Source: a virus | Strand: one strand, 5' to 3' | Virus record (IMG/VR): IMGVR_UViG_3300034111_000335 | Location: 1 to 64,000 of that record | Length of the DNA stretch: 64,000 nt | Shown: piece by piece, positions 1-64,000 of the stretch | How positions within the stretch are numbered: the first letter of the stretch is position 1 | Layout: every line of letters begins with the position of its first letter | Made by a program: the position numbers and the translations under genes | Notes under the pieces: model-generated | Seen by the model: the letters and a program-made list of their open reading frames with translations, nothing else | The model's database searches: none | What the model was told of the DNA's origin: nothing

Positions 1-226
1 CTCCTTGTATTTTATTACGCATCCAAGTTGCACCACCTAAATAAGATACATCGTAAGGGTCAAATTCATCAAACTCCATACCATCCAACTCCATCATTTT
101 TTTTATCTCCTCATCACTTGGTAGTTGAACTGAAGGAGCTGCTAGTATTAAAAAGTCAGCAGTCAATCCTGTATATTGGCTTTTTTCAATCATTTTTTTT
201 ACTTGTTCTTCTGTGTATAGTTTCAT
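1..226 (-). CDS. small hypothetical protein, runs off the window edge (MKLYTEEQVKKMIEK...MRNKIQG)
   Basis: ATG at 226 overlaps the TGA of 223..471; manually translated as open to position 1. Confidence 0.7.
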   Translation of the reverse strand, partial: MKLYTEEQVKKMIEKSQYTGLTADFLILAAPSVQLPSDEEIKKMMELDGMEFDEFDPYDVSYLGGATWMRNKIQG

Positions 227-471
227 TTCTCACCTCCTCCGTAGGTTTGTTCGTAGTATTGTTCACCAGTTATTGGTAATGTACTTTCAGGATAATCAAT
301 TCCATGAACTGTTCCTTTGTTGTATGCAGTTTCAATTCTTTCCTTCTCCATTTCTTTGCATTGGTCTGCATAAGATTCTATCATTTCAAGATGTTCTTTA
401 CTCAGTAGAATTTGGTCTTTAATAGCATTTAGAAATTGTTCAACTGCCGTCTGTTGTTTATTGTTTGTCAT
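223..471 (-). CDS. hypothetical protein with KQQTAVE N-terminal motif
   Basis: 82 aa ORF with ATGA-coupled neighbours. Confidence 0.8.
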   Translation of the reverse strand: MTNNKQQTAVEQFLNAIKDQILLSKEHLEMIESYADQCKEMEKERIETAYNKGTVHGIDYPESTLPITGEQYYEQTYGGGEK

Positions 472-731
472 TTGTTACCTCCCTTGTGTATTGGGTTTTT
501 GCAGTTTCCTTTGTGACATAGAATATTACCCTTGTAATTCTTACAAATGAAGTATTCACATCCTTCAATTACACATACTTTAAGCGGGTCTGATGCTAAA
601 TTACCTTCACTGGGTATTGTGTAGTTGGTAGTTTTTGATGATACTGTTGGTTTTGTGCAACCACTTATCATTCCGATAAGTAATGTTGCTAATAATAGTT
701 TTTCAACTGCCGTTTGTTGTTTATTGTTCAT
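468..731 (-). CDS. putative lipoprotein with KQQTAVE N-terminus and Cys-rich C-terminus
   Basis: Hydrophobic stretch ending MISGC (lipobox-like); CEY...CHKGNCKNPIH tail. Confidence 0.7.
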   Translation of the reverse strand: MNNKQQTAVEKLLLATLLIGMISGCTKPTVSSKTTNYTIPSEGNLASDPLKVCVIEGCEYFICKNYKGNILCHKGNCKNPIHKGGNK

Positions 732-734
732 AGT

Positions 735-1634
735 TTAGTTGTTTAAGTAATATTTTCCTTTAAGACCATTGATAGTCTCTTCTTTGTTTAGTTTTAAGTT
801 TTTTACTATTTCAGGCTTAGCGTAGACTAGTTGATATCCTTTAACTTCTTTGTTTAATTTAAGCATTTTTTCTACACAACTTTTACTAAGACCTGTTACT
901 TGGGTAGCTTCTTTTACAGACTCTGTAACTTCCATAATAAAGCCGTTTTTGTCTAGTACCAATAAAGGCCTACTTTGCTTAACAGATAAACCAGACTTAC
1001 CTAACATAGGATTAGATTTAAGTCTATGTTCGCTTAGTCTTTTTCTGCTTTCAGGAGACCAATTGTATACATTAACTACTGGGTATTTGTTAAAAGGCTC
1101 TGTATGTATTCTCCAGACATATCCATAAGCTATTCTTCTCTTACCACTACTTGCTAAAGATATTTTTGTATTATTCTTAAGATTACCCGTTACTGCTAAG
1201 CTTGCTTCTGACATACTATCGTAAGTAGCTATAAAGTTACCTTCTTGATCATACTGGTCCACTTTGTATCTTCTTTTTGACATAGTTTCTTCTGTGTGTT
1301 TATAATCTCTTATACCATCTCCCCCTGCAGTAGCATTTACTAGATTAGGATAACTCTTAATTGCTAAGATTTCAGCTTGTTTTACTTCTTCTGCTGTATC
1401 ATATTCAGCTAAAAGAGTAATTACAGGCTTAGTATCCTTGTCTAGTAAAGACTTAATCCAACAATGTCTGTGATGTCTAGATTTTTTATGTTTAAATGCG
1501 ACTCTGCAAGAGGCTATATGTCCTGCTAATCTAGATCTTAAGCATTGTTTTGTTATTCCAATATATCTTATTCCTGAACTGTCTGATAAGGAATATAGTT
1601 TGTATGTTATTACGTCCGATTTTTTGTAAGGCAT
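735..1634 (-). CDS. GIY-YIG homing endonuclease with NUMOD DNA-binding repeats
   Basis: KLYSLSD...RYIGIT...R motif, conserved Glu and N-x-T-x-GG; HTEET and KVDQYDQEGNFIATYDSMSEA NUMOD-like segments. Confidence 0.85.
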   Translation of the reverse strand: MPYKKSDVITYKLYSLSDSSGIRYIGITKQCLRSRLAGHIASCRVAFKHKKSRHHRHCWIKSLLDKDTKPVITLLAEYDTAEEVKQAEILAIKSYPNLVNATAGGDGIRDYKHTEETMSKRRYKVDQYDQEGNFIATYDSMSEASLAVTGNLKNNTKISLASSGKRRIAYGYVWRIHTEPFNKYPVVNVYNWSPESRKRLSEHRLKSNPMLGKSGLSVKQSRPLLVLDKNGFIMEVTESVKEATQVTGLSKSCVEKMLKLNKEVKGYQLVYAKPEIVKNLKLNKEETINGLKGKYYLNN

Positions 1635-1638
1635 ACAA

Positions 1639-1668
1639 CAAATATAGTAGAATAAAATAAATAGTCAA
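1639..1668 (-). promoter_or_regulatory. Bacteroidota-type promoter for the endonuclease gene
   Basis: Minus strand TTGAC ... TATATTTG (TAnnTTTG) ending 4 nt before the ATG. Confidence 0.65.
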
Positions 1669-1671
1669 GAG

Positions 1672-2742
1672 TTAGATATAAGTTATTTTGTTCTGGTCAA
1701 AAGATTTTAAGTTGTCGTGCATCCACTTTTCGTCTACAGTATCTTTATAACACAATATGTGAATAGTAGAAGATTGATCAGGACTTAGTCTTAATAGACG
1801 ACCAAAGCGCTGAACGAACTTAGGGGAACCACCAGAATAAGAGTGTAGAATGATAGCATTTTTAAGATTAGGTATATTAATACCTTCGCTTAATTGCTCT
1901 ACACATGATAGTTTAGTGATTTCACCTGTTTTAAAGGCTTCTAAGGGACTATTCTTGTTCTTGGAATGGTGAGAGTCCTTACAGAGTCTTTCAGCTTGAT
2001 CTATGGTGTTTGCAAAGATTATAACTTTCTCCTCTGAGTCTATCTCTGAGATAAGTTTCTTAGCATAATTTTCCTTAGTTTCAAACTGCTTTAAGAAATT
2101 GATTCTTTGAATGGTCTTAAACATCAAATTTCTAGAGTTAGCGTTTTCTATCTCTCTAGTTATCCAGTCATACTGAGCTCTTTCACTGGTCATCCAACCT
2201 TGCTTAGTTTGAATAGTTTTGTTTTTGTTTAAGTCTAAATAGTGTACAAAGATGTGATAGTCGTTAAGAATCTCGTTTTCTACGGCTTTATCTGTCTTAA
2301 ATACGTACTTAATTGGGTAATACTCCATCATAAGTTGACCTTTCTCTGAAGTCAAATACTTAGGAGGAGTACCTGTTAAGCCTAAAATCCTCCCTCTGTA
2401 CTTTAATAAAAAAGGAAGAGTAGTAGCTTTAAGAGAGTGTGCTTCATCTAAGATAAGAATATCATACTCTTCAGGATTGTGTTTTGTAAGAGAAAGATAA
2501 GTAGTGAAGGTAATACGCTCTAAAAGCTCTTCAACCTCAAACTTGACTGCATCTGCTGTCCAAGACTTAAAAATATCTACCTTAGGAGCAACTACAAGAA
2601 CTTTCAAGTGATCAGGTAAGACATTGATATAATCTAATCCTATCTTAGTCTTACCTGCACCTGTCGCTAATTGTAAACCACACCTTTTAAACTGTAAGGC
2701 TTCTTTAAGAGCCTGATGTTGTATTAAATCTCTTGTTATCAT
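1672..2742 (-). CDS. superfamily 2 DEAH helicase (ResIII/UvsW-like)
   Basis: LATGAGKT Walker A, DEAH, TGTP, EGINIP, QRFGRLLR. Confidence 0.92.
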   Translation of the reverse strand: MITRDLIQHQALKEALQFKRCGLQLATGAGKTKIGLDYINVLPDHLKVLVVAPKVDIFKSWTADAVKFEVEELLERITFTTYLSLTKHNPEEYDILILDEAHSLKATTLPFLLKYRGRILGLTGTPPKYLTSEKGQLMMEYYPIKYVFKTDKAVENEILNDYHIFVHYLDLNKNKTIQTKQGWMTSERAQYDWITREIENANSRNLMFKTIQRINFLKQFETKENYAKKLISEIDSEEKVIIFANTIDQAERLCKDSHHSKNKNSPLEAFKTGEITKLSCVEQLSEGINIPNLKNAIILHSYSGGSPKFVQRFGRLLRLSPDQSSTIHILCYKDTVDEKWMHDNLKSFDQNKITYI

Positions 2743-2748
2743 ATATTA

Positions 2749-3249
2749 TCATTTGTAACTCTTTAGTTTGCTTACGTAAGTAGGATCTTCTGCATAGACA
2801 CCGTCTATGTTTTTAAGATACCTTTTTTGAATGTGAGCATAACACTTGATATTGTCTCTATAAGTGTCATACTTAGCATAGACTCCGTGTTTACCTGCTA
2901 CATGCTTACATTTATGAAAGGTAATACCAAACAAGTTCTTTGCTTGGATACCTACGTTAGACTTACCATGATTACTTTCTATTCTAGATTGTAAGCAAGC
3001 AACTGCAGCTAGGATTACTCCTTGCTTAGTAAGTTCTGCTGTAATTCCTGAATCATTAAGAATAACATCCTTCTCTGTGATAACTTCTTTTATCACTTTA
3101 GTCTTAGTTATTACCTCTGATTCTGGAAACATAAATGATACTAATAGCAATACTGCAAAGATAACATTAATAGTTAAAGAGATGTGAAAATACTTCTGAT
3201 AATTGGGAGCTTTTGATAAGCTAAGATCTTGATTTTGTTTGTAGTACAT
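2749..3249 (-). CDS. membrane-anchored GH73 glucosaminidase (peptidoglycan hydrolase)
   Basis: N-terminal TM helix; Q..IES..G, NLFGI and YAEDPTY motifs. Confidence 0.82.
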   Translation of the reverse strand: MYYKQNQDLSLSKAPNYQKYFHISLTINVIFAVLLLVSFMFPESEVITKTKVIKEVITEKDVILNDSGITAELTKQGVILAAVACLQSRIESNHGKSNVGIQAKNLFGITFHKCKHVAGKHGVYAKYDTYRDNIKCYAHIQKRYLKNIDGVYAEDPTYVSKLKSYK

Positions 3250-3350
3250 GATTGTTAATATTAAATGTGAAACATAAATTAAGGCAACAACTATGCCAAA
3301 TGGTAATAATTAGAACTTAGGGCAGGTATCTCTCCTACCCTAAATTAAAG

Positions 3351-3743
3351 TTAAATAGTATCGTCTTGCCAGTTAATGACGCTTACTACTTCAGACTCTT
3401 CTATAAAAGTCTTAAGATAATTCTTACCTACCTTGTAGTCTCCTAGAATGATATCATGGATGACTTGGTAGTCTTGAGGTACTATTACTTCTTTGATAAA
3501 GGTAATAGTTTGCTTAGTAGTAGGAAGTTCTCTTAATCCTCTTAAGTAAGTCTTTTCATCAATCATAGACTTAACTGTTAGGTGTTTAAACATCCTTTTA
3601 ATCTCTCTTTCTTGGATACGATCTAGCTTATCTAAGCTAGTAATCCTACCCTTAAGTTGAAAAGATTTAAATTGTGGCTTCTCCTCCCTTACGGAGTAGA
3701 CTTTCTCTGCTACAATAGCAGTCGAAGTGATTCTTTTTCTCAT
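3351..3743 (-). CDS. hypothetical protein
   Basis: 130 aa ORF followed by a hairpin at about 3318-3342. Confidence 0.7.
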   Translation of the reverse strand: MRKRITSTAIVAEKVYSVREEKPQFKSFQLKGRITSLDKLDRIQEREIKRMFKHLTVKSMIDEKTYLRGLRELPTTKQTITFIKEVIVPQDYQVIHDIILGDYKVGKNYLKTFIEESEVVSVINWQDDTI

Positions 3744-3787
3744 ATAAATGTATTTTAAGTGTTTCTAAATTAGATACCTGTTAAAAG

Positions 3788-3813
3788 AAAAAGGAGGCCC
3801 AATAACCTCCTTT
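3788..3813 (-). terminator. intrinsic terminator
   Basis: aaggagg/cctcctt stem with an A-run on the plus strand (U-tail on minus). Confidence 0.55.
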
Positions 3814-3958
3814 GACGTAATACAGATATGAAAAAGATTTTAACCACTCATTGGTTAGGGCCACTATTGGGTAGCCTTTGCAGTTAGGATAAACGCTAAT
3901 CTATCCTAACTAAAAAGTCCTGGAAGCAGATCTTACGGTATGCAACCAGGAACATTTA

Positions 3959-4153
3959 AAAAACAACTTCTTGCATGCTCACCATGCTTTTAGATTTTAC
4001 TGGACATAGTTTACTGTCCACCTGTTGACGTGCACATCAGAGCAGGGTCCATCACAGTTCACTTTGGGTCATGTAACTCATTTGGGTAATTACTCCCAAG
4101 AGCCAAAGTATCTTTCAACGGTGCTAATCCGCCCTCTGTAAGAAGTTGTTTTT
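3959..4153 (-). ncRNA. candidate ~195-nt structured RNA directly 3' of tRNA-Leu
   Basis: 17-bp closing stem (aaaaacaacttcttgca / tgtaagaagttgttttt, one non-WC pair) enclosing at least five hairpins; no ORF in the track. Confidence 0.55.
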
Positions 4154-4242
4154 TGGTTCTATTGATGGGAATCGAACCCATACTGACATTGCTGTCAACA
4201 GGATTTTAAGTCCTGCGTGTCTACCTATTCCACCACAATAGA
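4154..4242 (-). tRNA. trnL: tRNA-Leu (anticodon UAA), encoded CCA
   Basis: TCTATTG/CAATAGA acceptor stem, CAGGA-CTTAAAA-TCCTG anticodon arm, long variable arm, ATGGG-TTCGATT-CCCAT T-arm, ACCA end. Confidence 0.95.
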
Positions 4243-4267
4243 ATAAAGGGAGCCTTACGACTCCCTA

Positions 4268-4275
4268 CAAATATA
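4268..4275 (-). promoter_or_regulatory. -7 promoter element upstream of tRNA-Leu
   Basis: TATATTTG on the minus strand; no clear -33 element. Confidence 0.45.
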
Positions 4276-4285
4276 ATTCATTTAG

Positions 4286-4876
4286 TTAAATTACTTCTGC
4301 TTTAGCTTTAACTTTGTTTTCTTTGATAGCATCCATAGGATTAGCTGTCATGTTAGTAATGCTACGAGACAAGTTTTGATCTTGCTTAATAGTAGCATTA
4401 GACATACCTGGTTCAGCAAACTCTACAGAAGTGTAGATCAAAGCACCTTCAAAAGTTAACTCTTGACCATCACGAGTCTTTTTAACAGACCATTGAGGCT
4501 TAAGAGAACCATCAGCATTTTTTACTACTGCATCATCAGTAGTATCTACTCTGCGAAGGATTAAGTCTTCACCATACAACTGAGAAGTACTTACGTTAAC
4601 AGGGATAGCTGTTGAATAGTCACCAGTTACATCATCAGCAGTAAAGCCAAACTGACCAAAGTCTTTGTCAAAGTTGTCTTCAGTGAAGTTAAGCAATGCA
4701 GTCATACGGTTGGTAAGGTTACCACCAAGACCACGGCTAATCATACGTTGGTGAACAGATAAGTTAGCAGGAGTGTAGCACTCGAACATAACAGTAATAG
4801 GAGCTGTAAGTCCAGAATTGCGGAAAGCTTTGCTAGCGAAAGCTAAATTAGTTGATTTGAAATCTTCGTAAGTCAT
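4286..4876 (-). CDS. hypothetical protein
   Basis: 196 aa ORF with A-rich initiation region. Confidence 0.8.
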   Translation of the reverse strand: MTYEDFKSTNLAFASKAFRNSGLTAPITVMFECYTPANLSVHQRMISRGLGGNLTNRMTALLNFTEDNFDKDFGQFGFTADDVTGDYSTAIPVNVSTSQLYGEDLILRRVDTTDDAVVKNADGSLKPQWSVKKTRDGQELTFEGALIYTSVEFAEPGMSNATIKQDQNLSRSITNMTANPMDAIKENKVKAKAEVI

Positions 4877-4910
4877 AATTTTGTTTTTAGTTTTTTAAAT
4901 TTGTTAATTT

Positions 4911-5240
4911 TTAGTTGTCTTCTAATACTGTTACTTTATCTTTCTCATAAATATAAATAGGCCCTATATAGCCGTCTTTAATAAGATAAGTCTTTTCACA
5001 GTCTTGTAACTTGTAAGAGATGATCATGTTCCATTCTGAGAACTTAAACACGAAACAATCTATTACTTTAGGAGGATTAGGATTACCTTCTCCTATGAGA
5101 TCTTCAATAAAGAGAGTATCTGAATGCGTTAAGCGTTCAAGTTTTACACAGCTATCAGAACAAAGAGATCTAATAGGAAATAATTGGGCTTTTAGATTAG
5201 TAAAGCCGTTTAAAATTAAGATAAAGAACAGTTTTTTCAT
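4911..5240 (-). CDS. hypothetical secreted protein
   Basis: MKKLFFILIL...KAQ Bacteroidota-type signal peptide. Confidence 0.7.
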   Translation of the reverse strand: MKKLFFILILNGFTNLKAQLFPIRSLCSDSCVKLERLTHSDTLFIEDLIGEGNPNPPKVIDCFVFKFSEWNMIISYKLQDCEKTYLIKDGYIGPIYIYEKDKVTVLEDN

Positions 5241-5281
5241 AGTTTTAAATTAAAGGGGCCATTGCTGACCCCTAGTTTTAA

Positions 5282-6265
5282 TTACAAGCCTTTACGCAAG
5301 AACTCAAGTGCAATTTCTTTCTTAGAAGCACAGAATTTTAATTGATCTGCATTTTCTTTTACATACGACATTAAAGCTTTATGCTTAGCGTTAGTATAAG
5401 TTTCTTCTGTAAAGATATTAATAGCAGCACGAGTTAATGCTCTTGTAGACCATCTGTCCATTTTAGGAACAATAGTAAGCAAGTTTGCTACACGTTGACA
5501 GGCTAATTCAGATTTAGCAAAGTCAGGCATTTCAAATTTACCTGCTTTCATAGTCTTAACAGCTTCACCACCGTCATTACCTGTAGATGCAGTAATAACA
5601 ACATCAAAGTCTAAGTTGTACTTTTTCTTCAAGAAAATAAGTTGCTTATAATCTTCTTTAGATTGAGCCCAGGCATTTACATAATCGCCTTGTTTCCAAG
5701 ATCTAGAAGAAGAATTAAGCATAGCAACTAATTCAGTAAGCTGTTCAACATTTTCAATTCCATTTACAACTACATAAGGAATAGGAATACCTAAACGCAT
5801 ACAAGCCATAAGAGCATGTTGACCGTCTGCTACATACTTACACATATAACCATCAATAAAGTCTATTTCTACTACGATGATAGGACGAATCATACCATAC
5901 ATTTGAATAGAATTAGCTAAACGATCAATGTGTTTTAAGATAAGAGTACGTTGAACACCTGGCAAAAAGTTAAGTGTTTCGTTTGCTTTAAGCCACTTTA
6001 AGTTGTTTTTAAGACTGTTTCCGCTTACATACAACATCTTGTTGGTCTTGCTTACTGCTGTTTTAGTAACTTCTTTAGCTTTCTCCATAAAACTAATAGG
6101 AGTAGTTCTAGAAGATGACTGTAACAGAGAATTAGTTACTGTTGTTTCTTTAGAAACAATAACATTTTTACGAGGACGACCTTTTCTACGAGGAGTAGGA
6201 GTTGGTGCGTCATTTTTGGTTACCAATTTAACCTTTAATTTGTTTGTTTTCTTTGTTGTTTTCAT
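5282..6265 (-). CDS. ParB/Srx-like protein with N-terminal AT-hook
   Basis: QR...LANSIQMYGMIRPIIV...ADGQHAL motif; RRKGRPRK AT-hook. Confidence 0.75.
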   Translation of the reverse strand: MKTTKKTNKLKVKLVTKNDAPTPTPRRKGRPRKNVIVSKETTVTNSLLQSSSRTTPISFMEKAKEVTKTAVSKTNKMLYVSGNSLKNNLKWLKANETLNFLPGVQRTLILKHIDRLANSIQMYGMIRPIIVVEIDFIDGYMCKYVADGQHALMACMRLGIPIPYVVVNGIENVEQLTELVAMLNSSSRSWKQGDYVNAWAQSKEDYKQLIFLKKKYNLDFDVVITASTGNDGGEAVKTMKAGKFEMPDFAKSELACQRVANLLTIVPKMDRWSTRALTRAAINIFTEETYTNAKHKALMSYVKENADQLKFCASKKEIALEFLRKGL

Positions 6266-6304
6266 AAATGTTTTTTTTGGTTTTTTGTTTTTTTGTTTAA
6301 TTTG

Positions 6305-6379
6305 TGGTAGCCCCTGGGTGAATCGAACACACCATCTCTAGGATGAAATCCTATTGTCCTACCATTAGACGAAAGGGCC
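6305..6379 (-). tRNA. trnE: tRNA-Glu (anticodon UUC), encoded CCA, slightly non-canonical stems
   Basis: GGCCCTT/AGGGGCT acceptor stem, TAGG-ATTTCAT-CCTA anticodon arm, TTCGATT T-loop, ACCA end. Confidence 0.85.
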
Positions 6380-6554
6380 AATTACACTTTAACCTTAAGT
6401 GTGAAGGATTAGTCTATGCCTACTTCTTTAGCAGCATAATAAGCAGAGAAAGCTCGGCTTACACCTTGCTTTCTAAAATACCTGTAGAAATCCAAGAACT
6501 CCGCTAAGAGTCCATAAGATTTAGCTACATACCAATGTTCTAAGAATTGATCTT

Positions 6555-6740
6555 TCATAATATTTCAGTTAAAGAGTTAATTTCTGCTTTAAGAGTTTCT
6601 ATGTAACGTTCTTGATCTCTTACCCAATTCTCTTCACCAGAATCCATAGAAGGTACTGTAAAACAAAATAAGTCATTCTCTGCAGCATTTAGTTCTTGAT
6701 ACAAGTAAGTCAATCGGTCTTGAATGTCTTCAGTGTTCAT
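6555..6740 (-). CDS. hypothetical protein
   Basis: 61 aa ORF, ATGA-coupled. Confidence 0.65.
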   Translation of the reverse strand: MNTEDIQDRLTYLYQELNAAENDLFCFTVPSMDSGEENWVRDQERYIETLKAEINSLTEIL

Positions 6741-6964
6741 AATGTGATTAAGTTAAGTTCTTCTTTAAGTTGATTAAAAGGGTTGTGTTCAGTAATTCTG
6801 TTTAGTGCTACTCTTAAGTCTTGAGTTTGTTCTAAATAAAACTCATCAGAGATGTTGCCTAACTCATACTCTTCATCTAGTCTTTCTAAGAAGAAGTATA
6901 AGCGGTTAATCTTCATAATCATAACACTAACAGCTAAGGCTTCTACAAATTCTTCTGGATTCAT
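6737..6964 (-). CDS. hypothetical protein
   Basis: 75 aa ORF, ATGA-coupled. Confidence 0.65.
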   Translation of the reverse strand: MNPEEFVEALAVSVMIMKINRLYFFLERLDEEYELGNISDEFYLEQTQDLRVALNRITEHNPFNQLKEELNLITL

Positions 6965-7056
6965 AGTCTTGAAATTACTAGATAGTTAGCATAAGCATCT
7001 TCATAAGTCAATGCCCAAATTCTGTAGCCGTCAATGATAAATAGTTGTTTTTCCAT
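6961..7056 (-). CDS. 31-aa hypothetical protein (MEKQLFIIDGYRIWALTYEDAYANYLVISRL)
   Basis: Manual translation; overlaps the start or stop of both neighbours. Confidence 0.6.
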   Translation of the reverse strand: MEKQLFIIDGYRIWALTYEDAYANYLVISRL

Positions 7057-7232
7057 TAGTTTTTAAAAGGTTTAGAATCTACTACTATAGAGCCAATGCC
7101 TGTAGCAATGGCTCCAATAGAGAAGAAGTTAGAGATAACGGTTAAGCCCATTTGTTCGCTTAGGTATGCTGCTAGAATAGCAACAATACAAGCAATCCCT
7201 AATAGAAGGGAAAGTAAAGTAAGTCTTTTCAT
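7056..7232 (-). CDS. 58-aa two-TM membrane protein
   Basis: Manual translation MKRLTLLSLLLGIACIVAIL...; coupled to neighbours. Confidence 0.6.
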   Translation of the reverse strand: MKRLTLLSLLLGIACIVAILAAYLSEQMGLTVISNFFSIGAIATGIGSIVVDSKPFKN

Positions 7233-7462
7233 GCTTCTTGGCTTAAATAGTAAATAGTACCGATAATAGTAAACACACCTACTATAAAAGTAGTAATGCC
7301 TGTATTAAACAATCCATAGAAACATTCAGTAATACTTCCTGCTCCTGAAAGATTTCCAATAATAGCAAGAAAGAAGTTAAAAATAGTAGTAGTAACTACT
7401 AAGAAGACGATTGGGAGAACTACTATCAGCAGTGCTTTCCACATAAATTTAAGTATATTCAT
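7229..7462 (-). CDS. small two-TM membrane protein
   Basis: 77 aa hydrophobic ORF. Confidence 0.7.
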   Translation of the reverse strand: MNILKFMWKALLIVVLPIVFLVVTTTIFNFFLAIIGNLSGAGSITECFYGLFNTGITTFIVGVFTIIGTIYYLSQEA

Positions 7463-7506
7463 ATCTGTTTTGTTCTAATTAAGAGAAAAGGGGATTATTA
7501 GTCCCC

Positions 7507-7800
7507 TTATAGATTTTTTGCAAGCACTAAAATTTCTACTAAATCATCAGTACTTACACGAGGGTTAACATCTGTACCGTCTGGAGTAATAGTCAGATTA
7601 CCATCATAATAAACATACCAGTTACCATCTTTGTCTATGACAGCAACTTCAGCAGTTGTTACACCCTGATCACAGTAATGACCTGTACCAAATCTTACGC
7701 TTACATAAACTTTGTTAGCAAACGTAAGACAAAAACCTTCGTCAATAAAGTCTTTAGAGAATCCACGAGTAGTCTCTTTAATAGTAATGTAGTTATTCAT
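7507..7800 (-). CDS. hypothetical protein
   Basis: 97 aa ORF with ACAGATATG start context; hairpin terminator at about 7486-7508. Confidence 0.75.
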   Translation of the reverse strand: MNNYITIKETTRGFSKDFIDEGFCLTFANKVYVSVRFGTGHYCDQGVTTAEVAVIDKDGNWYVYYDGNLTITPDGTDVNPRVSTDDLVEILVLAKNL

Positions 7801-7955
7801 ATCTGTTTTAGTTTAGTTTAAAATAAAGATTGGGGATTAGATCATTTGTTCACTAATCCCCTTTAGAAACATCCCTTGTGTTTCAAAGGTATCTTTGAGT
7901 ACCTTGACGTGTGGCCAATCACGATCATATCTACACTTTATGGCCAGTAGAGTGT

Positions 7956-8168
7956 TTATCTTTTGTATCTGCCAATGACAGTTACTTCCGAGGTTATGTG
8001 ACCAGCAGAAGAATTCATTTGCACATAAACAACCCTTTTATTTATTATCAAAGGATATGATTCACTGTAACAGCAACCACATCCGTCATTATGATAATGA
8101 GTGGGAAGTTTACGCTTAACAAAGTTCTTTGCTTGGCCTAATGTAGAGAAAACTATAAACTTATTCAT
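7956..8168 (-). CDS. hypothetical protein (GCGCC motif)
   Basis: 70 aa ORF. Confidence 0.65.
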   Translation of the reverse strand: MNKFIVFSTLGQAKNFVKRKLPTHYHNDGCGCCYSESYPLIINKRVVYVQMNSSAGHITSEVTVIGRYKR

Positions 8169-8367
8169 AGTCTTCTAACATATAACACCCGATATCAGCT
8201 AAAATCCGGGCTTCATTGTTACCTTTACCACAATCACTCACTAAAACACTAATAGTGCTATAGTAACCAAGAGTAGTAACCATCAGCTTAATAGCTGCTT
8301 TAGTTTGGTCATCCATATACCTTAACAAGGTATTATGTCTAACAGTGGGTTCAAATGTATTTTCCAT
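8161..8367 (-). CDS. hypothetical protein
   Basis: 68 aa ORF. Confidence 0.6.
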   Translation of the reverse strand: MENTFEPTVRHNTLLRYMDDQTKAAIKLMVTTLGYYSTISVLVSDCGKGNNEARILADIGCYMLEDYE

Positions 8368-8385
8368 TTCTATATCTGTTTTAGT

Positions 8386-8592
8386 TTAAGAGTCAAATAA
8401 TTTATCCCGGTCATCATCTTTAGCAATCTCTACATAACGTAAAGGCTTACTATAATCAAACTCAGGATCATCACATCTATATCCATAGTAACAAGGACAC
8501 TTGGTGGCATAGAGAGGAACAAGCTTAACTTGTACTACATTAGGATAAGATTTAGTCTTATCAAAGTTTGGGATAGTAGTTATTATCTTCAT
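8386..8592 (-). CDS. hypothetical protein
   Basis: 68 aa ORF with ACAGATATG start context. Confidence 0.6.
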   Translation of the reverse strand: MKIITTIPNFDKTKSYPNVVQVKLVPLYATKCPCYYGYRCDDPEFDYSKPLRYVEIAKDDDRDKLFDS

Positions 8593-8638
8593 ATCTGTTT
8601 TAGTTTATACTAATTGGTATTATACCATAAGGTATAAT

Positions 8639-8755
8639 TTACTCCCATCTGCACTCAGTTGTAATAAGAGGCTTTACTAAGAGCAAACATGCCTACTTAG
8701 TTACGTTATTACAACTGCTCACCCTTTGGAAGTGAGTTGTGGTGCATTAAAGTAA
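8639..8755 (-). ncRNA. twister-like self-cleaving ribozyme (type P1) with extended P5, copy 1
   Basis: P1 UUACUU/GAGUAA; UAA; P2 UGCA/UGCA; P4 CUCAC-UUCCAAAGG-GUGAG; pseudoknots CCA/UGG and CC/GG; P5 CAGUUGUAAUAA/UUAUUACAACUG. Confidence 0.75.
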
Positions 8756-8820
8756 GACAGTTTCACTTCGCATTATATCTGTCTTGAACCCCGCTTCTAG
8801 GGTTTAAAGTAAAGGGGTTG

Positions 8821-8991
8821 TTACACCCCATATAGAGAATTATGAATCTTATATAGAACACCATTATCTTCAAAGACCATCCAATACTGATAATTAACAT
8901 CAAGTCTTGTTTGTCCTTTAAATTCAGGATTCTTTAAGTTCATGTAATCAGACGAACTGATTTCCTTTGCAATGTTTAATAGATTTTCCAT
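8821..8991 (-). CDS. 56-aa hypothetical protein (start reassigned to MENLLN)
   Basis: A-rich leader before the ATG at 8991; the longer 9069 start overlaps a structured RNA. Confidence 0.65.
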   Translation of the reverse strand: MENLLNIAKEISSSDYMNLKNPEFKGQTRLDVNYQYWMVFEDNGVLYKIHNSLYGV

Positions 8992-9042
8992 ATGTATATT
9001 GTTTGTTTTAATTTCAAAATAAAAAAGCAGTTTAAACACTTG

Positions 9043-9243
9043 CTTAGGTATAGTACGTCTTAGTACCATCAGAGAGTTGTTTTTCCTTTACGTACCATGG
9101 CTCACAAGCGGTACAACCTTTCCAGGTAATTCTAAAGTTGGGTTTCATAAGACAATCTTAATTTATTACACGCAAGTCACTAGCGTGGAATCAAGAACCT
9201 TCTAGTAAGGATTACCAACAAATCAGTGTCAGTTTTACCTAAG
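9043..9243 (-). ncRNA. candidate ~200-nt multi-branch structured RNA
   Basis: Closing stem cttaggta/tacctaag; nested stems gttg/caac, ggtaat/attacc, gtacc/ggtac, cacgc/gcgtg, cctt/aagg. Confidence 0.45.
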
Positions 9244-9463
9244 TTAGATAACTAGAATCTTTTAGAATAGATAATAAAGTAATTCAATTGTAATACAAGG
9301 CTTGTTGATTTATCTTGTATTTCGACACATTCATTTCCCCATAGTGTCTGATGAGGTAATGGAGAATTATTACTTGCTGTTAAGCATTGTCCATTTTTTT
9401 TATCTAGCACCCTTATCTAGTCTTTGCATTAGCTACTGCAAATAAAGATTGGGTTACAATTGT

Positions 9464-9627
9464 TTACTCCACTCTGCATTCAATTGTAATAATAGACCTT
9501 AAAGTTATATACTCAAAAGAGCCTTAAAACTATGTATCCATACAACAAATACCTGATCCAGTCATATTTGTTGCTTATTATTACAATTGCCGGTCCTTGT
9601 GAAACCGGTTATGATGCATTAAAGCAA
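9464..9627 (-). ncRNA. twister-like self-cleaving ribozyme (type P1) with large P5 insert, copy 2
   Basis: P1 UUGCUU/GAGUAA; UAA; P2 UGCA/UGCA; P4 CCGGU-UUCACAAGG-ACCGG; pseudoknot CAC/GUG covaries with copy 1; 14-bp P5. Confidence 0.78.
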
Positions 9628-9659
9628 CCAAGCAAAAACTTCGCTTAGCATTAGATAAC

Positions 9660-9940
9660 GGCTCTGCTATAAGAGACGAATAAGAATAACCTATAAGACC
9701 TTATAAGAGATTATATAAGAGGTTATAAGTTAGTAAGGTTAATAGGAATTTTACTTATTGGTCATATCACAACCTAAAAGATATTAAAATCCACTATTTT
9801 GGACAGTGAGAAAGAAGATAGAGAGGGAAGAATCCCCTTTTTCTACCACTTTCTACCACTGAATTGTCATAAAAAAGTTAAACAAAATGACAATTGTCTT
9901 GGATTTTCCCGGGTTTAGACTTTCAAAAGTTAAACAAAAC
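9660..9940. repeat. AT-rich non-coding region with direct and inverted repeats (possible origin)
   Basis: Repeated tataag; ttctaccact twice (9841-9860); aattgtcat/atgacaatt inverted repeat; aaaagttaaacaaaa at 9873 and 9925. Confidence 0.4.
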
Positions 9941-10033
9941 CTATTTTACCTGTTAATTGAGAAAAATACACAGTAAAATGAGAAAGATAAACCCTTGGAA
10001 TAATCTTTGAAACCCCCAAAGGGGGAAGTGTGG

Positions 10034-10357
10034 TTAGTCCCACACTTCCGCATCCGCCATTTTAATGCGGATTTGAGGAGTACAACAAACAAGTGCCTTA
10101 TGCCCTGTTTCCTTGAAGGTTACCTCAAGCACCACAGAGTTGCCAGCAACCTGTGTAAATGGTGTGTCTTCCCACTTACTTGATAAATTCTTACTCAACC
10201 AAACAAACACTTGTTGCTCTTTGCCTTCGGCATCTTTCTCACCTGTGATGATGTTGAAGCCGAGTGCTTTTGTAGCACCTTTTGAACGGAAGATTGGTGT
10301 CATTTCCAAGGCAATCTCATTGATTGTCTTACTGTCGAAGTCCTGATTTGTTTTCAT
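10034..10357 (-). CDS. hypothetical protein, first gene of the leftward arm
   Basis: 107 aa ORF with ACAGATATG start context. Confidence 0.75.
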   Translation of the reverse strand: MKTNQDFDSKTINEIALEMTPIFRSKGATKALGFNIITGEKDAEGKEQQVFVWLSKNLSSKWEDTPFTQVAGNSVVLEVTFKETGHKALVCCTPQIRIKMADAEVWD

Positions 10358-10469
10358 ATCTGTCTATTAGCGTTTTATAGGGGGTACCCCTAGCGCCAAT
10401 TTTGGGATGGGGTATGTTAAATTGGTGTCCCCCACCCTCTCATGGATATAAAATGGAGGGGTTGAAAAT

Positions 10470-10499
10470 TTTGAAAAAAATTTTTTTAGTTTACCTTTG
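10470..10499 (+). promoter_or_regulatory. Bacteroidota-type promoter
   Basis: TTTG ... TACCTTTG ending 5 nt before the ATG at 10505. Confidence 0.6.
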
Positions 10500-10504
10500 A
10501 ACCC

Positions 10505-11089
10505 ATGCGAAAATTAAAAAATTTTATTTTTATCTTATCTTTCTTTCTTTCCCTACAAGGGTTCTCTCAGAGAGACTCTGTTTATGTTAAGACCTCTATC
10601 TATTCTTGTGTGTATTCAGAGGTTTTACAACAGCCTAAGCGAGTTTGGTACACTGTTCAATGTCCCTTAGGTTCTTATCCTAGAAAAGGAATGGACTTCT
10701 ACACTAACGATAGTGTAAGAACGAGTGACGGAAAAGATTACGAGGCTAATGTATGGGATAAGGGACATTGTGCTCCAGCAGCTGACTTTAACTGTGATAA
10801 AGATAGACTATGGGCTACCTTCTCTTACCTTAATTGCGTCTTACAGCACGAAAGGTTAAACAGAGGTGCTTGGAGATTCTTAGAAGTAAGAGAAAGAGAG
10901 TTAGCTAAGTCTCAAGTTGTCGAGGTAGAGATTAAAATGATTTACTCTAAGAGCAGTTTAAAATTGCCAACAGGAGCTACAGTCCCTGATGGATTCTTAA
11001 AAACTATTAAATACGGCAAGGTGAAGGAAGTTTATTATTTCAAGAACGAAGATCCAGGTACCACCGATTACTTAAGGTTTAGGAAGTAA
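10505..11089 (+). CDS. secreted DNA/RNA non-specific endonuclease (NucA/EndA family)
   Basis: Signal peptide; WDKGH, TFSYLN..LQ...LN..AW..LE motifs, ATVP. Confidence 0.9.
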   Translation: MRKLKNFIFILSFFLSLQGFSQRDSVYVKTSIYSCVYSEVLQQPKRVWYTVQCPLGSYPRKGMDFYTNDSVRTSDGKDYEANVWDKGHCAPAADFNCDKDRLWATFSYLNCVLQHERLNRGAWRFLEVRERELAKSQVVEVEIKMIYSKSSLKLPTGATVPDGFLKTIKYGKVKEVYYFKNEDPGTTDYLRFRK

Positions 11090-11275
11090 ACGACCAAAGG
11101 TTATATTACTTCGAACTGTTAAGTCTTTATGAGTAAACTGCCACATCTCTCCACTGTCTAGGATGACTGTATATATGGTATCGGTTTCATAACCGTAGTC
11201 TGTTACTAGCCATATTATTCCTTTTCCTTTAGGGGTATTTACTTCTAAGCGATTTGTAGGTTCAAAGATTATCAT
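11072..11275 (-). CDS. small hypothetical protein
   Basis: 67 aa ORF coupled to the upstream transferase gene. Confidence 0.7.
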   Translation of the reverse strand: MIIFEPTNRLEVNTPKGKGIIWLVTDYGYETDTIYTVILDSGEMWQFTHKDLTVRSNITFGRLLPKP

Positions 11276-11943
11276 AGTTGGGTGTCTCTTTTACATAAGT
11301 TTAAGTAAAGTGTTTTGTCTTCAGACCACTCCTTTCCTGTCCACCATTCAAAGCCTTTAAAGTCTGCCTTGTAAGCTGAAGCTAATTCGTAGCCTCCTAA
11401 AAGGTAGACATGATTACATCTAAAGAACTGGGCTATTCTACACTCGAATAACTGAGACACATTACCTAAGGATAGTTTTGGATTTTCATAATCCCACAGA
11501 AACTGGTAAGAGACTAAAGTCCTTCCAGTAGTGTCTTTGTATAGTTTAAAAATATTAGCTCCTACTAGCTTTTCTTCGTAGTAGTAAAGCAGACATTCAA
11601 ATCCTTTAAAATCTTCTAGGTTTATATCTCTTTTAAAATTGTGTTTGTCTGTGTACTTTCTATAAATAGGCTCTAGAAGAGTTAAAACTTCTTCTGATAC
11701 AAAGTGCAGAGAGTATTGTATTTGTTTGCTTAGTTTTTTTACAGTTTTAGTAGGCTCATAGTCTTTTACTCTAAGTCGAACAGACCTTAGATTATACCAG
11801 TAGTCTTGCCACTCTACCCATCCTTCACTTAGGTAGGTTAGATAAGTAGTATCTAAGGCTATTCCTTTGGGGTCAGAGAAGATAAAGTCTTCTTTTGTGA
11901 CCTTACCGTACCCTGTTATATGATCAAAGATAACCTGTATCAT
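11272..11943 (-). CDS. aminoacyl-tRNA-protein transferase-like protein (ATE/Bpt family)
   Basis: L..GW, SVRL....Y.P, Y.KY...H, KLVG, KLSLG....L.E, VYLLGGY...SAYK..F...E motifs. Confidence 0.78.
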   Translation of the reverse strand: MIQVIFDHITGYGKVTKEDFIFSDPKGIALDTTYLTYLSEGWVEWQDYWYNLRSVRLRVKDYEPTKTVKKLSKQIQYSLHFVSEEVLTLLEPIYRKYTDKHNFKRDINLEDFKGFECLLYYYEEKLVGANIFKLYKDTTGRTLVSYQFLWDYENPKLSLGNVSQLFECRIAQFFRCNHVYLLGGYELASAYKADFKGFEWWTGKEWSEDKTLYLNLCKRDTQL

Positions 11944-11980
11944 AACTTTATCATAGCTCTATTATAGCTGTATTATAAAT

Positions 11981-11988
11981 CAAAGATA
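11981..11988 (-). promoter_or_regulatory. -7 promoter element for the transferase operon
   Basis: TATCTTTG on the minus strand. Confidence 0.5.
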
Positions 11989-12026
11989 GTTAATTAAACA
12001 AAAACCACTCTTCTACTTAAGTTTTC

Positions 12027-12056
12027 TTGACTTATTTTTTTAAAGAGCTATTTTTG
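12027..12056 (+). promoter_or_regulatory. Bacteroidota-type promoter
   Basis: TTGACT ... TATTTTTG; the upstream part is repeated at 29460. Confidence 0.55.
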
Positions 12057-12219
12057 TTTTTAGGGGGAGATCTGTGTTTTTCTTGGAGTTACGATTGTTT
12101 TGTGACTAGTTTCTTTAGCCATGTTTTTGGAGGGTTACTAGGTAGGGATTCAGATCTTTCTCCTTTCATGTATTCCCCTACCTAGAACCCTTTTTTAGTT
12201 TATAAACTTCTAAATTTAT

Positions 12220-12594
12220 ATGCGTAACAACTTCTTTCAGACACCTGGCTACGCTACAGACTTAGTAAATGTAATTATTAAGGGGTTTTCGGAGAAGACT
12301 TATGTTTGTCCTCATGACTGGCAACAGTTATACGCTTTCAAAGAAAGAGTAGGAATAAAGATAAGAAGAGAAGGACATAAATGGTTTGTCTTACTTAGAG
12401 GAGGAGACAACTACGGTGGAGAATTCGAGACTCAGGTTATAGAAGATAACTCAGTTACTTGTTCTAAGCCTAGGTTTGAGGGTCCCTACCAGAAGTTAGG
12501 TTTTCTTAGGTACGAAGGTCAATCCGCTAAGGGTACTTTTCTAGAAGATGGTTATATTTTAAACGAAGAAGGTCAATATATAGTGTACGAATAA
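12220..12594 (+). CDS. hypothetical protein (first gene of the tail-fibre region)
   Basis: 124 aa ORF. Confidence 0.7.
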   Translation: MRNNFFQTPGYATDLVNVIIKGFSEKTYVCPHDWQQLYAFKERVGIKIRREGHKWFVLLRGGDNYGGEFETQVIEDNSVTCSKPRFEGPYQKLGFLRYEGQSAKGTFLEDGYILNEEGQYIVYE

Positions 12595-12595
12595 C

Positions 12596-13204
12596 ATGAA
12601 TTACAAAGTTTCCCAACTACAACCACTAACAGGTCCTGAAATTGCAGGAGAAGATCTTCTGTTGTTAATTGACGTCAATCCCACTACAGGAAACGTAAGA
12701 TCTCGTAAAGTTAGAGTAGAAGACTTAGTAGACTTTCGTTTACTTAACTCTGGTTTAAGTAATTTTGTTCTATTATCAGGGTCTTATGCCAATCCTTCCT
12801 TTATTACTTCGTTAGACTGGAACAAAATCATCAATACTCCAGACACTTTAGCTGAATACGGCATTACAGACGCCTATACCAAGACACAAGTGGACAATTT
12901 ATTGGACACTGTAGAAGGAAATCAGATTGCTTCTATGTCTATTACAGGAGCAGAGACCAAAAGTTTAAACTTACACCAAGTAGATGGAGGCGTAGTAAGC
13001 GTTTCTTACGTAGATACTTACACTCACACTCAAAGTTCTCCTATTAGTACCTGGACTATCACTCATAACATGAACAAATACCCAAGTGTTACAATTGTAG
13101 ATTCAGCAGGAACTACCGTAGATGGCTCTGTAGATTACATTAGTTTAAATGCAGTAACTATTAATTTCTGTGGAGCGTTCAGTGGTAAAGCTTACTTTAA
13201 CTAA
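12596..13204 (+). CDS. putative tail or fibre-associated structural protein
   Basis: N-terminal KVSQL motif, PDTLAEYGITDAYTKTQVD fibre repeat, C-terminal WTITHNMNKYPSV beta domain. Confidence 0.7.
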   Translation: MNYKVSQLQPLTGPEIAGEDLLLLIDVNPTTGNVRSRKVRVEDLVDFRLLNSGLSNFVLLSGSYANPSFITSLDWNKIINTPDTLAEYGITDAYTKTQVDNLLDTVEGNQIASMSITGAETKSLNLHQVDGGVVSVSYVDTYTHTQSSPISTWTITHNMNKYPSVTIVDSAGTTVDGSVDYISLNAVTINFCGAFSGKAYFN

Positions 13205-13233
13205 AACAAAACAAAAAATAAAAATATAAAATC

Positions 13234-14667
13234 ATGTCAAAAAAATTCTTATCTGGCATAGACCTCAATAAATGCGAACTGCAGAATGCGGTCATCCAGA
13301 ACTTAGGTACAGCACCAGGAACTCCTGCCGCAGGTCAAGTCTACTTCAACTCCTCTACTGGAGACAAGTCAATCTACTTCTATGATGGTACTGCCTGGGT
13401 AGACGTAGGAGGTGATTTAAGGTCAATTGTAGCTGGTAACGCTATATCTGTTAGCGGAACCAGAGATATTACCGTAAACGTTCTGTATGACGATGCTTCT
13501 ATTGGTTTAAATGTATCTAACCAACTTTACATTAAGGCAGGCGGTGTTACTAACGCAATGTTGGTTAACTCCTCTCTTTCTGTAGTTGCTGGAGCAGGTC
13601 TTACTGATGGAGGTTCTGTTGCTCTTGGAGCTTCTGTAACTCTTAACATTGGAGCAGGTACAGGTATTACTGTAAACGCCAATGACGTAGCTCTTGACAC
13701 CACTTCTACTCGTAACACTGATCACTCTGCAGTTATCTTGACAGCAGGTGCAGGTTTAACTGGCGGAGGAGATATTACAGCTTCTCGTACATTTACAGTA
13801 GGTGCAGGAACTGGTATCACAGTTAACGCTGATGATATTGCTATCACAGGTGCTGGATCATTGACTACCAACTACTTAACTAAGTGGAACGGTACAGGAT
13901 TCTCTAACTCAACTATTACAGATGACGGAACTACCGTAACTATTGGTGGTAACTTAACTGTAAACGGTAGCATTACTTACGTTAACTCTAACACAGTTGA
14001 AATCGGTGATAACATTCTTCTTCTTAACAGAGATGAAGTTAGTGCTCCTTCTCAGAACGCAGGTATTGAAGTAGAAAGAGGAACAAGTACTAACGTTTCT
14101 TTCATCTGGAATGAGACTAGTGACTACTGGTCTACTGTAACTGAGCCTTTACACGTAGGTTCTATTGCTGACGCTGGTGCTGCTTACACAGGAAACAAAT
14201 ACTTGGTAAGTGACTCAGGTGTAATCAAGTACTTAACTTCTGCTGATTTAGCAGGTGACGTTATTACAGGAATCACAATCAGTGGATCTAACGGTGTTGC
14301 AGTTGCTGGTTCAGGAACAACTTCTATCACTGTAAGTGGTGTAAACGCTACTACAAGTGCTGCAGGTGTTGTAGAATTGGCTACTAGTGCTGAAGTAAAT
14401 GCTTTAAGTAGCTCTACAGTAGCAGTAACTCCTTCTGGATTAGCTGCTTTGCGTTATGCTGTAACAGGTCCAGCAGCTCCAGCAACTAGTATGATAGTAA
14501 CTCACGCTTTAGCTTCTAACGATATCATAGTTCAAGTTTATGAACTAGCTACTGGTGAGAACGTAGAGTGTGATGTAGTACGTACAACCAACAACGTAGT
14601 TACTTTAGGATTCTGTTCTCCTGTTGCTACAAATGCTCTTAGAGTATTGGTGATTAAAATTGCTTAA
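13234..14667 (+). CDS. tail fibre or structural protein with AGxGL/GI repeats
   Basis: Gly/Thr-rich repeats, AGIEVERG, GVVELAT; C-terminal THAL beta domain. Confidence 0.75.
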   Translation: MSKKFLSGIDLNKCELQNAVIQNLGTAPGTPAAGQVYFNSSTGDKSIYFYDGTAWVDVGGDLRSIVAGNAISVSGTRDITVNVLYDDASIGLNVSNQLYIKAGGVTNAMLVNSSLSVVAGAGLTDGGSVALGASVTLNIGAGTGITVNANDVALDTTSTRNTDHSAVILTAGAGLTGGGDITASRTFTVGAGTGITVNADDIAITGAGSLTTNYLTKWNGTGFSNSTITDDGTTVTIGGNLTVNGSITYVNSNTVEIGDNILLLNRDEVSAPSQNAGIEVERGTSTNVSFIWNETSDYWSTVTEPLHVGSIADAGAAYTGNKYLVSDSGVIKYLTSADLAGDVITGITISGSNGVAVAGSGTTSITVSGVNATTSAAGVVELATSAEVNALSSSTVAVTPSGLAALRYAVTGPAAPATSMIVTHALASNDIIVQVYELATGENVECDVVRTTNNVVTLGFCSPVATNALRVLVIKIA

Positions 14668-14688
14668 TTTAATTAATACCTTATCTTT

Positions 14689-14717
14689 GCTAGGGGCCTA
14701 AAAACCCCTAGCTTTTT
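14689..14717 (+). terminator. intrinsic terminator
   Basis: gctagggg/cccctagc stem followed by a T-run. Confidence 0.65.
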
Positions 14718-14727
14718 ATACAAAAAC

Positions 14728-17700
14728 ATGAAGTATCTAAGCATACAAACCTTTCAGTGTGGAATATCCGTATCAGGAGCAGCAACCTTTACAGGGGGTG
14801 CTACAATAAACGTACTAGCTCTTAACGGAGCTACAACTTCTTCAGAGGCTAGTTTATTCTTAGGTGCTCATGGTGCTAATGAGGGAGGTCAATTAGTATT
14901 ACAGAAAGGAACAGGTCAAACTTATGCAGCTCACCTAGATAACTATAACGATCAGTTCCGAATTCTTTATGGAACTAATACAGGTTCTACAGGTATAGCA
15001 TTAGCTGTAAGTCTTTCTAATCGTCAGTTAATTCTTCCTGCTTATACTAGTTCAAGTTCTTTTAGCGGAACTGCTGCTGGATATTTGGCTTTTGATTCTT
15101 CAGGTAATATTATTACAACTGCTGTTCCTACTTCAGGAGTAAGTTCTATTATAGCAGGAACAGGCGTAACAGTAAGCTCAGGTACAGGAAACGTAACAGT
15201 TTCTATTGGACAATCAGTAGCTACTTCTGCAACACCTTCTTTTGATCAGATTTTCCTTACTAATAACGGAAACGGAACAAATGTTAAGATAGGTGATGAT
15301 GCTTGGATAGGTGATGTAAATGCTGCCAACACTCTTAGGATAATGGGTCAGCAAAATAATGCTGATGGTTATATTGTTTTTGGTAATAGCGACTTTACAG
15401 CATTAGGAAGAAGCGGAACAGGTAACTTAACTTACGGTGGAAGCACTGTATGGACAGCTGCTACCCTTACCAATCTTAACCAATTAACTAACGGCCCAGG
15501 TTATATAACTTCCGCAGCACTTGCAGGCTATGTTCCTACATCTCGTACGTTAACTATTAACGGTACAAGTTATGATTTAAGTGCAGATAGAACTTGGACA
15601 ATTAACACTGTTGCTTATACTTCTAGATTACAACACCAAGTTAAAGCTGGTGTAGCAATTAATAAGGGTCAAGCAGTTTATGTAACAAGTGCAGATGGAA
15701 CCAATATGATTGTTGGTCTGGCTTCAAACGCTTCTGAAGCCACATCTTCTAAGACTATGGGTCTTTTGGATGCCACAGTCTCTACAAATGGTTTTGCCAA
15801 TGTAGTTACAGAAGGTCTTTTAGCAGGATTAGATACCTCAGCCGCAGGTACAGAGGGTGATCCTGTATGGTTGGGTACCGGGGGTAATTTGATTTATGGT
15901 TTAACCAATAAACCTTACGCTCCTGCCCACTTAGTTTTTATAGGTATCGTAACCCGTAAGAACGCTAATAATGGAGAAATCTTTGTAAAGGTTCAGAATG
16001 GTTTTGAACTTAATGAGATTCATGACGTAGATTTAAAAACAACTGCCCCTATAAACGGGCATTTACTAGGTTATAATGGAACCCTTTGGGTAAATAAAAC
16101 AATTGCAGGTTGGCTAGGATACACTCCTGCTAACGCAAGCGGTACTACTAACTATCTTTCTAAGTTTACAGGATCTACTACTTTAGGTAACTCTCAGATC
16201 TTTGATAATGGAACTAATGTGGCAATTGGCACGTCATCGCCATTTGTAAAACTTGATGTTAGAGGAGAAGCCATTCTTCTTTATAGGGCTGCAACAAATG
16301 CTTATGCTATATATTCAGCTGCAAATAATTCGTATTCTTGGCAGTTTGGTGTGAACAATGGATCTGACTATGTTATTTGGGGTGGAGGATTTACAGGGCT
16401 AGGTACAGAAAGATTCCGAATAGCATCTACTGGAGAAGCTACATTCTCAAGTAGTGTAACGGCAGGGGGAGCAATTTCTACGTCAGGTACAGGGTTAAAT
16501 GCAAGCGTTAGAATAAACAACACAACTGCAAGTACTGGAGTTGATTGGCATTTATATTCCCTTAACAATGGAAACTTTGGATTATATAATAATACAGGTG
16601 GTGCTTATGCTTTTCAGGTAACTTCTGCAGGTAACGTAGGTATCGGTACAACTAGTCCTGTATCTTCGCTTAGTGTAGTTGGTAAAACAAATTTGGGAGG
16701 GCAAGCGTCAGGATTTTATGTTACTCCTTCTACACTTCACATTGCCAGTTCAACTGTTTCTCAGATATCTTTTGAAGATTATATAGTTACAGCAGCTATA
16801 GCTTTGGCTAATAATACATTTGCATTTGGTCATCAAAACGCATCTCCATCGTACGAATTTAAGCATAGTAATACATACAATGGAAACTACGCAACTACAG
16901 GTACTACTTTTGCAAGATTTAACCCAACGACAAGTTATATAAGTTCGGGCAATATTGGTATAGGTACTACAAGTCCAACAGGCAAGCTAGATATTGTACC
17001 AAGTGCTCAGAATGCTATTAACATTTCTCGTGCAGGAGGCTATGCTTCTTTTTATAGTAGTAATGATTTAGTTTTTGAAACAGATAGTGTCTTCTACTTT
17101 GGTGTATATACTCCAAGATTATTTTCTGTAAACGGTAGTTTTTATACTACAGTAGCAGGTAGTGTTGGAATAGGAACTTCTAGTCCTTCCCAGAAGTTAC
17201 ATGTAGTAGGTGCTTCTATACTTGCTAATAACTCTTCTATAAACCCAGACACTTATGTAAATACAGTTATTGCTGGTGCTATAGGAACTGTTGGCGGATG
17301 GGGATTAAGTTCAGCAATTGGAGGAAATGCAGGTACTGGACATAGTTGGGCTATTGGAACTAATGGTGATAATCTATATATGGGTTATTCCAATGGTAGT
17401 TCTAGTAACTCAATGTTGACATTTTTGCAAGTAGATGATAGTACTCGTAATGTATTTTTAGTACCGCAATCAGGAAACGTTGGAATAGGTAATGCTTCTC
17501 CTAGTTATAAATTAGATGTAAGTGGTGCATTAAGAGCAACTGGAACAGTATACAGTGACAATGGATCTTTAGCTGGTGCATTAAATCTTGGTCAGGTAGT
17601 TAGTATTGGTTCTTCTTTTGGTAGTTACGCAAATCTTATATTCACCATGCACAATGGTGGAGGATTTAGTGACATAATGAAGTTGCAGGGTAATGGAAAT

Positions 17701-18642
17701 GTAGGTATAGGTACTAATAGCCCATCAGGTAGAGTACATATTAAATCCTCAGGATTAAATACATACCCGCTCCTTATTCAAAGAGCTGCGAATACAAATA
17801 ATATCTTCTATGTTGTTGAAACATCGGGAGGAGATGGACAGGTCGTTATTGAAAACAGCGGAGGAGGAGCAGCAGTGCAGCTACATTCTAATGGAACAAG
17901 TTATTTTAATGGAGGTAACGTTGGTATTGGTACTACTACCCCTTCTACTTTACTAGATGTAAGCGGAGTTATCACAGCTACAGGCGGTAACAGTACCAAC
18001 TGGAATACTGCGTATGGCTGGGGTAATCATAGTTCAGCAGGTTATGTTCCTCAAGCAAGAACTCTTACTATTAATGGAACTAGCTATGACCTAAGCGCAA
18101 ATAGAAGCTGGACAATATCAGCAGCAACTCCAGGAGGATCTGATACACAATTCCAATACAATAGTTCTGGATCTTTAGCAGGAGCCTCTGCTTTGACTTA
18201 TAACTCTACTACTAACAGAGTAGGTATTAATCAAGCTTCTCCAGGATATGACTTAGATGTAAACGGACAAGTAAGAGTACAAGATAAACTTAGAGTAGGA
18301 ACTGGTAACGGAGTAGTACACATGTCTTCTACGGCTACTATTAATCCTAGTGCTACTACTGTTGTATGGGCTCAAACCGTAAGCGTAGGTATGTGTGCCT
18401 TTATTGAGTACTACATTTTAAACAACAATTCACTTACAGACCAAAGAGCTGGTACAATCATGGTTACCTGGAATCAATCAGGAACGCCTACAATCACTCA
18501 CACAGAAACAACTACCCCTGATATAGGGTCAACTACCACTGTGAACTTTACAAGCTCTCTAGTGGGCTCAGATGCAAGAATTAACGCAGTAAACTCAAGT
18601 GCCAATCCTTACACGATGGTAATGAGTTATAAATATTTCTAA
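14728..18642 (+). CDS. long tail fibre protein (GNVGIGT repeats)
   Basis: 1304 aa; about 8 GNVGIGTxxP-type repeats; RTLTINGTSYDLSA twice. Confidence 0.85.
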   Translation: MKYLSIQTFQCGISVSGAATFTGGATINVLALNGATTSSEASLFLGAHGANEGGQLVLQKGTGQTYAAHLDNYNDQFRILYGTNTGSTGIALAVSLSNRQLILPAYTSSSSFSGTAAGYLAFDSSGNIITTAVPTSGVSSIIAGTGVTVSSGTGNVTVSIGQSVATSATPSFDQIFLTNNGNGTNVKIGDDAWIGDVNAANTLRIMGQQNNADGYIVFGNSDFTALGRSGTGNLTYGGSTVWTAATLTNLNQLTNGPGYITSAALAGYVPTSRTLTINGTSYDLSADRTWTINTVAYTSRLQHQVKAGVAINKGQAVYVTSADGTNMIVGLASNASEATSSKTMGLLDATVSTNGFANVVTEGLLAGLDTSAAGTEGDPVWLGTGGNLIYGLTNKPYAPAHLVFIGIVTRKNANNGEIFVKVQNGFELNEIHDVDLKTTAPINGHLLGYNGTLWVNKTIAGWLGYTPANASGTTNYLSKFTGSTTLGNSQIFDNGTNVAIGTSSPFVKLDVRGEAILLYRAATNAYAIYSAANNSYSWQFGVNNGSDYVIWGGGFTGLGTERFRIASTGEATFSSSVTAGGAISTSGTGLNASVRINNTTASTGVDWHLYSLNNGNFGLYNNTGGAYAFQVTSAGNVGIGTTSPVSSLSVVGKTNLGGQASGFYVTPSTLHIASSTVSQISFEDYIVTAAIALANNTFAFGHQNASPSYEFKHSNTYNGNYATTGTTFARFNPTTSYISSGNIGIGTTSPTGKLDIVPSAQNAINISRAGGYASFYSSNDLVFETDSVFYFGVYTPRLFSVNGSFYTTVAGSVGIGTSSPSQKLHVVGASILANNSSINPDTYVNTVIAGAIGTVGGWGLSSAIGGNAGTGHSWAIGTNGDNLYMGYSNGSSSNSMLTFLQVDDSTRNVFLVPQSGNVGIGNASPSYKLDVSGALRATGTVYSDNGSLAGALNLGQVVSIGSSFGSYANLIFTMHNGGGFSDIMKLQGNGNVGIGTNSPSGRVHIKSSGLNTYPLLIQRAANTNNIFYVVETSGGDGQVVIENSGGGAAVQLHSNGTSYFNGGNVGIGTTTPSTLLDVSGVITATGGNSTNWNTAYGWGNHSSAGYVPQARTLTINGTSYDLSANRSWTISAATPGGSDTQFQYNSSGSLAGASALTYNSTTNRVGINQASPGYDLDVNGQVRVQDKLRVGTGNGVVHMSSTATINPSATTVVWAQTVSVGMCAFIEYYILNNNSLTDQRAGTIMVTWNQSGTPTITHTETTTPDIGSTTTVNFTSSLVGSDARINAVNSSANPYTMVMSYKYF

Positions 18643-18685
18643 TATATAGATTATATACATTGTTGGATAGTGAAAACAATAAAAA

Positions 18686-21600
18686 ATGGCAAACGAATTT
18701 AAAGTCAAAAACGGTCTTATAGTAATAGGAGACCTAACCACATCAGGAACTATTACTATTAATGGTGCTCTTGCAGCTACACAATCTTGGGTTACATCTC
18801 AAGCTTATTTAACTTCTGCTAGTTTAAGCGGATATGCTACACAGTCTTATGTGACTAGTGCATTAGCTGCCTTAGTAGATGCAGCTCCTGCAGCATTAGA
18901 TACGCTTAATGAACTTGCAGCAGCACTTGGAGATGATGCTAACTTCTCTACTACTATCACAAATAGTATAGCAGCTAAACAAGCCCAACTTAATGGAACT
19001 GGTTTAGTAAGAATGTCAGGAACAAGTGTAAGTTATGATAATACTACTTACTTAATTTCTAATTTTGGAAATATAGAAGGGGAGCATGGTTATGGGTATC
19101 CTTCAAGTGACGGTTGGTATAAAATTGCAGAGATTGTTTTAACCTCATCATGCCAATCTTTTAATCTTTGGGGAGAATATAGAGACACGGGTTACTTTGA
19201 CAACTCTCATTATAGGATTCATATTACTGCAAGAGCAGAGTGTGACTTTCCAACTAACAATGAAAGTCATGCTATTAATGTAAACATGTACGGAAGTAGT
19301 ACTAATGAAACTTACTTTAATAATAATGTAAGAGTTGTTCTTACTTCATCTTCTTCTAATTATAGAAAATACGAATTACAATACTATAGAGCGACTTGGG
19401 ATACAGGTAGTTGGAACTTACAAACTTTAGGTTGGACTACATACACAACTTCTCAAACTGCAGGAACTCCTACAGGAACTCCTAGAGTCTATTATATCTC
19501 TAAGTTTGTTGCAGATAACATTTACGCAGCTAATAAAATCTCTATAGGAACAACTTATAGTGGATTTGCTGCAAACATTGCAGGAACTACTTATGTTATT
19601 GGAGCTTCAGTTTGGGTTAACGATGGCTACGGTATTTCAAATGCTAGTAGTGGGGGTACAGGATTTTTTCCTTACAGTGATGGAACTTTAGTTTTTAACT
19701 CAGTTAACTCTGAAAAAATGCGTGTTGCTTCTAGTGGCAATGTCGGAATTGGGACTAATAGTCCAGGATATAAACTTGAAGTAAATGGTGGAGCTACTGG
19801 TAATAACATTGCTAGATTTACAACAGGAGGAACAGGCGGAGGCACCAGAGGTCTTACTGTGTACTCTGACAATTCTCAAGTTAAACTGCAAGTCACTGAC
19901 AATGCCGGAAGTCAAGGAACTTGGGCATTCTTAAACTTAAATCCAGATGGAGGAAATGTAGGAGTAGGAACTACCTCTCCCGACAGTAGGTTTACTGTAA
20001 AAGGGGATAACGCACTAGTAGATGTTCAATCTACTGCTGACGGACAAACTATTGGATTTTTAGCTAGATACCTGAATAGTGCAACTTTGGGGGGAGCCTT
20101 TAGGTATACTACAGGAGATGCTCAATTATATATTGATAACTTTTTCCAAGGAAATAACGGAGTTTACAGTGATATAAACATAAGAAACTGTGATACTGGT
20201 GGAAATCTTATTAATCGCATAAAGATTAAAGGGTCTAGTGGTAATGTAGGAATTGGTACTTCTAGTCCTGGTAACATACTGACTGTAAACGGTGACACAA
20301 GACTTGTAACTGGAACTACTCAAGGTTTATTCGCCTACGATGCTCCCTCTGGTGGTGCTTTTATTTGGTCATTAACAAGATACACTGATACAAATGCAAA
20401 CGATCTAAACGTTAATACAAGAAGCGGGTTTGGAATACGTACAGGAGTAGAATCTTTAACTAATTCAGGTCACCAATTCTATGTAACTTCTGTAGGCAAT
20501 GTAGGTATAGGAACAACTGCTCCTACACATAGACTTACTGTAGCTGGAGGAAATGTTTTGATGTTTCCTTCGGATAATACAAGACAACTAAGTTTCTTTA
20601 ATGATTCTTACGGCATAACTGCTTCAAGCGGTCTTGAACTAATTACAGGAGATTATATAAGATTTAGACAAGGTAGTACAGAATTAGCAAGATTAACAAC
20701 AACAGGATTAGGTGTTGGAACTTCTACTCCTTCTGAAAAATTTCACGTTAGTGGTGCTGCTATATTTGATGGAGGATCAGGTAACTCTTCTACAGATGCT
20801 GTAGTTTACATAACTAAGTCAAATAATAATGACTGGGGATTATATGTAAATGCTTCTGGTCTTGACTATGGTATGTATACTAGGGTATCTCCTTCTGCAG
20901 GATATGCTATTGGTGTAAATAATGGAACTAATTGGACTACTAGAATTACTGGAGATGGTAGAATTTATTTAAATGAGAAAGATACAATAGCTTCTTATGA
21001 TACATGGCTTCGTTTAAATGAATCTGGACATTACGGATCTGGTGTATACACTCCAGGAGTAATGAGGGCTGATGGAGGATTTAACGTAAGTGGAAGTCAA
21101 GTATGGCACGCAGGTAATGATGGAAGTGGAAGTGGATTAGATGCTGATTTACTTGATGGACAAAATTCTACTGAGTTTCTACGCTTATTATCTGGAGGTG
21201 CTGAAGCAAGTTTGGATAGTTATACAGACAATGGATTTAGATCAGTAAGTTTTGCTGGGCACTCTCAACACTTGTTATCATGGAATGCTGGTGGTTCTAC
21301 AGGAACAGTCCAACAATTGTTTCATTATGGTACACCTAATAACGGATGGAGAATTAGAAATAAAACTGATAACACTTCTTGGAGTGATTGGGGATATGTT
21401 GTTATGGCTAGTTCTAATCAGGGACTTATCTCTGGAACTATTGCTACTCAGTCGTGGGTAGGGTCTCAGAGTTACGCTACTACATCTTATGTAACAACCC
21501 AAATTAATAACCTAATTAACGGAGCACCAGGTGTACTAGATACACTTGATGAATTAGCTGCTGCTTTAGGAGATGATGCAAACTTTGCAACTACAGTAAC

Positions 21601-22108
21601 TAATAGTATTGCAGGTAAGGTTTCTAAGACTGGTGATACTATGACTGGTGCTCTCACCATTCAGAATGGAGTATCTGCAACTTGGGATTATATGACCCTT
21701 GAGCATCCTGGTCCTCACGCTAGAATAAACTTAGGCAATGCTGAGAACGGATTTTTAATTGCTCACGAAGGAACAACTACTGCAACGTTTGCTACAAATG
21801 GTAACCTAACAATTACTGGAGCATTGATTGAAACTTCATCAATCAAAGTAAAAGAAAATGTAAAAACAAGTGAGGGAAATTTAGAAAAGGTAGTAAATTT
21901 GAGACCAGTCACTTACAATAAGATTGGGTCTCAGACTACAGAACTAGGTCTTATTGCAGAAGAAGTTGCTGAGGTGTACCCAGAATTTGTACAATATGAT
22001 GAGAATGGAGAACCTATAGGGGTTCACTACTCTCGCTTAACTGCTGCTCTTATAGGTGCAGTAAAAGAATTAAACGAACAATTACAAGAACTAAAGAGAA
22101 ATAAATAA
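18686..22108 (+). CDS. tail fibre with C-terminal intramolecular chaperone (peptidase S74)
   Basis: LDTL(N/D)ELAAALGDDANF twice; GNVGIGT repeats; SS..VKEN...LRPVTY...GLIAEEV. Confidence 0.88.
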   Translation: MANEFKVKNGLIVIGDLTTSGTITINGALAATQSWVTSQAYLTSASLSGYATQSYVTSALAALVDAAPAALDTLNELAAALGDDANFSTTITNSIAAKQAQLNGTGLVRMSGTSVSYDNTTYLISNFGNIEGEHGYGYPSSDGWYKIAEIVLTSSCQSFNLWGEYRDTGYFDNSHYRIHITARAECDFPTNNESHAINVNMYGSSTNETYFNNNVRVVLTSSSSNYRKYELQYYRATWDTGSWNLQTLGWTTYTTSQTAGTPTGTPRVYYISKFVADNIYAANKISIGTTYSGFAANIAGTTYVIGASVWVNDGYGISNASSGGTGFFPYSDGTLVFNSVNSEKMRVASSGNVGIGTNSPGYKLEVNGGATGNNIARFTTGGTGGGTRGLTVYSDNSQVKLQVTDNAGSQGTWAFLNLNPDGGNVGVGTTSPDSRFTVKGDNALVDVQSTADGQTIGFLARYLNSATLGGAFRYTTGDAQLYIDNFFQGNNGVYSDINIRNCDTGGNLINRIKIKGSSGNVGIGTSSPGNILTVNGDTRLVTGTTQGLFAYDAPSGGAFIWSLTRYTDTNANDLNVNTRSGFGIRTGVESLTNSGHQFYVTSVGNVGIGTTAPTHRLTVAGGNVLMFPSDNTRQLSFFNDSYGITASSGLELITGDYIRFRQGSTELARLTTTGLGVGTSTPSEKFHVSGAAIFDGGSGNSSTDAVVYITKSNNNDWGLYVNASGLDYGMYTRVSPSAGYAIGVNNGTNWTTRITGDGRIYLNEKDTIASYDTWLRLNESGHYGSGVYTPGVMRADGGFNVSGSQVWHAGNDGSGSGLDADLLDGQNSTEFLRLLSGGAEASLDSYTDNGFRSVSFAGHSQHLLSWNAGGSTGTVQQLFHYGTPNNGWRIRNKTDNTSWSDWGYVVMASSNQGLISGTIATQSWVGSQSYATTSYVTTQINNLINGAPGVLDTLDELAAALGDDANFATTVTNSIAGKVSKTGDTMTGALTIQNGVSATWDYMTLEHPGPHARINLGNAENGFLIAHEGTTTATFATNGNLTITGALIETSSIKVKENVKTSEGNLEKVVNLRPVTYNKIGSQTTELGLIAEEVAEVYPEFVQYDENGEPIGVHYSRLTAALIGAVKELNEQLQELKRNK

Positions 22109-22109
22109 G

Positions 22110-25100
22110 ATGGCTATTTTATTAACCGGAACTACAATTGGTGGACACAGTGCCATTCACGCTGGAAACCTAGCAACACACGGTATTGTTACAACTAGTA
22201 ATATCGGGAGTTATGCTTTAACTAGTCTTCCATCACATAATCACGATGATCGTTACTATACAGAAAGTGAATCTGATTCTAGATATTTATCTATAAATGG
22301 GGGAACTGTTACAGGTTGGGCTTTATTTACTGCTTCTACTCAAGGTACTGCTATAGTTAGAGCAACACAACAAGATACTTCTGCTGGTTATTATTTATTT
22401 CAAGGTATTACTGGTAGTTCAGAAGTATTTAGAGTTGAAAGAAGTGGAAGACTAAACTCAGCAGAATATATTTATTCTTATGGATATAGAGGTAATGGTA
22501 ACGTAGGAGGTACAGGTTCTGCTTCATGGCACCCAGATGGAGCTTATATTGGTAGTACTATGTGGCAGTATGGTGCTCAGTATAAGAATAATACGGGTAT
22601 TTATGATGTAAGCGAATTTAAACTTAATGCTGGTCCTACTCTTAGTATTTATAATAGTAGAAACTTGAGTGTTAGGGCTCTAGATAATAATGCTGATGTT
22701 GGAATTTTAGGACAACAGTCTGGGGGAGGTTTTGCTTTTCAAATTTATGGAACTGGTTCAAGTTATGGTTTTTTAAATGGAATATGGGCAGCTTGGGATA
22801 TTAGAAAAGCTGTAAATGGAGCTATGTATATGAATGATAACGACAGTTATTATTTACAAACAAACAGCACTTCTAACTTTGTTGCTCTTAACATCCAGGG
22901 TAATGCAGTAGTTCATGCAGGTAACATTGGGTCTCAGTCAGTAAGTAATTCAAACCATTTAAATTCAACTAGAGATACTCCAAGCGGTAAACTGCAATAT
23001 TGGGATGCACCTGGTCTTGGTATTGATGAGGCTCCTTCTGGTGATTGGCACAACACAATAAGAATGGGTCACGGCTCACCCTTATCTTATTATAGTAATA
23101 CATTAGCTATTCGTATGACTGGTTCTGGTGTTGGCGATATATACACGCAAACTATTATGAACGGTAATAGACAAGGTTGGAAAAAACATTGGAATGATGG
23201 TAACCACGGAAGTGGGTCAGGACTAGATGCTGACCTTTTAGATGGTCAACAAGGTTCATATTACCAACCTGCATCTTCAGCCATTACTACTTCTAATATT
23301 GGGTCTCAGAGTGTAAACTTTGCTAATAGTTCAACATCTGCAGCATATCTAAATTATACAGGGGTTGGTGGAACACAATTAAACGCAAACACATTTAGTT
23401 ATGGTCGTGCATCAAACTATTATAGCACTGCTCAAATTTTAAATTCTCCAGAGAATGCATATGCGTCATTGTACAATTTTGGTGGTGATACTCCCAGTGC
23501 ATTGTCTTTGCAGTTGTTTGCTTCTGTAAATCATAATGACACATCTTCAACAAGAAACTTGTGGTTTAGAGTTGGAAACAATTTAGGTTTTCAAAATGAC
23601 TGGAAACAAATAATCCATTCTGGAAGCATTGGATCTCAGAGTGTATCTTACGCTACTACTGCAGGTGCATTGAGTTCAATGAACATATCTCAGTTCACCA
23701 ATAACTCTGGTTACATTACAGGATATACAGAAACAGATACTTTAAATTCAGTAACTGGTAGAGGTAATACAACTTCTAATAGTGTAAGATTTGGTAATCA
23801 TGTAGATTTAAGTCCAACAGGTAGTGCATTTAGATTTTATGATGGAAGCACTTTCAGAGGAGGTTTTGGTTTAGATAGTTGGGGACACGCAGGTAGTGAT
23901 GCTAACTTGGTATTATATGTAAATGGAGATAATACATTATTCTTCTCAACATCCGGTACAAAAAGAGCGTATATTAATAGTGCGTCTTTTTATTCTTTTG
24001 TTGCAATAAAAGAAAATGGTAATCAAGTTCTTCATGCAGGTAACTACACTTCTTATTCTCCTTCTTTAACAGGTAGTGGTGCTTCAGGAACATGGGGTAT
24101 AAATGTAACAGGAACTGCAGCAAGAGCAACAAGAGCTAATGGTAATTTTTATATAGATGATAACTATGGTAATACTATAGTAGGATTATATAATTCTACA
24201 ATTTTGCAGGGTGTGTTTGCAATGGGAGATGCTTACAAATTAACTGCAGGTGGTGGAGCAGGAAATCTTTATGGTCTTGCTTGGTCACATCCTAATGCTG
24301 GAGGTGTAGCTTCAAACCTGAATACACACGGTCTTCTTGTGATGGAGAATGGTACATTCTTAGCAGCTATCTCTGGTTCAATTAGAGCAAGAGATGATAT
24401 GCGTGCTCCAATCTTCTACGATTCTAATGACACTACTTACTATTTAGATCCTAATAGTAATTCATATTTATCTACACTTCGTGTTGCTAATGCTACAAGT
24501 GGAGTTTCACTTCATGTTGGACTTGGTTCTACTCACGGAGTTTACACAGCAGATAACGATAGAAAGTATTTAGTTGTATCAGCAACATATTACCCACACA
24601 TGGCCTTGGTTGCCACTAGTTCAAACAATAGCAATCACGGAGCAGTATTTTCTTTTGTGGGTTCTGAAAGTGGTGCAGCTAGACAGTGGAATATGGGTAT
24701 TGCAAATAGCAACCCATTTGTGTTTAGTATTGGATATAATAGGACTGGAGACAACAATCCACACTACGGCATTGGTGACGGATGGCATGGAGATGATAAT
24801 CACCACGCACGTTTAAGTATTGACAGAGACGGCAATACTAAGATTCGTGGTATGTTGTATATTAATGGTACAAGTGGTGGAATATCTACAGGTAGTGCAG
24901 TAATTCACGCAGGCAATATTGGCTCACAATCTGTATCGTATGCAAGTACTGCTGGAGCGTTAAGCTCAATGAATATCTCTCAGTTTAGTAATAACTCAGG
25001 ATACTTTGTAAGTAGTACAGCCAATACTGTTTCGGTAAATCAAATAGCATTTTCTACAACAAACTACGACTTTACTTTAGCTCCTAGACTATCTATTGGT

Positions 25101-28100
25101 TCTATGTCAATCAAGCTGTGGGACAACTACTTTAATAGTAGCGGATTAGGTGTAGACTACGGCTCTCTGTTGGATATCTATGGAAGAGGCGGTCACGTAC
25201 ATAGTCAGTTCTATATGGATGCAGGCGGAGGTTTATTCTACAGAATGTCACCATACGCTAGTGGATGGACTTCTTGGGCTTCAATATGGACTAGTAGTAG
25301 TTTGACTAACTTAAATCAGTTAACAAATGGTCCTGGTTACATTACATCTTCTGCATTAAGTGGCTATGCTACTCAAAGTTACGTAAACTCTCAGGGATTC
25401 TTAACCAGTGTACCTGCACAATCTCAACTCATAAGTCCTAATGGGGCAACTGTTGTTGCAGCAGATTCAGCAATGCCTAATGCAGGACATTCGTTTATAC
25501 ATAGTTTGGCTTTAGGTCCTGGTGGAAATGATGGTCACATACTTGGTATGTCTTGGGCAGGTACAACTAGTGTTTATGGTGCTCAGATTTTCTTAGACAC
25601 AGATCCTAATGACATCATGGCAATTAGGTCTAGAAGTAATGCTGGAGTTTGGACATCTTGGAAAACTGTTTATCATAATGGCAACTTTACTGATAATTCA
25701 TCAAATTGGAATACCGCATATAGTTGGGGTAACCACGCATCAGCTGGATACTTAACTTCTTTACCGTCCCATAACCATGACGATAGGTATTATACCGAAA
25801 CGGAATCTGATGGTAGATTCCAACCCTTAGAGAATCAAAGACTTTCTACTGGTAATTCCCCAACATTTGCAAATGTTTATGCTAGTGAGTGGTTTAGAAA
25901 CTATGGTAATCAGGGTATTTACAACCAAACATACGGAACTCACTTCTATTCACTTTCAAGTGGAGCTTGGGCTATTACAGGAAGTGGAGGTGCTGTTGAA
26001 ATTCAGTTTAGAAGTAACCACCAAAGTACTCTTCGTGGGTATGTTTATGCAGATACTAGCAACAACATTGGTTTCCTAAACAACGCAGGTAACTGGAGTT
26101 TGAGAACCGATTCTAGTAGAGATACTCAGATTTATGGAGCACTAACCGTAGGTAGTGGTACATCGGCTGATATTTATATGACAGATACGGATGAGACTAC
26201 TAGACGTATACACACAAACAGCGGTAGAATAGGATTTTTAAATTCTTCTAGTAACTGGGGAGCTTATTGTGATAATACTGGTAATTGGTTTAGTGATCAT
26301 TCTATGCGTGCTCCAATCTTTTATGACTCACAGGATACCAACTACTATGTAGACCCTAACAGTTTATCTAGACTTGGTACAATGCAGATTGATAGAATTG
26401 GTGTTGGACAAGCTGTAGACAACGGGTATAGAATCATTACATCTGGAGACATCTACCTTAATGCTAATGGTAATGGATGGGCTGAAGGTGTATGGAAACA
26501 ACGCAGAGGAGGTTCCACGTACTATGATGTAATTGACTCTGGAAACATCGGTAGTCAATCTGTAAACTATGCTGCAACTGCTGGATCTGCTCCTGCCAAT
26601 GGCGGTAACTCTAGTACAGTAGGCGGATTTGGTGCAGGATCTTTCTTTAGAGACCTTGGTTTTGAGGGCGGTGGTGCTAATGCAAATACTATTGCTGAAA
26701 CTAGATCAGCATTTACATATTCATCTGGTTCTCCATGGACTGGCCCTTTAGCGTATTTTGGTGCATCAGGTTATGGGTTACAACTAAACGCAACATATCA
26801 AAGCGGTGTTAATATTTCATACAGAACAAGAAATGGTGATAATGCAACGTGGAACTCGTGGAGAGAGTTTATTCACTCTGGCAACATTGGGTCTCAGTCT
26901 GTATCATACGCAAGTACGGCAGGTACTGCAAATGCAGTAGCATGGACTAACGTATCTAGCAGACCGACAGCTTTATCTCAATTTAGTAATGATTTGGGTA
27001 ACTATGGTGGCTTCTTAACTTCTTTACCTGCACATGATCATGATAGACTATTCTTAACAGATTCTAGAGGAGCGTCTAGAGCACCTTCTTACTACGATCA
27101 AAGATATGCTCAGTGGGATTTTCAGAATACCTCAGATACGGGTGCAGGAGGAGACGGTTGGCATGGTCTACTTACAGTAGCTAAATGGTCTTCTTATGAT
27201 CCTTCTCATAGACAAGAACAACTTGCTTTCACTGGTGATGAATTAAAACGTAGAACTGCTACAAGTGACTCTGCTTGGGGATCTTGGAAAACAATTATAG
27301 ATTCAGGAAACATTGGTAGTCAGTCAGTAAGTAATGCTGCAACTGTAGGTGGCTATACTCCTTCTGGTAGTGTAGGTGCAAACACAGTAGTTATCAGAGA
27401 TGCTAACAACTACATCTATGCTCACTACATTAACTCAAACGTATCTGAGTCTGAGAATCCAACTATTAACTCATTCTACACAAGTAATGGAGATGGTTGG
27501 TTAAGAAAGTCAAGTGTTGCTCACGTTAAGTCTCAGTTAGGATTAGGGTCTTTAGCTTATCTATCTAGTTTAAATGAATTGGATTGGTATGGGTATCTTA
27601 CAAGCGAGAACTGGAATACTTATTGGACTAGTAATAAACTAAGAGTTGCTTCAGTTTCTGGAGCTACAGGAACTGGTCGTCCCCCAACTAGTGTACATAA
27701 TTTTGGCAGTTTGCTTTCTTATGGGACTTCATCAGGAGACGCATTTCAAATGTATTTTCCTGACAATGCTGGTAACAGTATTGCTAACAGTAGAAAACTT
27801 CACTATAGAACTGGTCAGAGTGTTAGTGCTGGTCCTACTGGTAGTGGTTGGTGTGATTGGAGAACAGTTGTTGACATGGTGGGTGATACTTTAACTATTG
27901 TTGAAGGTGCTACTCCTAAAATTGTTGTCCGAGGATCAACAGGATATGGTAATCCATCATCAGGCTCTATTGAATTAGTAGGGGATGCAGATGGTGGAAA
28001 CACTCAGTCATACAGATGGATAAGTACTGCTCCTGATTGGGGTGGCCAAGAATTTAGACTAGAAAGAAAGGTTAATAACGCTTTTCAGCTTGTAGGAAGA

Positions 28101-28460
28101 GTTCCTAAAAACACCAATAACCTTGAGTGGCAAGGTACTATTGTACAAGGTTTATCTGACTCAAGAGTTAAGACTAATGTTGTTAGTATGACAGAGGGTC
28201 TTGACAAGATTGATCGGATTAGACCTGTAACATTTGATTGGGTACCTACTGAGAATGTATCTGATAGAGAAGGAGCAGACTTTGGTTTTATTGCTCAAGA
28301 ACTTGAAGAGGTATTACCAGAAGTAGTACATACTAGAGGTGATGGATACAAAACAGTTATGTACGAAAAAGTAGTACCTGTATTGGTTCAAGCAATGAAA
28401 GAACAGCAAGCAATTATTGAGGCTCTTAAGGCTGAGATAGAACTCCTAAAGAACAAGTAA
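22110..28460 (+). CDS. giant modular tail fibre with C-terminal peptidase S74 chaperone
   Basis: 2116 aa; IGSQSV seven times; HNHDDRYY twice; SDSRVKTN...RPVTFDW...GFIAQEL. Confidence 0.88.
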   Translation: MAILLTGTTIGGHSAIHAGNLATHGIVTTSNIGSYALTSLPSHNHDDRYYTESESDSRYLSINGGTVTGWALFTASTQGTAIVRATQQDTSAGYYLFQGITGSSEVFRVERSGRLNSAEYIYSYGYRGNGNVGGTGSASWHPDGAYIGSTMWQYGAQYKNNTGIYDVSEFKLNAGPTLSIYNSRNLSVRALDNNADVGILGQQSGGGFAFQIYGTGSSYGFLNGIWAAWDIRKAVNGAMYMNDNDSYYLQTNSTSNFVALNIQGNAVVHAGNIGSQSVSNSNHLNSTRDTPSGKLQYWDAPGLGIDEAPSGDWHNTIRMGHGSPLSYYSNTLAIRMTGSGVGDIYTQTIMNGNRQGWKKHWNDGNHGSGSGLDADLLDGQQGSYYQPASSAITTSNIGSQSVNFANSSTSAAYLNYTGVGGTQLNANTFSYGRASNYYSTAQILNSPENAYASLYNFGGDTPSALSLQLFASVNHNDTSSTRNLWFRVGNNLGFQNDWKQIIHSGSIGSQSVSYATTAGALSSMNISQFTNNSGYITGYTETDTLNSVTGRGNTTSNSVRFGNHVDLSPTGSAFRFYDGSTFRGGFGLDSWGHAGSDANLVLYVNGDNTLFFSTSGTKRAYINSASFYSFVAIKENGNQVLHAGNYTSYSPSLTGSGASGTWGINVTGTAARATRANGNFYIDDNYGNTIVGLYNSTILQGVFAMGDAYKLTAGGGAGNLYGLAWSHPNAGGVASNLNTHGLLVMENGTFLAAISGSIRARDDMRAPIFYDSNDTTYYLDPNSNSYLSTLRVANATSGVSLHVGLGSTHGVYTADNDRKYLVVSATYYPHMALVATSSNNSNHGAVFSFVGSESGAARQWNMGIANSNPFVFSIGYNRTGDNNPHYGIGDGWHGDDNHHARLSIDRDGNTKIRGMLYINGTSGGISTGSAVIHAGNIGSQSVSYASTAGALSSMNISQFSNNSGYFVSSTANTVSVNQIAFSTTNYDFTLAPRLSIGSMSIKLWDNYFNSSGLGVDYGSLLDIYGRGGHVHSQFYMDAGGGLFYRMSPYASGWTSWASIWTSSSLTNLNQLTNGPGYITSSALSGYATQSYVNSQGFLTSVPAQSQLISPNGATVVAADSAMPNAGHSFIHSLALGPGGNDGHILGMSWAGTTSVYGAQIFLDTDPNDIMAIRSRSNAGVWTSWKTVYHNGNFTDNSSNWNTAYSWGNHASAGYLTSLPSHNHDDRYYTETESDGRFQPLENQRLSTGNSPTFANVYASEWFRNYGNQGIYNQTYGTHFYSLSSGAWAITGSGGAVEIQFRSNHQSTLRGYVYADTSNNIGFLNNAGNWSLRTDSSRDTQIYGALTVGSGTSADIYMTDTDETTRRIHTNSGRIGFLNSSSNWGAYCDNTGNWFSDHSMRAPIFYDSQDTNYYVDPNSLSRLGTMQIDRIGVGQAVDNGYRIITSGDIYLNANGNGWAEGVWKQRRGGSTYYDVIDSGNIGSQSVNYAATAGSAPANGGNSSTVGGFGAGSFFRDLGFEGGGANANTIAETRSAFTYSSGSPWTGPLAYFGASGYGLQLNATYQSGVNISYRTRNGDNATWNSWREFIHSGNIGSQSVSYASTAGTANAVAWTNVSSRPTALSQFSNDLGNYGGFLTSLPAHDHDRLFLTDSRGASRAPSYYDQRYAQWDFQNTSDTGAGGDGWHGLLTVAKWSSYDPSHRQEQLAFTGDELKRRTATSDSAWGSWKTIIDSGNIGSQSVSNAATVGGYTPSGSVGANTVVIRDANNYIYAHYINSNVSESENPTINSFYTSNGDGWLRKSSVAHVKSQLGLGSLAYLSSLNELDWYGYLTSENWNTYWTSNKLRVASVSGATGTGRPPTSVHNFGSLLSYGTSSGDAFQMYFPDNAGNSIANSRKLHYRTGQSVSAGPTGSGWCDWRTVVDMVGDTLTIVEGATPKIVVRGSTGYGNPSSGSIELVGDADGGNTQSYRWISTAPDWGGQEFRLERKVNNAFQLVGRVPKNTNNLEWQGTIVQGLSDSRVKTNVVSMTEGLDKIDRIRPVTFDWVPTENVSDREGADFGFIAQELEEVLPEVVHTRGDGYKTVMYEKVVPVLVQAMKEQQAIIEALKAEIELLKNK

Positions 28461-28461
28461 C

Positions 28462-28491
28462 TTGACAATTTAACTAATAGCATTATATTTG
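28462..28491 (+). promoter_or_regulatory. Bacteroidota-type promoter
   Basis: TTGACA ... TATATTTG. Confidence 0.65.
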
Positions 28492-28526
28492 TAATGTATA
28501 CAATTTAAAATTATAATTTTACAACA

Positions 28527-29033
28527 ATGGCACTTAAAATCACAAAAAGCATTGGTACCGATAAAGGTATTACCAATGAAGCTTACGTACGTATTGCTGA
28601 CTACCAAATCTCTAAGAGTGGTAACGCTAACTTCCGTATTCAATTGTTCATGAGCGCTGCAGATGCAGTAGCTTCTCCTAACGCTATGGCTCCTATTGAC
28701 GGAGGTCAAGCACGTAACCAACAAATTGGTGAGTACTTGTCTATTCCTTTGACTAAGCAAGTTGAAGAGACTAAGACTCGCACTATGATGCAGCCTGTAC
28801 AGAAGGACGTAGTTAAGACTCGTACTATCACTAACGAAGCAGGTGAAGAAGTATCAGAAGAGTACACTGTACAAGAGTACGTAACTGAAGAAGTTACTGA
28901 AGAGTACACCGTTACTTTGACTATTCCTGATTTATCTTCTGCAGAAGGTGTTGACATTTTTGCATTCGGTTATACCCACTTGAAAGCTAAACTTGTCAGC
29001 TTATTTACTGCTGCTAAAGTAGAAGACTGCTAA
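28527..29033 (+). CDS. hypothetical protein (possible fibre-tip accessory protein)
   Basis: 168 aa ORF directly after the fibre genes. Confidence 0.7.
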   Translation: MALKITKSIGTDKGITNEAYVRIADYQISKSGNANFRIQLFMSAADAVASPNAMAPIDGGQARNQQIGEYLSIPLTKQVEETKTRTMMQPVQKDVVKTRTITNEAGEEVSEEYTVQEYVTEEVTEEYTVTLTIPDLSSAEGVDIFAFGYTHLKAKLVSLFTAAKVEDC

Positions 29034-29092
29034 TTTGGCAGATTCTACAGAAAAGCATTATATTTGCATAAACCAACTAAACAATATAAATC

Positions 29093-29392
29093 ATGGCAAC
29101 TAAATTAAACGAACAAGAGATCGAAGCAATCAAAGGCTTCCAACAAAAGACTCAAAACGTAATTATGGATTTGGGTAAGATCGAACTCCAGATGAATGAC
29201 TTGCTTTCTGTAAAAGAGAAAGTAAAGGAAGCAATGGCTGAAGTAGTAAAAGAACAGAATGAGTTCTTCCAATCTATTGAAGCTAACTACGGTAAAGGTC
29301 AGATTAATTTGGATACCTTTGAGCACATTGCTGCTGAAGCTCCTGCATCAGAAACCCCTGTAGTTCCTTTTACTCAGGCAGAAGTATTGTAA
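29093..29392 (+). CDS. coiled-coil protein (possible fibre assembly chaperone)
   Basis: Coiled coil ending YGKGQINLDT; preceded by TATATTTG at 29059. Confidence 0.7.
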   Translation: MATKLNEQEIEAIKGFQQKTQNVIMDLGKIELQMNDLLSVKEKVKEAMAEVVKEQNEFFQSIEANYGKGQINLDTFEHIAAEAPASETPVVPFTQAEVL

Positions 29393-29412
29393 TAATAACT
29401 ATTACGCAACAG

Positions 29413-29442
29413 AAACCCTCAGAGAAATCTGGGGGTTTTTTT
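29413..29442 (+). terminator. intrinsic terminator
   Basis: aaaccctcaga/tctgggggttt stem followed by a T-run. Confidence 0.7.
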
Positions 29443-29459
29443 GTTTAACTACTAACTAG

Positions 29460-29489
29460 TTGACTTATTTTTTTAAAGTTTTATCTTTG
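29460..29489 (+). promoter_or_regulatory. Bacteroidota-type promoter upstream of the lysis genes
   Basis: TTGACT ... TATCTTTG. Confidence 0.6.
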
Positions 29490-29669
29490 TCTCAACCAAC
29501 CTTTTCTCACCTAAAGTATAGTCTATGAAAGTCCGAAGTTGCTTTGAACATTCTATCAGATATCGTTCTTATGGTGAGTTTTTCTATATTCCTCACACTG
29601 CTGCTGTCTAAGTGGTTGCTAGAGGATTACGGGATTTTACTATTAACCAAACTAAAAAAAGGTAACTAT

Positions 29670-29918
29670 ATGAAATTTTTAAACTTTATCGGAGGCCTCT
29701 TCAAAGATGAGAAGGGTGTTGTCTCTATGAAACGTCTGTGTGGCTTAGCATGCACAGTGACTTTATGCGCTACATTGTACGCTAACTCTTTTACCGAAGC
29801 ACACTTTGCTCCTTCTGTTCCTTTAGTGGATGCAGTTGCATTACTTGCATTTGGTTGTTTAGGTTTGACTTCTGTTGAGAAAATCATGAAGAAGCCAGAA
29901 GCACCTAGCGAAGATTAA
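29670..29918 (+). CDS. putative holin (two TM; start reassigned to MKFLNF)
   Basis: SMKRL motif with two hydrophobic helices; directly upstream of the endolysin. Confidence 0.65.
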   Translation: MKFLNFIGGLFKDEKGVVSMKRLCGLACTVTLCATLYANSFTEAHFAPSVPLVDAVALLAFGCLGLTSVEKIMKKPEAPSED

Positions 29919-29945
29919 TTTACTATAAACTATAAACTATAAACT

Positions 29946-30533
29946 ATGAGCTACACTAGAGAACAAATCGAAGCTGCTATGAAAGCCAAAGGCTACAAGT
30001 ACTTTGAGAACGGTGACTTTAACGTAAACATTATTGGAGTACGTAACTCTTCTACTGGTACTAAAGTAACCAACGTATTTGACGATCACTTGACTCTTTC
30101 TTACAAAGAAAACGGTGAGTGGAAATTTAAGATCTGGCCTGCTACTACTGATCCTGGAACTAAGGGTGTTAAAGAATTCCACAACGCTGCTGGAGTTGCT
30201 CGCTTAGTACCTGGTCAATACTCAGGTTCACACCATGTAGGATTACACCAAGGTAAGTACGAAGCTTTGAAACAGAAAGCAAACGTAAAGGTTTACCGTG
30301 ATGCTAACAAAGACATGAACTATGATGAATCTAAGATACAAGAAGGCATTTTCGGTATTAACATTCACAAGGCTGGTGCAGATTCTACTTACGTGGAGAA
30401 CTGGAGTGAGGGTTGCCAAGTGTTCAAGAAGTCTGCGGACTTTGATGCATTCATGGTTATCTGTAAGAAGGCTGCTGCATTAGGTGGTAACTCTTTTACC
30501 TACACTCTTATCGAGTCTAAAGATATTAAGTAA
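29946..30533 (+). CDS. putative endolysin with an L,D-transpeptidase-like His/Cys motif
   Basis: IIGVR, TTDPG, PGQY, GINIH...WSEGCQV (H...SxGC). Confidence 0.7.
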   Translation: MSYTREQIEAAMKAKGYKYFENGDFNVNIIGVRNSSTGTKVTNVFDDHLTLSYKENGEWKFKIWPATTDPGTKGVKEFHNAAGVARLVPGQYSGSHHVGLHQGKYEALKQKANVKVYRDANKDMNYDESKIQEGIFGINIHKAGADSTYVENWSEGCQVFKKSADFDAFMVICKKAAALGGNSFTYTLIESKDIK

Positions 30534-30995
30534 ATGAGAGGACTTCTCGTAAGTCTTTTTTTGATTCTCTCTATCCCCTGTTCTTCACAGATTAAAGTTC
30601 TGAAGGCAGGGGATGGTTGGGACTTAAAGGTGGACTCTGCCTTAAGCTTAATCGCACAAACAGATGTCAACACGTATACTAGAGTGATAGATGTCGTAGA
30701 CATCATAGACTTTTGGATAAGTCCTTATTCCTCTAACAACGTCTCTCAAGATGGTAACGTAATCTACATTGCTACAGGAGACATAAAGATTAACTCAATA
30801 CCTAACCTAGCTTGTGTTATAGTACACGAAAGTCTTCACTTATACTACAGATTGCATCCAGTAGAACAATCAGATAGTGAAGAGGAACTTAAGTGTTATA
30901 TCTACGAGGTAGGCTTTATAAATAAACTACCAACCCCTGAGCCATGGTTACTGGCAAACGCAATAGAACAGATACACAAACTAAATAAAAAATGA
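30534..30995 (+). CDS. secreted zincin-like metallopeptidase
   Basis: Signal peptide; VIVHESLH with downstream EE..CY. Confidence 0.7.
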   Translation: MRGLLVSLFLILSIPCSSQIKVLKAGDGWDLKVDSALSLIAQTDVNTYTRVIDVVDIIDFWISPYSSNNVSQDGNVIYIATGDIKINSIPNLACVIVHESLHLYYRLHPVEQSDSEEELKCYIYEVGFINKLPTPEPWLLANAIEQIHKLNKK

Positions 30996-32890
30996 ATAAA
31001 CTATTTAAAGTTATCATCGGGGTGTTGACATTGTTGGTTGGCAATGCATCAGCACAATCTTCTGCTACTTCCCCAGGTACAGGTCATTGGGTCGTAATTG
31101 ACTCTGGTTACCAAGTTGCTACCACTACTGCAGGGCAGACAGTAGCACCTTTACATTTCTATAACACTTCTACTTCAGAGAAGATCACTGGTATGCAATT
31201 CCGTGTATTCTACGATAACACTGCATTCACTGCTGTAGTTCCTTCTTTGAAGATCTCTACTACAGATCAGTATCTTCAGTACGTAGATAGTAACTCACAA
31301 GGATTCTTGACAGTAACTTTAGCTTACACTGGATCTAGTTCTACTTACAACTACTCTAACGGAGCTACCTTTGATTTAACTTTCACGCACGCAGGAAGCT
31401 CAACATGGAATACTTTAGATTCTATTAAAACTTTGAAAGTTGCAGGTGTTAAATCATTTGCTAACAAAGCTGCTACTAACTGGGGTAACGATACTACATT
31501 GGTAGTTTACTCTTATGGTGGTCGTTTCAACCAAAAAGTATTAAGATTTGCTGCTAAGTTTAAAAACGTAACAGGTTCTGACGCTAAGAACTTGTGGGTG
31601 TCTTTAGAGAAGAAAGCTCCTTCAGGATCTTGGACTCAAGTAGAAGCTAAATCAACTAACTCTAGTGGTGTTGTAGTATTCCGTAAATTCTTGGATACTA
31701 CTTACTGGGACGTACGTATGGTAGTTAAGGGAGATACAATGACTCCTGGTAACGTATTCTCTACTGCAGATGCACAAAAGATCAATCAATCTATCTTAGC
31801 TCAATACACTCCTTCTGGATTTGACTACTACACAATGGATGTAAACAACACTGATGGTTCTATTACTATTGCTGACGTATACTCTGTGTACGGACGTTTA
31901 GCAGGTAGATTCTCAGCTTGGCCTAACTCTAAGAAAGATGTAATGTTCTTCACAGTTGCTGAATACAATGCTATCAACGGATCAGCTACTAACTTAACTG
32001 CTACTTACTCTACTATTAACAACTTTGATTACACTATTGATGGTCGTGATTCTATCACTTACTACGTAGCTGTTAAAGGAGATGCTAACTCTACAGGATT
32101 TAAGATGGCTCGTTTGACTCCTATCAAGATTACTAACCCAGCTAATGCTAAGCGTTACATCATTGATGAGACTGTAAGTTATGATTTCCCTGCAGAAACT
32201 ATTGAGATTAACATGCCTAAAGTAACTGTAGATGAAGGTAACTTAGTTAACGTTCCTGTTAAAGTTCTTACAGATGGCAAGCAGTTGGGTGCACTTCAAT
32301 TAGACTTACGTTATGATACTGCTTACTTAGAGTTTAAGAAAGTAGAGAACACTGAAAAGATGATGAAGTGGACTTCTTACTTAAACCCTTCTAACGGTAC
32401 AGTATCTTGGGGAGCAGCTGACTTAACTAACGAAAACTTCTTAAATGATGGAGAGCAAGTATTTACCCTTCAGTTTATTGCTAAGAAGCCACAAGACTCT
32501 TGGGCTACTGCAGCTTTATGGACTGGTGCTAAATACGTAGGTGATGCTAAGTCTAAAGACATGAACATTACTCCTGCTATGGGTATCATAGAAGTACGTA
32601 GGATTAACAAAGGAGTTGTTTCTTTAAATGATCTTAACTCTATTATCGTATTCCCTAATCCTACAGATGGAGCAGTACAGATCCAATTCCAGATCAAACA
32701 AGATGCTGACGTAGACGTAGCTATCTCTGATGAGGTAGGAAGACGCATACAAACGATCCTAAGAGAGAAAATGCCTGCAGGTAAGTACAAGTATAGTACT
32801 AACCTAGATCGTCTCTCTAATGGCGTCTATGTGCTTACTGTTGTAACAGAGCATGAGACCTTACATTCTAAAATTATCGTAACTAAATAA
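30992..32890 (+). CDS. cohesin/dockerin-like protein with T9SS type A C-terminal sorting domain
   Basis: Signal peptide; cohesin-like GMQFRVFYD and VNVPVKV...GALQLDLRYD; dockerin-like DVNNTDGSITIAD; C-terminal VFPNPT...LSNGVYVL...KIIVTK. Confidence 0.82.
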   Translation: MNKLFKVIIGVLTLLVGNASAQSSATSPGTGHWVVIDSGYQVATTTAGQTVAPLHFYNTSTSEKITGMQFRVFYDNTAFTAVVPSLKISTTDQYLQYVDSNSQGFLTVTLAYTGSSSTYNYSNGATFDLTFTHAGSSTWNTLDSIKTLKVAGVKSFANKAATNWGNDTTLVVYSYGGRFNQKVLRFAAKFKNVTGSDAKNLWVSLEKKAPSGSWTQVEAKSTNSSGVVVFRKFLDTTYWDVRMVVKGDTMTPGNVFSTADAQKINQSILAQYTPSGFDYYTMDVNNTDGSITIADVYSVYGRLAGRFSAWPNSKKDVMFFTVAEYNAINGSATNLTATYSTINNFDYTIDGRDSITYYVAVKGDANSTGFKMARLTPIKITNPANAKRYIIDETVSYDFPAETIEINMPKVTVDEGNLVNVPVKVLTDGKQLGALQLDLRYDTAYLEFKKVENTEKMMKWTSYLNPSNGTVSWGAADLTNENFLNDGEQVFTLQFIAKKPQDSWATAALWTGAKYVGDAKSKDMNITPAMGIIEVRRINKGVVSLNDLNSIIVFPNPTDGAVQIQFQIKQDADVDVAISDEVGRRIQTILREKMPAGKYKYSTNLDRLSNGVYVLTVVTEHETLHSKIIVTK

Positions 32891-32894
32891 AACT

Positions 32895-33245
32895 ATGAAC
32901 ATTAAAAAAACGCTTGGTTTTAGTCAAGCAGAACCAGTCCCAGTAGATCCTAAGAATAGATTCTATTACATGCTGCAGCAAATGCAGGCTAATCGTTGGA
33001 AGATTACAGCTATCGTATTAGGTTTGTTCTTCTTTATTATTCTTGGTATTAACTCTGCAGTATTTTTTGGAATAGAAATCCAAGAGAACTGGAAAGAGAT
33101 GTTACTTATTCTTTTTGGTGCCTTTGTAGGTAACTTAAACAAGGTAGTTGACTACTGGTTTAACTCAGAAGACCGTGACAAAATGTTAATTCAGAAGGTC
33201 GATGAAGAGGACGGTGAATCATTATCTAACCCAAATAACTCCTAA
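32895..33245 (+). CDS. two-TM membrane protein
   Basis: Two hydrophobic helices, VVDYWF. Confidence 0.75.
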   Translation: MNIKKTLGFSQAEPVPVDPKNRFYYMLQQMQANRWKITAIVLGLFFFIILGINSAVFFGIEIQENWKEMLLILFGAFVGNLNKVVDYWFNSEDRDKMLIQKVDEEDGESLSNPNNS

Positions 33246-33249
33246 TACT

Positions 33250-33570
33250 ATGTCAGAAGAACAAGAAGAAAGCGTAATGTCTGCTACTAAGAAAGCAATC
33301 ATTGGCGCAGTCACCACTGCTGTAACTGCAGGAGGTGCATGGTTTGCTACTCAATTCGGTGGCGGTGAAGAACCTAAAGAAGAGGCTAAAACAGAACAAG
33401 CTGCTCAGCCTGTAATTAACGTTAACCTAGAGAACAACAATACTAACCAACAGAAGCAATCTAGCGGAGGTACTAACACAATCATCAAAGAACGTGTAAT
33501 TGAAAAACCTGCTGCTCAACCTGCTGCTCCTGCAACCAAACCCCAAGCTGATGAAGAAGATCCTTGGTAA
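33250..33570 (+). CDS. small membrane-associated protein (start reassigned to MSEEQ)
   Basis: AIIGAVTTAVTAGGAWF helix followed by a low-complexity tail. Confidence 0.7.
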   Translation: MSEEQEESVMSATKKAIIGAVTTAVTAGGAWFATQFGGGEEPKEEAKTEQAAQPVINVNLENNNTNQQKQSSGGTNTIIKERVIEKPAAQPAAPATKPQADEEDPW

Positions 33571-34252
33571 GTCGCTTAACAGACTTTGGTTAGTCTTACT
33601 ATTAATGGGTTGTGGTTCTATGAAGACTACTACCGAGGAAGATAAAGTAGAGGTGAAAGACATCTCTACTGTATCTAACTATACAGATTCTATTAAAAAA
33701 ACAGTACAAGTAGTAAGCGTGGATATGACTAAAGTTTTAAGTTTGTATCCTGCTTTGCAAGAGAAGAATGTAGGTCTAGGATTTGCTGAGTCTGTACTTG
33801 ATTATTTGGATGAAACAAACAGATTTATATTCACAGAAGAGAAGTCAGAGATCAAAGAAAGAATGGTCACACAATTCAAAGCATCAAAGAAAGGCGTATT
33901 TGATGAGCCTGTTGATGGAAAAGGTAAGATTAAACCTGCTCACTACTTTGTTTACGTTACTGTGGCTGATTTTGCTGTTGATGAAGACGAGCAAGTTGAT
34001 GGCCTTAAGTCAAAGGTTGTGGTTACTACCTTCATCCGTTTACAGGTCCGCTTTGTGGATGCTAAAACAGGTCAGATCTATATTGGATCTGGTGAAGGTG
34101 AATCTACAAAGACAGGCGAATCTTTCTTAAAGTCTTTAGACGATATGAAGTTTTCTCAAAGCACAGTAGGTAAAGCTACCCGTAAATCTCTTGAAACTGC
34201 TTGTACTAATGTGATCCAAAATCTCATTAAGTCAGGTGTATTTAAAAACTAA
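33551..34252 (+). CDS. CsgG-like (curli transport family) lipoprotein
   Basis: Lipobox LLLMGC; RFIFTE...YFVYVTVADF...LQVRFVDAKTGQI..GSGEG pattern. Confidence 0.72.
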   Translation: MKKILGKSLNRLWLVLLLMGCGSMKTTTEEDKVEVKDISTVSNYTDSIKKTVQVVSVDMTKVLSLYPALQEKNVGLGFAESVLDYLDETNRFIFTEEKSEIKERMVTQFKASKKGVFDEPVDGKGKIKPAHYFVYVTVADFAVDEDEQVDGLKSKVVVTTFIRLQVRFVDAKTGQIYIGSGEGESTKTGESFLKSLDDMKFSQSTVGKATRKSLETACTNVIQNLIKSGVFKN

Positions 34253-35696
34253 GCTTTTTACTTTATTAGTGATTATAGCTCTGTCCGTAAATGGGCAGAG
34301 CTTTATCTATTCATACACAGATCCTTGCACACAGGAGCTAAAATTTATTAATGCTGACATGTCCAGTCCTATAGTAATTGCTTACTATGGACAGGTTAAA
34401 ACATTCTCTTATACAGAATTACAAGATGGAACGTTTGATAATTGGATAAATAGTGTATATTTGAAGTATCAAAATACATCACCCTGTCAAGGAGTTGGAG
34501 TAACTACTACTACAACTACCACAACAAATACGACTCTAAACATTGTAAGCAATGTAATGAACTTAGGGGCTATTTCAAATGTAGGTAGTGTAAATGTAGA
34601 CGTAGGATCTAGCACCTCTTCAGGAACTAACGTAGGAACAACCAATAAAACAAACAATAATGACAGCAGAACTAATTCTCGGAATCGTACTAGTAGCAGC
34701 TCTAGTAATTCTAATTCTTCTAGCAGCTCGTCAGGAGAAACTGGAAGCAGCAGCAATGGAGGAAATGCACCAGAAAATCAAAGCGGGAATACCGACAACG
34801 GAAATCCCGGAAGTAGTGGTAGCAGCGGAGAAGGTAATGGAGGAAGCAGTGGCTCCAGCTCCAGTGGAAACTCCAGTGGTAGTGGAAGCAGTAGTGGAAG
34901 CTCCAAAGGTGGAGGAAGTGGTGGCGGAGGTAAAACCGAAGAAAAAACGGAAGTACAAGAAGAAAAACCCTCCGACCAACAAGTAGAAGAAACTAAGACT
35001 GAGCAACAAAAGTCTCAGTCTAGTGGTACTGCGAAAGCAGCCAATAAAGCTAAAGCCGAAGTTGCTAAGCCCGCAATATTAGTAACTGGTGATTTAGTTG
35101 GTATTCAGACTAAGTCTGATGGAGCACAAGATGCAAGAGGTACTGCCTCCTTTACAAGAGTAAAAGGAGATGGTACTTCTTCTCTTGGGTTTTCAGCTGA
35201 TTACATGCTTAATGCTAGAATCGGTAATATCTCGTGCGTACGCTCGTGGATAGGAGCAAATAAAAAAGGCAACAAACACATTAGTGTTGTATCAGATGGT
35301 CTAAGTCTGATGCCTAAATCAATATCAAATACACTCTTGTTTGTAAGAGTAAACTCAGTTAAGAACTTTACAGCACTTTACGGAGCAGCTGGAACCTATG
35401 GTAAGTTATTTGGAGAAGAGATGATTTCTACAATTGCTATAGGTGGATTTATGTACAAGGGAAAACTTACTAAGAATATAGATGCTACAATTATTGCAGC
35501 AGGAATCTATTCTCCCTACTCTAAATATTATACAGAGTCTTTATTTGAAGCTAAGCCTATTGTAATTCCTTTCTTTAACTTTACCTACAAAATGACCAAG
35601 ACTTTTGGCTTAGGTATTACAGGAGGGGGAACTTACGTAGCAGGACAAGATATCCTAAACTTTCAAATCTTAATGGGAGCTAAGCTATTGATATGA
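34236..35696 (+). CDS. secreted protein with Ser/Gly-rich linker and putative C-terminal beta-barrel
   Basis: Signal peptide; T/S/G-rich middle; amphipathic beta-strand pattern in the last ~200 aa. Confidence 0.65.
   Translation: MYLKTKLFTLLVIIALSVNGQSFIYSYTDPCTQELKFINADMSSPIVIAYYGQVKTFSYTELQDGTFDNWINSVYLKYQNTSPCQGVGVTTTTTTTTNTTLNIVSNVMNLGAISNVGSVNVDVGSSTSSGTNVGTTNKTNNNDSRTNSRNRTSSSSSNSNSSSSSSGETGSSSNGGNAPENQSGNTDNGNPGSSGSSGEGNGGSSGSSSSGNSSGSGSSSGSSKGGGSGGGGKTEEKTEVQEEKPSDQQVEETKTEQQKSQSSGTAKAANKAKAEVAKPAILVTGDLVGIQTKSDGAQDARGTASFTRVKGDGTSSLGFSADYMLNARIGNISCVRSWIGANKKGNKHISVVSDGLSLMPKSISNTLLFVRVNSVKNFTALYGAAGTYGKLFGEEMISTIAIGGFMYKGKLTKNIDATIIAAGIYSPYSKYYTESLFEAKPIVIPFFNFTYKMTKTFGLGITGGGTYVAGQDILNFQILMGAKLLI
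34660..34986 (+). CDS. nested alternative-frame gene encoding a single-TM protein with a basic C-terminus
   Basis: A-rich leader aaaacaaacaata before ATG; TM helix, E/V/A/P-rich stalk, KPKKKRKYKKK tail. Confidence 0.6.
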   Translation: MTAELILGIVLVAALVILILLAARQEKLEAAAMEEMHQKIKAGIPTTEIPEVVVAAEKVMEEAVAPAPVETPVVVEAVVEAPKVEEVVAEVKPKKKRKYKKKNPPTNK

Positions 35697-36844
35697 GGTG
35701 GATCATTGTTTTACTCTTCTTTGTGAACTCACTGAGTGCACAATTCACTTACTCAGGATATATGTACAGTGCTAATGGAGGTGCTGCTATAAACGTTCCT
35801 GTGAAGCTTTATAAAAGAACAACAACTACTACAGGAAATAACTCTACTACAGTAAAGGTTTATAGAACTCATAATGGAACTGGTGCTACCACACAGTACT
35901 CTACTTATCCTTCTACGAGATCAGAAATGGATAGGTGTTTTAACACAAGTTACTCCCACACTAGTTTGTGGTCAACAACTACAATGTCAGGTAACTCTTC
36001 TTTAAATTTTGGAACTTATAGTACATTAACTTCTGCAGGTGCTAGTGTTCCTAGTAGTGGGGATTACTATGCTACAGAAGTAAGTTTTACTTTTACCCCT
36101 GCAGAAACTGGCACCTATTCTTTTGGTATGACTTCTGATGATGGATCAGATCTGTGGTTAGTAAATACAGGAAGTATTATTGAATACTATGGAGGTAAAG
36201 GAGTAGGTACTTACAAATACGGTAGTGTGAGTTTAACCGCAGGTACTTCTTATACGTTTATTGCACGCATGCAAGAATACTCTGGCGGAGATGGATTATA
36301 TCTTATCTGGAGAAGACCTTCTCAATCTGCACATTCTTATCAATCCTCTGAAGTAGGGACAGTAACTACTACAACTTCTTCTTGGACTTTAGATGCTACA
36401 GCCTATACTAACTCTTCAGGATACTATGCTTTCTCTAGAACCACTACTGCAAGTACACAATGGTATATACAAGTAGATGTACCTACAAGAATTCAGGCTT
36501 ACACTAGCACAGATATTCAAACAGTATCTAATATTATCTTAGGTAAGTCTACAGTCAATGGATTATCTTATCACAGATTTGATGTTAATGATGACGGAAG
36601 ATTAAACATTGCAGACAAATACTATGTAGCTGCTAGGAAGTCAGGAAGATTTACTAGATGGAGGTTAGCCTCTGATGTAAGAATATTTACAGCTGCTCAG
36701 TACAATACAATCTCTTCTTCTACTGGTAATGTGCGTACTACATATCCAGGAGTAGCTACCTTCTCAACTTCTACTTTAACTAGTGGAGGAACTTTAAATC
36801 TATATCTAATAGCTCCTGGATACTCTGGAGCAGTAACTTACTAA
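35693..36844 (+). CDS. secreted PA14-domain protein with a dockerin-like motif
   Basis: Signal peptide; GTYSFGMTSDDGSDLW (PA14); FDVNDDGRLNIAD. Confidence 0.78.
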   Translation: MRWIIVLLFFVNSLSAQFTYSGYMYSANGGAAINVPVKLYKRTTTTTGNNSTTVKVYRTHNGTGATTQYSTYPSTRSEMDRCFNTSYSHTSLWSTTTMSGNSSLNFGTYSTLTSAGASVPSSGDYYATEVSFTFTPAETGTYSFGMTSDDGSDLWLVNTGSIIEYYGGKGVGTYKYGSVSLTAGTSYTFIARMQEYSGGDGLYLIWRRPSQSAHSYQSSEVGTVTTTTSSWTLDATAYTNSSGYYAFSRTTTASTQWYIQVDVPTRIQAYTSTDIQTVSNIILGKSTVNGLSYHRFDVNDDGRLNIADKYYVAARKSGRFTRWRLASDVRIFTAAQYNTISSSTGNVRTTYPGVATFSTSTLTSGGTLNLYLIAPGYSGAVTY

Positions 36845-36845
36845 C

Positions 36846-37292
36846 ATGAAAAAACTATTTATACTTTCCGCTTTAGTCATTATGATGACTTCTCTGAGTG
36901 CTCAATGCTACAAAGTTGACACTGTAACTTCAATTGCTTCTGTAACAGAGATAGGAGGAAGACCTATTATCTTCGGAGCACAGACAACTCTAGAAGAGAT
37001 CGCTTCTTCAAAGTACCAATTATGTAATGAGGGCAGTCCTATTTCAGGAGAAATCAAATCCATTGCTATGCCTGAGCAACTCTTAAACATTGTAGGCTTA
37101 CAGTTTCTTAAGCGTGAGTACATTGTAATTACACAGATCAATGTCAATGGAACTGTTGTAACAGGAGAAGCAAAGAAGATTGTCTATGTAAATGCAATGT
37201 TTGTTTCTGTAGAAGGGATTCCTCACAACAGAAAAGCTTACTCTAAGGCCTTGGAGAAGTCGTTTAAGAATGGATTTGAAAACTTGAAATAG
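36846..37292 (+). CDS. secreted hypothetical protein
   Basis: MKKLFIL...SAQ signal peptide. Confidence 0.72.
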   Translation: MKKLFILSALVIMMTSLSAQCYKVDTVTSIASVTEIGGRPIIFGAQTTLEEIASSKYQLCNEGSPISGEIKSIAMPEQLLNIVGLQFLKREYIVITQINVNGTVVTGEAKKIVYVNAMFVSVEGIPHNRKAYSKALEKSFKNGFENLK

Positions 37293-37370
37293 GATAATAT
37301 CCTTCTCAAATGAGAAGTTGTCTATTTTGACTTTCTATTCTAACTTATATTACAGCAGTTTTTAACCAAA

Positions 37371-37571
37371 TAGCTCTCGGAGCTAAGTCTCTGTTCTGTC
37401 CACTTATTGCCTACGGTCTATTAGTTGTAGGTCAGAGCACTGTAAACTTCGTAAGAACATTTCGACACTATCGGAGAAACCTCTTTTCACCTCTGAGGGC
37501 TACTCATACTATCCGACTTCTAGCAGATTACTTTCTAATCCTCATCTGCGAACACTAAGAAGTGGTGTCAG
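37371..37571 (-). ncRNA. candidate ~200-nt structured RNA with its own promoter
   Basis: TACATTTG -7 element at 37576-37583; nested stems GACAC/GUGUC, ACUUCU/AGAAGU, GCAGAU/AUCUGC, UCGGA/UCCGA, GUUCU/AGAAC, CCUAC/GUAGG, UAGCU/AGCUA. Confidence 0.55.
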
Positions 37572-37632
37572 TCTACAAATGTAATAGCATTTGTAGGTCA
37601 GAAGTCTGGTGTGTTGAAAATTTGTGGATTTT

Positions 37633-37905
37633 TTAGAGTCCTGCAGCCTGCTGACCCTTTAGATAATCAGTCTGTTGCATTGGAGGATCATCGTCTACAA
37701 GAGAGTCCATAGCCATTTCTATGTATTCCCACAACATTTCTTCTGTGTATCTCTTTCTGTAGGTAAAGTCTTTGAAGCCTTCGTACAAAGCATTTTTAAA
37801 TCCTTCTATATCCCCTGCTATCTTAATCTCTTCGTCTTGCAAGGCTAAAAGGAATATGTCAAACACTTCCTGAGCTGTGGGTTTTTTAATCTTTTCCATC
37901 GACAT
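37633..37905 (-). CDS. hypothetical protein
   Basis: ORF preceded by minus-strand TATATTTG at 37926-37933; start reassigned. Confidence 0.65.
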   Translation of the reverse strand: MSMEKIKKPTAQEVFDIFLLALQDEEIKIAGDIEGFKNALYEGFKDFTYRKRYTEEMLWEYIEMAMDSLVDDDPPMQQTDYLKGQQAAGL

Positions 37906-38015
37906 AGCAGTGTTTTTAAGTAACACAAATATAAGTTTAAATCTTTTTTTGTCTATAGTGTTTGTCTAATACTTATAAACTGTGAAAATAATTATCTAGA
38001 TTAAGAATTTGCTTA

Positions 38016-38094
38016 ACACGTGTAATATAAAATGTTACACGTGTCTTTAGACTTAACATTTAACTTGACTTTTTTTGCTATAATGGTATATTTG
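38016..38094 (+). promoter_or_regulatory. inverted-repeat operator candidate plus promoter of the packaging operon
   Basis: acacgtgtaa-N9-ttacacgtgt; TTGACT ... TATATTTG. Confidence 0.55.
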
Positions 38095-38118
38095 TTTAAG
38101 TAAAAACAAACCAAACCA

Positions 38119-38475
38119 ATGAAAGTAGCACGTAGATATGAAGAAGGAGTCAAGTTACATCAAGCATATATTGATGTATTACTTAGACTTGCAGGGTATA
38201 GATTGTCAGATCTATACACTAGTATATTAGCCCATAGTTCTTACTACGGTACTTTAGACAAGGAAGTAAAAGAAAGAATCGCAAGTGAGTTTAGCACATC
38301 AGTCCAAGTAATTTCTAACGGGATTACTAGACTAAGAAAAATGGGCATCTTAGAAAAAAACACAGTCAACAGAAGATTGTGTCCTACTAGCAAGCAAGAT
38401 GTTACACTCACTTTGATTCTTTCTACAGGAGAAACTAAAAAGGTAGAACCCCAGTTGGAAGCTGCACAAGCATGA
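38119..38475 (+). CDS. winged helix-turn-helix DNA-binding protein
   Basis: RIASEFSTSVQVISNGITRLRKMGIL. Confidence 0.65.
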   Translation: MKVARRYEEGVKLHQAYIDVLLRLAGYRLSDLYTSILAHSSYYGTLDKEVKERIASEFSTSVQVISNGITRLRKMGILEKNTVNRRLCPTSKQDVTLTLILSTGETKKVEPQLEAAQA

Positions 38476-39026
38476 GAACTGTAAAGGATAAATACGACAA
38501 CATCGAAATAAAAACCTACGCAGCTTACTCCGAGGTTGCTAAGGAAATGGATATGACTATAGACCAAGTAAGCACGGTCTACGAGTGGTATCTTAAAAAA
38601 ACCATCGAAGAGATCAAAGAGCTACCCACAGTTAAAGTAAGATTGTCTGGATTAGGAGTTCTAGTATTTAATCCTAACAAGGCAATGAAGACTATAGCTA
38701 CTAAACTTAAGTCTGAAACTTTGCTTACAGATTCTCCTAGAGAAGATCTTACAGCACTCAGAGGATATAATAACTACTACTTGCTAGAGAACTGGATTAA
38801 GTTATTTGAAGACAGATATGAAAGAGGAAAATCTAAAAAACTATACGCACCTGTAGTAGTTGATTACTTTGATAGAACTCTTATAACCTTAAAACAAAAC
38901 CACAAAAAATTATATGAATCCTTACAAAGAGTACATGGCCCTGAGCCTGAAGGGTCTAAAGAATTTGAACAAAGTACTGGAGGGAGTGGCAACGAAGACA
39001 GCGAACCAATTCAAACTATTGAATAA
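38472..39026 (+). CDS. HU/IHF-like DNA-binding protein
   Basis: EVAKEMDMTIDQV...VRLSGLGVL pattern. Confidence 0.6.
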   Translation: MRTVKDKYDNIEIKTYAAYSEVAKEMDMTIDQVSTVYEWYLKKTIEEIKELPTVKVRLSGLGVLVFNPNKAMKTIATKLKSETLLTDSPREDLTALRGYNNYYLLENWIKLFEDRYERGKSKKLYAPVVVDYFDRTLITLKQNHKKLYESLQRVHGPEPEGSKEFEQSTGGSGNEDSEPIQTIE

Positions 39027-39288
39027 TGAAAAACAGAACATTATCGCAGAGCGAATGGATATTTGTCTCAAGTGTCCCTACAATTCAACAAACGCAGTAT
39101 CTTCCCCTGAGTACTTACAACTCACGGGCGAACACTACAGCACTACCAGGTCAGAACTACACTGTTCGTTTTGTGGGTGTATCTGCACCTTCAAAACAGC
39201 ATCTCTATCTTCGAATTGTGGAGTAGAGAGTTGGAACGCATCTAAACCAGATAAACAAATAGAACTATTATGGCACAAAGTAGAGTAA
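38914..39288 (+). CDS. Zn-ribbon (CxxC) protein
   Basis: RMDICLKCP, HCSFCGC...K..S...C. Confidence 0.7.
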   Translation: MNPYKEYMALSLKGLKNLNKVLEGVATKTANQFKLLNNEKQNIIAERMDICLKCPYNSTNAVSSPEYLQLTGEHYSTTRSELHCSFCGCICTFKTASLSSNCGVESWNASKPDKQIELLWHKVE

Positions 39289-39401
39289 AGAAACTCACAA
39301 TCAAGAATGGTTGTGACAAGAAACCAGGAAGTAAGTGTGGAGTACAGATTTACTTCTTGCCTGCTGACAAACCTTTAACACAGGTTTCTTCTAAAAAATA
39401 A
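39270..39401 (+). CDS. 43-aa basic hypothetical protein
   Basis: Manual translation MAQSRVKKLTIKNGCDKK...; fills the gap in the operon. Confidence 0.45.
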   Translation: MAQSRVKKLTIKNGCDKKPGSKCGVQIYFLPADKPLTQVSSKK

Positions 39402-39405
39402 GATT

Positions 39406-39612
39406 ATGGAAAACCACCAAGCCCCTAGTCAGCAACCCTACGTATCTAAGACTTTACAGGATAACTTATTCGAGACGTTTAAGATTTTCTGGAAAGCAGG
39501 ATACTCGTACGGAAAGACTGGAAGAGATGAAGACTTCTATGCACGTGTTCTTGAAGACATCATGAACATGAACCAGTCAGACTTCTTAAAAAAATACAAC
39601 AATGGCAACTAA
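39406..39612 (+). CDS. hypothetical protein
   Basis: 68 aa ORF. Confidence 0.6.
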   Translation: MENHQAPSQQPYVSKTLQDNLFETFKIFWKAGYSYGKTGRDEDFYARVLEDIMNMNQSDFLKKYNNGN

Positions 39613-39919
39613 AAAACTATCCTATATATCAGCAGAACTTGAATGGGCAGAACAACGCTTAACTGAGTGGAGAGCATATATAGATAACAATCCTATCAAT
39701 GGATTGAAAGACAGAATTGAATGGAAGCCTACAGCCAAAGGAGGAACAATGCCTATGGTTATTGCTAGCCAAGAATCACAAATCAAATCTCTTAGAGATA
39801 CTATGAAAGAATACTTAGCTTTACTTGAAGTAGTAGATCGTCTTAGAGAGAAAGAAGAACAAAAAGCAGAAGCCCGTGGATCTCAAGAGATTAACGGTAA
39901 GATGAAACAATTTAGTTAA
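39602..39919 (+). CDS. hypothetical protein, possibly terminase small subunit
   Basis: Helical protein coupled to the terminase large subunit gene. Confidence 0.55.
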   Translation: MATKKLSYISAELEWAEQRLTEWRAYIDNNPINGLKDRIEWKPTAKGGTMPMVIASQESQIKSLRDTMKEYLALLEVVDRLREKEEQKAEARGSQEINGKMKQFS

Positions 39920-41931
39920 TGATACATCCTAATCTAGATAGTCCTGAGTTCCTAATCAACGTAAGGAATTTCCCTGATACTGATTCAGAGGAATATACTG
40001 CGTTTTGGGAAAACGAGGATAAGAAGATTACAGAAGGTGTTACTATTAATGGATTTTACTTTTCTCCTTTCATTTATTGGCATTTAAACTATTGGTCTAT
40101 TTATATAGACACTATAGTAGGTAAGCGTCAAGTTCGTAAACTAGATAAACCTCAACTTTGGGACACCTACCTAGCTGTAGATGAAACCATTCACAAGGCA
40201 GAGAATCACGAGGATGGAAAGAAAGGAGTTGTTATGGTAGGATCCAGACGTATCTCTAAATCTGTTTTGACTTCTTCTTATATGGCTCACAAAGCCATTA
40301 CACAGAAGGGTTCTGATAACTTGATATCTGCACTTAACCAACCTGACTTAAAAGTAATTACAGATTACGTAGACTTAGGTATTCGTAATCTTCCTGACTA
40401 CTTTAGATTTCCTCGTATTGAGGATGACTGGAAGAAGCAGGTTACTTTAGGTTTTAAAGATAAAAAGACCAACGCTCGTAATGAGTGGTCTAAATTCCAC
40501 GTACGTAACTTTGATGAAGGCAACAATACGGAAGCAGCTGCTGGTCTTACTCTGTCTTCTTTTCTTTTGGAAGAAGGAGGAAAGGGTAAGATTCTTAGTT
40601 GCTTAGCGGCAACTACTCCGTGTTTCGATAGTCCTTATGGATGGCGTTGTTCTCCTTTTGTTATCGGAACTTCGGGAGACATGAGTAAAGCTGCTGACCT
40701 AGAAGAATTATTTAATAACCCAGAAGCTTACAACTTCCTACCTGTAGAGGCAAACGAAACAGGTAAGAGTTATGGATTGTTTATTCCAGGAACTAAATCT
40801 CTAAAAGTTCCAAAGGAAGAAAAATCTTTAGGACTTTATCTAGGCAAAGAAGAGGCTTCTGAGTTAGACTTAATTAAGATTTGGGTAGCAGACGAAGAGA
40901 AAGGTAAAGAACTTATCTTAAAGTCTAGAGAACAGATTAAAAAGTCTAGTGGATTAGAGACTTACTTAAAAGAAGTAATGTACTATCCCCTCACGCATGA
41001 GGAGTGTTTCTTAGAGTTATCTCAGAACATTTTCCCAGTAGATTTACTTCAAGAACAACTACAGAAGTTAACTGCCCAAGAGATTGTAGCAGACAACGTA
41101 GAACTCTACATGTCAGCAGACGGAACAGTACGTCACAAGTTTACCGAGAAAAAGGCTGTTACGAACTTCCCTGTTAAACCAACAGATAATATTGAGGGTT
41201 GTGTACAGATTTGGGAATATCCTCTGTCAGAAGCCCCCTATGGACTTTATACAGCAGGAACGGATCCATACAAACAGTCACAGGCACACTACTCAACTTC
41301 TTTGGGGTCTACTTACATTTATAAGCGAGTACATAATCTTAACGGAGAAGGCTGGCAGAATATGGTAGTAGCTTGTTATACAGGTCGTCCTAAGAAGATT
41401 GAAACCTGGTACGAGACTACTAAGATGCTTCTTAAGTATTACAATGCTAAGACTCTTTGTGAGAACATGGACTATGGTTTTATTCAGCACTGTGTAGATA
41501 AGCAAGAGTCTCCTAGAGTTTTAGAGAAGACACCTAAGTTTCTTAACGACATCCACCCTAACTCTACAGTTAATCGTGACTATGGAATTCACATGACCAA
41601 GGATATTAAAAACTATTTAATGTCGCTTATCATTGAGTACATCACAGAAGTAGTAGATATAGAAAGAGATGCTGATGGTAACACTATAAAAGAACGTCTA
41701 GGAGTTACTAGAATCTTAGATCCTATTCTAATTAAGGAATTAATTAAGTTCACACCTAAGTTAAACGTTGACCGAGTTATTTCATTTGGTCTTACTTTAG
41801 CTATGGCTAAGTCTTTAAACACTCAAGTAATTATTTCTGATGCAAGTCAAGATACTAGAATGCAAGCATACTTTAGAGAGAAGAAAGGCTCATCTCTTTT
41901 TCGTACAACTTCATCACCTTTCCGCTATTAA
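39919..41931 (+). CDS. terL: terminase large subunit
   Basis: GSRRISKS Walker A-like, LLEEGG Walker B-like, GTSG, AGTDPY nuclease motif, NVDRV. Confidence 0.9.
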   Translation: MIHPNLDSPEFLINVRNFPDTDSEEYTAFWENEDKKITEGVTINGFYFSPFIYWHLNYWSIYIDTIVGKRQVRKLDKPQLWDTYLAVDETIHKAENHEDGKKGVVMVGSRRISKSVLTSSYMAHKAITQKGSDNLISALNQPDLKVITDYVDLGIRNLPDYFRFPRIEDDWKKQVTLGFKDKKTNARNEWSKFHVRNFDEGNNTEAAAGLTLSSFLLEEGGKGKILSCLAATTPCFDSPYGWRCSPFVIGTSGDMSKAADLEELFNNPEAYNFLPVEANETGKSYGLFIPGTKSLKVPKEEKSLGLYLGKEEASELDLIKIWVADEEKGKELILKSREQIKKSSGLETYLKEVMYYPLTHEECFLELSQNIFPVDLLQEQLQKLTAQEIVADNVELYMSADGTVRHKFTEKKAVTNFPVKPTDNIEGCVQIWEYPLSEAPYGLYTAGTDPYKQSQAHYSTSLGSTYIYKRVHNLNGEGWQNMVVACYTGRPKKIETWYETTKMLLKYYNAKTLCENMDYGFIQHCVDKQESPRVLEKTPKFLNDIHPNSTVNRDYGIHMTKDIKNYLMSLIIEYITEVVDIERDADGNTIKERLGVTRILDPILIKELIKFTPKLNVDRVISFGLTLAMAKSLNTQVIISDASQDTRMQAYFREKKGSSLFRTTSSPFRY

Positions 41932-41953
41932 CTAAAACTAAATAACAAATACA

Positions 41954-44407
41954 ATGATTATTGAATCTCTCAAAGAGTACACTGATCCAGTCAATCACGC
42001 CTACTTTTATCCTGAGCAGTTTGTAAGCTTATCGGATAAAGAAAAGGAGAGCTGGATTAAGTCTACTATGGACTACTTTGCAAATATTGCATTTGCACAG
42101 TACAAGCAGAATATCACCTTTAGAAAAAACTATAGGTTGCTTAACGGAGAATTTAACTTCTCTGACTACACAAACATCCCTGAGATGCAGGAACTAATCA
42201 GTTACTTAAATGATGTACCTGATCAAGAGCCTGAAGTACCTCAGCACTTAAAGCACTATCCTATTGTTAACCCTCCTATCAATCAGTTGAAGGGAGAGTT
42301 AATTAACCGTCCTCACAAGTACAAGGTTAAAGCAGTAGATGACGAAGCTGTAAACGAGACTATTGATTTCCGTACAGAGTTAATTAAAGAACATTTTGTA
42401 AAGAAGTTAGAAGCTCAGTTAGAAGGTCAGCCTATTGATCCCGAACAAGAAGCTCAGATGCAACAAGAACTACAGAACAAAATTTTGGATTATACTTCTG
42501 TTGCAGAAGAGTGGGGTAACAAAACTTTAAATGCTCTTAAGTACCACTTTAACTTTAGAGAGAAGTCTCAGCAAGCTTTCTTAGATTTCTTGGTAACAGG
42601 TAAAGAGTTTCACCACTTCTACCCAGATAATTCTCGCTTAGGATTTACCTATAAGACAGAGAACCCATCTAACGTATGGTACTTAGCTAATCGTAATGCT
42701 CAGTACACATCTGACTGTTGGGCTTTAGGTTTGATTGAAGTTCTTTCTATGAGTGAAATCGTAGAGAGATATAATCTTACAGGAGAAGAAGTAGAGCATT
42801 TGAAGAATCGTTCTTTACAGAACTTAAGAAACAACGAATACTCTCCCTTAGCTCCAGCTTTGCCAGATCCTAACGATCCTTTGTGGCAGTTAACCTTCGA
42901 GAACGTAGGTGACTTTGCTAACGGAGGTATTGATCATAACGTATTCTCATTTAACTCTCAGCACTCTTACACAGTTGTTACTTCTTACTGGCAGTCTAAG
43001 AAACGTATCTTCAAACGTACCTACTTAGATGAGGAAGGATTCCAACAAGAGATGTTTGTATCTGAAGATTACAAGATGGATAAAACCTTAGGTGATATTA
43101 CTCTTGAGGAACTTTGGATCAACGAATGGTGGAGAGGTATTAAGATTGGTGCAGACATCTACGTAAATGTAGAACCTTTAGAGTTTACTCAGAGTGCTCC
43201 TATTGTAGGTATTATTAATACCACTCGTAACACTCAAGGTAAGTCTTTGTTAGATCTTCTTAAACCCTATCAGGTTCTTTACAACATCTGTATGAATCAG
43301 TTGTGGGAATTGCTTGAGAAAGAGATCGGTGTTGTATTCTTGGGTGACTTGAAAGTAGTTCCTAAGAAAGACTCTCAGGATCCTATTGAGACAATGCTAT
43401 GGAATGCTAAGAACAGAGGAACTCTTTTGATTGATACCTCAATCGAAAATACAGGAGGAGCTGTACAGTTCAACCAATTCTCTCGTCTTGATCTTACTCG
43501 TTCACAAGAGATTCAAGCACGTATTCAATTAGCTCAACAACTTCGCTTAGAAGCTTATGAGTTAGTAGGTCTTACTCGTCAACGTCTAGGTAACTCTCAA
43601 GCATCAGATACAGCTACTGCTGCTAACAATGCTTTGATTCAATCCTTTGCTCAAACAGAAACTTGGTTTGCTTGGCATGATAACATCTTACAGAAAGTTT
43701 ATCAGACTATCTTGGATATGGCTCAGTACATCGAGTTACAGAAGCCTACTTCTACTTTAAACTACTTAAACTCTGAACTAGAGACTGTATTCTTACAGGT
43801 ATCTAAGAATGAATTACTTCATGAGTTGTTTGTATTTGTTTCTTCTTATGCAGAAGACAAAGTTACTCTTGAACAGTTAAAGCAGTTGGCTCAACCTGCT
43901 ATGCAGAATGGAGCAGAGCTTTCTGAGATGGTAGATTTGTTTACTGCTAATTCTGAAAGAAGCTTACGTAAGACTTTGTCTGATGTACAGAAACGTAAAG
44001 AGGCTATCCGTCAACAAGAACAAGCGCTTAAGCAACAGCAGTTGGAGCAACAACAAGCACAGTTTGAACAGAAGATGCAGATGGATGCAGCTCAGAAAGC
44101 AGAAGATGCTAGAAGAGATGACATGAATAAGCAGCTTGATCGTGAGAACAGACTGCAAGTAGTTCAACTCCAAGGTATTGCCAATGAAGGTTCTTACAAC
44201 CCAGATGTAGATACTACAGGTCTCTTAATTGAACAGACTAAAATAGCTCAAGACATTTCTAAACAAACCTTTGAAAAGGTAACTAAGAATAAAGAGTTAA
44301 GTCTTAAAGAAAAAGAGCTAGCACTCAAGGAGAAAGACATAGATACTAAGCTTAAAATAGCACAAACAAATAAAAACAAGTACGATTCAGGCTCAAAAAA
44401 GAAATAA
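41954..44407 (+). CDS. portal protein (crAss-like)
   Basis: 817 aa following terL; HYPIVNPPINQLKGE, GLTRQRLG; Q-rich coiled-coil C-terminus. Confidence 0.88.
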   Translation: MIIESLKEYTDPVNHAYFYPEQFVSLSDKEKESWIKSTMDYFANIAFAQYKQNITFRKNYRLLNGEFNFSDYTNIPEMQELISYLNDVPDQEPEVPQHLKHYPIVNPPINQLKGELINRPHKYKVKAVDDEAVNETIDFRTELIKEHFVKKLEAQLEGQPIDPEQEAQMQQELQNKILDYTSVAEEWGNKTLNALKYHFNFREKSQQAFLDFLVTGKEFHHFYPDNSRLGFTYKTENPSNVWYLANRNAQYTSDCWALGLIEVLSMSEIVERYNLTGEEVEHLKNRSLQNLRNNEYSPLAPALPDPNDPLWQLTFENVGDFANGGIDHNVFSFNSQHSYTVVTSYWQSKKRIFKRTYLDEEGFQQEMFVSEDYKMDKTLGDITLEELWINEWWRGIKIGADIYVNVEPLEFTQSAPIVGIINTTRNTQGKSLLDLLKPYQVLYNICMNQLWELLEKEIGVVFLGDLKVVPKKDSQDPIETMLWNAKNRGTLLIDTSIENTGGAVQFNQFSRLDLTRSQEIQARIQLAQQLRLEAYELVGLTRQRLGNSQASDTATAANNALIQSFAQTETWFAWHDNILQKVYQTILDMAQYIELQKPTSTLNYLNSELETVFLQVSKNELLHELFVFVSSYAEDKVTLEQLKQLAQPAMQNGAELSEMVDLFTANSERSLRKTLSDVQKRKEAIRQQEQALKQQQLEQQQAQFEQKMQMDAAQKAEDARRDDMNKQLDRENRLQVVQLQGIANEGSYNPDVDTTGLLIEQTKIAQDISKQTFEKVTKNKELSLKEKELALKEKDIDTKLKIAQTNKNKYDSGSKKK

Positions 44408-44440
44408 GAGATACAAATAAGTAATAGATTATAGCACTAA

Positions 44441-44477
44441 AGTAGGGGGTTTTTGAGCCTAAAAATCCCCTATTTTA
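44441..44477 (+). terminator. intrinsic terminator
   Basis: gtagggggttttt/aaaaatcccctat stem followed by a T-run. Confidence 0.55.
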
Positions 44478-44564
44478 ACTTATTGTGCATATCGTAACCT
44501 AATTTATTAATCTCTTGTGTTAATTTTTTAAAATATTACTTTTGAATTAAACCAAACTAACCTT

Positions 44565-45689
44565 ATGACAACCAATAGTCCATTAGAGAATTTAGAGTTC
44601 TTTGACAGTTTTTCCGTAGATGATCCACTAGATTTAGATACCACTACAGAAGATCCTAATGCCCACATTAAACCAGATATTTTAGGAGGAGAAGACTTTG
44701 ATCCCCTAGAAGAAGATGAAAATCCTGAACCTATAAATCCTCCTAAAGCTCCAGCACCTGTTGAAGAAGAAGAGGAAGAAGAGGAAGAAGTAGATTTAGA
44801 AGGAGATGAAGACGAAGAAGATAATTACTTTGAAGTCTTTGGTAAGGGTCTTGCTAAAGCAGGAATGCTTAACGTAGAAGAAGGAGAAGAAATAGAGTGG
44901 AATGAGCAAACATTCTTAGCTAAGATGAACGAGACTATCGAAGATAGAGCTTGGAATCAATTAGAAGAACTTGCTACTGAAACTTACGGAGAAGCAGGAG
45001 TACAGATGATTGAAGATATCTTCATCAATAAAGTGCCTGTGCAAGAATACTTACAGATGTTCTCAAACGAACAAGTAGTCGAGAATGTAGACTTATCTGT
45101 AGAAGGAAACCAAGAAAGAGTTTTCCGTTTGTATTTAGCTAAGACAGGAATGGATGAAGATGAAATCGAAGATCAACTGAACTACGCTAGAGATAATGAT
45201 CGCTTAGAAGCATACTCTCAAAAGTATCAAGTTAAATTGGTAGAGAAGATGCAACAGGAAAGAGCAGTACTTGCACAACAAAGTGAAGCTCGTGTACAAG
45301 CGATTAAACAGAAAGAAGAAGAAAGAGAACAACTCTACGCTGATGTATTAGATGGAGCAATTGCTTCAGGTGCTATTGAAGGGTATCCTATCAACGAGCA
45401 ATCAGCTACAGAGTTATTTGACTTCGTTCTTTCGAGACCACACGTTCTTCCAAACGGTCAGCGTATCAGTGAGTTTGAATACAAACTTGCTAAGATGCGT
45501 CAAGAGGATCCTTCTAAGTTTTTAGCTGTAGCTAGATTAGTTCAAAATGATTTAGATCTAACTCCTGTAAAAAGAAAAGCTGTAACTGATGAGACCAATT
45601 CTCTATTCAATGATTTAAAGACCAAGAGTAAAAAGTCTGGTAAGACCTCAAAATCTAACGATGACTTATTTTCACGGTACTTCAAATAA
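44565..45689 (+). CDS. acidic scaffold-like protein
   Basis: Highly acidic coiled-coil protein between portal and capsid; TACTTTTG promoter element at 44537. Confidence 0.7.
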   Translation: MTTNSPLENLEFFDSFSVDDPLDLDTTTEDPNAHIKPDILGGEDFDPLEEDENPEPINPPKAPAPVEEEEEEEEEVDLEGDEDEEDNYFEVFGKGLAKAGMLNVEEGEEIEWNEQTFLAKMNETIEDRAWNQLEELATETYGEAGVQMIEDIFINKVPVQEYLQMFSNEQVVENVDLSVEGNQERVFRLYLAKTGMDEDEIEDQLNYARDNDRLEAYSQKYQVKLVEKMQQERAVLAQQSEARVQAIKQKEEEREQLYADVLDGAIASGAIEGYPINEQSATELFDFVLSRPHVLPNGQRISEFEYKLAKMRQEDPSKFLAVARLVQNDLDLTPVKRKAVTDETNSLFNDLKTKSKKSGKTSKSNDDLFSRYFK

Positions 45690-45720
45690 AACATAAAAAC
45701 AAAAATAATAAATTACTACT

Positions 45721-47244
45721 ATGCCTAATCAAAGTATTCCAAGGGTTAACGGGAGAGTTATAGCTAACGCTCACATGACCAGCTCATTCTATTCTAAAAA
45801 TGGTTTGGGTAAATTGACAGACAAGAACTTCGTTGAAACCATGCTGCGCACTAAGCCTGATCAGTATGACAAAATGATGATTCGCCTTTTCACCGACACT
45901 AAATTGTACAAGAACGACTTGTTGGATTTGGTAATGAAGACTGGTAAGCCTTTTATGGTTAACGATCCTAACGGAGTTTTCACCTACAAAATCAAGAAGC
46001 GTGCTGAGTTACCTAAGATCATTGTATCTACTGCTGCTACCTACCCAGGTCGTGATGGTTCTACTTTCGAATTGGTATTTGACAAGAACGTGTTTGTTGT
46101 TAACGACATTATCACCGGCCACCGCTATGAGCAAGAAACTCAAATTCAAATCGTTTCTGAAGGTGAAAAACACCAGAACGGTTTCAAGTACAAGTGTACT
46201 GCAGTAGGTGCTTCTTCTAGCGACTACGTAGCTGCTACTTTCTTGGCTGTAGGTGTTGAGTACTTCAAGATCGGTAACGTATTGGGTGAGTACACCACTT
46301 CATTCTCTAGCTTGGGATTGTTCGATGGTAACTTAGAAGTTATGGCTGATGTATTGCAACAGTATGGTGTTGAACACACTATCACTGACTGGGCTGATGC
46401 AACCAAATTGGGTATGCAGACAGACGCTTCAGGCAATCCTATGGACATCACTTACTACTCTGTAAGCGATCCTATGGCTGAAGGTGAGAAAACCAAAATC
46501 GTTGGTTGGGAGCCTACAGTATCTCGTTTGCTCCGTATGGAGATGATGCGCATGAAAGCTAACACTTTGATGTGGGGTCGTCAAGGTAACGGTAAAGATG
46601 AAAAAGGTCGTCCTACTCGTGCTAAGCAAGGCTTATGGCAGCAATTGCACTTGGGTAACGTTATCTACTACGATCGTGGTCAGTTCTCTTTGAACTTGAT
46701 TCGTACTGCTATCGGTGACTTGTTCTACAACCGTGTGTTGTTGAAAGACCGTAGCGTGAAGATCTACACCAACCGTTCTGGTATGGAGTTGGCTTCTACT
46801 GCTATCCGCAAAGACTTCAACGGTCAGAACTTCATGGTATCTGCTGATAAGTTCTTGGATGGTAAAGATCGTACTAAGCAAGGTTATGCTTTCCAATTCG
46901 ATCACTTTATGACTACTGAGACTGGTCCAGTTGAATTCGTAGAATTAGAGCAATTGAATGAGCATGCTACTTTCTTGGAGTTGGGTCCTAACAAGAAGAC
47001 TCCTCCAATCTTCATCATCTTGGATGTAAGTGGTCAAGATGACGCAGGTATCCGTGAGGTAAAATTGTCTACTCGTCCTAACATGTACTATCAGTACATT
47101 GCAGGTTCAGTAGGATTCGGTGCTCAACAGACATCAATCGCTAGCAAAGATCCTTATTCTACCTACATCATGAAAGACTTCGCAGGTATCTTCTTGGAAG
47201 ATCCTACCAAGACTGTGATCATTAAAGAATTCCCTCGCATCTAA
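45721..47244 (+). CDS. major capsid protein (crAss-like)
   Basis: 507 aa, strongly biased codon use, position after scaffold, followed by a GC-rich hairpin. Confidence 0.85.
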   Translation: MPNQSIPRVNGRVIANAHMTSSFYSKNGLGKLTDKNFVETMLRTKPDQYDKMMIRLFTDTKLYKNDLLDLVMKTGKPFMVNDPNGVFTYKIKKRAELPKIIVSTAATYPGRDGSTFELVFDKNVFVVNDIITGHRYEQETQIQIVSEGEKHQNGFKYKCTAVGASSSDYVAATFLAVGVEYFKIGNVLGEYTTSFSSLGLFDGNLEVMADVLQQYGVEHTITDWADATKLGMQTDASGNPMDITYYSVSDPMAEGEKTKIVGWEPTVSRLLRMEMMRMKANTLMWGRQGNGKDEKGRPTRAKQGLWQQLHLGNVIYYDRGQFSLNLIRTAIGDLFYNRVLLKDRSVKIYTNRSGMELASTAIRKDFNGQNFMVSADKFLDGKDRTKQGYAFQFDHFMTTETGPVEFVELEQLNEHATFLELGPNKKTPPIFIILDVSGQDDAGIREVKLSTRPNMYYQYIAGSVGFGAQQTSIASKDPYSTYIMKDFAGIFLEDPTKTVIIKEFPRI

Positions 47245-47260
47245 TTGCGAATCTATGACG

Positions 47261-47283
47261 GAGGGGGTTTAATAGCCCCCTCC
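47261..47283 (+). terminator. hairpin after the capsid gene
   Basis: ggaggggg/ccccctcc stem; weak U-tail. Confidence 0.55.
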
Positions 47284-47325
47284 TAAATAGATAAAGTTAG
47301 AACCAAAAATTAAACCAAACCAAAA

Positions 47326-48264
47326 ATGAGTAAAGAAATAGCACAGGGAGTGCGAATTATTCGTCCCTACAAAAGACAACCTTCTAGCATGCGCACATTA
47401 GAAGGATCATTGTACCAGAATGGATATAACTTCATTCCAGGAACAGTAAGAAAGTTTTTCCCACGAGTTGATTCACGTGGAGTAATTAGAACAGGATTAG
47501 ATGAGAACTCTCCGAAGTTCCGTGGAATCTTGGACACAAAAGCTAGAGAGCAAGAGATGCAGAGAGTTAAGCAACTTAGAGAATACTATGAGTCGCTTCT
47601 TGATGAATCATTACTGCCTGCTAGTACGTTCTATGACGAAATTAAAGAAAACGGATATACCCTAGAAGACGGAGACAACGTCTTCAATATGGAGAATCCT
47701 AGAGAAGCAATTAACTTTTATTGGTTAATGGAAACCGAAATGGTTGCTCACTCTATGGATGATATAGAAAGTGGTAAGATAGATACAGCTATTGTAAAGT
47801 TCTACGTTTACAATGGTGATGTAGAAACTAAGACTACTTTTGAACGTAAGAAGCGCATTAACAGTGCAATTGCATCTTTAGATAAGATGACTGCAACTAA
47901 GCGTAAGAAGGTTCAAAAGCTTATTGGCTTAGGATTACCGATGGATGCTACAGAAGAAGAAGTTTACAATGCAGTAGATGAGTTCTTACGTACACCAGCA
48001 TCAGCTCTTGATCGAGATCCTATTGATCAGTTTAACAAGATTATGTCATACAGTGACGACTTGTTAGATGTGAAGGCTCTTGTAAAAGATCTAGTAGATA
48101 AAAACATCATTAGAATTAAAGGTTCTATTGTATACGAAGGAGAGCATGTATGGGCTAAGTCAATCGAAGAGTTTGAATTGTTCCTTGCAGATCCTAAGAA
48201 TACAGAAGAGTATACATCCTTTAAGGATAAGTTGAAAAACAAAGCACGAATTGACGCTCTATAA
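47326..48264 (+). CDS. conserved post-capsid protein
   Basis: 312 aa; synteny with the crAss-like capsid module. Confidence 0.65.
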   Translation: MSKEIAQGVRIIRPYKRQPSSMRTLEGSLYQNGYNFIPGTVRKFFPRVDSRGVIRTGLDENSPKFRGILDTKAREQEMQRVKQLREYYESLLDESLLPASTFYDEIKENGYTLEDGDNVFNMENPREAINFYWLMETEMVAHSMDDIESGKIDTAIVKFYVYNGDVETKTTFERKKRINSAIASLDKMTATKRKKVQKLIGLGLPMDATEEEVYNAVDEFLRTPASALDRDPIDQFNKIMSYSDDLLDVKALVKDLVDKNIIRIKGSIVYEGEHVWAKSIEEFELFLADPKNTEEYTSFKDKLKNKARIDAL

Positions 48265-48280
48265 AAACTAAATATATAAC

Positions 48281-48997
48281 ATGATCCCTGTTGAGGAACT
48301 CATCTATGAGTTTAAACTAACTTTAAATAAAATCAATCGTCAGGATAATATAGATATCCCGATTGAAGATATTATAGTTTACCTCAACAAGGCTCAGGTT
48401 AGTTGGATTAAAACTAAACTTAATCCTAACAATATTTATAAAGTAGGCTACGATTCTATCAGAAAGCGTATTGATGATCTCCAGATATTGAAGACCAGCA
48501 ATGTGCCTCTGAATCCCGTAAAAACAAATGATCTTTTTCACGTTGGCTATGATTGTCCTCTGAAAGACGCAGCAAACTATATGTTCTATATTTCGTCTTA
48601 CGCAATAGCAAAGAATGGAACCTGTTCTGAGCCCATTACTATAGACTTAGTTAGACATGGAGAACTTACTACTAAGTACCTTGACAACAATTACAGCCCT
48701 TCGTTTGAGTGGAGAACAACTTTAGCCACACTGGGGAATGATAACTTGACAGTCTACACTGATAGTAAGTTTAAGATCGAAAAAGTGTTTGTAACATACT
48801 TACGTTATCCCTTAGATATAGATGTAGAGGGCTACGTTAAGTTTGATGGAACAAACTCTAAGAATCAAAACTCAGAACTCCCTGAGTATGCTCAGTCAGA
48901 CTTAGTCGACTTAGCTGTTAAGTTCGCTGCTCAATCAACTGATAATCAAGCACAAGCTGTGTTTGCTGAAGATCGTTTAAACAAAAACTCTGAATAA
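48281..48997 (+). CDS. head-tail ring or connector protein
   Basis: YLNKAQ, KRIDDL, YLRYP, ELPE...DLVDLAV. Confidence 0.7.
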   Translation: MIPVEELIYEFKLTLNKINRQDNIDIPIEDIIVYLNKAQVSWIKTKLNPNNIYKVGYDSIRKRIDDLQILKTSNVPLNPVKTNDLFHVGYDCPLKDAANYMFYISSYAIAKNGTCSEPITIDLVRHGELTTKYLDNNYSPSFEWRTTLATLGNDNLTVYTDSKFKIEKVFVTYLRYPLDIDVEGYVKFDGTNSKNQNSELPEYAQSDLVDLAVKFAAQSTDNQAQAVFAEDRLNKNSE

Positions 48998-49008
48998 TAT
49001 ATAAAACT

Positions 49009-50193
49009 ATGAATCACAAGATCACACAAATCTTCGTACCTAGCGCTATCTCTAACGCTACTAGTACTTTTGCAATGGCTGCAAAATCACTTGCTGCCTT
49101 TGATGCTGATGGTAACACTAACTTAGGTGCTACCCCTTCTACTCCTGATGCTTTCAAATTGGTTTTTGGAACTGGTACTAACAATAAATATGGTACTTTC
49201 AAAACTGGTGTTATCAAGCAAAAGAACATTTTGTCTGTAACCAAGACTAGTCCTGATTTGAGCGTAACTCAACAGGTTTCTTACTTAGGTTGGGACGAAG
49301 CTTCTGCTGCTACTCCTGTTTTCAAATGTGACGAAGAATACGTTGTTACTTTGAAAATTGACGAGTACTGGAGCAAAGGCATTTACCAGCCAATGATTCA
49401 AGAGTCTGTAGTTGTTAAAACTGCATGCTGCTCTGAATGTGGTGGTGACTGCGATGCTTTGTCTGCTTCTACCTACATGACTGCTATCGTTACTAAGATC
49501 AATGCTTCTCCTTTGTTGAGCAAGTATGTTGTTGCTTCTTTGGTATCTAGCGGATCTAACTACGGTGTTAAATTGGTAGGTAAGGCTTTGGATGAATTCG
49601 GTAACGCTTGTGTTCCTGATGCAGTTCCTTACGTATTCAACTTGGTACGTTTCAAAGCTCACGTTCATGAAGGTCCTTACAACACTCAAGATTTCGATAT
49701 CGAAAATTCTTGTGCTGCTTGGACTATCACCTATGCAACTCCTGTTAAATACCCTATCGGTGTTAAGGCTGCTATGGCTGAAATGGAGCGTCACTACTTC
49801 ACTAACAACTTGCCTGCTGTTGCTGAAGCTCGCTACTACTGGAATCCTATCTACAACGAAGATGTAAATGGTTTCTTCTACGTACCTACATACACTGCTG
49901 CTTCTGGTTTCACTATGTATGAAATCACTTACTTAGAAGATTCTGCAGTAGGTTTCGAAAAGAAAACCCAGAACACTCACTCTGTAATCATCTTGGTTGA
50001 GACTGGTAGTGCAAATGCTGCTGCTATTGAAATTTTCATCAATAACTTGTTCAGCAACCAAACTACTGTGAACTCTTACACTACTACTGAGCGTGATGCC
50101 TTAACTGGTGTAGCTGTAGGTACTGTTATCTACAACACTACCACACAGGTATTCAACGTTTGGGATGGTTCTGCTTGGGACGTTACTGTCTAA
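49009..50193 (+). CDS. virion structural protein (auxiliary capsid-like)
   Basis: 394 aa with biased codon use; synteny; C-terminal TERDAL...YNTT...WDGSAW module. Confidence 0.65.
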   Translation: MNHKITQIFVPSAISNATSTFAMAAKSLAAFDADGNTNLGATPSTPDAFKLVFGTGTNNKYGTFKTGVIKQKNILSVTKTSPDLSVTQQVSYLGWDEASAATPVFKCDEEYVVTLKIDEYWSKGIYQPMIQESVVVKTACCSECGGDCDALSASTYMTAIVTKINASPLLSKYVVASLVSSGSNYGVKLVGKALDEFGNACVPDAVPYVFNLVRFKAHVHEGPYNTQDFDIENSCAAWTITYATPVKYPIGVKAAMAEMERHYFTNNLPAVAEARYYWNPIYNEDVNGFFYVPTYTAASGFTMYEITYLEDSAVGFEKKTQNTHSVIILVETGSANAAAIEIFINNLFSNQTTVNSYTTTERDALTGVAVGTVIYNTTTQVFNVWDGSAWDVTV

Positions 50194-50206
50194 CTAATTT
50201 AGAATA

Positions 50207-50235
50207 TAGTAGGGGATTAACCTCCCCTACTTTTT
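50207..50235 (+). terminator. intrinsic terminator
   Basis: gtagggga/tcccctac stem followed by a T-run. Confidence 0.7.
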
Positions 50236-50258
50236 CTTACCTATTAACTTAAAACAAA

Positions 50259-50555
50259 ATGAAAGATATTAATCTCAAACCTGGAACATTTAGTGAAACC
50301 TTGGAAAATGCTTCTGGCAAAGGTCCTGGGAAATCACTTGTAAAATTTATCTTGGGAGTTTTATCTAGCAACTCAACTTGCTGCGATAAGACTTTTGCTT
50401 ATGGTAAAGTTAACAACTCTACTATTACTCTTCTTTCTTACAGTACCACAGAATTAGGTGCTTTGACTGGAATGACTGAAGGAACTTTAGCTTACGATAC
50501 TACCTTGAACAAAGTTCATGTGTATAACGGATCTGCTTGGGTAGCTCTCCACTAA
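50259..50555 (+). CDS. small structural protein
   Basis: Shares its C-terminal module with 49009..50193. Confidence 0.65.
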   Translation: MKDINLKPGTFSETLENASGKGPGKSLVKFILGVLSSNSTCCDKTFAYGKVNNSTITLLSYSTTELGALTGMTEGTLAYDTTLNKVHVYNGSAWVALH

Positions 50556-50568
50556 TCTCTAAATAAAT

Positions 50569-50594
50569 GGGGGAGATAACACTCCCCCTTTTTT
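50569..50594 (+). terminator. intrinsic terminator
   Basis: gggggag/ctccccc stem followed by a T-run. Confidence 0.7.
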
Positions 50595-50602
50595 AAAAAA
50601 CT

Positions 50603-51109
50603 ATGAACGTACAACTTAACTTAGAAGCACTTAAAGCAAAGGATTGCTCTTACTTGTCTATCCTTGATACATCAGTATACCCATTAGCTCCTGATACTGC
50701 AGAGATTTCTATCTCAGTACCTGGCTATGATAATCCTTTTACTTTCAATTACACTATTGGCGAAGTAAACATATTCAACTCTTATAACTTTGGATTCACT
50801 ACTTCTTCTACCAGTGGCTTTACTGCTTTACCTGATGGCGTTTATACTTTAACTATTACCACTTGTCCTGATACTGGTATCAACACTCGCTACCACTTGA
50901 GGACTTGTAAGATTGATTGTCGTCTTGGAGTACAGTGGGCTAAGTATGTAGACTGCTGTGATGACGAGAAGACTCTTATTTACTTGGACAAAATTGAGTT
51001 TTTGCTTAAGGGTGCTGAAGCACATGCTGATTTATGCAACCCTGCAAAAGCTACTGAATTATATAGAAAAGCCGATGACTTACTCAGAAGACTTGAGTCT
51101 GACTGTTAA
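50603..51109 (+). CDS. structural protein (tail hub-like)
   Basis: LPDGVYTLT Ig-like segment with a helical C-terminus. Confidence 0.6.
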   Translation: MNVQLNLEALKAKDCSYLSILDTSVYPLAPDTAEISISVPGYDNPFTFNYTIGEVNIFNSYNFGFTTSSTSGFTALPDGVYTLTITTCPDTGINTRYHLRTCKIDCRLGVQWAKYVDCCDDEKTLIYLDKIEFLLKGAEAHADLCNPAKATELYRKADDLLRRLESDC

Positions 51110-51263
51110 GAAGAAACTTGCTCATGCTGCTTACAAAGAGTTACAGCATATGAAGTACTTAACAAAACCCTATTATAAAAAGTCTAAAGCATTAGCACGC
51201 TTCTTGAAGTATGCTGAATGCATAGACTGCGATACAAAAGCAACTCTGAAAATTAAACTTTAA
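51075..51263 (+). CDS. small hypothetical protein (start reassigned to MTYSED)
   Basis: ORF overlapping the upstream stop; CxxC motif. Confidence 0.55.
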   Translation: MTYSEDLSLTVKKKLAHAAYKELQHMKYLTKPYYKKSKALARFLKYAECIDCDTKATLKIKL

Positions 51264-51267
51264 AACA

Positions 51268-51798
51268 ATGACTAACTGCTGCCCTAATAACAACTGCGTA
51301 GAAATCGTTCCTTCTGGGTGCGTAAAGTATACAGGTACTCCTACTCCAGGAGGTCTGATTGATTCTTTTTCTTCTTGTGACCATCCTTATTTAAATGACT
51401 TACTTAAGTTATTAGATGATAAAGTAGTTAATATAGATACTCGTGTAGGATTAAATAAAACTGCATTTGATGCAGCTAACACTGCATGTGGAACTACTTC
51501 AGTAATTTCGACAGTAGGCCTTACAGTAACAGATGATAAATATTATTCTGCTGAGGTAGTACTTAAACTTGTAGGAGTTATTTGTGAGTTGCGTTCTCGT
51601 TTAAACTATTTGTCTGCAGAAAACATCAATACTAATAACGGAAACTTACATTGGGAAGATCTTCCATTAAGTCCTGATTTTCTTGCTTATATAAGAACTA
51701 AATGCTTAGGAGATGATCCTTGTGGTACTGGAGTACCTACTACCCTTGGAGGAGTTCTTAGAGCTATCATTAATAAACTTTGTACTTGCTGCCCATAA
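51268..51798 (+). CDS. Cys-rich structural protein
   Basis: CC...C..I...CVKYTG motif. Confidence 0.65.
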   Translation: MTNCCPNNNCVEIVPSGCVKYTGTPTPGGLIDSFSSCDHPYLNDLLKLLDDKVVNIDTRVGLNKTAFDAANTACGTTSVISTVGLTVTDDKYYSAEVVLKLVGVICELRSRLNYLSAENINTNNGNLHWEDLPLSPDFLAYIRTKCLGDDPCGTGVPTTLGGVLRAIINKLCTCCP

Positions 51799-51800
51799 CT

Positions 51801-53480
51801 ATGTCTACTTGTCTTGATTGTTTCGGAACACATATATCAACTACACCTTGCACTTCTGTAGGATGTTTGTCAACTAACTACGCTAAATGTATTACCTATT
51901 CTGGGTTGCCTTTAGCTTGCGGCACAGGAGCTATTTCAACTGTAAGTAAAGCAGGTTTAGCTTTAAGTCCTACAGTTATTACCGAATACACTGTATCTCC
52001 TACAGGAGGATCAGGTTCGGGTGCATCTGTTAAAGTTACTCGTACTCCAGGTTCTAATGTTTATACAGTTACTTTACTCAACGGTGGGTCTGGATACACA
52101 GTAGGAAACTTCTTAACTGTGTTAGGAACTTCATTAGGTGGAGCTACTCCTGCAAATGATTTGACTTTGCAAGTAACTACTCTTGCAGCTATCATTGCAA
52201 CAGGAACTGACTTAGATGTAGTTGTATCTAATCTTCACCAACGTATCTGTAACTTAACAGCTTCTGGCTTAGATTACTCAGCATATAGCTATGGTTGCTT
52301 ACGTTTAGGCGGTAACTTAGATAGTATTGGTACGCCTATTACTAGTGCTCAAGGATTTGTAGAATCAGTTGCTGCAGCTCTTTGTTCTGTAGACAATAGA
52401 GTAGTTGCTTTAGAAGTTCCTACTTTTACTGCACCTGGTTGTATTTCTGTAACTTCTGGCGTATCTACTTTAAGTCAAATCTTAACTGCTTACGGATCTA
52501 AGATCTGTACTATCAATACTAATGTAGATATGACAGGTGTATTGGGTAATCCTTGTATAGCTTATTCTTTCACTACTAAGCCTACTACTGCTGTAGTTTC
52601 AGATTACTTTAACTGGATTACAACTAATATGTGTGGTATGTACGGTGATCTACAAGGCGACTTGGTTACTGTAGGTGCAACTGTAGATAGTTTGAAAGCA
52701 TACATTGCAGGTGTAGGATCTATTCCTACTTCAATTAATACTTCTTGCATTTCTGGAGGTTCTGCTACTAGTACTTTGAGTGCAGCTGCTATCTTGTTTA
52801 CAAGTCAGATTTGTGCAATTAATACTGCTTTAGCTTCTATCCCAGCTACAAACTATGCTTTGACTTGGGCTACCAACTTTGGTTCTACTGCATACTATGG
52901 TTATACTTTTAACTACACCAACACTTCTACTACTTTACAAACTCAATTAAATAGAATAGTAGATACTTTAGGTAGATTAAAACTTAAGTTGAATCCAGCA
53001 CACTTTACTGCTACTAGTGATTCAGATGGTTTGAATATATCTTTAGTTAGTACTGGTGGATCAACTACTCCAAGTTTTGTAAACTTAACTGCAGGAACTT
53101 TAACTAATGCAGTTGTAGTTTCTTCTGCTAGATTCCCTATCGGTAGTTTGCCTAAACTCCAGAAGTATGGTAACGTAGTTACAATCATTGGAAGCTTAGC
53201 TGTAAATGCTACAGGTTCATTTACTTGGACTCACGGTCAATCTTTAACAATCGCAAACATTCCTGCAGGATATGCTCCTCTTTATACTCAAGTCTTTAGT
53301 GTTCTTATTCTTAAGTATGCAACAACTTCTGGTACTCCTTCAACCGCAGTTTATCAAGGTGCATGCTATATGAACGGTACAGACTTAGTAGTAGAGTTAA
53401 ACAATCCCGCAGCTTCAGTGACTTTATCTGGTACAGAGTCTTTAGAGATTTTTGTAGGAGGTAATTCATACGCAGTATAA
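51801..53480 (+). CDS. Cys-rich fibre or spike-like structural protein
   Basis: CITYSG motif, GGSGY repeats, helical ..IC repeats, C-terminal beta domain. Confidence 0.65.
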   Translation: MSTCLDCFGTHISTTPCTSVGCLSTNYAKCITYSGLPLACGTGAISTVSKAGLALSPTVITEYTVSPTGGSGSGASVKVTRTPGSNVYTVTLLNGGSGYTVGNFLTVLGTSLGGATPANDLTLQVTTLAAIIATGTDLDVVVSNLHQRICNLTASGLDYSAYSYGCLRLGGNLDSIGTPITSAQGFVESVAAALCSVDNRVVALEVPTFTAPGCISVTSGVSTLSQILTAYGSKICTINTNVDMTGVLGNPCIAYSFTTKPTTAVVSDYFNWITTNMCGMYGDLQGDLVTVGATVDSLKAYIAGVGSIPTSINTSCISGGSATSTLSAAAILFTSQICAINTALASIPATNYALTWATNFGSTAYYGYTFNYTNTSTTLQTQLNRIVDTLGRLKLKLNPAHFTATSDSDGLNISLVSTGGSTTPSFVNLTAGTLTNAVVVSSARFPIGSLPKLQKYGNVVTIIGSLAVNATGSFTWTHGQSLTIANIPAGYAPLYTQVFSVLILKYATTSGTPSTAVYQGACYMNGTDLVVELNNPAASVTLSGTESLEIFVGGNSYAV

Positions 53481-53574
53481 TAAAAATCTTGGCAGGGTTT
53501 TTTTGGTTGGTTTTCCTGTCATCTTGCTAGTAGGAGCCTGCGAAAGTGGGCTCTTCTAGTTCTTAAATAAACAC

Positions 53575-53605
53575 TTGACTTAAAGTTAAAATTAATTTAT
53601 ATTTG
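53575..53605 (+). promoter_or_regulatory. Bacteroidota-type promoter
   Basis: TTGACT ... TATATTTG. Confidence 0.65.
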
Positions 53606-53639
53606 TAATAAGCCTTAAATTAACCCAAACTATATACTA

Positions 53640-54281
53640 ATGTATACTAACTCAGACTTAATCGCTAGGGTAAAGAGCGCTAACAAGTTCATCAGTGATG
53701 ATGATATGATTAGTGACCGCTATATTTACGGCTTATTAAAAACTAAAGCGTCTACACTATTACGTAGAGAAATCAACTTACGAAGACTTCTTACTTCAGA
53801 TAATGTGTATCAAGCATATGAGTGTTTACATTTAATTGAGGCTCCTGGTTCTGAATGTGATCTTAACTGTCCTATACGTAGAAGCAAAAACAAACTACCA
53901 AAGATAGATGAGGGGTTGTATTCGTACTTTATTCAGGGGGTGTTCAACACTTCTAACTCGCAGGAACTTTTTCCTACTACTATTAGAGATTTTATTAATC
54001 ATAATTCTTTACGTTTTAAGACCCCTAAAAAGTACTATACTATCCGCAATGGATATCTTTACGTTTTAGATCCAGATGTAGAGTGTGTGAATATGTACGC
54101 TTACTTTACTGAGTCTATCGAAGATCTTGATGGTACACAGTGTATGAGTATGTATGATAAACAATTTAAGTTTCCTGGCTACTTGCTAGATACTTTGATT
54201 GAAATGTGTAATCAGTCTTTAATCAACTATCATAAGTTGCCTTACGAGACTGAGGACAACAACAGGGATGAACCCAACTAA
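53640..54281 (+). CDS. tail ring protein (crAss-like)
   Basis: ISDRYI, RSKNKLP, YYTIRNGYLY; synteny. Confidence 0.65.
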   Translation: MYTNSDLIARVKSANKFISDDDMISDRYIYGLLKTKASTLLRREINLRRLLTSDNVYQAYECLHLIEAPGSECDLNCPIRRSKNKLPKIDEGLYSYFIQGVFNTSNSQELFPTTIRDFINHNSLRFKTPKKYYTIRNGYLYVLDPDVECVNMYAYFTESIEDLDGTQCMSMYDKQFKFPGYLLDTLIEMCNQSLINYHKLPYETEDNNRDEPN

Positions 54282-54283
54282 TT

Positions 54284-54772
54284 ATGTCGAAAGACTTTAT
54301 AAAACCAAACCCAAGAAAACAAGTTAGGAAAAAAGAGAAAGATACAACTTCGGATACGAACTATCTTTCCCTTAGAGCCTATCATCTGTTCTTAAAAGAA
54401 ACTAAACGCAAAGACATTACCTATAAGCAGTTTTGTGGCATTCCTAAAAAGATTCACATTAAACTTATAGAGAGGTTATTACGTGGAAGATACTCACTGC
54501 GGTTTCCAAACTTCGGATCAATTAAAATTGTAAAGACTGAAAATGCGATTAAAGAAGGTAAACATACAATTATTAACTGGAAGCTCTACAATGAAACTGG
54601 CATCAAAGTGCCTTATAGAAATTCACATACCGATGGTGCAGTCTATAAATTTCATTTGTATCCATATTCTAAACGAATAGTTGAGTTTGGTTTCTACGAT
54701 CTAAGAATGTCTAACAGACATAAGACAGCCTTAGCTCAAGCAATCAAAGACAACAAACTAAATATAAGGTAA
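54284..54772 (+). CDS. IHF/HU-like protein of the tail module
   Basis: LRFPNFGSIKIVK...INWK...N.HTDG. Confidence 0.65.
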   Translation: MSKDFIKPNPRKQVRKKEKDTTSDTNYLSLRAYHLFLKETKRKDITYKQFCGIPKKIHIKLIERLLRGRYSLRFPNFGSIKIVKTENAIKEGKHTIINWKLYNETGIKVPYRNSHTDGAVYKFHLYPYSKRIVEFGFYDLRMSNRHKTALAQAIKDNKLNIR

Positions 54773-54783
54773 ACTAAAATAAA

Positions 54784-55626
54784 ATGAAATACGATAACAC
54801 TAACTTTATTTCCTCTGAGCCTTTAGTTGCTGAAGTAAAGCAAGAGCTCAAGTCGTACTTTGAAGCTGGTGCTATCAGTGAGGTTCTTATTCCTACTTTC
54901 ATTGATCAGGCTTTACGCAAACTTCGTGTAATGGTATTGAAGCCTGAAGAAGCCGTACTTACTTTCTCTAATTATAAATCTGAATTACCCTGTGACTTTT
55001 CTTTGTTAGACTATGCTTTGATTTACGAAGCAGATGTACAATGGACTTCAGGTGTTAATTCTATGCAGGGATACTGGTGGCAGAATCTAGAATGTACTGG
55101 AGGTTGTGATGCAGGAGACTGTGTCAAGCAAGAAAACTATTACGAGACTATCAGTGTACCTACACCCGGTTTTAAGATTACTATGCAACACCCTAAGATG
55201 CTTAGAGTGTATCATGGTTCTAAGACTATGTGTATTGAGGGTTGTGAAAACCTCAATGTGTCGTCAGCTGATGTATTACAAATTTATCCAAATAAAACAG
55301 TTAGTGCAACGTTTGAAACAGGTTGTGTTTTCCTTAGATATTACTCACGTCCAATGGACGATGATAACATACCTATGGTGCCAGAAATTCTTGAGGTTGA
55401 AGAGTATGTCAAGTCTTATCTTAAGTTTAAATTTTTTGAGCAGCTTTGGCATTCAGTAGTAGACGAAAGTCAACGTCAAGTAGAGTCTAAGTTTCAGTAC
55501 TACAGACAAGATCAATTAAATAAGTTACAGGCTGCTAATGGTTACTTGTTAACCTACACTAAACAGCAGATGGCTGATAACGTAGTCCGTACTAAAAATC
55601 GCTTCACTAAGTTCCATATCTCTTAA
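54784..55626 (+). CDS. tail tubular or ring protein
   Basis: ELPCDF, YYSRPMDDDNIPMVP; position before the stabilization protein. Confidence 0.68.
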   Translation: MKYDNTNFISSEPLVAEVKQELKSYFEAGAISEVLIPTFIDQALRKLRVMVLKPEEAVLTFSNYKSELPCDFSLLDYALIYEADVQWTSGVNSMQGYWWQNLECTGGCDAGDCVKQENYYETISVPTPGFKITMQHPKMLRVYHGSKTMCIEGCENLNVSSADVLQIYPNKTVSATFETGCVFLRYYSRPMDDDNIPMVPEILEVEEYVKSYLKFKFFEQLWHSVVDESQRQVESKFQYYRQDQLNKLQAANGYLLTYTKQQMADNVVRTKNRFTKFHIS

Positions 55627-55631
55627 GTTTA

Positions 55632-58600
55632 ATGGATAACAAGATCAATCAGAATGTAGCAGGTTTAAACCTTGATTCGGTTAATTACCAGATCAAGGAG
55701 AACATGATTACGTTTGCTCTAAACGCAAACATTCAGTCTCATGATGGTAACTCTACCACATACACTAATGAACCTTCTAACCAAATCTGTTATGACTTTA
55801 CAACTAGTTATCCTGGCTATAGAATAGTAGGCACACTTAATATTACAGAACAATCTAAGTTAATTGTATTCCTGGCTCATCCTGATGGACGTTCCTTAAT
55901 AGGTGAGATAACTAACTTAAGTAAAGATTGTACTAGTCTTATAGAAACAGAAAAAGATTGTGGATGTATTTCTGGAACTGTTGTTACAAACGTAGTTACA
56001 GAAGATAGTTCTTGTTGTTTGTTTACTCCTTTAGTAGTCGACAACTGTTGTGACTGTACAGACTGCTATAGATATGATGTACAGGCTACAGACAACCAAC
56101 CTTTTACAGTTGTATTTGTAGACTGTAATGGAGTAGAGACAAGTGAGACGTTTCCTTCAGGAATAGGAACTTTTAAAGCAAAACGAAATAGGTTTATTTT
56201 ACCTGTTAATGTAGAGATTTTATATTCAGTTTTAGACTCTCAAGGAATATGTATTCCTAAAAGTGCTCCTTGTTGTTTGGGTTTATCTCCAGACTTTCCT
56301 GTATACTCAGAATACAGAATAGATAACTGTGAGACTAAGGTTTACTTTATTGCTCGTAATATACAACCTCGTTATTTCTCATTAGAAGAACCTTATGGCA
56401 GAGATCAATGTGGAGATGCCATTGACTGTATTACAGACTCTTGTGAACGCTTAAAACTATTTCCAGACTTCTGCCAACCTGATATCTATCCTACTGCGGT
56501 AGACTCAGGAGGAACTTTAAAAGGTGGAGTATATTCTTTCTCTCTTGCTTACGCAGATGAGAATGGTAAAGAACTTACAGACTACGTAGATTTCTCTAAC
56601 CCGATTCCAATCTTTGAGAGGGCTATTACTGAACAGACTGAATACGAAACCTCTCAGTCTATTAGAGTTTCTATAGATCACAGTACAGCAATCTTTGATT
56701 ACTTTAACTTAGTTGTAGCTGAGAACATTAACGAAGTAACTACATACCAGTTGGTAGGTACTTATAGAGTCAACCAATCTACCTACAGAGATTCTTTGGT
56801 TTATACAGGAGATTACTCTTCTACTTTCTCTTCTATTGTTCCTTTGATTCGTAGTCCTCACTACGAGACTGCTGAGATTATTGAAAAGCAGAATGACATT
56901 CTGATGTTAGCTGACTTAGTAGAAACTCCTAAATACAACTTCCAACTATTAGCAAACCAGATTAAACTTCGTTGGGAAACAGTTAAGATGCCTGTAGATA
57001 ATAAGTTTGACTTCTCTAATCCAGAGATTGCTTATTTCTTCCGCACTTATCAAAGAGATGAAGTTTATCCTTTTGGTATTAAGTTTAAACTAAAGAACGG
57101 AAAGTATACAGATGTATTCCACATTCCTGGTAGAGAAGTATTTGTAAACTCTAACGAAGAAGAATTACTTTACTCTTCTAGTAATCCTGATGCTTTTGGT
57201 ACATCTAATGATTGCATTGTAACTACAGCACAACCTAGATGGAAAGTTTACAACACAGCTACTACAGGACTTACTCCTCCAAACAATACTCCTTCTTTGC
57301 AGGAAGTTCAATACTCTTGTAAGATTACTGTTGAAACATCTGGAGAGTTTGCTTACTGGGAGTCCACTGAAACTTACCCTTGTTATGAGGATGTTTGGGG
57401 AACCTTAGCAGGTAAAGCTATACGTCACCACAAGTTTCCTGAGAATGCTAAGTCTCACATCCACGCAGATGGAGATGACTTTATTTATCCTATTGGAGTA
57501 CGTATTTGGAATGAGTCTTTATTCGAAGGCATACTAGACCAAGAAACTGTATACGATCCCTTAAACACTTACGGTAATCACCAGATTCCTGTGAAGGAAC
57601 TTATCTGTGGTTACGAATTGGTAAGAGGTAATCGTGTAAATAACAAATCAGTTGTTGCTAAGGGACTTATCTATGACGTAGGAACTTTTATAAATGCTAA
57701 AACTCAAAAGTCTTACTACTATCCTAACTACCCCTATAACTCTTTAGAGGATGATCCATACATTAAATCTACTCCTGATTGGTATAATAAAGCAGATAGA
57801 GGCATTGAGGAGGATCAGTACGGAATGGAATTGCATAAAGGATTCGATACAATTGGGTCTCGTTATACATTCCACTCCCCTGACACACACTTCCAGTATC
57901 CTAAGATTGGTACAGAACTTAAACTAGAAACTGTAGAATACGGTAAAGTACAAGGACACTTTGTTCCTGTATTAGATCACCCTAAACATAAGTTTTTAAC
58001 CTTAGCTGATTATAGTACTGCTGCAACACTCGCTAATGCATTAGCTCTGGCATTTGAAAGTGATACAGCCGTAGATACTACCGTTCCACCTCCTCCTGGA
58101 GTAAGTACAACTGTTAGTAATAAATCTAAAACAGATGCACTTTCTATTATAACTAACAACCAAGCGTTTATAGACTTAATAGAAAAGTTAATTCCTTTAG
58201 CAAACTTTGCTTATCAGTTTAACTCTGTTGGGGAATATAAAAGATTCTTACCGATTACTACAGTAGGTAATAGAAGAAGATTCTTAGACATTGGACTTTA
58301 CGCTAATGATAAGATTGTAGAACTGAATGATGACAAACCTATTCATAACAGATTAAGAGAGACTTCTGTTTATCTTAAGACAAACGGATCTTTCTCTACA
58401 GAATATGCAAGTATCATAGATAATAGTCGCTATACTATTGGACAAAAAAACTTAGCAAAGGATCCAGAGCAGATAGTAGAATCTGATACTAGAGCTTACT
58501 ATGCTTCTATCAAGAGAGATTTTCCAAATCAGTATGGACAGATAGAAAACATTAGATACGTTTCTACTGGATATTCTTGTTCTGTATACACAGATATCTC

Positions 58601-60713
58601 AGGAACACTTAAGATTAAAACTAAGTACTATCCTGCATTCGGTGGAGACACTTACATTAATAAGTTTGCACTTAAGCGTAAGCACTCTTTCTTTACTCGT
58701 AACTTAGCTAACTTACCAGCTAAAGTAGATAATGTTCCTTTTGATTATTGGCTGTATCCTAACTTAGGATATCCTACTTACTACATTGGAGAGTCTCCTG
58801 AAGATTTAAGTTCAGCAGCAACCGAAGCTTTAATAGCTGGGGTTGCAGCAGCTGCGGCTGCGGCATTAGCTGCAGGAGTTGTTACAGGAGCTTTAGTAGC
58901 AGGCGGTGTTTTAAATGCTGCTCTTACAGGAGTATTAGCTTCAATCTACAGTTTGTTTGTAAAGAAGAATAACTTAGATGCAGATCCTCAACCTTTCTTC
59001 TATCAGAAAGGATTTTTCTACACAGCTTCTTATGGTATTCCAGTATTCTATGTAGAGTCTGACATTAACGTAGACTTACGTCATGGAAGAAATGAATTAG
59101 AAGAAAACTTCTATCCTAACGTAGGAGATGGTATTCCTGATGACTGGTTGCATGAAGTAAACGTACCTATCAAGTTTGATAATTTTTATAGTTACAATGC
59201 TACTTACTCTGCACAGAACTTAAGTCCTAACTTTCCATATAGATTAAAGTACCCTAAATTAGAGTGTTTGTCTATTCACCATAATCGTGTAATTTACTCT
59301 GATCCTGCAAACTCCTCTAACTATCTTTCAGATGCTTGGAGAGTATTCCGTCCAGGTAATTTCTATGACTTCCCTAAGCAAGGAGGACGCTTAATAGATC
59401 TAAATGCAGGAGAGAACGAAAGAGTATATGCTAGGTTTGAAAATACTACTAAGGTTTACAACTCTCGTATTACTTTAAGTACTACTTCTCCTTATCAGTT
59501 GGAGATTGGTAATGCAGAGATGTTCAAACAAAAACCTGTAGAACTTTCTAAAACAGATCTAGGTTACATAGGAACTCAACACAAAGCTTACGTTAAGTGT
59601 GAGTATGGAACATTCTGGGTAGATGCTAAACGTGGGCATATTTATCAGTTAACAAGTGAAGGCTTTAACGAGATTAAGACTGAAAATAACTTTAACTGGT
59701 TTAAGCAAAACCTACCCTTCCAGATTCTTAAAGACATTCCTAATGCAGACATTGACAATCCTCCTATTGGATTAGGTATTGTAATGGGATGGGATGAAAG
59801 ATACGAGAGAGTATTTATTACTAAGTTAGACTATAGAGTTAAGCCTGAGTACAGACCTGGTAACTCATCATTTATCAAATACATTACAGACACATCTGAT
59901 AGCAACTATCGTAAGTATGTTTTGGATAGTGGAAGTATTGAAGTAGAGATTACTTTTGGTGATCCAGCATTCTTCGAGAATAAGTCTTGGACAGTAGCTT
60001 ACTCACCTAAGTTGAAAAACTTTATTTCTTTCTATTCTTTCCTTCCTAACTTCTTTGTTCCCCAATTAGGGCACTTCCAAACTATAATCAATACTTCTAC
60101 AGGAGCATCTACTTGGAATCATAACTTATCTCTTTACAGTTATCAGACTTATTACAATATACTCTATCCTTATATAATCGAGTATAATGTAAACTCTTTC
60201 CCACAAGTATCTACAATCAACTCTGTTACTTTGATGCAGGACATTCAAGAGTACTATTCTGATTACGAGTACTATTCTTTGTCTACTGCTAACAAGAAGA
60301 ACTTAGCAAACTTTACTAAGGCTATCATCTACAACAAAGAACAGTCTTCTGGTATCATTAAGTTGATTCCTGAAGAGTTTGGTAACACAAGACAGAAGAT
60401 TACCTATCCTAGAATGACAGCAACAGGCATAGAAGCTCTTATCTCTCGTAGAGAACACTTGTATACCTTTAATGGATTTTGGAACGTTGCAGCTCAAGGA
60501 AATGGTCAACCTCTATGGTCGACTCAGTGGAGTGACTTAGTTACTCAGTACCCTATAGACAAAGTACCTAATACTAAGAGTGTAAGACCTGTGTCTGTAT
60601 CTTATCAGAAGTCTAAGATTAAGTCTGACTTTGCTAAAGTCAGACTGATTCAGGATCAATACTCTAGATTTAAGTTTATTAACACCATTCAAATAACCCA
60701 AACCAACCCATAA
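55632..60713 (+). CDS. tail stabilization (muzzle-like) protein
   Basis: 1693 aa; GLNLD, ALNAN, YQRDEVY, IRHHKFP, FHSPD, FGGDTYI, SWTVAY...SFYSFLP. Confidence 0.8.
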   Translation: MDNKINQNVAGLNLDSVNYQIKENMITFALNANIQSHDGNSTTYTNEPSNQICYDFTTSYPGYRIVGTLNITEQSKLIVFLAHPDGRSLIGEITNLSKDCTSLIETEKDCGCISGTVVTNVVTEDSSCCLFTPLVVDNCCDCTDCYRYDVQATDNQPFTVVFVDCNGVETSETFPSGIGTFKAKRNRFILPVNVEILYSVLDSQGICIPKSAPCCLGLSPDFPVYSEYRIDNCETKVYFIARNIQPRYFSLEEPYGRDQCGDAIDCITDSCERLKLFPDFCQPDIYPTAVDSGGTLKGGVYSFSLAYADENGKELTDYVDFSNPIPIFERAITEQTEYETSQSIRVSIDHSTAIFDYFNLVVAENINEVTTYQLVGTYRVNQSTYRDSLVYTGDYSSTFSSIVPLIRSPHYETAEIIEKQNDILMLADLVETPKYNFQLLANQIKLRWETVKMPVDNKFDFSNPEIAYFFRTYQRDEVYPFGIKFKLKNGKYTDVFHIPGREVFVNSNEEELLYSSSNPDAFGTSNDCIVTTAQPRWKVYNTATTGLTPPNNTPSLQEVQYSCKITVETSGEFAYWESTETYPCYEDVWGTLAGKAIRHHKFPENAKSHIHADGDDFIYPIGVRIWNESLFEGILDQETVYDPLNTYGNHQIPVKELICGYELVRGNRVNNKSVVAKGLIYDVGTFINAKTQKSYYYPNYPYNSLEDDPYIKSTPDWYNKADRGIEEDQYGMELHKGFDTIGSRYTFHSPDTHFQYPKIGTELKLETVEYGKVQGHFVPVLDHPKHKFLTLADYSTAATLANALALAFESDTAVDTTVPPPPGVSTTVSNKSKTDALSIITNNQAFIDLIEKLIPLANFAYQFNSVGEYKRFLPITTVGNRRRFLDIGLYANDKIVELNDDKPIHNRLRETSVYLKTNGSFSTEYASIIDNSRYTIGQKNLAKDPEQIVESDTRAYYASIKRDFPNQYGQIENIRYVSTGYSCSVYTDISGTLKIKTKYYPAFGGDTYINKFALKRKHSFFTRNLANLPAKVDNVPFDYWLYPNLGYPTYYIGESPEDLSSAATEALIAGVAAAAAAALAAGVVTGALVAGGVLNAALTGVLASIYSLFVKKNNLDADPQPFFYQKGFFYTASYGIPVFYVESDINVDLRHGRNELEENFYPNVGDGIPDDWLHEVNVPIKFDNFYSYNATYSAQNLSPNFPYRLKYPKLECLSIHHNRVIYSDPANSSNYLSDAWRVFRPGNFYDFPKQGGRLIDLNAGENERVYARFENTTKVYNSRITLSTTSPYQLEIGNAEMFKQKPVELSKTDLGYIGTQHKAYVKCEYGTFWVDAKRGHIYQLTSEGFNEIKTENNFNWFKQNLPFQILKDIPNADIDNPPIGLGIVMGWDERYERVFITKLDYRVKPEYRPGNSSFIKYITDTSDSNYRKYVLDSGSIEVEITFGDPAFFENKSWTVAYSPKLKNFISFYSFLPNFFVPQLGHFQTIINTSTGASTWNHNLSLYSYQTYYNILYPYIIEYNVNSFPQVSTINSVTLMQDIQEYYSDYEYYSLSTANKKNLANFTKAIIYNKEQSSGIIKLIPEEFGNTRQKITYPRMTATGIEALISRREHLYTFNGFWNVAAQGNGQPLWSTQWSDLVTQYPIDKVPNTKSVRPVSVSYQKSKIKSDFAKVRLIQDQYSRFKFINTIQITQTNP

Positions 60714-60717
60714 TATC

Positions 60718-61098
60718 ATGAAAGAAAAAGAACTCTTTACAACAGTTAAACCCGAAATAGTACTGGGACAGTTATTTCAGTCTAGGGACATCATTCACTT
60801 AGCTCACTTACAAACAACTTCGTTTAGTGAGCACAAAGCTTTAGACGGTTACTACTCAGAAGTAATTGGTCTATTAGATGATTTAGTAGAAGCATACTTC
60901 GGAACTATTGGAAAACGCTTAAACTTTAAAATTCCTGGATCAGAGTATATGAATGCTAAAGCTCATCTTACTTACATGAAAGATTATGTAATGAAGCATC
61001 GTAACGTATTTGGAAACGAAAACACCCACCTACAAAACATCGTAGATGAGATCATTGCTTTGATTACTTCTACCTTATATCAATTGACACTAAACTAA
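60718..61098 (+). CDS. ferritin-like helical protein (DUF5856-like)
   Basis: HLAHLQT..FSEHKALD.YY...DDLVEAY.G...LQNIVDEI. Confidence 0.72.
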   Translation: MKEKELFTTVKPEIVLGQLFQSRDIIHLAHLQTTSFSEHKALDGYYSEVIGLLDDLVEAYFGTIGKRLNFKIPGSEYMNAKAHLTYMKDYVMKHRNVFGNENTHLQNIVDEIIALITSTLYQLTLN

Positions 61099-61106
61099 AT
61101 AACTAT

Positions 61107-62000
61107 ATGAACCGTTTAAAGAAATCTTACTCTACTTGCATGAGTTGCGGAGGTAAGAAAATGAAATCAGGAGGTAACTGGATCAAGAGTGCTATTAAAA
61201 AGCCAGGATCTTTTACTGCACAAGCTAAGAATGCTGGTATGTCTGTACCTGCATTCCGTAATAAAGTACTTAGCAATAAGAACGCTTACTCTGCTACTAC
61301 TGTAAAGAGAGCGAACCTAGCTAAGACTCTTGCAGGAATGCGTAAAGGAGAAGATGGTATGATTACACGTAAAGGAACAAAGGATGTAATAAAGTATGCT
61401 TCACGTGTAGAGCCTAGAGGTATTACTACTGAGTCTTCTATGGGTATGCCTGTTGCTCCTACTCCAATTGAAAGTCCAGCAAACTGGTATAACGAAAGTA
61501 CTTGGGATAAAGCACAAGCTGAAAATGCAGCTCGTCCTGTAGCTAATACTCCAGTATCTTCAGATAATCCTTCTCCGTTAGTTAAAGGAGGAACAGAAAA
61601 AGTTAGAGCATACCAAGAAATGCTTCGTAGTTATGGCTACGATATTAAAGCAGATGGTGCTTGGGGTCCTAAAACACAAGCCGCATACGAATCTTATATT
61701 AAAGCAAAGGCTTCAGGTACAGCTAAACCTGCAGCTGTGACTCCTGCTAAAACAACTAGTAAAGCTTCTTCTGAGACTTGGAACTATACTCCAGAACAGT
61801 GGGATAAATCTATGGCAGAAAACAAAGCAAGAGAAGCAGCACAGAGTATGAAGTCGTTTAACACAACTGTAAATACTGTTGTTGAGCCTGCATACGTTAA
61901 TAAAGCAATTAGTAACTCAGGTAAGTATAAGGCATCTAAAGCAGCTAATGCTAAAAAGTACGTAATGAATAAACTTGACAAGTTTAATAAAAAGCCATAA
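61107..62000 (+). CDS. basic protein with a peptidoglycan-binding-like domain (putative virion cargo)
   Basis: NWIKSAIKKPG...RANLAKTL; VRAYQEML...DGAWGPKTQAA. Confidence 0.65.
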   Translation: MNRLKKSYSTCMSCGGKKMKSGGNWIKSAIKKPGSFTAQAKNAGMSVPAFRNKVLSNKNAYSATTVKRANLAKTLAGMRKGEDGMITRKGTKDVIKYASRVEPRGITTESSMGMPVAPTPIESPANWYNESTWDKAQAENAARPVANTPVSSDNPSPLVKGGTEKVRAYQEMLRSYGYDIKADGAWGPKTQAAYESYIKAKASGTAKPAAVTPAKTTSKASSETWNYTPEQWDKSMAENKAREAAQSMKSFNTTVNTVVEPAYVNKAISNSGKYKASKAANAKKYVMNKLDKFNKKP

Positions 62001-63430
62001 TGTTTGTCCCAGGAGTAAATGGTTCTGTAATTCCTAGTGTGTCCTCAGGCTCTAAGCTTAAGAGTGCATATAAGAATTCCAAAAAACGTAAGATGCCTAA
62101 TGGGGGATGGGCTAACTGGACTCCTAATACAGGAAAGCCTTACTTAAGAACTAGTCCTGCAGGTAATGCTGGTTACTCTGATAATACTAAAGTAATTACT
62201 CAAAATACAAACGTTACTGCAGCTAATAGAAAAGCAGCAGAAGCTGCAGAGTACGCTAAACGTGTGGGTAGTATTAGTCAGGGTAAAGTTAAATCAAATT
62301 ATGAGAAAGCGAAGGAAGCTACTTCTTTTGTAGCTCAAGCAGAGCAACGTAATGGTTCTGCATCCCCATTAGACTATGTATTAGATGTTGTAAATCCTGT
62401 CAATTATGTTACTAATGCTATTGATTTAGTCGGTAATACAGGATCTGCGGTTGTTAATGCTTCTCAAGGCAATTTTGCACAAGCAGGTAGTGATTTATTA
62501 GGTGCAGGATTAAATGCACTTGACGTTGTGCCTTTAACCAGAGGATTAGGAAAAGTAGCAAAGCCTGCAATTAAGAATGCTGCAAGGCCTTTTTTAAACT
62601 ATGCAGACGATATAGTACAAACCTCTAAAATTGCAGGTAAACCTGCACTACCTACTTATAAGAACGTATACAGAGCAGAGCATGCAAACTTTAATACTAT
62701 GGCAAAACCTGACGATCTTACGGGTAGGTGGGCACTAGATAATCCTAAAGACGCAGAGTTTTATGTGAGAAACTTAAAAACTCCTAGAGGAGATTCTTAT
62801 ACTACAAGTAATTATTTTAAAGGAGAAGTAGAGCCTGTAAGAATAATGAGGGATAGACTTCCTGAGTATAAAATGAAACAACAATTTGCGGAAGGTATGC
62901 CAGAGGAAGCACGAATTATGAGTATGGGTAGAGGTAAGTTGACTGATAAAGAACTTGCTAGTGTTTTAGGTGACGATGCTGCTGATAGAATGCGGAAGGG
63001 TATCCTAACAGAAATGGATTACAACACTATGTCTACTGCTCCTTTTATGTACAATACAACAGAGGGTATACTTGATGCAAACAGAATGAATCAACTACGT
63101 AAGGGTGAAAATACTTTTTTAGGTCGGGGAAAAACTAACTTGTTTCCAGATCAAAAGCAAGCTATTGACTATATAAGTAATCAGTCAAAAGGACAAAAAA
63201 ATAGTTCTTTAATTAGTAAATACCTACCTTTTAGTACTTATAAAAACGGAGGAGAAGTAGAAGATGATGATGATAAGGAAATGGTTGATGGAGTAGCAAG
63301 TATTCTTCGGAGAGTTAAGGACCCTAAGAACAGATTACAACTAGCTAATCAATTATCTAAACAGTTTAACAGAGAAAATGTAAAGTATAATTTACCTTCC
63401 TTTTTAAATAAATCAAAAGTAAAGAAATGA
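62000..63430 (+). CDS. putative ejection or cargo protein
   Basis: 476 aa; amphipathic LGAGLNALDVVP segment; xxGG motifs. Confidence 0.6.
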   Translation: MFVPGVNGSVIPSVSSGSKLKSAYKNSKKRKMPNGGWANWTPNTGKPYLRTSPAGNAGYSDNTKVITQNTNVTAANRKAAEAAEYAKRVGSISQGKVKSNYEKAKEATSFVAQAEQRNGSASPLDYVLDVVNPVNYVTNAIDLVGNTGSAVVNASQGNFAQAGSDLLGAGLNALDVVPLTRGLGKVAKPAIKNAARPFLNYADDIVQTSKIAGKPALPTYKNVYRAEHANFNTMAKPDDLTGRWALDNPKDAEFYVRNLKTPRGDSYTTSNYFKGEVEPVRIMRDRLPEYKMKQQFAEGMPEEARIMSMGRGKLTDKELASVLGDDAADRMRKGILTEMDYNTMSTAPFMYNTTEGILDANRMNQLRKGENTFLGRGKTNLFPDQKQAIDYISNQSKGQKNSSLISKYLPFSTYKNGGEVEDDDDKEMVDGVASILRRVKDPKNRLQLANQLSKQFNRENVKYNLPSFLNKSKVKK

Positions 63431-63876
63431 AACAGATGATAAAACGCAAAGATGGATCTTACTCACAACGTGGTTTGTGGGATAACATCCGTGCTAACAA
63501 AGGATCTGGTAAGAAGCCTACAAAAGAAATGCTTAAGCAAGAGACTAAGATTAAAAAAGAAAGTCGCTTAAAGAAAGCATACATGGCTAAGGGAGGAAAC
63601 ATTGCTAAGACTACTAAAGGTCCAGGAGCAAACTATCGTCCTACTAAATCAGGAGCAGGTATGACTCAGAAAGGTGTAATGGCTTATCGTAGAGCAAACC
63701 CTGGATCTAAACTAAGCACTGCTGTTACAGGTAATGTAAAGGCTGGTAGCAAAGCAGCCAATCGTAGAAAGTCTTATTGTGCTAGATCATTAGGTCAGTT
63801 ACGTAGATCTAAACAGTCTACACAGAATGATCCTAATAGCAGAATCAGACAAGCACGTAGACGTTGGAAGTGCTAA
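63427..63876 (+). CDS. basic protein (DUF6321-like)
   Basis: GLWDNIRA; GAGMTQKG..AYRR.NPGSKL...RRKSYCARS...RRWKC. Confidence 0.7.
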   Translation: MKQMIKRKDGSYSQRGLWDNIRANKGSGKKPTKEMLKQETKIKKESRLKKAYMAKGGNIAKTTKGPGANYRPTKSGAGMTQKGVMAYRRANPGSKLSTAVTGNVKAGSKAANRRKSYCARSLGQLRRSKQSTQNDPNSRIRQARRRWKC

Positions 63877-63911
63877 GAACTAAATAAACTAAATAAACTA
63901 AAACTAAATAT

Positions 63912-64000
63912 ATGGCCGCTAAAGCATCTAAATCAAAATCAACTTCTACTGCTTCTAAGTTTAAAGTTAAACCGAAAGTAAGAAGGAAGGGAGTAGTAGC
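63912..64000 (+). CDS. partial basic protein (MAAKASKSKST...)
   Basis: ATG after an A-rich leader; open to the window end. Confidence 0.6.
   Translation, partial: MAAKASKSKSTSTASKFKVKPKVRRKGVV

Follow-up and report, generated by a model that had tools for sequence, protein, structure and literature searches.

Among described self-cleaving RNAs, one close counterpart of the elements reported here is the type-P1 twister (RF03160; Roth et al. 2014, as summarised in PMC5408937 and PMC6154101), of which S. mansoni examples are given in Table 1 of PMC8501958. Twisters have their scissile U-A one nucleotide 3' of P1, the A being highly conserved (PMC8501958; PMC5408937). In canonical twisters, all five ribozymes tested lost activity when the A 3' of the cut was changed and nearly did so when the second A was, and the G acts as general base (PMC11662667); disruption of T2 strongly lowered activity. 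The type-P5 twister (RF02684, clan CL00120) is a circular permutation in which a loop closes P1 and the ends lie in P5. Twister-sister (RF02681) has a multi-stem junction, is located near phage-related genes, shows no evidence of a pseudoknot and cuts on the opposite strand of its internal loop (Weinberg et al. 2015, as outlined in PMC5408937 and PMC6154101). Ribozymes of bacteria are described in PMC10085705, which draws on Roth 2014 and Weinberg 2015, as clustering with one another and close to phage genes, with catalogued hammerhead and twister examples near Mu-like phage genes, and what twisters do biologically in bacteria and phages is still unknown according to PMC10085705 and PMC8501958.

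The two elements studied here lie on the minus strand of the window, a 64-kb stretch of viral DNA to which all coordinates refer, at 9627..9464 (copy 2, 164 nt) and 8755..8639 (copy 1, 117 nt), both in sense orientation within a leftward minus-strand gene block of a 119-kb tailed lake phage. They share the layout P1-UAA-UGCA-YC-AYAA-P4-UU-NNN-AAGG-P4'-P5-A-R-UGCA-GA-NNN'-P1', and both the positions and the common architecture agree with an earlier note on this DNA, except that the terminal GAGUAA of the layout given there is the 3' strand of P1 and no motif in its own right. Copy 1 reads UUACUU-UAA-UGCA-CC-ACAA-CUCAC-UU-CCA-AA-GG-GUGAG-(P5 8717..8656)-A-G-UGCA-GA-UGG-GAGUAA, and copy 2 reads UUGCUU-UAA-UGCA-UC-AUAA-CCGGU-UU-CAC-AA-GG-ACCGG-(P5 9589..9481)-A-A-UGCA-GA-GUG-GAGUAA. 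Segmentation of copy 2 on the minus strand places P1 at 9627-9622 and 9469-9464, the UAA at 9621-9619, P2 as UGCA(U) at 9618-9614 with (A)UGCA at 9479-9475, the junction C-AUAA at 9613-9609, P4 at 9608-9604 and 9594-9590 around the L4 loop UUCACAAGG (9603-9595), P5 with its insert at 9589-9481, the GA at 9474-9473, and the pseudoknot T1 as CAC 9601-9599 with GUG 9472-9470. The corresponding features of copy 1, on the same strand, are P1 at 8755-8750 and 8644-8639, UAA at 8749-8747, P2 as UGCA(C) 8746-8742 with (G)UGCA 8654-8650, the junction C-ACAA at 8741-8737, P4 at 8736-8732 and 8722-8718 around the L4 loop UUCCAAAGG (8731-8723), P5 at 8717-8656, GA at 8649-8648, and T1 as CCA 8729-8727 with UGG 8647-8645.

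Between the copies, the compensatory changes noticed earlier were found both in P4 (CUCAC/GUGAG in copy 1, CCGGU/ACCGG in copy 2) and in the pseudoknot (CCA/UGG and CAC/GUG), and two further differences are present, the fifth position of P2 being C-G in copy 1 and U-A in copy 2, and one pair of P1 being A-U and G-U, respectively. Sequence matches between the copies are limited to the bases of the P5 stem (repeat families D1 and D3), and the insert of copy 2 gave no match among the relatives' loci that were compared. Flank patterns of 15 and 17 bases each occur exactly twice without mismatch in the 64 kb. A covariance model, R1, built from 26 family members, scored copy 1, which is in its seed, at 113.6 bits, and copy 2, which is outside the seed, at 88.6 bits (E ~1e-28). 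The minimum-energy folds of both copies contain P1, P2, P4 and P5, with z values of -4.24 for copy 1 and -5.02 for copy 2, and none of 200 shuffles of either was as good. The twice-only flank patterns, the R1 scores and the fold z values together show that the two elements are not chance occurrences. They are the only family copies that R1 found in the 118,886-bp genome, also with filters off; a third match at 37568-37671 (minus strand, 15.5 bits) covers P4 and P5 only and was taken as chance.

The two copies belong to a large family, with 131 R1 matches in 100 IMG/VR loci (alignment A2; 120 distinct sequences) and at least about 115–119 stretches in each of two pattern scans of IMG/VR. The pairing counts given here rest on A2, the filter of alignment A1 (T1 3/3, P1 at least 5/6) having preselected paired rows and hence being biased. 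Across the 120 distinct relatives, covariation was seen in P1, P2, P4, P5 and T1. In these sequences 93.9% of cells pair, compared with 78.1% after shuffling and 26.7–45.9% with slid partners, and both-sided changes occur in 27 of 29 pairs, none of 500 shuffles attaining any of these measures. Pairing was 99.0% in P2 and P4 (both-sided changes in four of five and five of five pairs) and only 78.1% overall in P1 (six of six, with the three inner pairs at about 88–90%); the models leaned towards the P1, P2 and P4 stems, but the slide controls reach only 27–46%. The T1 pseudoknot (columns 35-37 with 306-308) was modelled as single-stranded in R1; it is nonetheless paired in 96.7% of cases, with both-sided changes in all three pairs (CG, AU, UA).

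Near-invariant bases of the family include those at the twister active-site positions, in the UAA loop and on the 3' strand of L1 between P2' and T1', and those of L4. U12 is U in 123 of 125 sequences, A13 is kept in 130 of 130 and A14 in 128 of 130; opposite these, G304 is G in 122 of 127 and A305 is A in 124 of 126. In L4, A38 (124/124), A39 (125/125) and G40 (124/125) are fixed or nearly so, all positions from A38 to G41 being kept in 124–125 of 125. The bases equivalent to T2, YC and GG, could pair (C22-G40, Y21-G41), C22, G40 and G41 being without informative variation. Y21 covaries instead in Watson-Crick fashion with R298 (87 C-G, 33 U-A, 3 U-G and 4 other or gapped among 127 rows, leaving out 4 further rows gapped at both positions), and a single sequence (L172:10330-10470) has U21 with A41.

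This combination of covarying stems, T1 pseudoknot and near-invariant active-site bases bears out the type-P1 twister architecture that had been proposed. The order of elements is that of RF03160 (P1, UAA, P2, L2, P4, a 9-nt L4, P4', L2, P2', GA with T1', P1'), the L4 register is that of Table 1 in PMC8501958, and the U-A site likewise lies one nucleotide 3' of P1. The description of env22 agrees with the P1-adjacent layout as well (U-G closing pair and U-A on one side; G-A, T1 and P1' on the other), and a hairpin just upstream of copy 1 resembles the optional P0 of twisters. The family differs from type-P1 twisters in that P2 is fixed in sequence as UGCA, P3 is absent whereas 78% of annotated twisters carry it, and P5 is always present whereas only 1% carry it. 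The Rfam consensus of Twister-P5 (cGCA-GA-GgG-[P1]-UAA-UGCg-GC-Aaga-cCG-GUCcCAAGCC-CGg) matches the family in register when the latter is written in permuted order (R-UGCA-GA-NNN-[P1]-UAA-UGCA-YC-AYAA-P4-UUNNNAAGG-P4'), each with a 4-bp P2 and a 6-nt junction. The core letters are nearly the same: UAA-UGC, a 2-nt T2 strand, A plus three junction bases, P4, and an L4 with T1-AA-G, with GCA-GA-T1' preceding P1. On the strength of this in-register match, the sequences indicate that the family is a P1-open, P5-closed twister variant with no P3 and with a hypervariable insert in an ever-present P5. It departs from RF02684 in the permutation itself, in having a P4 of 5 bp rather than 3, in a variable T1 (CCC, CCA, CAC, UCC and others) where RF02684 has mostly CCC/GGG, in a first T2 pair that would be Y-G instead of G-C, and in its P5 inserts, and the RF02684 model does not score it. 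Both occur in phage contigs and form tandem co-oriented arrays there, RF02684 with six copies in 3.5 kb of one locus (L273). Twister-sister shares with the family a multi-stem junction and a similar P4 loop; the family differs from it by its covarying T1 and UAA/GA loop, and no RF02681 match was found in the window region or in minimal family members. Taken together, both elements are probably members of a large, phage-borne and uncatalogued twister sub-family, for which self-cleavage is predicted. Against this reading stand a T2 that the alignment does not bear out, the P1 pairing of only 78.1% and the outcome of the Rfam searches.

Rfam does not recognise this family. At gathering thresholds the whole window gave freshwater-1 and two tRNAs in Rfam 15 and no twister; the twister models (P1, P3, P5 and sister) gave none at E <=10 in the window region or in one relative (L091), nor in 101–111-nt stretches holding the minimal members of the family, which measure only 67–71 nt (L132, L165). 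A search of the phage genome with RF03160 (gathering score 67.2 bits) found nothing, and permissive Rfam searches yielded only chance-level matches to unrelated families. As a positive control, RF02684 gave 10 matches in three of five other phage loci (L263, L244, L273). The earlier note had named beforehand the lack of a covariance-model match, to be sought with Rfam twister-P1, as one part of what would refute it, and no such match was obtained. We attribute this to the narrow, permuted Rfam models and not to non-membership of the family. A literature search, covering few subscription journals, found no paper on the phage family.

Upstream of copy 2 lies a conserved leader of about 320 nt (9628..9948, minus strand, by homology), the presumed promoter region, with identities of 92% in L185/L073/L200 and 83% in L068/L118, where it also stands upstream of ribozyme arrays. 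It carries two exact 15-mers TTTTGTTTAACTTTT (9939-9925 and 9887-9873), a sequence that is not enriched in the genome (seven matches, and seven for the reversed control). A sigma-70 scan gave fewer sites than shuffled sequence (6 against 7.9). Promoters of the Bacteroidota type follow a -33/-7 pattern, of which there were four matches against an expectation of 2.17, with none located upstream of copy 2. None of the three scans identified a promoter, which leaves the early transcription assumed in the earlier note a conjecture. A scan of genome contigs for a host gave seven MAG contigs of inconsistent taxonomy, three of which are assigned to Bacteroidota. They probably represent phage contigs drawn into bins, and we claim no host.

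Between the two ribozymes are three modules on the minus strand. Module C (9264..9462; inverted repeat, pattern matches and alignment A3) is non-coding, as indicated by 2- and 6-nt indels among its homologs, and has a closing stem of the P5 type, CAAUUGUAAC at 9462-9453 with GUAUUACAAUUG at 9296-9285, but no ribozyme core. Its terminus is UUACUUUA, which in L185 starts a ribozyme. Its identity is 93% to L185/L073/L200, in which a ribozyme stands on either side of it, and 88.6% to L091. Module B (9025..9296), also non-coding and defined by homology, includes the 9043-9243 structure of the earlier note and a conserved hairpin around GUACCGCUUGUGAGCCAUGGUAC; it is 92% identical to L144 9945-10219, again between two ribozymes, and is present in L138 and L176. 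Support for the 9043-9243 structure as such proved weak: its z value was -1.76, six of 200 shuffles were as good, and among four sequences of module B both-sided changes affected 9 of 45 predicted pairs, with a covariation term of -0.81. Module A (8821..8991, by homology) is a 56-aa ORF without an assigned function, which had no PHROG match. The L118/L068 version matches it at 100% over all 56 aa. In L166, L145 and L137 the identity is 50% over 50 aa, and in each of these three the ORF lies just upstream of a ribozyme. A terminator-like hairpin (8829-8814) overlaps its stop codon. Next to copy 1 on the upstream side is a module of two hairpins (8750..8805, minus strand; AACCC..GGGUU and AAGACAG..CUGUCUU), the second of which abuts P1; stretches beginning at 8698, 8707, 8744 or 8751 and running to 8805 recur at 85–89% identity upstream of ribozymes in L164/L181, L172, L108, L215 and L068/L118.

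RNA data were searched for this stretch, parts of which are held by 24 RNA runs; the four examined are assembled contigs, a form of data that does not show starts, ends or strand. Family cores are present in RNA-library contigs of four studies, which speaks for presence only. Several contigs span the predicted cleavage site of a relative (e.g., a 1787-nt contig of run X2) and could be uncleaved RNA or DNA. Contig ends at 9140-9142 (three runs) and 9378-9379 (two runs) were considered as RNA ends and rejected, being near a mosaic boundary; homology to L176 stops at 9149, next to the former. In the phage genome, a search for sequences that the P5 inserts or modules B and C might target as antisense RNAs gave nothing above chance.

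The processing that would follow from such a fold, including the cleavage itself and its timing, is something we infer from the twister assignment. In the nascent transcript each copy would most likely fold into a double-pseudoknotted twister core and self-cleave at the U-A step with which the UAA loop begins, one nucleotide 3' of P1, which predicts sites at U9621|A9620 for copy 2 and, by the same reasoning, at U8749|A8748 for copy 1 (both minus strand). The upstream fragment would end in a 2',3'-cyclic phosphate just past the 5' strand of P1, and a 5'-OH followed by a compact ribozyme body would open the downstream fragment (from A9620 for copy 2). The two predicted cuts define an RNA of 872 nt (9620..8749), in line with the figure of about 870 nt put forward earlier, and its content is the body of copy 2, the non-coding modules C and B, and the 56-aa ORF. 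In this way the two copies would probably split a long leftward transcript into separate pieces: the leader, the 872-nt RNA and a downstream mRNA for small genes. With ends unlike those of primary transcripts, the pieces could have their stability and translation uncoupled from those of their neighbours.

Several other readings of the locus must be weighed against that of a self-cleaving twister. One is that the RNA adopts a twister-like fold and does not cleave, serving as a stable scaffold (a protein-binding or cargo-displaying RNA, or a 5' or 3' stabiliser) with its conserved bases used for folding or recognition. Besides the missing Rfam match and the ambiguous T2 pairing, whose first pair is non-canonical, the 10 bp at the base of P5 keep their sequence to a degree unusual in a helix (C78, A79, U81 and G294 above 95%), and P5-type hairpins occur on their own, as in module C, both in the window and in L185/L200, and in hairpins of L165, L184, L136 and L199, both of which suggest a role beyond catalysis. 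It is hard to see, however, why fold alone would conserve exactly the catalytic positions of twisters (UAA, GA and the AA of L4), and the placement of the copies is that of proven self-cleaving classes: they lie between cistrons, 121 of 131 being free of overlap by ORFs of at least 70 aa, and in tandem, with co-oriented copies in 26 of 100 loci at gaps of 16–2289 nt. A non-cleaving scaffold is thus unlikely. A role at the level of DNA, with the cores acting as recombination hot spots or as boundaries of cassettes exchanged among related phages through homologous recombination in conserved blocks of about 40 nt, and RNA folding being secondary, appears less probable still. The modules do form a mosaic with different nearest relatives (L068/L118 for A, L144/L138/L176 for B, and L185/L073/L200/L091 for C) and breakpoints at or beside ribozyme ends; the P5 inserts range from 2 to 151 nt, 119 of them forming 92 clusters, and an identical insert can be found on cores with different P1, P4 or T1. 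Yet a recombination site leaves unaccounted for the compensatory changes seen in five helices, one of them a pseudoknot, as well as the strand-specific G-U pairs and the sense orientation. The commonest closing pair of P1 is U-G (40 UG and 33 UA), which on the opposite strand would be a C-A mismatch, and in 125 of 131 copies same-strand ORF sequence exceeds that of the opposite strand within 1.5 kb (141,826 and 24,225 nt). It is more likely that recombination at conserved cores is a by-product, which is compatible with the twister reading.

The bracketing of the interval by two ribozymes raises a third alternative, a dedicated device for excising one functional RNA that carries a structured RNA and the 56-aa gene and is possibly circularised. 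The geometry fits, with 872 nt between the predicted cuts, and so would the predicted ends, since 5'-OH and 2',3'-cyclic phosphate ends can be joined by a host ligase of the RtcB type. That both copies flank the interval, as the earlier note had it, is correct, but what they enclose is not conserved as one block: among relatives, ribozymes flank module B and likewise module C, the ORF module stands just upstream of one, ribozymes found between these modules elsewhere are absent from the interval here, and tandem gaps span the wide range given above. The interval is also not unusually structured (z -0.87 for the whole 9020-9463 stretch, and -1.76 for its part in module B), and no back-joined form was seen among the joints of the assembled contigs. 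We regard an excision device as very improbable, and favour self-cleaving twisters that punctuate a mosaic transcript.

In parallel with the cases in PMC10085705, the present ribozymes stand in tandem in phage DNA and have no known biological role; unlike those, they are set between short non-coding modules and small ORFs of lake phages, and their P5 inserts vary. A more speculative extension, which we consider unlikely, is that ribozyme and P5 stem form a modular frame, so that the arrays are self-processing operons of non-coding RNA with the cores as joints for recombination. If this were true, such operons would release separate small RNAs, in the form either of nuclease-resistant twister scaffolds that each display a P5 insert of their own or of free modules, in analogy with the processing of tRNA-punctuated or CRISPR-type precursors, and the P5 inserts would be exchangeable cargo (regulators, decoys or anti-defence RNAs) swapped between phages. 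More directly, the sense placement, the tandem copies and the reshuffled modules and inserts offer a testable hypothesis, that these elements punctuate and insulate phage transcripts. Being invisible to Rfam 15, the family is missed by phage annotation and by ribozyme censuses. Its P5 insertions, between 2 nt and over 100 nt in length, form a natural series that samples the tolerance of the twister fold and should be useful for ribozyme engineering, and the seemingly ORF-poor gap of the window can now be annotated with two ribozymes, a gene of 56 aa and a pair of non-coding modules.

The two ribozyme-like elements, copy 1 (8755..8639, minus strand) and copy 2 (9627..9464, minus strand), are carried on the same strand as all neighbouring ORFs and share a common layout. 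From the 5' end this reads P1(6)-UAA-UGCA-Y-C-AYAA-P4(5)-UU-NNN-AA-GG-P4'(5), and continues after P4' as CAR..P5..YUG-A-R-UGCA-GA-NNN'-P1'(6). Every compensatory difference between the copies that the earlier note had listed was found, together with a further one at the fifth position of P2 (C-G versus U-A). Minimum-energy folding reproduced P1, P2, P4 and P5 in both copies, with z-scores of -4.24 (copy 1) and -5.02 (copy 2) and 0/200 shuffles as good for each.

Relatives were sought in IMG/VR. A degenerate pattern returned at least 115 stretches, mostly chance matches, with complete elements having matching P1 and T1 in 9 loci among the matches listed; a more stringent one, specifying 20 bases, returned at least 119. 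An alignment of 26 short members (A1) was the seed for a covariance model (R1) that included P1, P2, P4 and the base of P5, with T1 left out. Searched against the whole phage genome, R1 recovered exactly the two copies, at 113.6 bits for copy 1 and 88.6 bits for copy 2, the latter being absent from the seed, and with filters off it found nothing beyond them in 7000-11000. A weak match at 37568-37671 (minus strand; 15.5 bits, E 0.02) covers P4 and P5 only, runs antisense to the local genes and is probably due to chance. Across the 100 loci listed from the second scan there were 131 matches to R1, at least one in every locus. Some low-scoring (24-34 bits) or partial relatives adjoin intact copies and lack parts of the core (L204:3357-3489, L204:4389-4547, L198:464-641, L157:13924-14064, L174:2775-2845, L169:4154-4224 and L186:1129-1199); these may represent decaying copies or another type of frame. 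Among 185,579 species genomes the motif occurred in only seven contigs (L228-L234), all from MAGs and inconsistently labelled (Woesearchaeota, Roizmanbacteria, Saccharibacteria, Alphaproteobacteria and three Bacteroidota), and these are likely to be phage contigs binned into MAGs. No description of the family was found in the literature searched; the 'T-variants' of PMC8501958 are P1/L1 variants of canonical schistosome twisters.

Support for the structure comes from the alignment of R1 matches (A2, 120 distinct rows), since the rows of A1 had been picked for pairing and its count (96.7% paired) is biased. In A2, 93.9% of cells were paired, compared to 78.1% in shuffles and 26.7-45.9% with slid partners; 27/29 pairs showed both-sided change, and none of five measures was reached by any of 500 shuffles. 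T1, unpaired in the model, was 96.7% paired, with covariation in all three pairs. P1 as a whole was 78.1% paired; the inner three of its pairs reached about 88-90%, each with five or six types of standard pair, and its closing pair was most often U-G (40), then U-A (33). The prevalence of U-G there fits an RNA on this strand only, and the orientation of the copies relative to ORFs agrees: for 125/131, most of the ORF sequence within 1.5 kb was on the strand of the copy. Overlap by an ORF of at least 70 aa was absent from 121/131.

The Rfam search proposed in the earlier note, which had likened the elements to type-P1 twisters, gave no twister match at gathering in the window. Even at E 10 or better there was none on the window region, on a short-P5 relative, or on minimal members of 67 and 71 nt (stretches of 101 and 111 nt), and RF03160 found nothing on the whole phage genome. 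As a positive control, IMG/VR was scanned with the canonical P4/L4 motif as printed in Table 1 of PMC8501958 and Rfam was run on five loci, giving 10 Twister-P5 matches (38.7-59.6 bits) in three of them. The other two loci, L304 and L277, each carry the motif twice with no Rfam match at gathering. The printed consensus of RF02684, cGCA-GA-GgG-[P1 hairpin]-UAA-UGCg-GC-Aaga-cCG-GUCcCAAGCC-CGg, can be set beside the phage family in the same circular order, R-UGCA-GA-NNN-[P1]-UAA-UGCA-YC-AYAA-P4-UUNNNAAGG-P4'. Common to both are UAA, a 4-bp P2 starting UGC, a 6-nt P2-P4 junction with C and A placed alike, the L4 register x-U-T1-AA-G-x, and GA between P2' and T1'. In the env22 twister a U-G pair closes P1 beside the U-A site, and G48-A49 is followed by the T1 strand and P1 (PMC6154101); the closing pair, site and GA-T1-P1 order all agree with the phage family. 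In canonical twisters, activity is abolished or lowered by mutating the bases that are near-invariant in the phage family (PMC11662667), in line with a twister identity. Judged by sequence register, the family is the phage-type twister core in circularly permuted form, with P1 open and P5 closed, and because of this permutation the type-P5 model of Rfam does not align to it. The type-P1 model (RF03160), which has a gathering score of 67.2 bits, is presumed, without sight of its seed, to be too narrow to reach the family. For the T2 pseudoknot, a defining twister feature, the bases in the equivalent register, YC and GG, could make two pairs. Three of these four are invariant; the fourth, Y21, covaries with R298 in the manner of an added P2 pair (87 C-G, 33 U-A, 3 U-G), and a single sequence has U21 with A41.

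P5 starts directly 3' of P4', and a single A separates its end from R-UGCA. The first 10 pairs show both sequence conservation and covariation (97.1% paired in A2, both-sided changes in 9/10). The insert beyond the stem is highly variable, at 2-151 nt as aligned (median 61), and 119 inserts of at least 25 nt fell into 92 clusters; cores differing in P1, P4 or T1 can carry identical inserts. In minimal members P5 is a hairpin of 3-6 bp. Only 1% of annotated twisters have a P5 (PMC6154101).

Tandem, co-oriented copies were present in 26 of the 100 loci listed, some of which duplicate one contig region (e.g., L185/L200 and L164/L181), with gaps of 16-2289 nt. As in the window, a CCGGU/CAC or CCUAC/CAC copy lies upstream of a CUCAC/CCA copy in L118, L168, L144 and L091, indicating that the paired arrangement is old. 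The differing P4 and T1 letters of neighbouring copies would reduce mispairing between them. In other phage contigs, canonical Twister-P5 ribozymes are likewise densely arrayed in one orientation, with six in 3.5 kb of L273 (618-3310, plus strand) and three in L263 (4183-6026, minus strand).

By blastn against the fetched loci, the interval between the copies is a mosaic. Module A (8804-9053) holds a 56-aa ORF and is 99.6% identical in L068/L118; its protein has counterparts of 50% identity in L166, L145 and L137, each of them immediately upstream of a ribozyme. Non-coding module B (9025-9296) is 92% identical to the stretch between two L144 ribozymes and is also found in L138 and L176, while module C (9264-9462), also non-coding, shares 93% identity with the sequence separating two ribozymes in L185/L073/L200. 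Alignments of C in L185, and of B in L176 and L144, run straight into a ribozyme (UUACUU-UAA-UGCA...), where the window has unrelated sequence, so that it has two ribozymes where relatives with these modules would carry four. A P5-type stem, CAAUUGUAA...UUACAAUUG, closes module C as a free hairpin (9285-9462, minus strand) without a ribozyme core. Similar plain hairpins occur in L185/L200, L165, L184, L136 and L199. The copies had been said to bracket a gene and a structured RNA: the 56-aa ORF is indeed present, whereas the proposed structure at 9043-9243 has a z-score of -1.76 and weak covariation from four sequences, and the whole interval is not unusually stable (z -0.87).

The most likely mechanism would be co-transcriptional self-cleavage at U9621|A9620 and U8749|A8748. 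Cleavage of copy 2 would detach a leader of about 320 nt (9628-9948), and both cuts would release an 872-nt RNA headed by a 5'-OH ribozyme body and ending in a 2',3'-cyclic phosphate, preceded by two hairpins (8805-8750). The downstream small-gene mRNA, with its first ATG at 8592, would be left headed by ribozyme body 1. In four studies, family cores carrying different inserts appear in RNA-library contigs, which are assembled so that transcript ends cannot be read from them. Contigs of three runs start or stop at 9140-9142 and those of two runs stop at 9378-9379, with a depth above that of the flanks (28.7 and 14.3); these contig ends may mark a boundary between strains in the mosaic instead of the end of an RNA.

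The window covers the first 64 kb of a virus record that is complete at 118,886 bp and has direct terminal repeats; PHROG matches indicate a tailed phage, whose plus strand carries the terminase, portal and major head genes from about 12 kb onwards. The leftward block (1 to about 9.6 kb, minus strand) carries a helicase, a ParB-like protein, two tRNAs, a freshwater-1 RNA and many small ORFs. About 100 nt separate the freshwater-1 RNA (RF02979, 84.4 bits) from a long-arm tRNA, and the second tRNA is within the same block as the ribozyme copies (Rfam features at 3995-4056, 4157-4242 and 6308-6379, minus strand). In the divergent region upstream of this block is a gene (10505-11089, plus strand) whose 194-aa product has a hydrophobic segment at its N-terminus and matches a PHROG nuclease family (E 2e-14). 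The leader upstream of copy 2 is kept in relatives. It includes two exact 15-mers, TTTTGTTTAACTTTT, at 9873-9887 and 9925-9939 (minus strand), 52 nt apart, with no enrichment elsewhere in the phage genome, as well as TTTCTACCAC twice in tandem and TATAAG repeats that are palindromic and overlap (9840-9859; 9692-9729).

Follow-up and report, generated by a model that had tools for sequence, protein, structure and literature searches.

A small cysteine-less ATE1/Bpt-type transferase gene of a freshwater crAss-like phage and the barrel-protein gene that overlaps it

Three enzymes, ATE1, Bpt and Aat, are known to attach amino acids to proteins in a tRNA-dependent reaction, and to our knowledge each of them is cellular and linked to N-degron proteolysis. 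A phage gene that resembles them raises the question of which residue its product might transfer, to which acceptor, and whether proteolysis has any part in its action. The gene considered here lies in a window of 64,000 nucleotides, the whole stretch that we analyzed, taken from the start of a viral record that is complete at 118,886 bp, with direct terminal repeats of 406 bp and a G+C content of 36.2 %. The source is a freshwater crAss-like phage; 19 DNA runs, from freshwater or lakes, hold at least half of the sampled words of its genome, and a read-archive word search found no RNA run holding them. A first-pass annotation of the window had proposed that the gene product tags host proteins such as defence factors for degradation, or modifies proteins of the phage itself, possibly with a phage tRNA as donor. 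A titles-level search of the literature gave no report of an ATE/Bpt transferase encoded by a phage, nor of any link between phages and ClpS or N-degrons. The features of the locus are collected in Table 1.

Table 1. Features of the transferase locus and the tRNA genes in the window (positions are those of the window)
Feature	Position	Strand	Basis
tRNA-Leu(UAA)	4154-4242	-	
tRNA-Glu(UUC)	6305-6379	-	
Barrel protein gene, 67 aa, all-beta SH3/Tudor/KOW-like (predicted)	11072..11275	-	ORF; start ATG overlaps transferase stop (ATGA)
Mini transferase gene, Cys-less ATE/Bpt-type, predicted to be aminoacyl-tRNA-dependent	11272..11943	-	ORF, 223 aa, ATG start
Divergent intergenic spacer, 276 bp	11944..12219	.	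Gene orientation and sequence
Sigma-70-like candidate TTTATA-18-TATGAT	11979-11950	-	Consensus match, not above chance
TAnnTTTG-type candidate TATCTTTG	11988-11981	-	Consensus match, not above chance

Relationship and predicted fold of the transferase

Profile searches connect the phage protein with arginyl- and leucyl-transferases from several sides. With hmmscan, residues 102-197 matched Pfam ATE_C (E 4.3e-5) at 24.6 bits, 0.4 bits short of the gathering cut-off of 25; in a six-frame search of the genome the same model (PF04377) reached 25.5 bits, above the cut-off, and a PF04377 match is precomputed for many relatives of the transferase. The NCBIfam arginyltransferase model NF002344 was matched by residues 53-205 over its positions 63-228 of 241 (E 1.1e-6). 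A family profile built from 34 relatives retrieved only ATE1 chains from the PDB at E ≤ 0.001, the best being yeast ATE1 at 8e-7. When this profile was compared by hhalign with canonical Bpt, for which we used eight proteins (L093-L100) from sampled genomes of one bacterial class, the two aligned over nearly their whole length with a probability of 97.8 % (E 1.2e-12; residues 21-207 against Bpt 31-235 of 240) and of 98.3 % in global mode. Pfam gave no match at E ≤ 10 to PF04376 (ATE_N) or to PF03588 (Leu_Phe_trans, the L/F-transferase Aat), and PHROGs gave a match at chance level only (E 0.12). The transferase is a member of the aminoacyl-tRNA-dependent transferases, on their ATE1/Bpt branch. 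Judged from these profiles, the ATE/Bpt motifs reported by the first-pass annotation are there and exceed chance; in the comparison with ATE_N and ATE_C, the C-terminal half was recovered and the N-terminal half was not. Longer or fused forms were absent among proteins of 392-2000 aa, which is weak evidence, and a profile of the barrel protein matched none of 280 transferase-family proteins (0/280), so that no form fused to it was seen. Inspection of the translation by eye revealed no long hydrophobic stretch or signal peptide.

The AlphaFold (AF2) model of the transferase (pLDDT 89.3, pTM 0.85) points to the same branch. Foldseek placed human, yeast and K. lactis ATE1 on top (E 3.5e-9 to 1e-7; human ATE1 E 3.5e-9, TMq 0.67), followed by L-PGS/MprF and FemX. 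In VIA-align, only ATE1 chains aligned at full length, with 199-214 of the 223 residues paired from residue 1 to 221-223: human ATE1 aligned over 214 residues, covering model residues 1-223 (Z 15.2, rmsd 4.5), and K. lactis Ate1 over 210-212 residues (Z 13.3-13.7). All other matches were confined to about 150 residues of the GNAT core. The top Z-scores were nevertheless tied between MprF (15.7), FemX (15.4) and human ATE1 (15.2), and with this tie the modelled fold, taken by itself, does not tell whether the acceptor is a protein, a lipid or part of the cell wall. The enzyme kind named by the first-pass annotation was thus borne out as a Cys-less ATE/Bpt-type protein with ATE1 as its best full-length structural match; as for structure itself, Foldseek favored ATE1 and the VIA-align scores did not distinguish it from MprF and FemX.

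Active-site, donor-pocket and acceptor residues

To compare the phage family with enzymes of described function, residue roles were taken from the main text of a study of K. lactis Ate1 (klAte1; PMC9351520), in which the PDB chain number equals the paper number + 4; equivalent residues of Bpt come from the same main text together with alignments made here. Conservation was counted in 229 family proteins, comprising 142 close and 87 distant relatives. The residues aligned with the catalytic pair of klAte1, Lys304 and Tyr303, are K192 and Y191 in the phage protein; the former is kept in 228/229 proteins and the latter in 215/229, with Trp in 12 more. Two residues assigned in that text to the tRNA 3' end are also retained: W150 (klAte1 Trp260) in 199/229 proteins, including 141/142 close relatives, and Y97 (klAte1 Tyr173) in all 142 close relatives. 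H101, the counterpart of klAte1 His178, is kept in 110/142 close relatives. E167, the counterpart of klAte1 Glu277, is kept in 212/229 proteins (142/142 close, 70/87 distant).

This glutamate bears on the donor. The main text of PMC9351520 describes klAte1 Glu277 as the charged residue required to bind the Arg donor, places Gln at this position in Leu-transferring Bpt (the Gln189 equivalent), and contrasts a donor pocket of Ser255/Ser273/Glu277/Tyr289 in ATE1 (Arg donor) with Ala/Ala/Gln/Leu in Bpt (Leu donor). The four positions read A/S, A/S, E (in 142/142 close relatives) and V in the phage family, so that the Glu is ATE1-like and the other three positions are Bpt-like, two of them with small residues. 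Since the ATE1-type Glu is kept, Arg or Lys, a basic residue in either case, would be a more probable donor than Leu; the leaning is weak, given three Bpt-like positions out of four in the pocket. The Leu transfer suggested by the first-pass annotation is disfavored by the same replacement of the Gln of the Bpt pocket.

The acceptor side has changed much further. According to the same main text, klAte1 Arg80 is needed for binding N-terminal Asp/Glu and an R80E mutant is inactive, and replacement of Tyr25 by Phe nearly abolishes Nt-Glu arginylation (PMC9351520). The Arg80 equivalent of the phage protein is V43, and the 142 close relatives have I (106), V (29), T (6) or L (1) there, with neither Arg nor Lys among the seven commonest residues at this position in the 87 distant relatives. 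Where Bpt/ATE1 have the motif GFRRSG, the aligned stretch of the phage family reads GW[I/V][P/E]W, which leaves Val/Ile for Arg80 and Glu/Pro for Arg81. The Tyr25 equivalent is Phe in 125/142 close relatives, in a region of low alignment confidence, and the H-x-C-x-Y motif has become H-x-x-x-[F/Y], also at low alignment confidence. Residues 1-116 contain no Cys, the first being residue 117, and in the hhalign alignment the CxxCxxC of Bpt is lost through a deletion of 8 residues; all 20 distant family members examined likewise lack the Cys cluster, and most carry an N-terminal F-x-H motif. The absence of this cluster, as the first-pass annotation had it, is therefore confirmed, and the tagging of acidic N-termini that it went on to propose is not supported, given the Ile, Val, Thr or Leu found in every close relative at the Arg80 position. 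Taken together, these residues suggest that the catalytic and tRNA-end machinery is intact and that the reader of acidic N-termini is not.

An overlapping barrel gene in an almost purely viral family

The transferase gene is coupled to a second, much smaller gene. We called and clustered ORFs at 80 viral loci and in the window, and an ORF of about 65 aa was the next downstream gene on the same strand in 71/81 loci. Of ten loci missed by ORF calling, tblastn recovered the barrel gene in nine, two of these copies being cut by a contig end, and the remaining locus ends within the transferase gene, which leaves 80 testable loci. In 80/80 of them the barrel gene lies directly downstream of the transferase gene and overlaps its stop codon by 4-38 nt. 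The outer neighbors vary: 12 or more gene families precede the pair, and 10 or more follow it.

The barrel protein is the better conserved of the two: its identity to the window copy is 62-77 % versus 37-74 % for the transferase, and its mean column identity is 70 %. Its AF2 model (pLDDT 89.1) has six strands and matches KorB-C, Tudor and KOW domains at best Z-scores of only 5.6-6.0; Foldseek gave generic small barrels only and no match at E ≤ 0.001. Sequence relatives were absent from Pfam, PHROG and the PDB, and those in the Atlas were viral hypothetical clusters only.

The dependence between the genes runs one way. Among the best 80 of 323 viral barrel-gene loci, the transferase was upstream in 61 and not in 19; in five complete genomes of this latter set a genome-wide search found no transferase, and the same search finds 3/3 known carriers. 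We found no residue that distinguishes barrel proteins with a transferase from those without. A transferase gene that comes with the barrel gene in every testable locus, and a barrel gene that also occurs by itself, are what one would expect if the transferase were an optional modifier of a fixed target or partner. The coupling may have been inherited from one ancestor, a caveat that stands beside viral relatives of the transferase at 27-31 % identity that have no barrel gene (in two of them another gene overlaps downstream, in three no gene does). The predicted complex of the two proteins scored 0.00 against a mark of 0.32, a result with no weight for or against binding.

The pair is transcribed away from a + strand gene that starts at 12220, and because of this divergence the spacer between them must hold the promoter of the pair. 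The candidate sites in it are as frequent as chance would have them: a sigma-70 scan gave 5 sites against 3.6 +/- 2.0 expected, and TAnnTTTG, which we take to be a promoter consensus, had 77 matches in the window against 74.5 expected. Genome-wide, this motif was enriched 10-60 nt upstream of ORF starts (16/152 against 3.7 +/- 1.9). A terminator scan found none. Gene orientation thus requires a promoter in the spacer, which makes the dedicated promoter of the first-pass annotation plausible; the particular matches that might represent it did not rise above chance.

Relatives of the transferase are numerous and nearly all viral. A word-indexed search returned 134 at E ≤ 0.001, mostly of 221-234 aa and on contigs of up to 127 kb, and an exhaustive search returned 139 clusters at 50 % identity; on the strength of these numbers the family appears to be under strong purifying selection. 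IMG/VR holds at least 514 confirmed stretches with the family. A cellular search covering 185,579 species (one genome each) gave seven transferase loci, all in MAGs, and the closest of them lies on a contig of 117,852 bp, where the barrel gene is present too; no ATE_N was found in five MAGs with transferase relatives. By tblastn, the transferase matched 0 of 50,697 GenBank phage records, a collection that may omit this genome or near ones. We conclude that the family is almost purely viral. The automatic IMG label of its members, 'arginyl-tRNA--protein-N-Asp/Glu arginylyltransferase', probably misstates their specificity.

Candidate functions and comparison with known systems

We give an even chance to the reading that the gene encodes a virus-only, minimal transferase of the ATE1/Bpt branch that is catalytically competent, has a new acceptor and works with the co-translated barrel protein. 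Such an enzyme would use a tRNA charged by the host as the source of an aminoacyl group, which it would join to an acceptor amine through an amide bond, with the Lys192/Tyr191 site as the putative counterpart of klAte1 Lys304/Tyr303 (assigned from the main text of PMC9351520) in amide formation. Its reading of the acceptor would be unlike the Asp/Glu reading of ATE1 and Bpt, with the Cys cluster deleted and the acceptor Arg replaced by a hydrophobic residue, and the 67-aa barrel protein might be the acceptor itself or a subunit that presents it. The fuller version, a virus-only system in which a residue, probably a basic one, is added to the barrel protein or to a target presented by it, we put forward tentatively, as possible rather than probable. 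Of the two kinds of target named by the first-pass annotation, the strict coupling to the barrel gene agrees better with modification of the phage's own proteins than with the tagging of host defence factors.

A second explanation, which we consider unlikely, is an N-degron writer of altered specificity that would add Arg or Lys to some N-termini, host or phage, for subsequent action of Aat and ClpS/ClpAP, with the barrel gene a mere neighbor. It is consistent with the ATE1-type Glu of the donor pocket (as PMC9351520 describes this residue in its main text) and with what can be said of the host. Only the MAG bin, the terminase relatives and the TAnnTTTG enrichment upstream of ORFs suggest a host, which would belong to Bacteroidota, with Chitinophagaceae as the candidate family; the terminase relatives are found among crAss-like, Cellulophaga and Flavobacterium phages, and the best isolate match is a Leptolyngbya phage at 39.6 %. 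Among 41 sampled Chitinophagaceae genomes ClpS is present in 37/41 and Aat in 30/41, and the two genes are adjacent. In bacteria, Aat makes N-terminal Arg and Lys destabilizing. In 3/11 near-complete related records that carry the module (the source genome is counted among the 11), the gene after the helicase gene is ClpS-like and 84-87 aa long. Such a gene also occurs on the module-carrying MAG contig, compared with 0/5 relatives that lack the transferase and, by tblastn with one ClpS-like query, only 3/50,697 GenBank phage records.

Several observations weigh against such a writer. The source phage has no ClpS: its only match, of 17.8 bits, falls within the helicase ORF, and tblastn with the ClpS of a relative found nothing in its genome. 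In the relatives, the 84-aa ClpS aligns through residues 5-67 with positions 4-66 of the 80 in the Pfam model and has no N-terminal extension. ClpS needs this extension to hand substrates to ClpA, and the phage version may, for lack of it, block the pathway rather than drive it. Because the three ClpS-carrying phages have one common synteny type, their gain of the gene may be a single event. The host of the phage is only suggested, and such a writer would not account for the overlap with the barrel gene, which is invariant. The link to ClpS thus has a footing in a subclade, though neither in the source phage nor in a ClpS of complete form.

The version advanced by the first-pass annotation, in which a Bpt-like writer would place Leu, possibly from the phage tRNA-Leu(UAA), onto Asp/Glu N-termini of host proteins for destruction by ClpS/ClpAP, we hold to be improbable. 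In its favor, Bpt and ATE1 are the closest relatives by sequence, the donor pocket resembles that of Bpt in having small or hydrophobic residues at three of its four positions (by the residues given in the main text of PMC9351520), the candidate host family has ClpS and Aat at the frequencies given above, and the tRNA-Leu(UAA) that the annotation reported is indeed encoded. Against it stand the residue changes already described: none of the 142 close relatives has Arg or Lys at the Arg80 position, the Tyr25 equivalent is mostly Phe (125/142, in the low-confidence stretch), and the Gln189 equivalent is an invariant Glu, each with its role as stated in that main text. The tRNA genes argue in the same direction. 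The 118,886-bp genome encodes only tRNA-Leu(UAA) and tRNA-Glu(UUC), and both have an ordinary explanation because TTA and GAA are heavily used: TTA is the commonest Leu codon of the phage, at 42 %, and GAA ranks second in its overall codon usage. Five near-complete module carriers encode, respectively, Glu, Met and one odd call; seven tRNAs; none, in a complete genome; Asn; and Arg. No tRNA is common to the carriers, and Leu(UAA) was found only in the source phage when these five relatives were compared, so that no co-occurrence of the transferase with particular tRNA genes was seen, and the use of the phage's own tRNA as donor is not supported. N-degron hijacking by the phage is unproven, and tagging of Asp/Glu with Leu from a phage tRNA is the least supported form of it.

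As with MprF, FemX and the Sba18/Sbb17 peptide synthases, the acceptor might be something other than a protein N-terminus, whether lipid, small molecule or precursor of the cell wall, but of this we are similarly doubtful. The GNAT core matches MprF (Z 15.7, 155 residues), L-PGS (15.3) and FemX (15.4, 147 residues) as it does ATE1, Sba18 and Sbb17 match as well (Z 13.6-13.8), and the acceptor residues of the ATE type are lost. Sequence profiles, however, match only ATE1 and Bpt, only ATE1 aligns at full length and takes in the first 30-50 residues, and the translation has, by eye, neither the long hydrophobic stretch nor the signal peptide looked for. A catalytically dead scaffold or aminoacyl-tRNA binder that, for example, sequesters or senses charged tRNA without transfer would agree with the loss of the Cys cluster and the acceptor Arg, but we regard it as very improbable, since invariance of the Lys/Tyr pair, the donor-pocket Glu and the tRNA-end residues in 142 close relatives is hardly expected of a dead protein.

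A viral family of this size and conservation, with its catalytic residues kept and a barrel protein beside it, would extend tRNA-dependent aminoacylation chemistry to viruses, probably to a new target. The fuller version described above, if true, would bring a kind of acceptor new to tRNA-dependent protein modification and give that modification a part in phage infection, apart from the classical Asp/Glu N-degron route. With only 223 aa and a defined candidate partner, the transferase poses a directly testable question.

Among known systems, eukaryotic ATE1 (8TZV, 7WFX/7WG1, 7TIF, 8E3S) is the closest in structure. Sequence identity to it is 16-20 %, and the phage protein is much the shorter, with 223 aa versus about 500, and has no variable C-terminal domain. 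ATE1 Lys304/Tyr303, Glu277, Trp260, Tyr173 and His178 have counterparts in K192/Y191, E167, W150, Y97 and H101, whereas the Cys cluster, Arg80, Arg81 and mostly also Tyr25 do not (numbering and roles as in the main text of PMC9351520). Bacterial Bpt, the Leu-tRNA-protein transferase for N-terminal Asp/Glu, resembles the phage protein in size class (235-259 aa) and in its two-part layout. It differs from it in having the H-x-C-x-Y motif, CxxCxxC and the Arg pair of GFRRSG, and in its gene neighborhood: in the sampled loci canonical Bpt genes adjoin aat, while the phage gene adjoins the barrel gene.

Cys-less chromosomal ATE_C proteins of Chitinophagaceae (L089-L092), present in 5/41 genomes, also lack the Cys cluster and match ATE_C only. 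Unlike the phage family, they retain one Arg in a G[YW]YRM motif, have Q, C or L at the Glu277 position and lie in a cellular gene context; the phage-family profile gives them 8.6-17.9 bits versus 23-49 bits for canonical Bpt. FemX/FemA, MprF/L-PGS and Sba18/Sbb17, finally, match the modelled transferase in the Fem/GNAT core (Z 13.6-15.7 over about 145-170 residues, and for the FemXAB and MprF types Z 14.1-15.7 over about 150), with no sequence match to it and with its N-terminal part left uncovered, and the acceptors that they serve are lipids, peptidoglycan precursors and antibiotic scaffolds.

Gene partners of the transferase and the barrel gene

Two distantly related viral homologues of the transferase (31 % identity) are overlapped downstream by genes other than the barrel gene, encoding proteins of 222 aa and 167 aa, so the coupling of the transferase to a downstream gene may recur with different partners. 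In phages without the transferase, an overlapping gene often lies downstream of the barrel gene and encodes a basic protein rich in Lys and Ser (94-118 aa; cluster 163). In the window, the barrel gene is also convergent with an endonuclease gene, their 3' ends overlapping by 18 nt, and the N-terminus of the endonuclease is hydrophobic and signal-peptide-like.

Coordinates of features in the window and in related loci
Feature	Location	Strand	Remarks
DNA/RNA non-specific endonuclease	window 10505-11089	+	Pfam Endonuclease_NS, E 5.5e-19
Helicase	window 1672-2742	-	homologous to relatives' helicase
Terminase large subunit, portal, major head protein	window 39919-47244	+	PHROGs
Four very large ORFs (1304, 1140, 2116, 1693 aa)	window 14728-28460 and 55632-60713	+	downstream of tail-fibre-like genes
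TAnnTTTG examples	window 10492-10499, 14682-14689, 28484-28491, 44537-44544	+	
TAnnTTTG example	window 11988-11981	-	
ClpS-like gene	L113:1489-1743, L114:1489-1749, L115		relatives G074, G072, G078
ClpS-like gene	G001:C153:4446-4634		MAG contig
Overlapping genes downstream of distant transferase relatives	L083:5187-5855 and L084:5668-6171		
Lys/Ser-rich basic protein genes (cluster 163)	e.g. L175:1682-1981, L162:1679-2035		no-transferase loci

ClpS-like and tRNA genes in related phages

Related phages encode a ClpS-like protein of 84-87 aa that has no N-terminal extension. Its gene directly follows the helicase gene and is itself followed by an overlapping gene of ~90 aa; after the window helicase, the place of the ClpS-like gene is taken by an ORF of 299 aa that matches HNH weakly. 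ARAGORN placed A at the first anticodon position of Asn(att), Phe(aaa) and His(atg) tRNAs (loci L103, L105 and L108; relatives G073 and G071), and reported one tRNA of locus L106 with a two-base anticodon loop call. Such calls may represent either odd tRNAs or miscalls.

Phage affinities and possible host

The window terminase is 39.6 % identical to its counterpart in Leptolyngbya phage Lbo-JY46; for the terminases of Cellulophaga phi4:1 and of crAss-like phages the identity is 27-30 %. Across the whole 118,886-bp genome, TAnnTTTG, the -7 consensus of Bacteroidota, precedes an ORF start on the same strand by 10-60 nt in 16 of 152 cases, against 3.7 +/- 1.9 at random positions, a count that AT-rich spacers may inflate. 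The occurrence of this motif upstream of ORF starts hints at a Bacteroidota host.

Cellular Cys-less ATE_C proteins

Furthermore, Cys-less ATE_C proteins of 234-253 aa are encoded on Chitinophagaceae chromosomes (L089-L092), being present in 5 of 41 genomes, and in these proteins a G[YW]YRM motif replaces GFRRSG. A search for ATE_N, run on one genome, detected none. The Chitinophagaceae proteins look like an undescribed Bacteroidota variant of Bpt.

Follow-up and report, generated by a model that had tools for sequence, protein, structure and literature searches.

A mobile phage cassette with cohesins, a type IX sorting domain and exchangeable lectin-type heads: a possible cellulosome-like display on Flavobacterium-type hosts

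What purpose do eight genes for envelope-directed proteins serve in a phage genome, packed directly behind a holin-like and an endolysin-like gene? The block lies in a window of 64,000 nucleotides (the whole stretch of DNA analysed, positions 1 to 64,000 of IMG/VR record IMGVR_UViG_3300034111_000335) and belongs to a complete crAss-like phage genome of 118.9 kb from lake water, with Flavobacterium-type bacteria as host. All eight ORFs (g1 to g8, Table 1) are on the + strand where the preliminary description had placed them, and adjacent genes overlap by 4–20 nt or leave a gap of 1–4 nt. The tight packing behind a holin-like and an endolysin-like gene is upheld. The endolysin-like protein, without a Pfam match, is recognized by PHROG (phrog_3000, E 3.1e-38; phrog_33083 "endolysin", E 2.2e-12), while the holin-like protein matched no Pfam or PHROG family; an 82-aa ORF of L083 aligns to its residues 43–124. 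The likeliest role of the cassette is to assemble a small cellulosome-like display of lectins in the infected host's outer envelope, a reading to which a probability of about 0.5 is given.

Table 1. Positions of the eight-gene block, its domains and the two genes upstream in the window.
Feature	Position	Strand	Basis or remark
Holin-like small membrane protein, 82 aa from internal ATG	29670..29918 (probable)	+	hydrophobic segments; context, not core
Endolysin-like protein, 195 aa	29946..30533	+	PHROG matches; context
g1, 153-aa predicted exported protein	30534..30995	+	invariant HESxH...EE...C motif; lineage-specific extra
g2, 632-aa scaffold	30992..32890	+	leader, cohesin 1, dockerin-like module, cohesin 2, T9SS type A sorting domain
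g2 cohesin 1	31124..31480	+	PF00963 24.5–24.8 bits, barely above cut-off 24.1
g2 dockerin-like module	31610..32089	+	beta-sandwich segment, then one EF-hand-like loop and helix; located by A7 model
g2 cohesin 2	32204..32572	+	PF00963 42.4–42.6 bits, cut-off 24.1
g2 T9SS type A C-terminal sorting domain	32648..32881	+	PF18962 43–46 bits; TIGR04183 36.9 bits
g3, 116-aa membrane protein	32895..33245	+	hydrophobic stretch ~residues 32–63; lineage-specific extra
g4, 106-aa bitopic membrane protein	33250..33570	+	core part; called as 33202–33570, start shifted on ortholog alignment
g5, 233-aa lipoprotein, CsgG fold	33551..34252	+	lipobox LLMGC; most conserved core part; called as 33500–34252, start shifted on ortholog alignment
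g6, 486-aa predicted exported protein	34236..35696	+	autotransporter-like layout; core part
g6 N-domain, two invariant Cys	34296–34499	+	alignments
g6 S/G/T/N-rich linker	34500–35066	+	composition
g6 conserved 209-aa C-domain	35067–35693	+	alignments
g7, 383-aa predicted exported protein	35693..36844	+	PA14 head ~36077–36334, dockerin-like tail; core position
g7 dockerin-like tail	36368–36829	+	located by A7 model
g8, 148-aa predicted exported protein	36846..37292	+	alignment of 24 orthologues; core part

The export signals, read by eye, are N-terminal hydrophobic stretches and the lipobox of g5; g2, g4, g5 and g7 lie under the threshold of a crude hydropathy measure for such stretches. Judging from the leaders, lipobox and membrane helices, all products of the block would enter the envelope through Sec. 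The scaffold, g2, has relatives in 80 viral loci (57–99% identity). Its sorting domain covers residues 553–630 (Por_Secre_tail 43.2 bits, cut-off 27; TIGR04183 36.9 bits, cut-off 23) and is the only one in the whole genome, and three other records that were checked also hold one each, always on the cohesin protein. Exactly two cohesins are present in the genome, both in g2. The host type IX secretion system (T9SS) would carry g2 across the outer membrane by means of this domain, and g2 would remain on the surface, a single chain that is both anchor and adaptor.

A 125-aa module is common to g2 and g7 (36% identity, E 2e-16, residues 239–358 of g7) and carries a Ca-type loop, DVNNTDGSITIAD in g2 and DVNDDGRLNIAD in g7, in which the D, N and D positions are invariant across 16 sequences of 29–78% identity. 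It contains one clear loop, versus a duplicated pair in classical dockerins. A profile of the module retrieved seven PDB sequences at E <= 10, five of them dockerin-bearing cellulosomal chains (best E 0.0035). Dockerin_1 reaches 17.0 bits in g7, under the cut-off of 22.9, and is not listed for g2 in the Pfam search; it is sub-threshold in 5 of 10 g7-position proteins and attains the cut-off in none. Exactly two such modules occur in the genome, one each in g2 and g7. PA14 in g7 scores 25.4 bits (cut-off 24), and the genome-wide search found no T9SS sorting domain in this protein. Most of the domain reading proposed at the outset is thus borne out: two cohesins with a type A sorting domain in g2, and PA14 without such a domain in g7, all above curated cut-offs. 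The dockerin-like loops and the homology of the modules stand as well, while a Pfam dockerin assignment does not. The parts list of a T9SS-tagged scaffold, a partner with a lectin-type head and the shared module, and a CsgG-fold lipoprotein is likewise retained; since g2 and g7 both carry the module, the scheme is not simply a scaffold plus one partner.

Each cohesin of g2 may be bound by one of the dockerin-like modules in g2 and g7. If so, the chain would probably run from the surface anchor with cohesin 2 to the g2 module with cohesin 1, and from there to the g7 module with its head. At the g7 position, the tail is constant and the head is swapped, even between near-identical phages: among 56 loci, the head is a C-type lectin in 23, PA14 in nine, GEVED in three and of unknown type in 21. 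Swapping of heads on a constant tail would fit a docked, exchangeable binding module, as would a genome that has two cohesins and as many dockerin-like modules. The exchangeable head would bind a glycan or another surface ligand.

The same lectin-type heads would also suit the binding of particles by a soluble cohesin–lectin complex, released upon secretion or lysis and coating virions, host debris or particles; progeny might thereby be glued to polysaccharide particles, or decoy receptors blocked. In Flavobacterium, type A T9SS cargo proteins are in many cases released and not anchored, and RNA-library contigs from four studies, spanning parts of g2 to g6, would agree with the block being transcribed, even if such libraries may contain DNA. 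However, the cohesins and dockerin-like modules are all in g2 and g7, none in virion proteins, and the conserved membrane parts g4, g5 and g6 argue for an envelope-bound machine, so that release is quite unlikely. The PA14, C-type lectin and GEVED heads might instead benefit the host, by attaching infected cells to polysaccharide of algal or particulate origin and raising the resources for phage production, with no part in phage–phage or phage–receptor interplay. Flavobacteria are particle-associated polymer degraders, and the block is distributed in freshwater and lakes. Against this, no enzyme domain was found in the block by Pfam and NCBIfam profile searches, and the fast swapping of heads between near-identical phages looks more like the tracking of a variable cell-surface ligand; such a role is considered very unlikely. 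For the surface display, the preferred purpose would be keeping neighbouring host cells or particles close to the infected cell, followed by receptor masking against superinfection and, third, an aid to outer-membrane breakdown at lysis.

Co-occurrence of the genes in other phages, proposed in the preliminary description as a check, was found throughout: all 56 of the 56 related viral loci with enough flank keep one order of g2, g4, g5, g6, a g7-position protein with the module, and g8, and the block recurs in two unrelated phage lineages. The cultured Flavobacterium phage immuto, unrelated to the present one, has homologues of g2, g4, g5, g6, g7 and g8. Its scaffold is split over two genes: gp015 holds cohesin 2 and the sorting domain, and gp014 holds cohesin 1 and the dockerin-like module, without a sorting domain. 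Together with gp013, a C-type lectin with a dockerin-like module, this is a predicted layout of anchor, adaptor and cargo. The third lineage has a cohesin/sorting-domain protein and g5-, g6- and g8-like genes, the g8-like gene after the g6-like one. Among 50,697 GenBank phage records, g2, g5 and g6 match only the four immuto records, and the search of species-representative bacterial genomes yielded a single locus, on a 16.5-kb phage-like contig. The block is a mobile phage accessory cassette; no paper describing it was found in the literature.

The most conserved core part is g5, with 81–92% identity between the window's protein and nine aligned representatives. The assignment as CsgG-like holds at the level of the fold: the family profile matches E. 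coli CsgG (E 3.1e-5), and the AF2 model (pLDDT 83.5) retrieves CsgG with Foldseek (E 1.3e-7) and has a phage CsgG as its top match in BFVD. It does not hold as a direct Pfam CsgG match, which g5 itself lacks and which is obtained for 21 of the 48 sequences aligned with it. Compared with eight CsgG entries, the model gives VIA Z 13.0–13.7 over 170–192 aligned residues at ~12–16% identity; the core also occurs in LptE, PelC and FlgT (Z ~9–10). With E. coli CsgG (4uv3, 4uv2, 6si7 and others), g5 has in common the lipobox, the overall fold and, in the profile alignment, the YP of the loop that forms the channel constriction. It differs in its low identity, in a hairpin region that is shorter in the same alignment, and in an invariant acidic run (D144–E147) at the tip of the long hairpin, which is hard to place in lipid if g5 is a pore.

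Other phages that lack the curli fibre genes also encode a lipoprotein of the CsgG family. Buchholz et al. (2022, PMC9004378) describe CsgG/CsgF in pelagimyophages and the Methylophilales phage Melnitz; lysis timing is proposed there, and macromolecule uptake and "sibling capture" are cited as earlier suggestions. The hosts of those phages are Proteobacteria, and their CsgG and CsgF are recognizable (PMC9004378), whereas g5 is missed by Pfam CsgG and occurs together with cohesin, lectin and g6/g8 genes. Neither CsgF nor CsgE was detected in the block by Pfam and NCBIfam searches. The scaffold is accompanied in every case by g4, g5, g6 and g8, which may form a sub-assembly around a ring of the CsgG-fold lipoprotein, serving either as an outer-membrane passage for parts without a sorting domain or to anchor the assembly.

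Such a ring might also act as a lysis-timing pore, or g4 (inner-membrane) and g5 (outer-membrane lipoprotein) as a spanin-like bridge, the block then being a lysis accessory on the outer membrane late in infection and its cohesin and lectin parts secondary. The position immediately after the holin-like and endolysin-like genes speaks for this, 39 of 54 close loci having homologues of these genes ahead of g2, as does the lysis-timing role proposed for the CsgG/CsgF that Melnitz and the pelagimyophages encode (PMC9004378). Moreover, no spanin pair is recognizable beside the endolysin in the ORF list or by Pfam and PHROG, g4 and g5 overlap by 20 nt and the immuto pair by 7 nt. The third lineage has its block behind a PF11351 holin, and the gene before its g5-like gene gives weak coiled-coil-type matches only. 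On the contrary, the cohesins, the T9SS sorting domain and the swappable lectin heads are of no obvious use in membrane fusion. O-spanins are short, unlike g5 with its 233 aa and CsgG fold. The location beside lysis genes is not universal, and other contexts exist: the immuto block lies ~6 kb from the endolysin, amid nuclease and nucleotide-metabolism genes, and in a 176-kb phage the block follows DNA polymerase and GroES/GroEL. The reading as a lysis accessory is regarded as doubtful.

The preferred cellulosome-like display would resemble known cellulosomes, with their anchoring scaffoldin, adaptor scaffoldin, dockerin-tagged subunit and X-module–dockerin dyads, in three respects: the cohesins exceed the Pfam cut-off, the module of beta-sandwich and EF-hand loop best matches cellulosomal scaffoldin/dockerin chains in the PDB, and the split immuto genes show a similar layout of anchor, adaptor and cargo. 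Unlike cellulosomes, the block is encoded by phages of Bacteroidota, a T9SS sorting domain takes the place of an SLH domain or sortase signal as its anchor, its cargo is a lectin-type head and not an enzyme, and its single-loop module falls under the Pfam cut-off. Phage-encoded T9SS cargo is already known. According to the main text of Bellas et al. (2020, PMC7468147), the 76-kb Bacteroidota phage "Cryophage" carries T9SS type A cargo genes, including one for a PA14 protein, which differ between near-identical phages as the heads do here; a change of the host surface or superinfection exclusion is suggested. In Cryophage, each cargo has its own sorting domain (PMC7468147), whereas here one tagged scaffold would serve untagged partners. 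The words "cohesin", "dockerin" and "CsgG" each occur 0 times in that main text.

Among the other core parts, g4 begins with MSEE, continues with a helix rich in Gly, Ala and Thr and a tail of low complexity, and has a C-terminal Trp that is invariant in an alignment of 15 sequences, one of them immuto gp016 (E 1e-11), and g8 matches immuto gp019 (E 2e-14). The g6 protein, described at first as a putative beta-barrel, ends in Phe in immuto and the third lineage. It has no PDB or Pfam match and no fold or family support for a barrel; KdgM/OmpL and Tsx/OmpK porins are among its ESM neighbours (0.94, few features in common), a lead only, and a crude amphipathicity count gives 4 against 2.8 +/- 1.5 in shuffled sequences (141 of 500 shuffles reach 4). 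The g1 and g3 genes, both absent from phage immuto, fall outside the conserved core and are probably lineage-specific additions. The g3 gene is present in 48 of 56 loci and gave only weak matches in Pfam, PHROG and NCBIfam. The g1 gene, present in 50 of 54 loci, has no Pfam, PHROG, NCBIfam or PDB match, and the 120 relatives listed are all without a Pfam family and without a name that is informative. Seven of its residues (H98, E99, S100, H102, E117, E118 and C121) are invariant in 20 orthologues, and by its HESxH motif g1 is a putative small zinc metallopeptidase.

The eight ORFs of the block (g1-g8) all stand, on one strand, with neighbors overlapping by 4-20 nt or lying 1-4 nt apart; ortholog alignment moved the true starts of g4 and g5. 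A bacterial origin of the window is rejected because the 118.9-kb virus record (118,886 bp), of which the window represents the first 64 kb, has direct terminal repeats and a completeness rating of 100%. Downstream of the block, a portal and a major head protein are encoded in addition to a crAss-type large terminase. The nearest cultured relative of this terminase belongs to Leptolyngbya phage Lbo-JY46 (39.6% identity); gut crAss-like phages are also among the nearest, and the identity with Cellulophaga phages phi4:1 and phi17:2 is 29.7%. The terminase of a cyanobacterial phage ranks ahead of those of Bacteroidota phages (about 30%), and no match to g2, g5 or g6 was found in the Leptolyngbya phage. 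At the DNA level, the sole match among GenBank phages is a 94-nt stretch of crAss002. Near-identical DNA is present in 14 DNA runs from lakes or fresh water, each with a fraction of 0.77 or more of the sampled words; five of these runs are flagged as possible sources. Of the two lysis genes named in the preliminary description, the endolysin before g1 is upheld by PHROG matches, while the "holin" is a small hydrophobic protein without a family match. A Pfam scan at E <= 0.1 left seven of the ten proteins searched without any family.

Features of the block, its surroundings and its counterparts (nucleotide positions refer to the window unless another locus is named; protein positions are residues)
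Feature	Position	Remarks
Three very large tail-fibre-type proteins	14728-28460	Upstream of block; 1304, 1140, 2116 aa; tail PHROGs for all three
168-aa gene	28527-29033	Between tail fibres and lysis genes
Strong terminator-like hairpin	29411-29440	13 pairs and T run; between 99-aa gene and holin-like gene
Holin-like gene	probably 29670-29918
Endolysin-like gene	29946-30533	phrog_3000 and endolysin PHROG
Block g1-g8	30534-37292	+ strand
g4 start	33250	MSEE...
g5 start	33551	MKK...LLMGC
Strong terminator-like hairpin	34277-34302	11 pairs (6 G-C); first codons of g6, just past g5 end
crAss-type large terminase	39919-41931	Downstream of block; phrog_6681, E 6e-97
g2 leader	N-terminus	Read from sequence
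g2 cohesin 1	about 45-163	PF00963, 24.5-24.8 bits, marginal
g2 shared module	about 207-365	Homologous to g7 C-terminal segment
g2 cohesin 2	about 405-527	PF00963, 42.4-42.6 bits
g2 T9SS type A sorting domain	553-630	PF18962 43.2 bits, TIGR04183 36.9 bits
g7 PA14 domain	129-214	PF07691, 25.4 bits (cut-off 24)
PA14 head		g7-position proteins of 383/384 aa
C-type lectin head		g7-position proteins of 327 aa; PF00059, E 1e-17 and 3e-18
GEVED head		g7-position proteins of 356/357 aa; PF20009, E 3e-14 and 1e-13
Head without detectable family		g7-position proteins of 397-401 aa
immuto gp013		C-type lectin and module; counterpart of g7, E 1e-28
immuto gp014	g2 residues 1-371	Cohesin 1 and module, without sorting domain; counterpart of this g2 part, E 4e-51
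immuto gp015	g2 residues 387-629	Cohesin 2 and sorting domain; counterpart of this g2 part, E 3e-23
immuto gp016		Counterpart of g4, E 1e-11
immuto gp017		Counterpart of g5, 43% identity, E 5e-57
immuto gp018		Counterpart of g6, E 3e-41
immuto gp019		Counterpart of g8, E 2e-14
GroES and GroEL	L070:5443-7348	Just upstream of block; phrog_3188 E 9e-14, phrog_5725 E 6e-144
DUF2589 protein pair and 86-aa ORF	L007:10478-11565; L026:11107-12194	Between g3 and g4 homologues; DUF2589 E 2.5e-30 and 2.9e-13 in L007

The scaffold of the block is g2. Both cohesin segments described in it previously score above the Pfam gathering cut-off (24.1 bits for PF00963), and the T9SS type A domain at its C-terminus is confirmed by two models exceeding their curated cut-offs (27 bits for PF18962 and 23 bits for TIGR04183). 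The whole genome encodes two cohesins and one T9SS sorting domain, all within g2. The g2 protein would be exported via the T9SS of the host.

Between the two cohesins lies a module shared with g7: residues 222-346 of g2 and 239-358 of g7 are homologous (36% identity, E 2e-16), and exactly two copies are present in the genome. Sixteen copies were aligned, nine from g7-position proteins and seven from g2 orthologues (29-78% identical to the first row). The module is built of a beta-sandwich-like stretch, then a conserved helix-like stretch and then a single EF-hand-type loop, whose D, N and D residues are the same in all aligned copies. Upstream of this one clear loop, the alignment contains only the helix-like conserved stretch TADAQxxNQxIL. 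The earlier dockerin assignment thus stands as far as a module with one Ca-type loop in g2 and g7 is concerned, but not for membership in Dockerin_1 (PF00404): all scores are below the 22.9-bit cut-off, with 17.0 bits in g7, no listed match for g2 and 14.3-15.5 bits in four of the nine other g7-position proteins. Searched against the PDB, the module profile retrieved seven sequences at E <= 10, five of them cellulosomal dockerin-bearing chains (4wi0_B, 4u3s_B, 2ccl_B, 4uyp_B and 2y3n_B), with weak E-values ranging from 0.0035 (4wi0_B) to 3.4. In the two best matches, which we take to be X-module-dockerin dyads, the beta-sandwich part and the loop both align to the module. The module is dockerin-like and probably a relative of the X-module-dockerin, and its two copies would bind the cohesins of g2.

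The PA14 domain of g7 is over its cut-off; in the related locus L064, that of the orthologue (384 aa) scores 32.9 bits. The absence of a sorting domain from g7, also claimed previously, is confirmed by the location of the only one in g2. The C-terminal module of g7-position proteins is kept across related loci (57-100% identical to that of g7, 33-36% in the GEVED forms), while the N-terminal part, the head, is not the same everywhere. Among the 56 loci that extend 7.5 kb or more past the g2 start, the C-type lectin head was counted 23 times, the head without a detectable family 21 times, PA14 nine times and GEVED three times. The 400-aa type gave no match in Pfam or in the PDB. Heads differ even among phages with a g2 85-87% identical to that of the window: L015 carries the 400-aa type and L024-L027 the lectin type. 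In locus L004, the g7 protein is 100% identical to that of the window, yet the tail-fibre segments reach 59% identity at best; hence, the head type is not strictly tied to the tail fibre.

Scanning IMG/VR with g2 gave 99 pattern matches; 95 of these were relatives, and 80 were retained. In every one of the 56 loci with sufficient downstream sequence, g2, g4, g5, g6, a module-bearing g7-position protein and g8 occur in that order, so the genes do travel together in other phages. In 50,697 GenBank phage records, searches with g5, with g2 and with the g6 C-domain hit the same four and no others, all belonging to Flavobacterium phage vB_FspM_immuto, a 160-kb member of the genus Immutovirus that infects Flavobacterium sp. 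LMO8. There, genes for nucleases and nucleotide metabolism surround the block, and the endolysin gene lies about 6 kb further downstream. A third, more distant lineage of eight viral loci was found with a 37%-identical g5 relative. Its block opens with a PF11351 holin, followed by a protein of 937-992 aa, the C-terminus of which matches g2 residues 404-632, sorting domain included; two small genes, a g5-like gene, a g6-like gene without the linker, a g8-like gene and then a capsid gene come next. In the complete 176-kb phage L070, the block comes after the DNA polymerase and GroES/GroEL. Among 185,579 species-representative genomes, a single locus was found, L083, on a 16.5-kb contig of a MAG labelled Sphingomonadaceae. 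Homologues of the holin, the endolysin and g1-g7 are all encoded on this contig, so it is probably of phage origin and was binned with a bacterial MAG. Given immuto, the third lineage, the varied contexts and a lone genome match on a phage-like contig, the block is a phage-borne, horizontally mobile module. Its only known host is a Flavobacterium, and freshwater phages commonly carry it.

The CsgG-like nature previously proposed for g5 holds for its fold and for homology through intermediates, but not as a direct match: Pfam CsgG (PF03783) does not hit g5 at E <= 0.1, nor at E <= 10 in a six-frame search of the genome. The single protein or its close orthologues as query gave no family, and a ten-orthologue profile finds nothing in the PDB. 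An HMMER scan of 1.84 billion representatives yielded 168 relatives at E <= 0.001. In an alignment of g5 with 47 of the longer relatives (48 sequences, mostly 200-250 residues), 21 sequences match Pfam CsgG (best E 1.9e-25) and nine match LpoB, g5 itself matching neither; the profile of this family matches E. coli CsgG with an E-value of 3.1e-5 over positions 1-179. AlphaFold2 produced from the 48-sequence alignment a model with a pLDDT of 83.5 and a pTM of 0.76; an earlier model from ten close orthologues was unusable (pLDDT 39.9). Foldseek against the PDB places CsgG on top (4uv3_A, E 1.3e-7, TM about 0.5). By VIA-align, eight CsgG entries reach Z 13.0-13.7 over 170-192 aligned residues (the best with Z 13.7, rmsd 5.1 and 174 residues), above Cj1090c (10.9) and LptE, PelC and FlgT (9-10). 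Among viral structures, the best match bears the name CsgG and comes from an uncultured phage (E 1.3e-8), and ESM feature neighbors likewise point to CsgG. Because the intermediates, profile, Foldseek, VIA, viral and ESM matches agree, the predicted CsgG fold of g5 and its distant homology to CsgG are supported.

The lipobox cysteine of g5 (C21) is invariant within LLMGC followed by GS. The model contains long strands at residues 132-150, 153-170 and 176-191, and an invariant acidic run, D144-E145-D146-E147, is located at the tip of the long hairpin formed by the first two. In the profile alignment, the hairpin region is shorter than the corresponding region of E. coli CsgG. The support for the CsgG fold therefore does not extend to the pore proposed previously. 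CsgE, CsgF, CsgA and CsgB were not detected among the ten proteins at E <= 0.1, and no viral locus was found with the divergent g5 relative P0140 as query.

In the g6 protein, a leader is followed by a domain of 85 aa in which two cysteines are invariant; a linker of 189 aa, mainly S, G, T and N, connects it to a 209-aa C-domain conserved in all three lineages. In two of the three (immuto and the third lineage), the g6-like C-terminus ends in Phe. The domain layout recalls that of autotransporters. The full-length profile gives low-complexity chance matches only, C-domain profiles find nothing credible in the PDB or Pfam, and a word-based search returns merely fragments at 60% identity or more. 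The ESM neighbors include porin clusters at 0.94, sharing only 126-141 features, and a crude count of beta-amphipathicity is not above shuffles, for the proteins of the window and immuto alike. As the searches yielded no fold or family evidence, the C-domain is retained as a candidate beta-barrel.

The g4 gene encodes a bitopic protein of 106 aa, whose C-terminal Trp is invariant. The exported g8 protein (148 aa) is conserved and has no family match in Pfam. In 20 orthologues of g1, H98-E99-S100-x-H102 and E117-E118 are invariant (overall pattern HESxH...EE...C), and g1 is, from the HESxH pattern alone, a putative zinc metallopeptidase. It has no family, PDB or structure match, and its 120 listed relatives carry neither a Pfam family nor an informative name. 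g1 is present in 50 of 54 close loci and g3 in 48 of 56; both are absent from immuto.

The position of the block by the lysis genes (holin-like and endolysin-like homologues precede g2 in 39 of 54 close loci) would suit an accessory function in lysis, the main rival explanation. The g4 and g5 genes even overlap and encode a membrane protein and a lipoprotein, as in a two-component spanin. However, g5 has 233 aa and a predicted CsgG fold, g1-g3 separate the pair from the endolysin, and the immuto pair lies about 6 kb away from the endolysin of that phage. The other genomic contexts of the block and its parts without use in lysis also argue against this explanation, which we consider unlikely. 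A role in the virion is rejected as the main reading because cohesins and modules are confined to g2 and g7 and every product has a signal for export or membrane insertion.

The best reading is a cellulosome-like display of lectins on infected cells, with a probability of about 0.5. The scaffold g2 would be planted across the outer membrane by the host T9SS, and the modules of g2 and g7 would dock onto the cohesins. The untagged partners would cross the outer membrane via a g5 ring, or with g2 through the T9SS translocon, which is wide. The genome encodes two cohesins, two modules and one sorting domain; in immuto, the scaffold is naturally split, in an anchor, adaptor and cargo layout. g4, g5, g6 and g8 are its constant companions. 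An extended version of lectin display is more tentative, and rather doubtful as a whole: a self-contained mobile machine would re-dress the infected cell, with the CsgG-fold ring and the autotransporter-like stalk protein exporting or anchoring the untagged partners and the T9SS planting the cohesin scaffold. Exchangeable lectin heads with dockerin-like tails would catch neighboring host cells ("sibling capture") or mask the receptor of the phage itself, and head swaps would track the diversity of host surface glycans like tail-fibre swaps. The preliminary description was largely right in what it observed, and its interpretation is plausible, the more so with the comparative data.

According to the main text of its description, the 76-kb "Cryophage" encodes T9SS cargo including a PA14 protein, with genes varying between variants, and a surface change or superinfection exclusion is suggested; the words "cohesin", "dockerin" and "CsgG" are absent from that main text (PMC7468147). 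Another paper reports phage CsgG/CsgF without fibre genes in pelagimyophages and Melnitz, proposes lysis timing for them, and cites "sibling capture" and macromolecule uptake as earlier ideas (PMC9004378). No description of the block was found in the full-text literature searched, which leaves out most subscription journals; it is a new combination built from known kinds of parts. If lectin display is true, abundant freshwater Bacteroidota phages place swappable binding heads on infected cells, using cohesin-dockerin pairing and the host T9SS. Lytic phages would then have a new means of altering host surface behavior (aggregation, particle attachment, superinfection), and the block would join the tail fibres as a second locus of diversification. 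The unexplained phage-borne CsgG homologues would also gain a first functional setting. As the block occurs in a cultured system, immuto with its host Flavobacterium sp. LMO8, the question is directly testable.

A promoter scan, which leaves out Bacteroidota promoters, found 25 candidates vs. 25.2 expected from shuffles. Contigs of four RNA libraries cover parts of g2-g6, which is no proof of transcription, and uncovered stretches carry no meaning. Contig depth, counted in 30 bins over window positions 26000-44000, is highest in bin 28404-29004 in three of the four libraries (35, 31 and 4 vs. 0-16 elsewhere). Because such depth cannot rank genes, an abundant transcript of the 168-aa gene upstream of the lysis genes is a hint only. 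The gap between g3 and g4 exceeds 300 nt in 11 loci having both genes, and measures ~1.5-2.2 kb in nine of these; the DUF2589 pair found there in L007 and L026 is an unrelated insertion inside the block, absent from the window. Two strong terminator-like hairpins were noted, one before the holin-like gene and one at the beginning of g6. The latter could split the block into g1-g5 and g6-g8 units.
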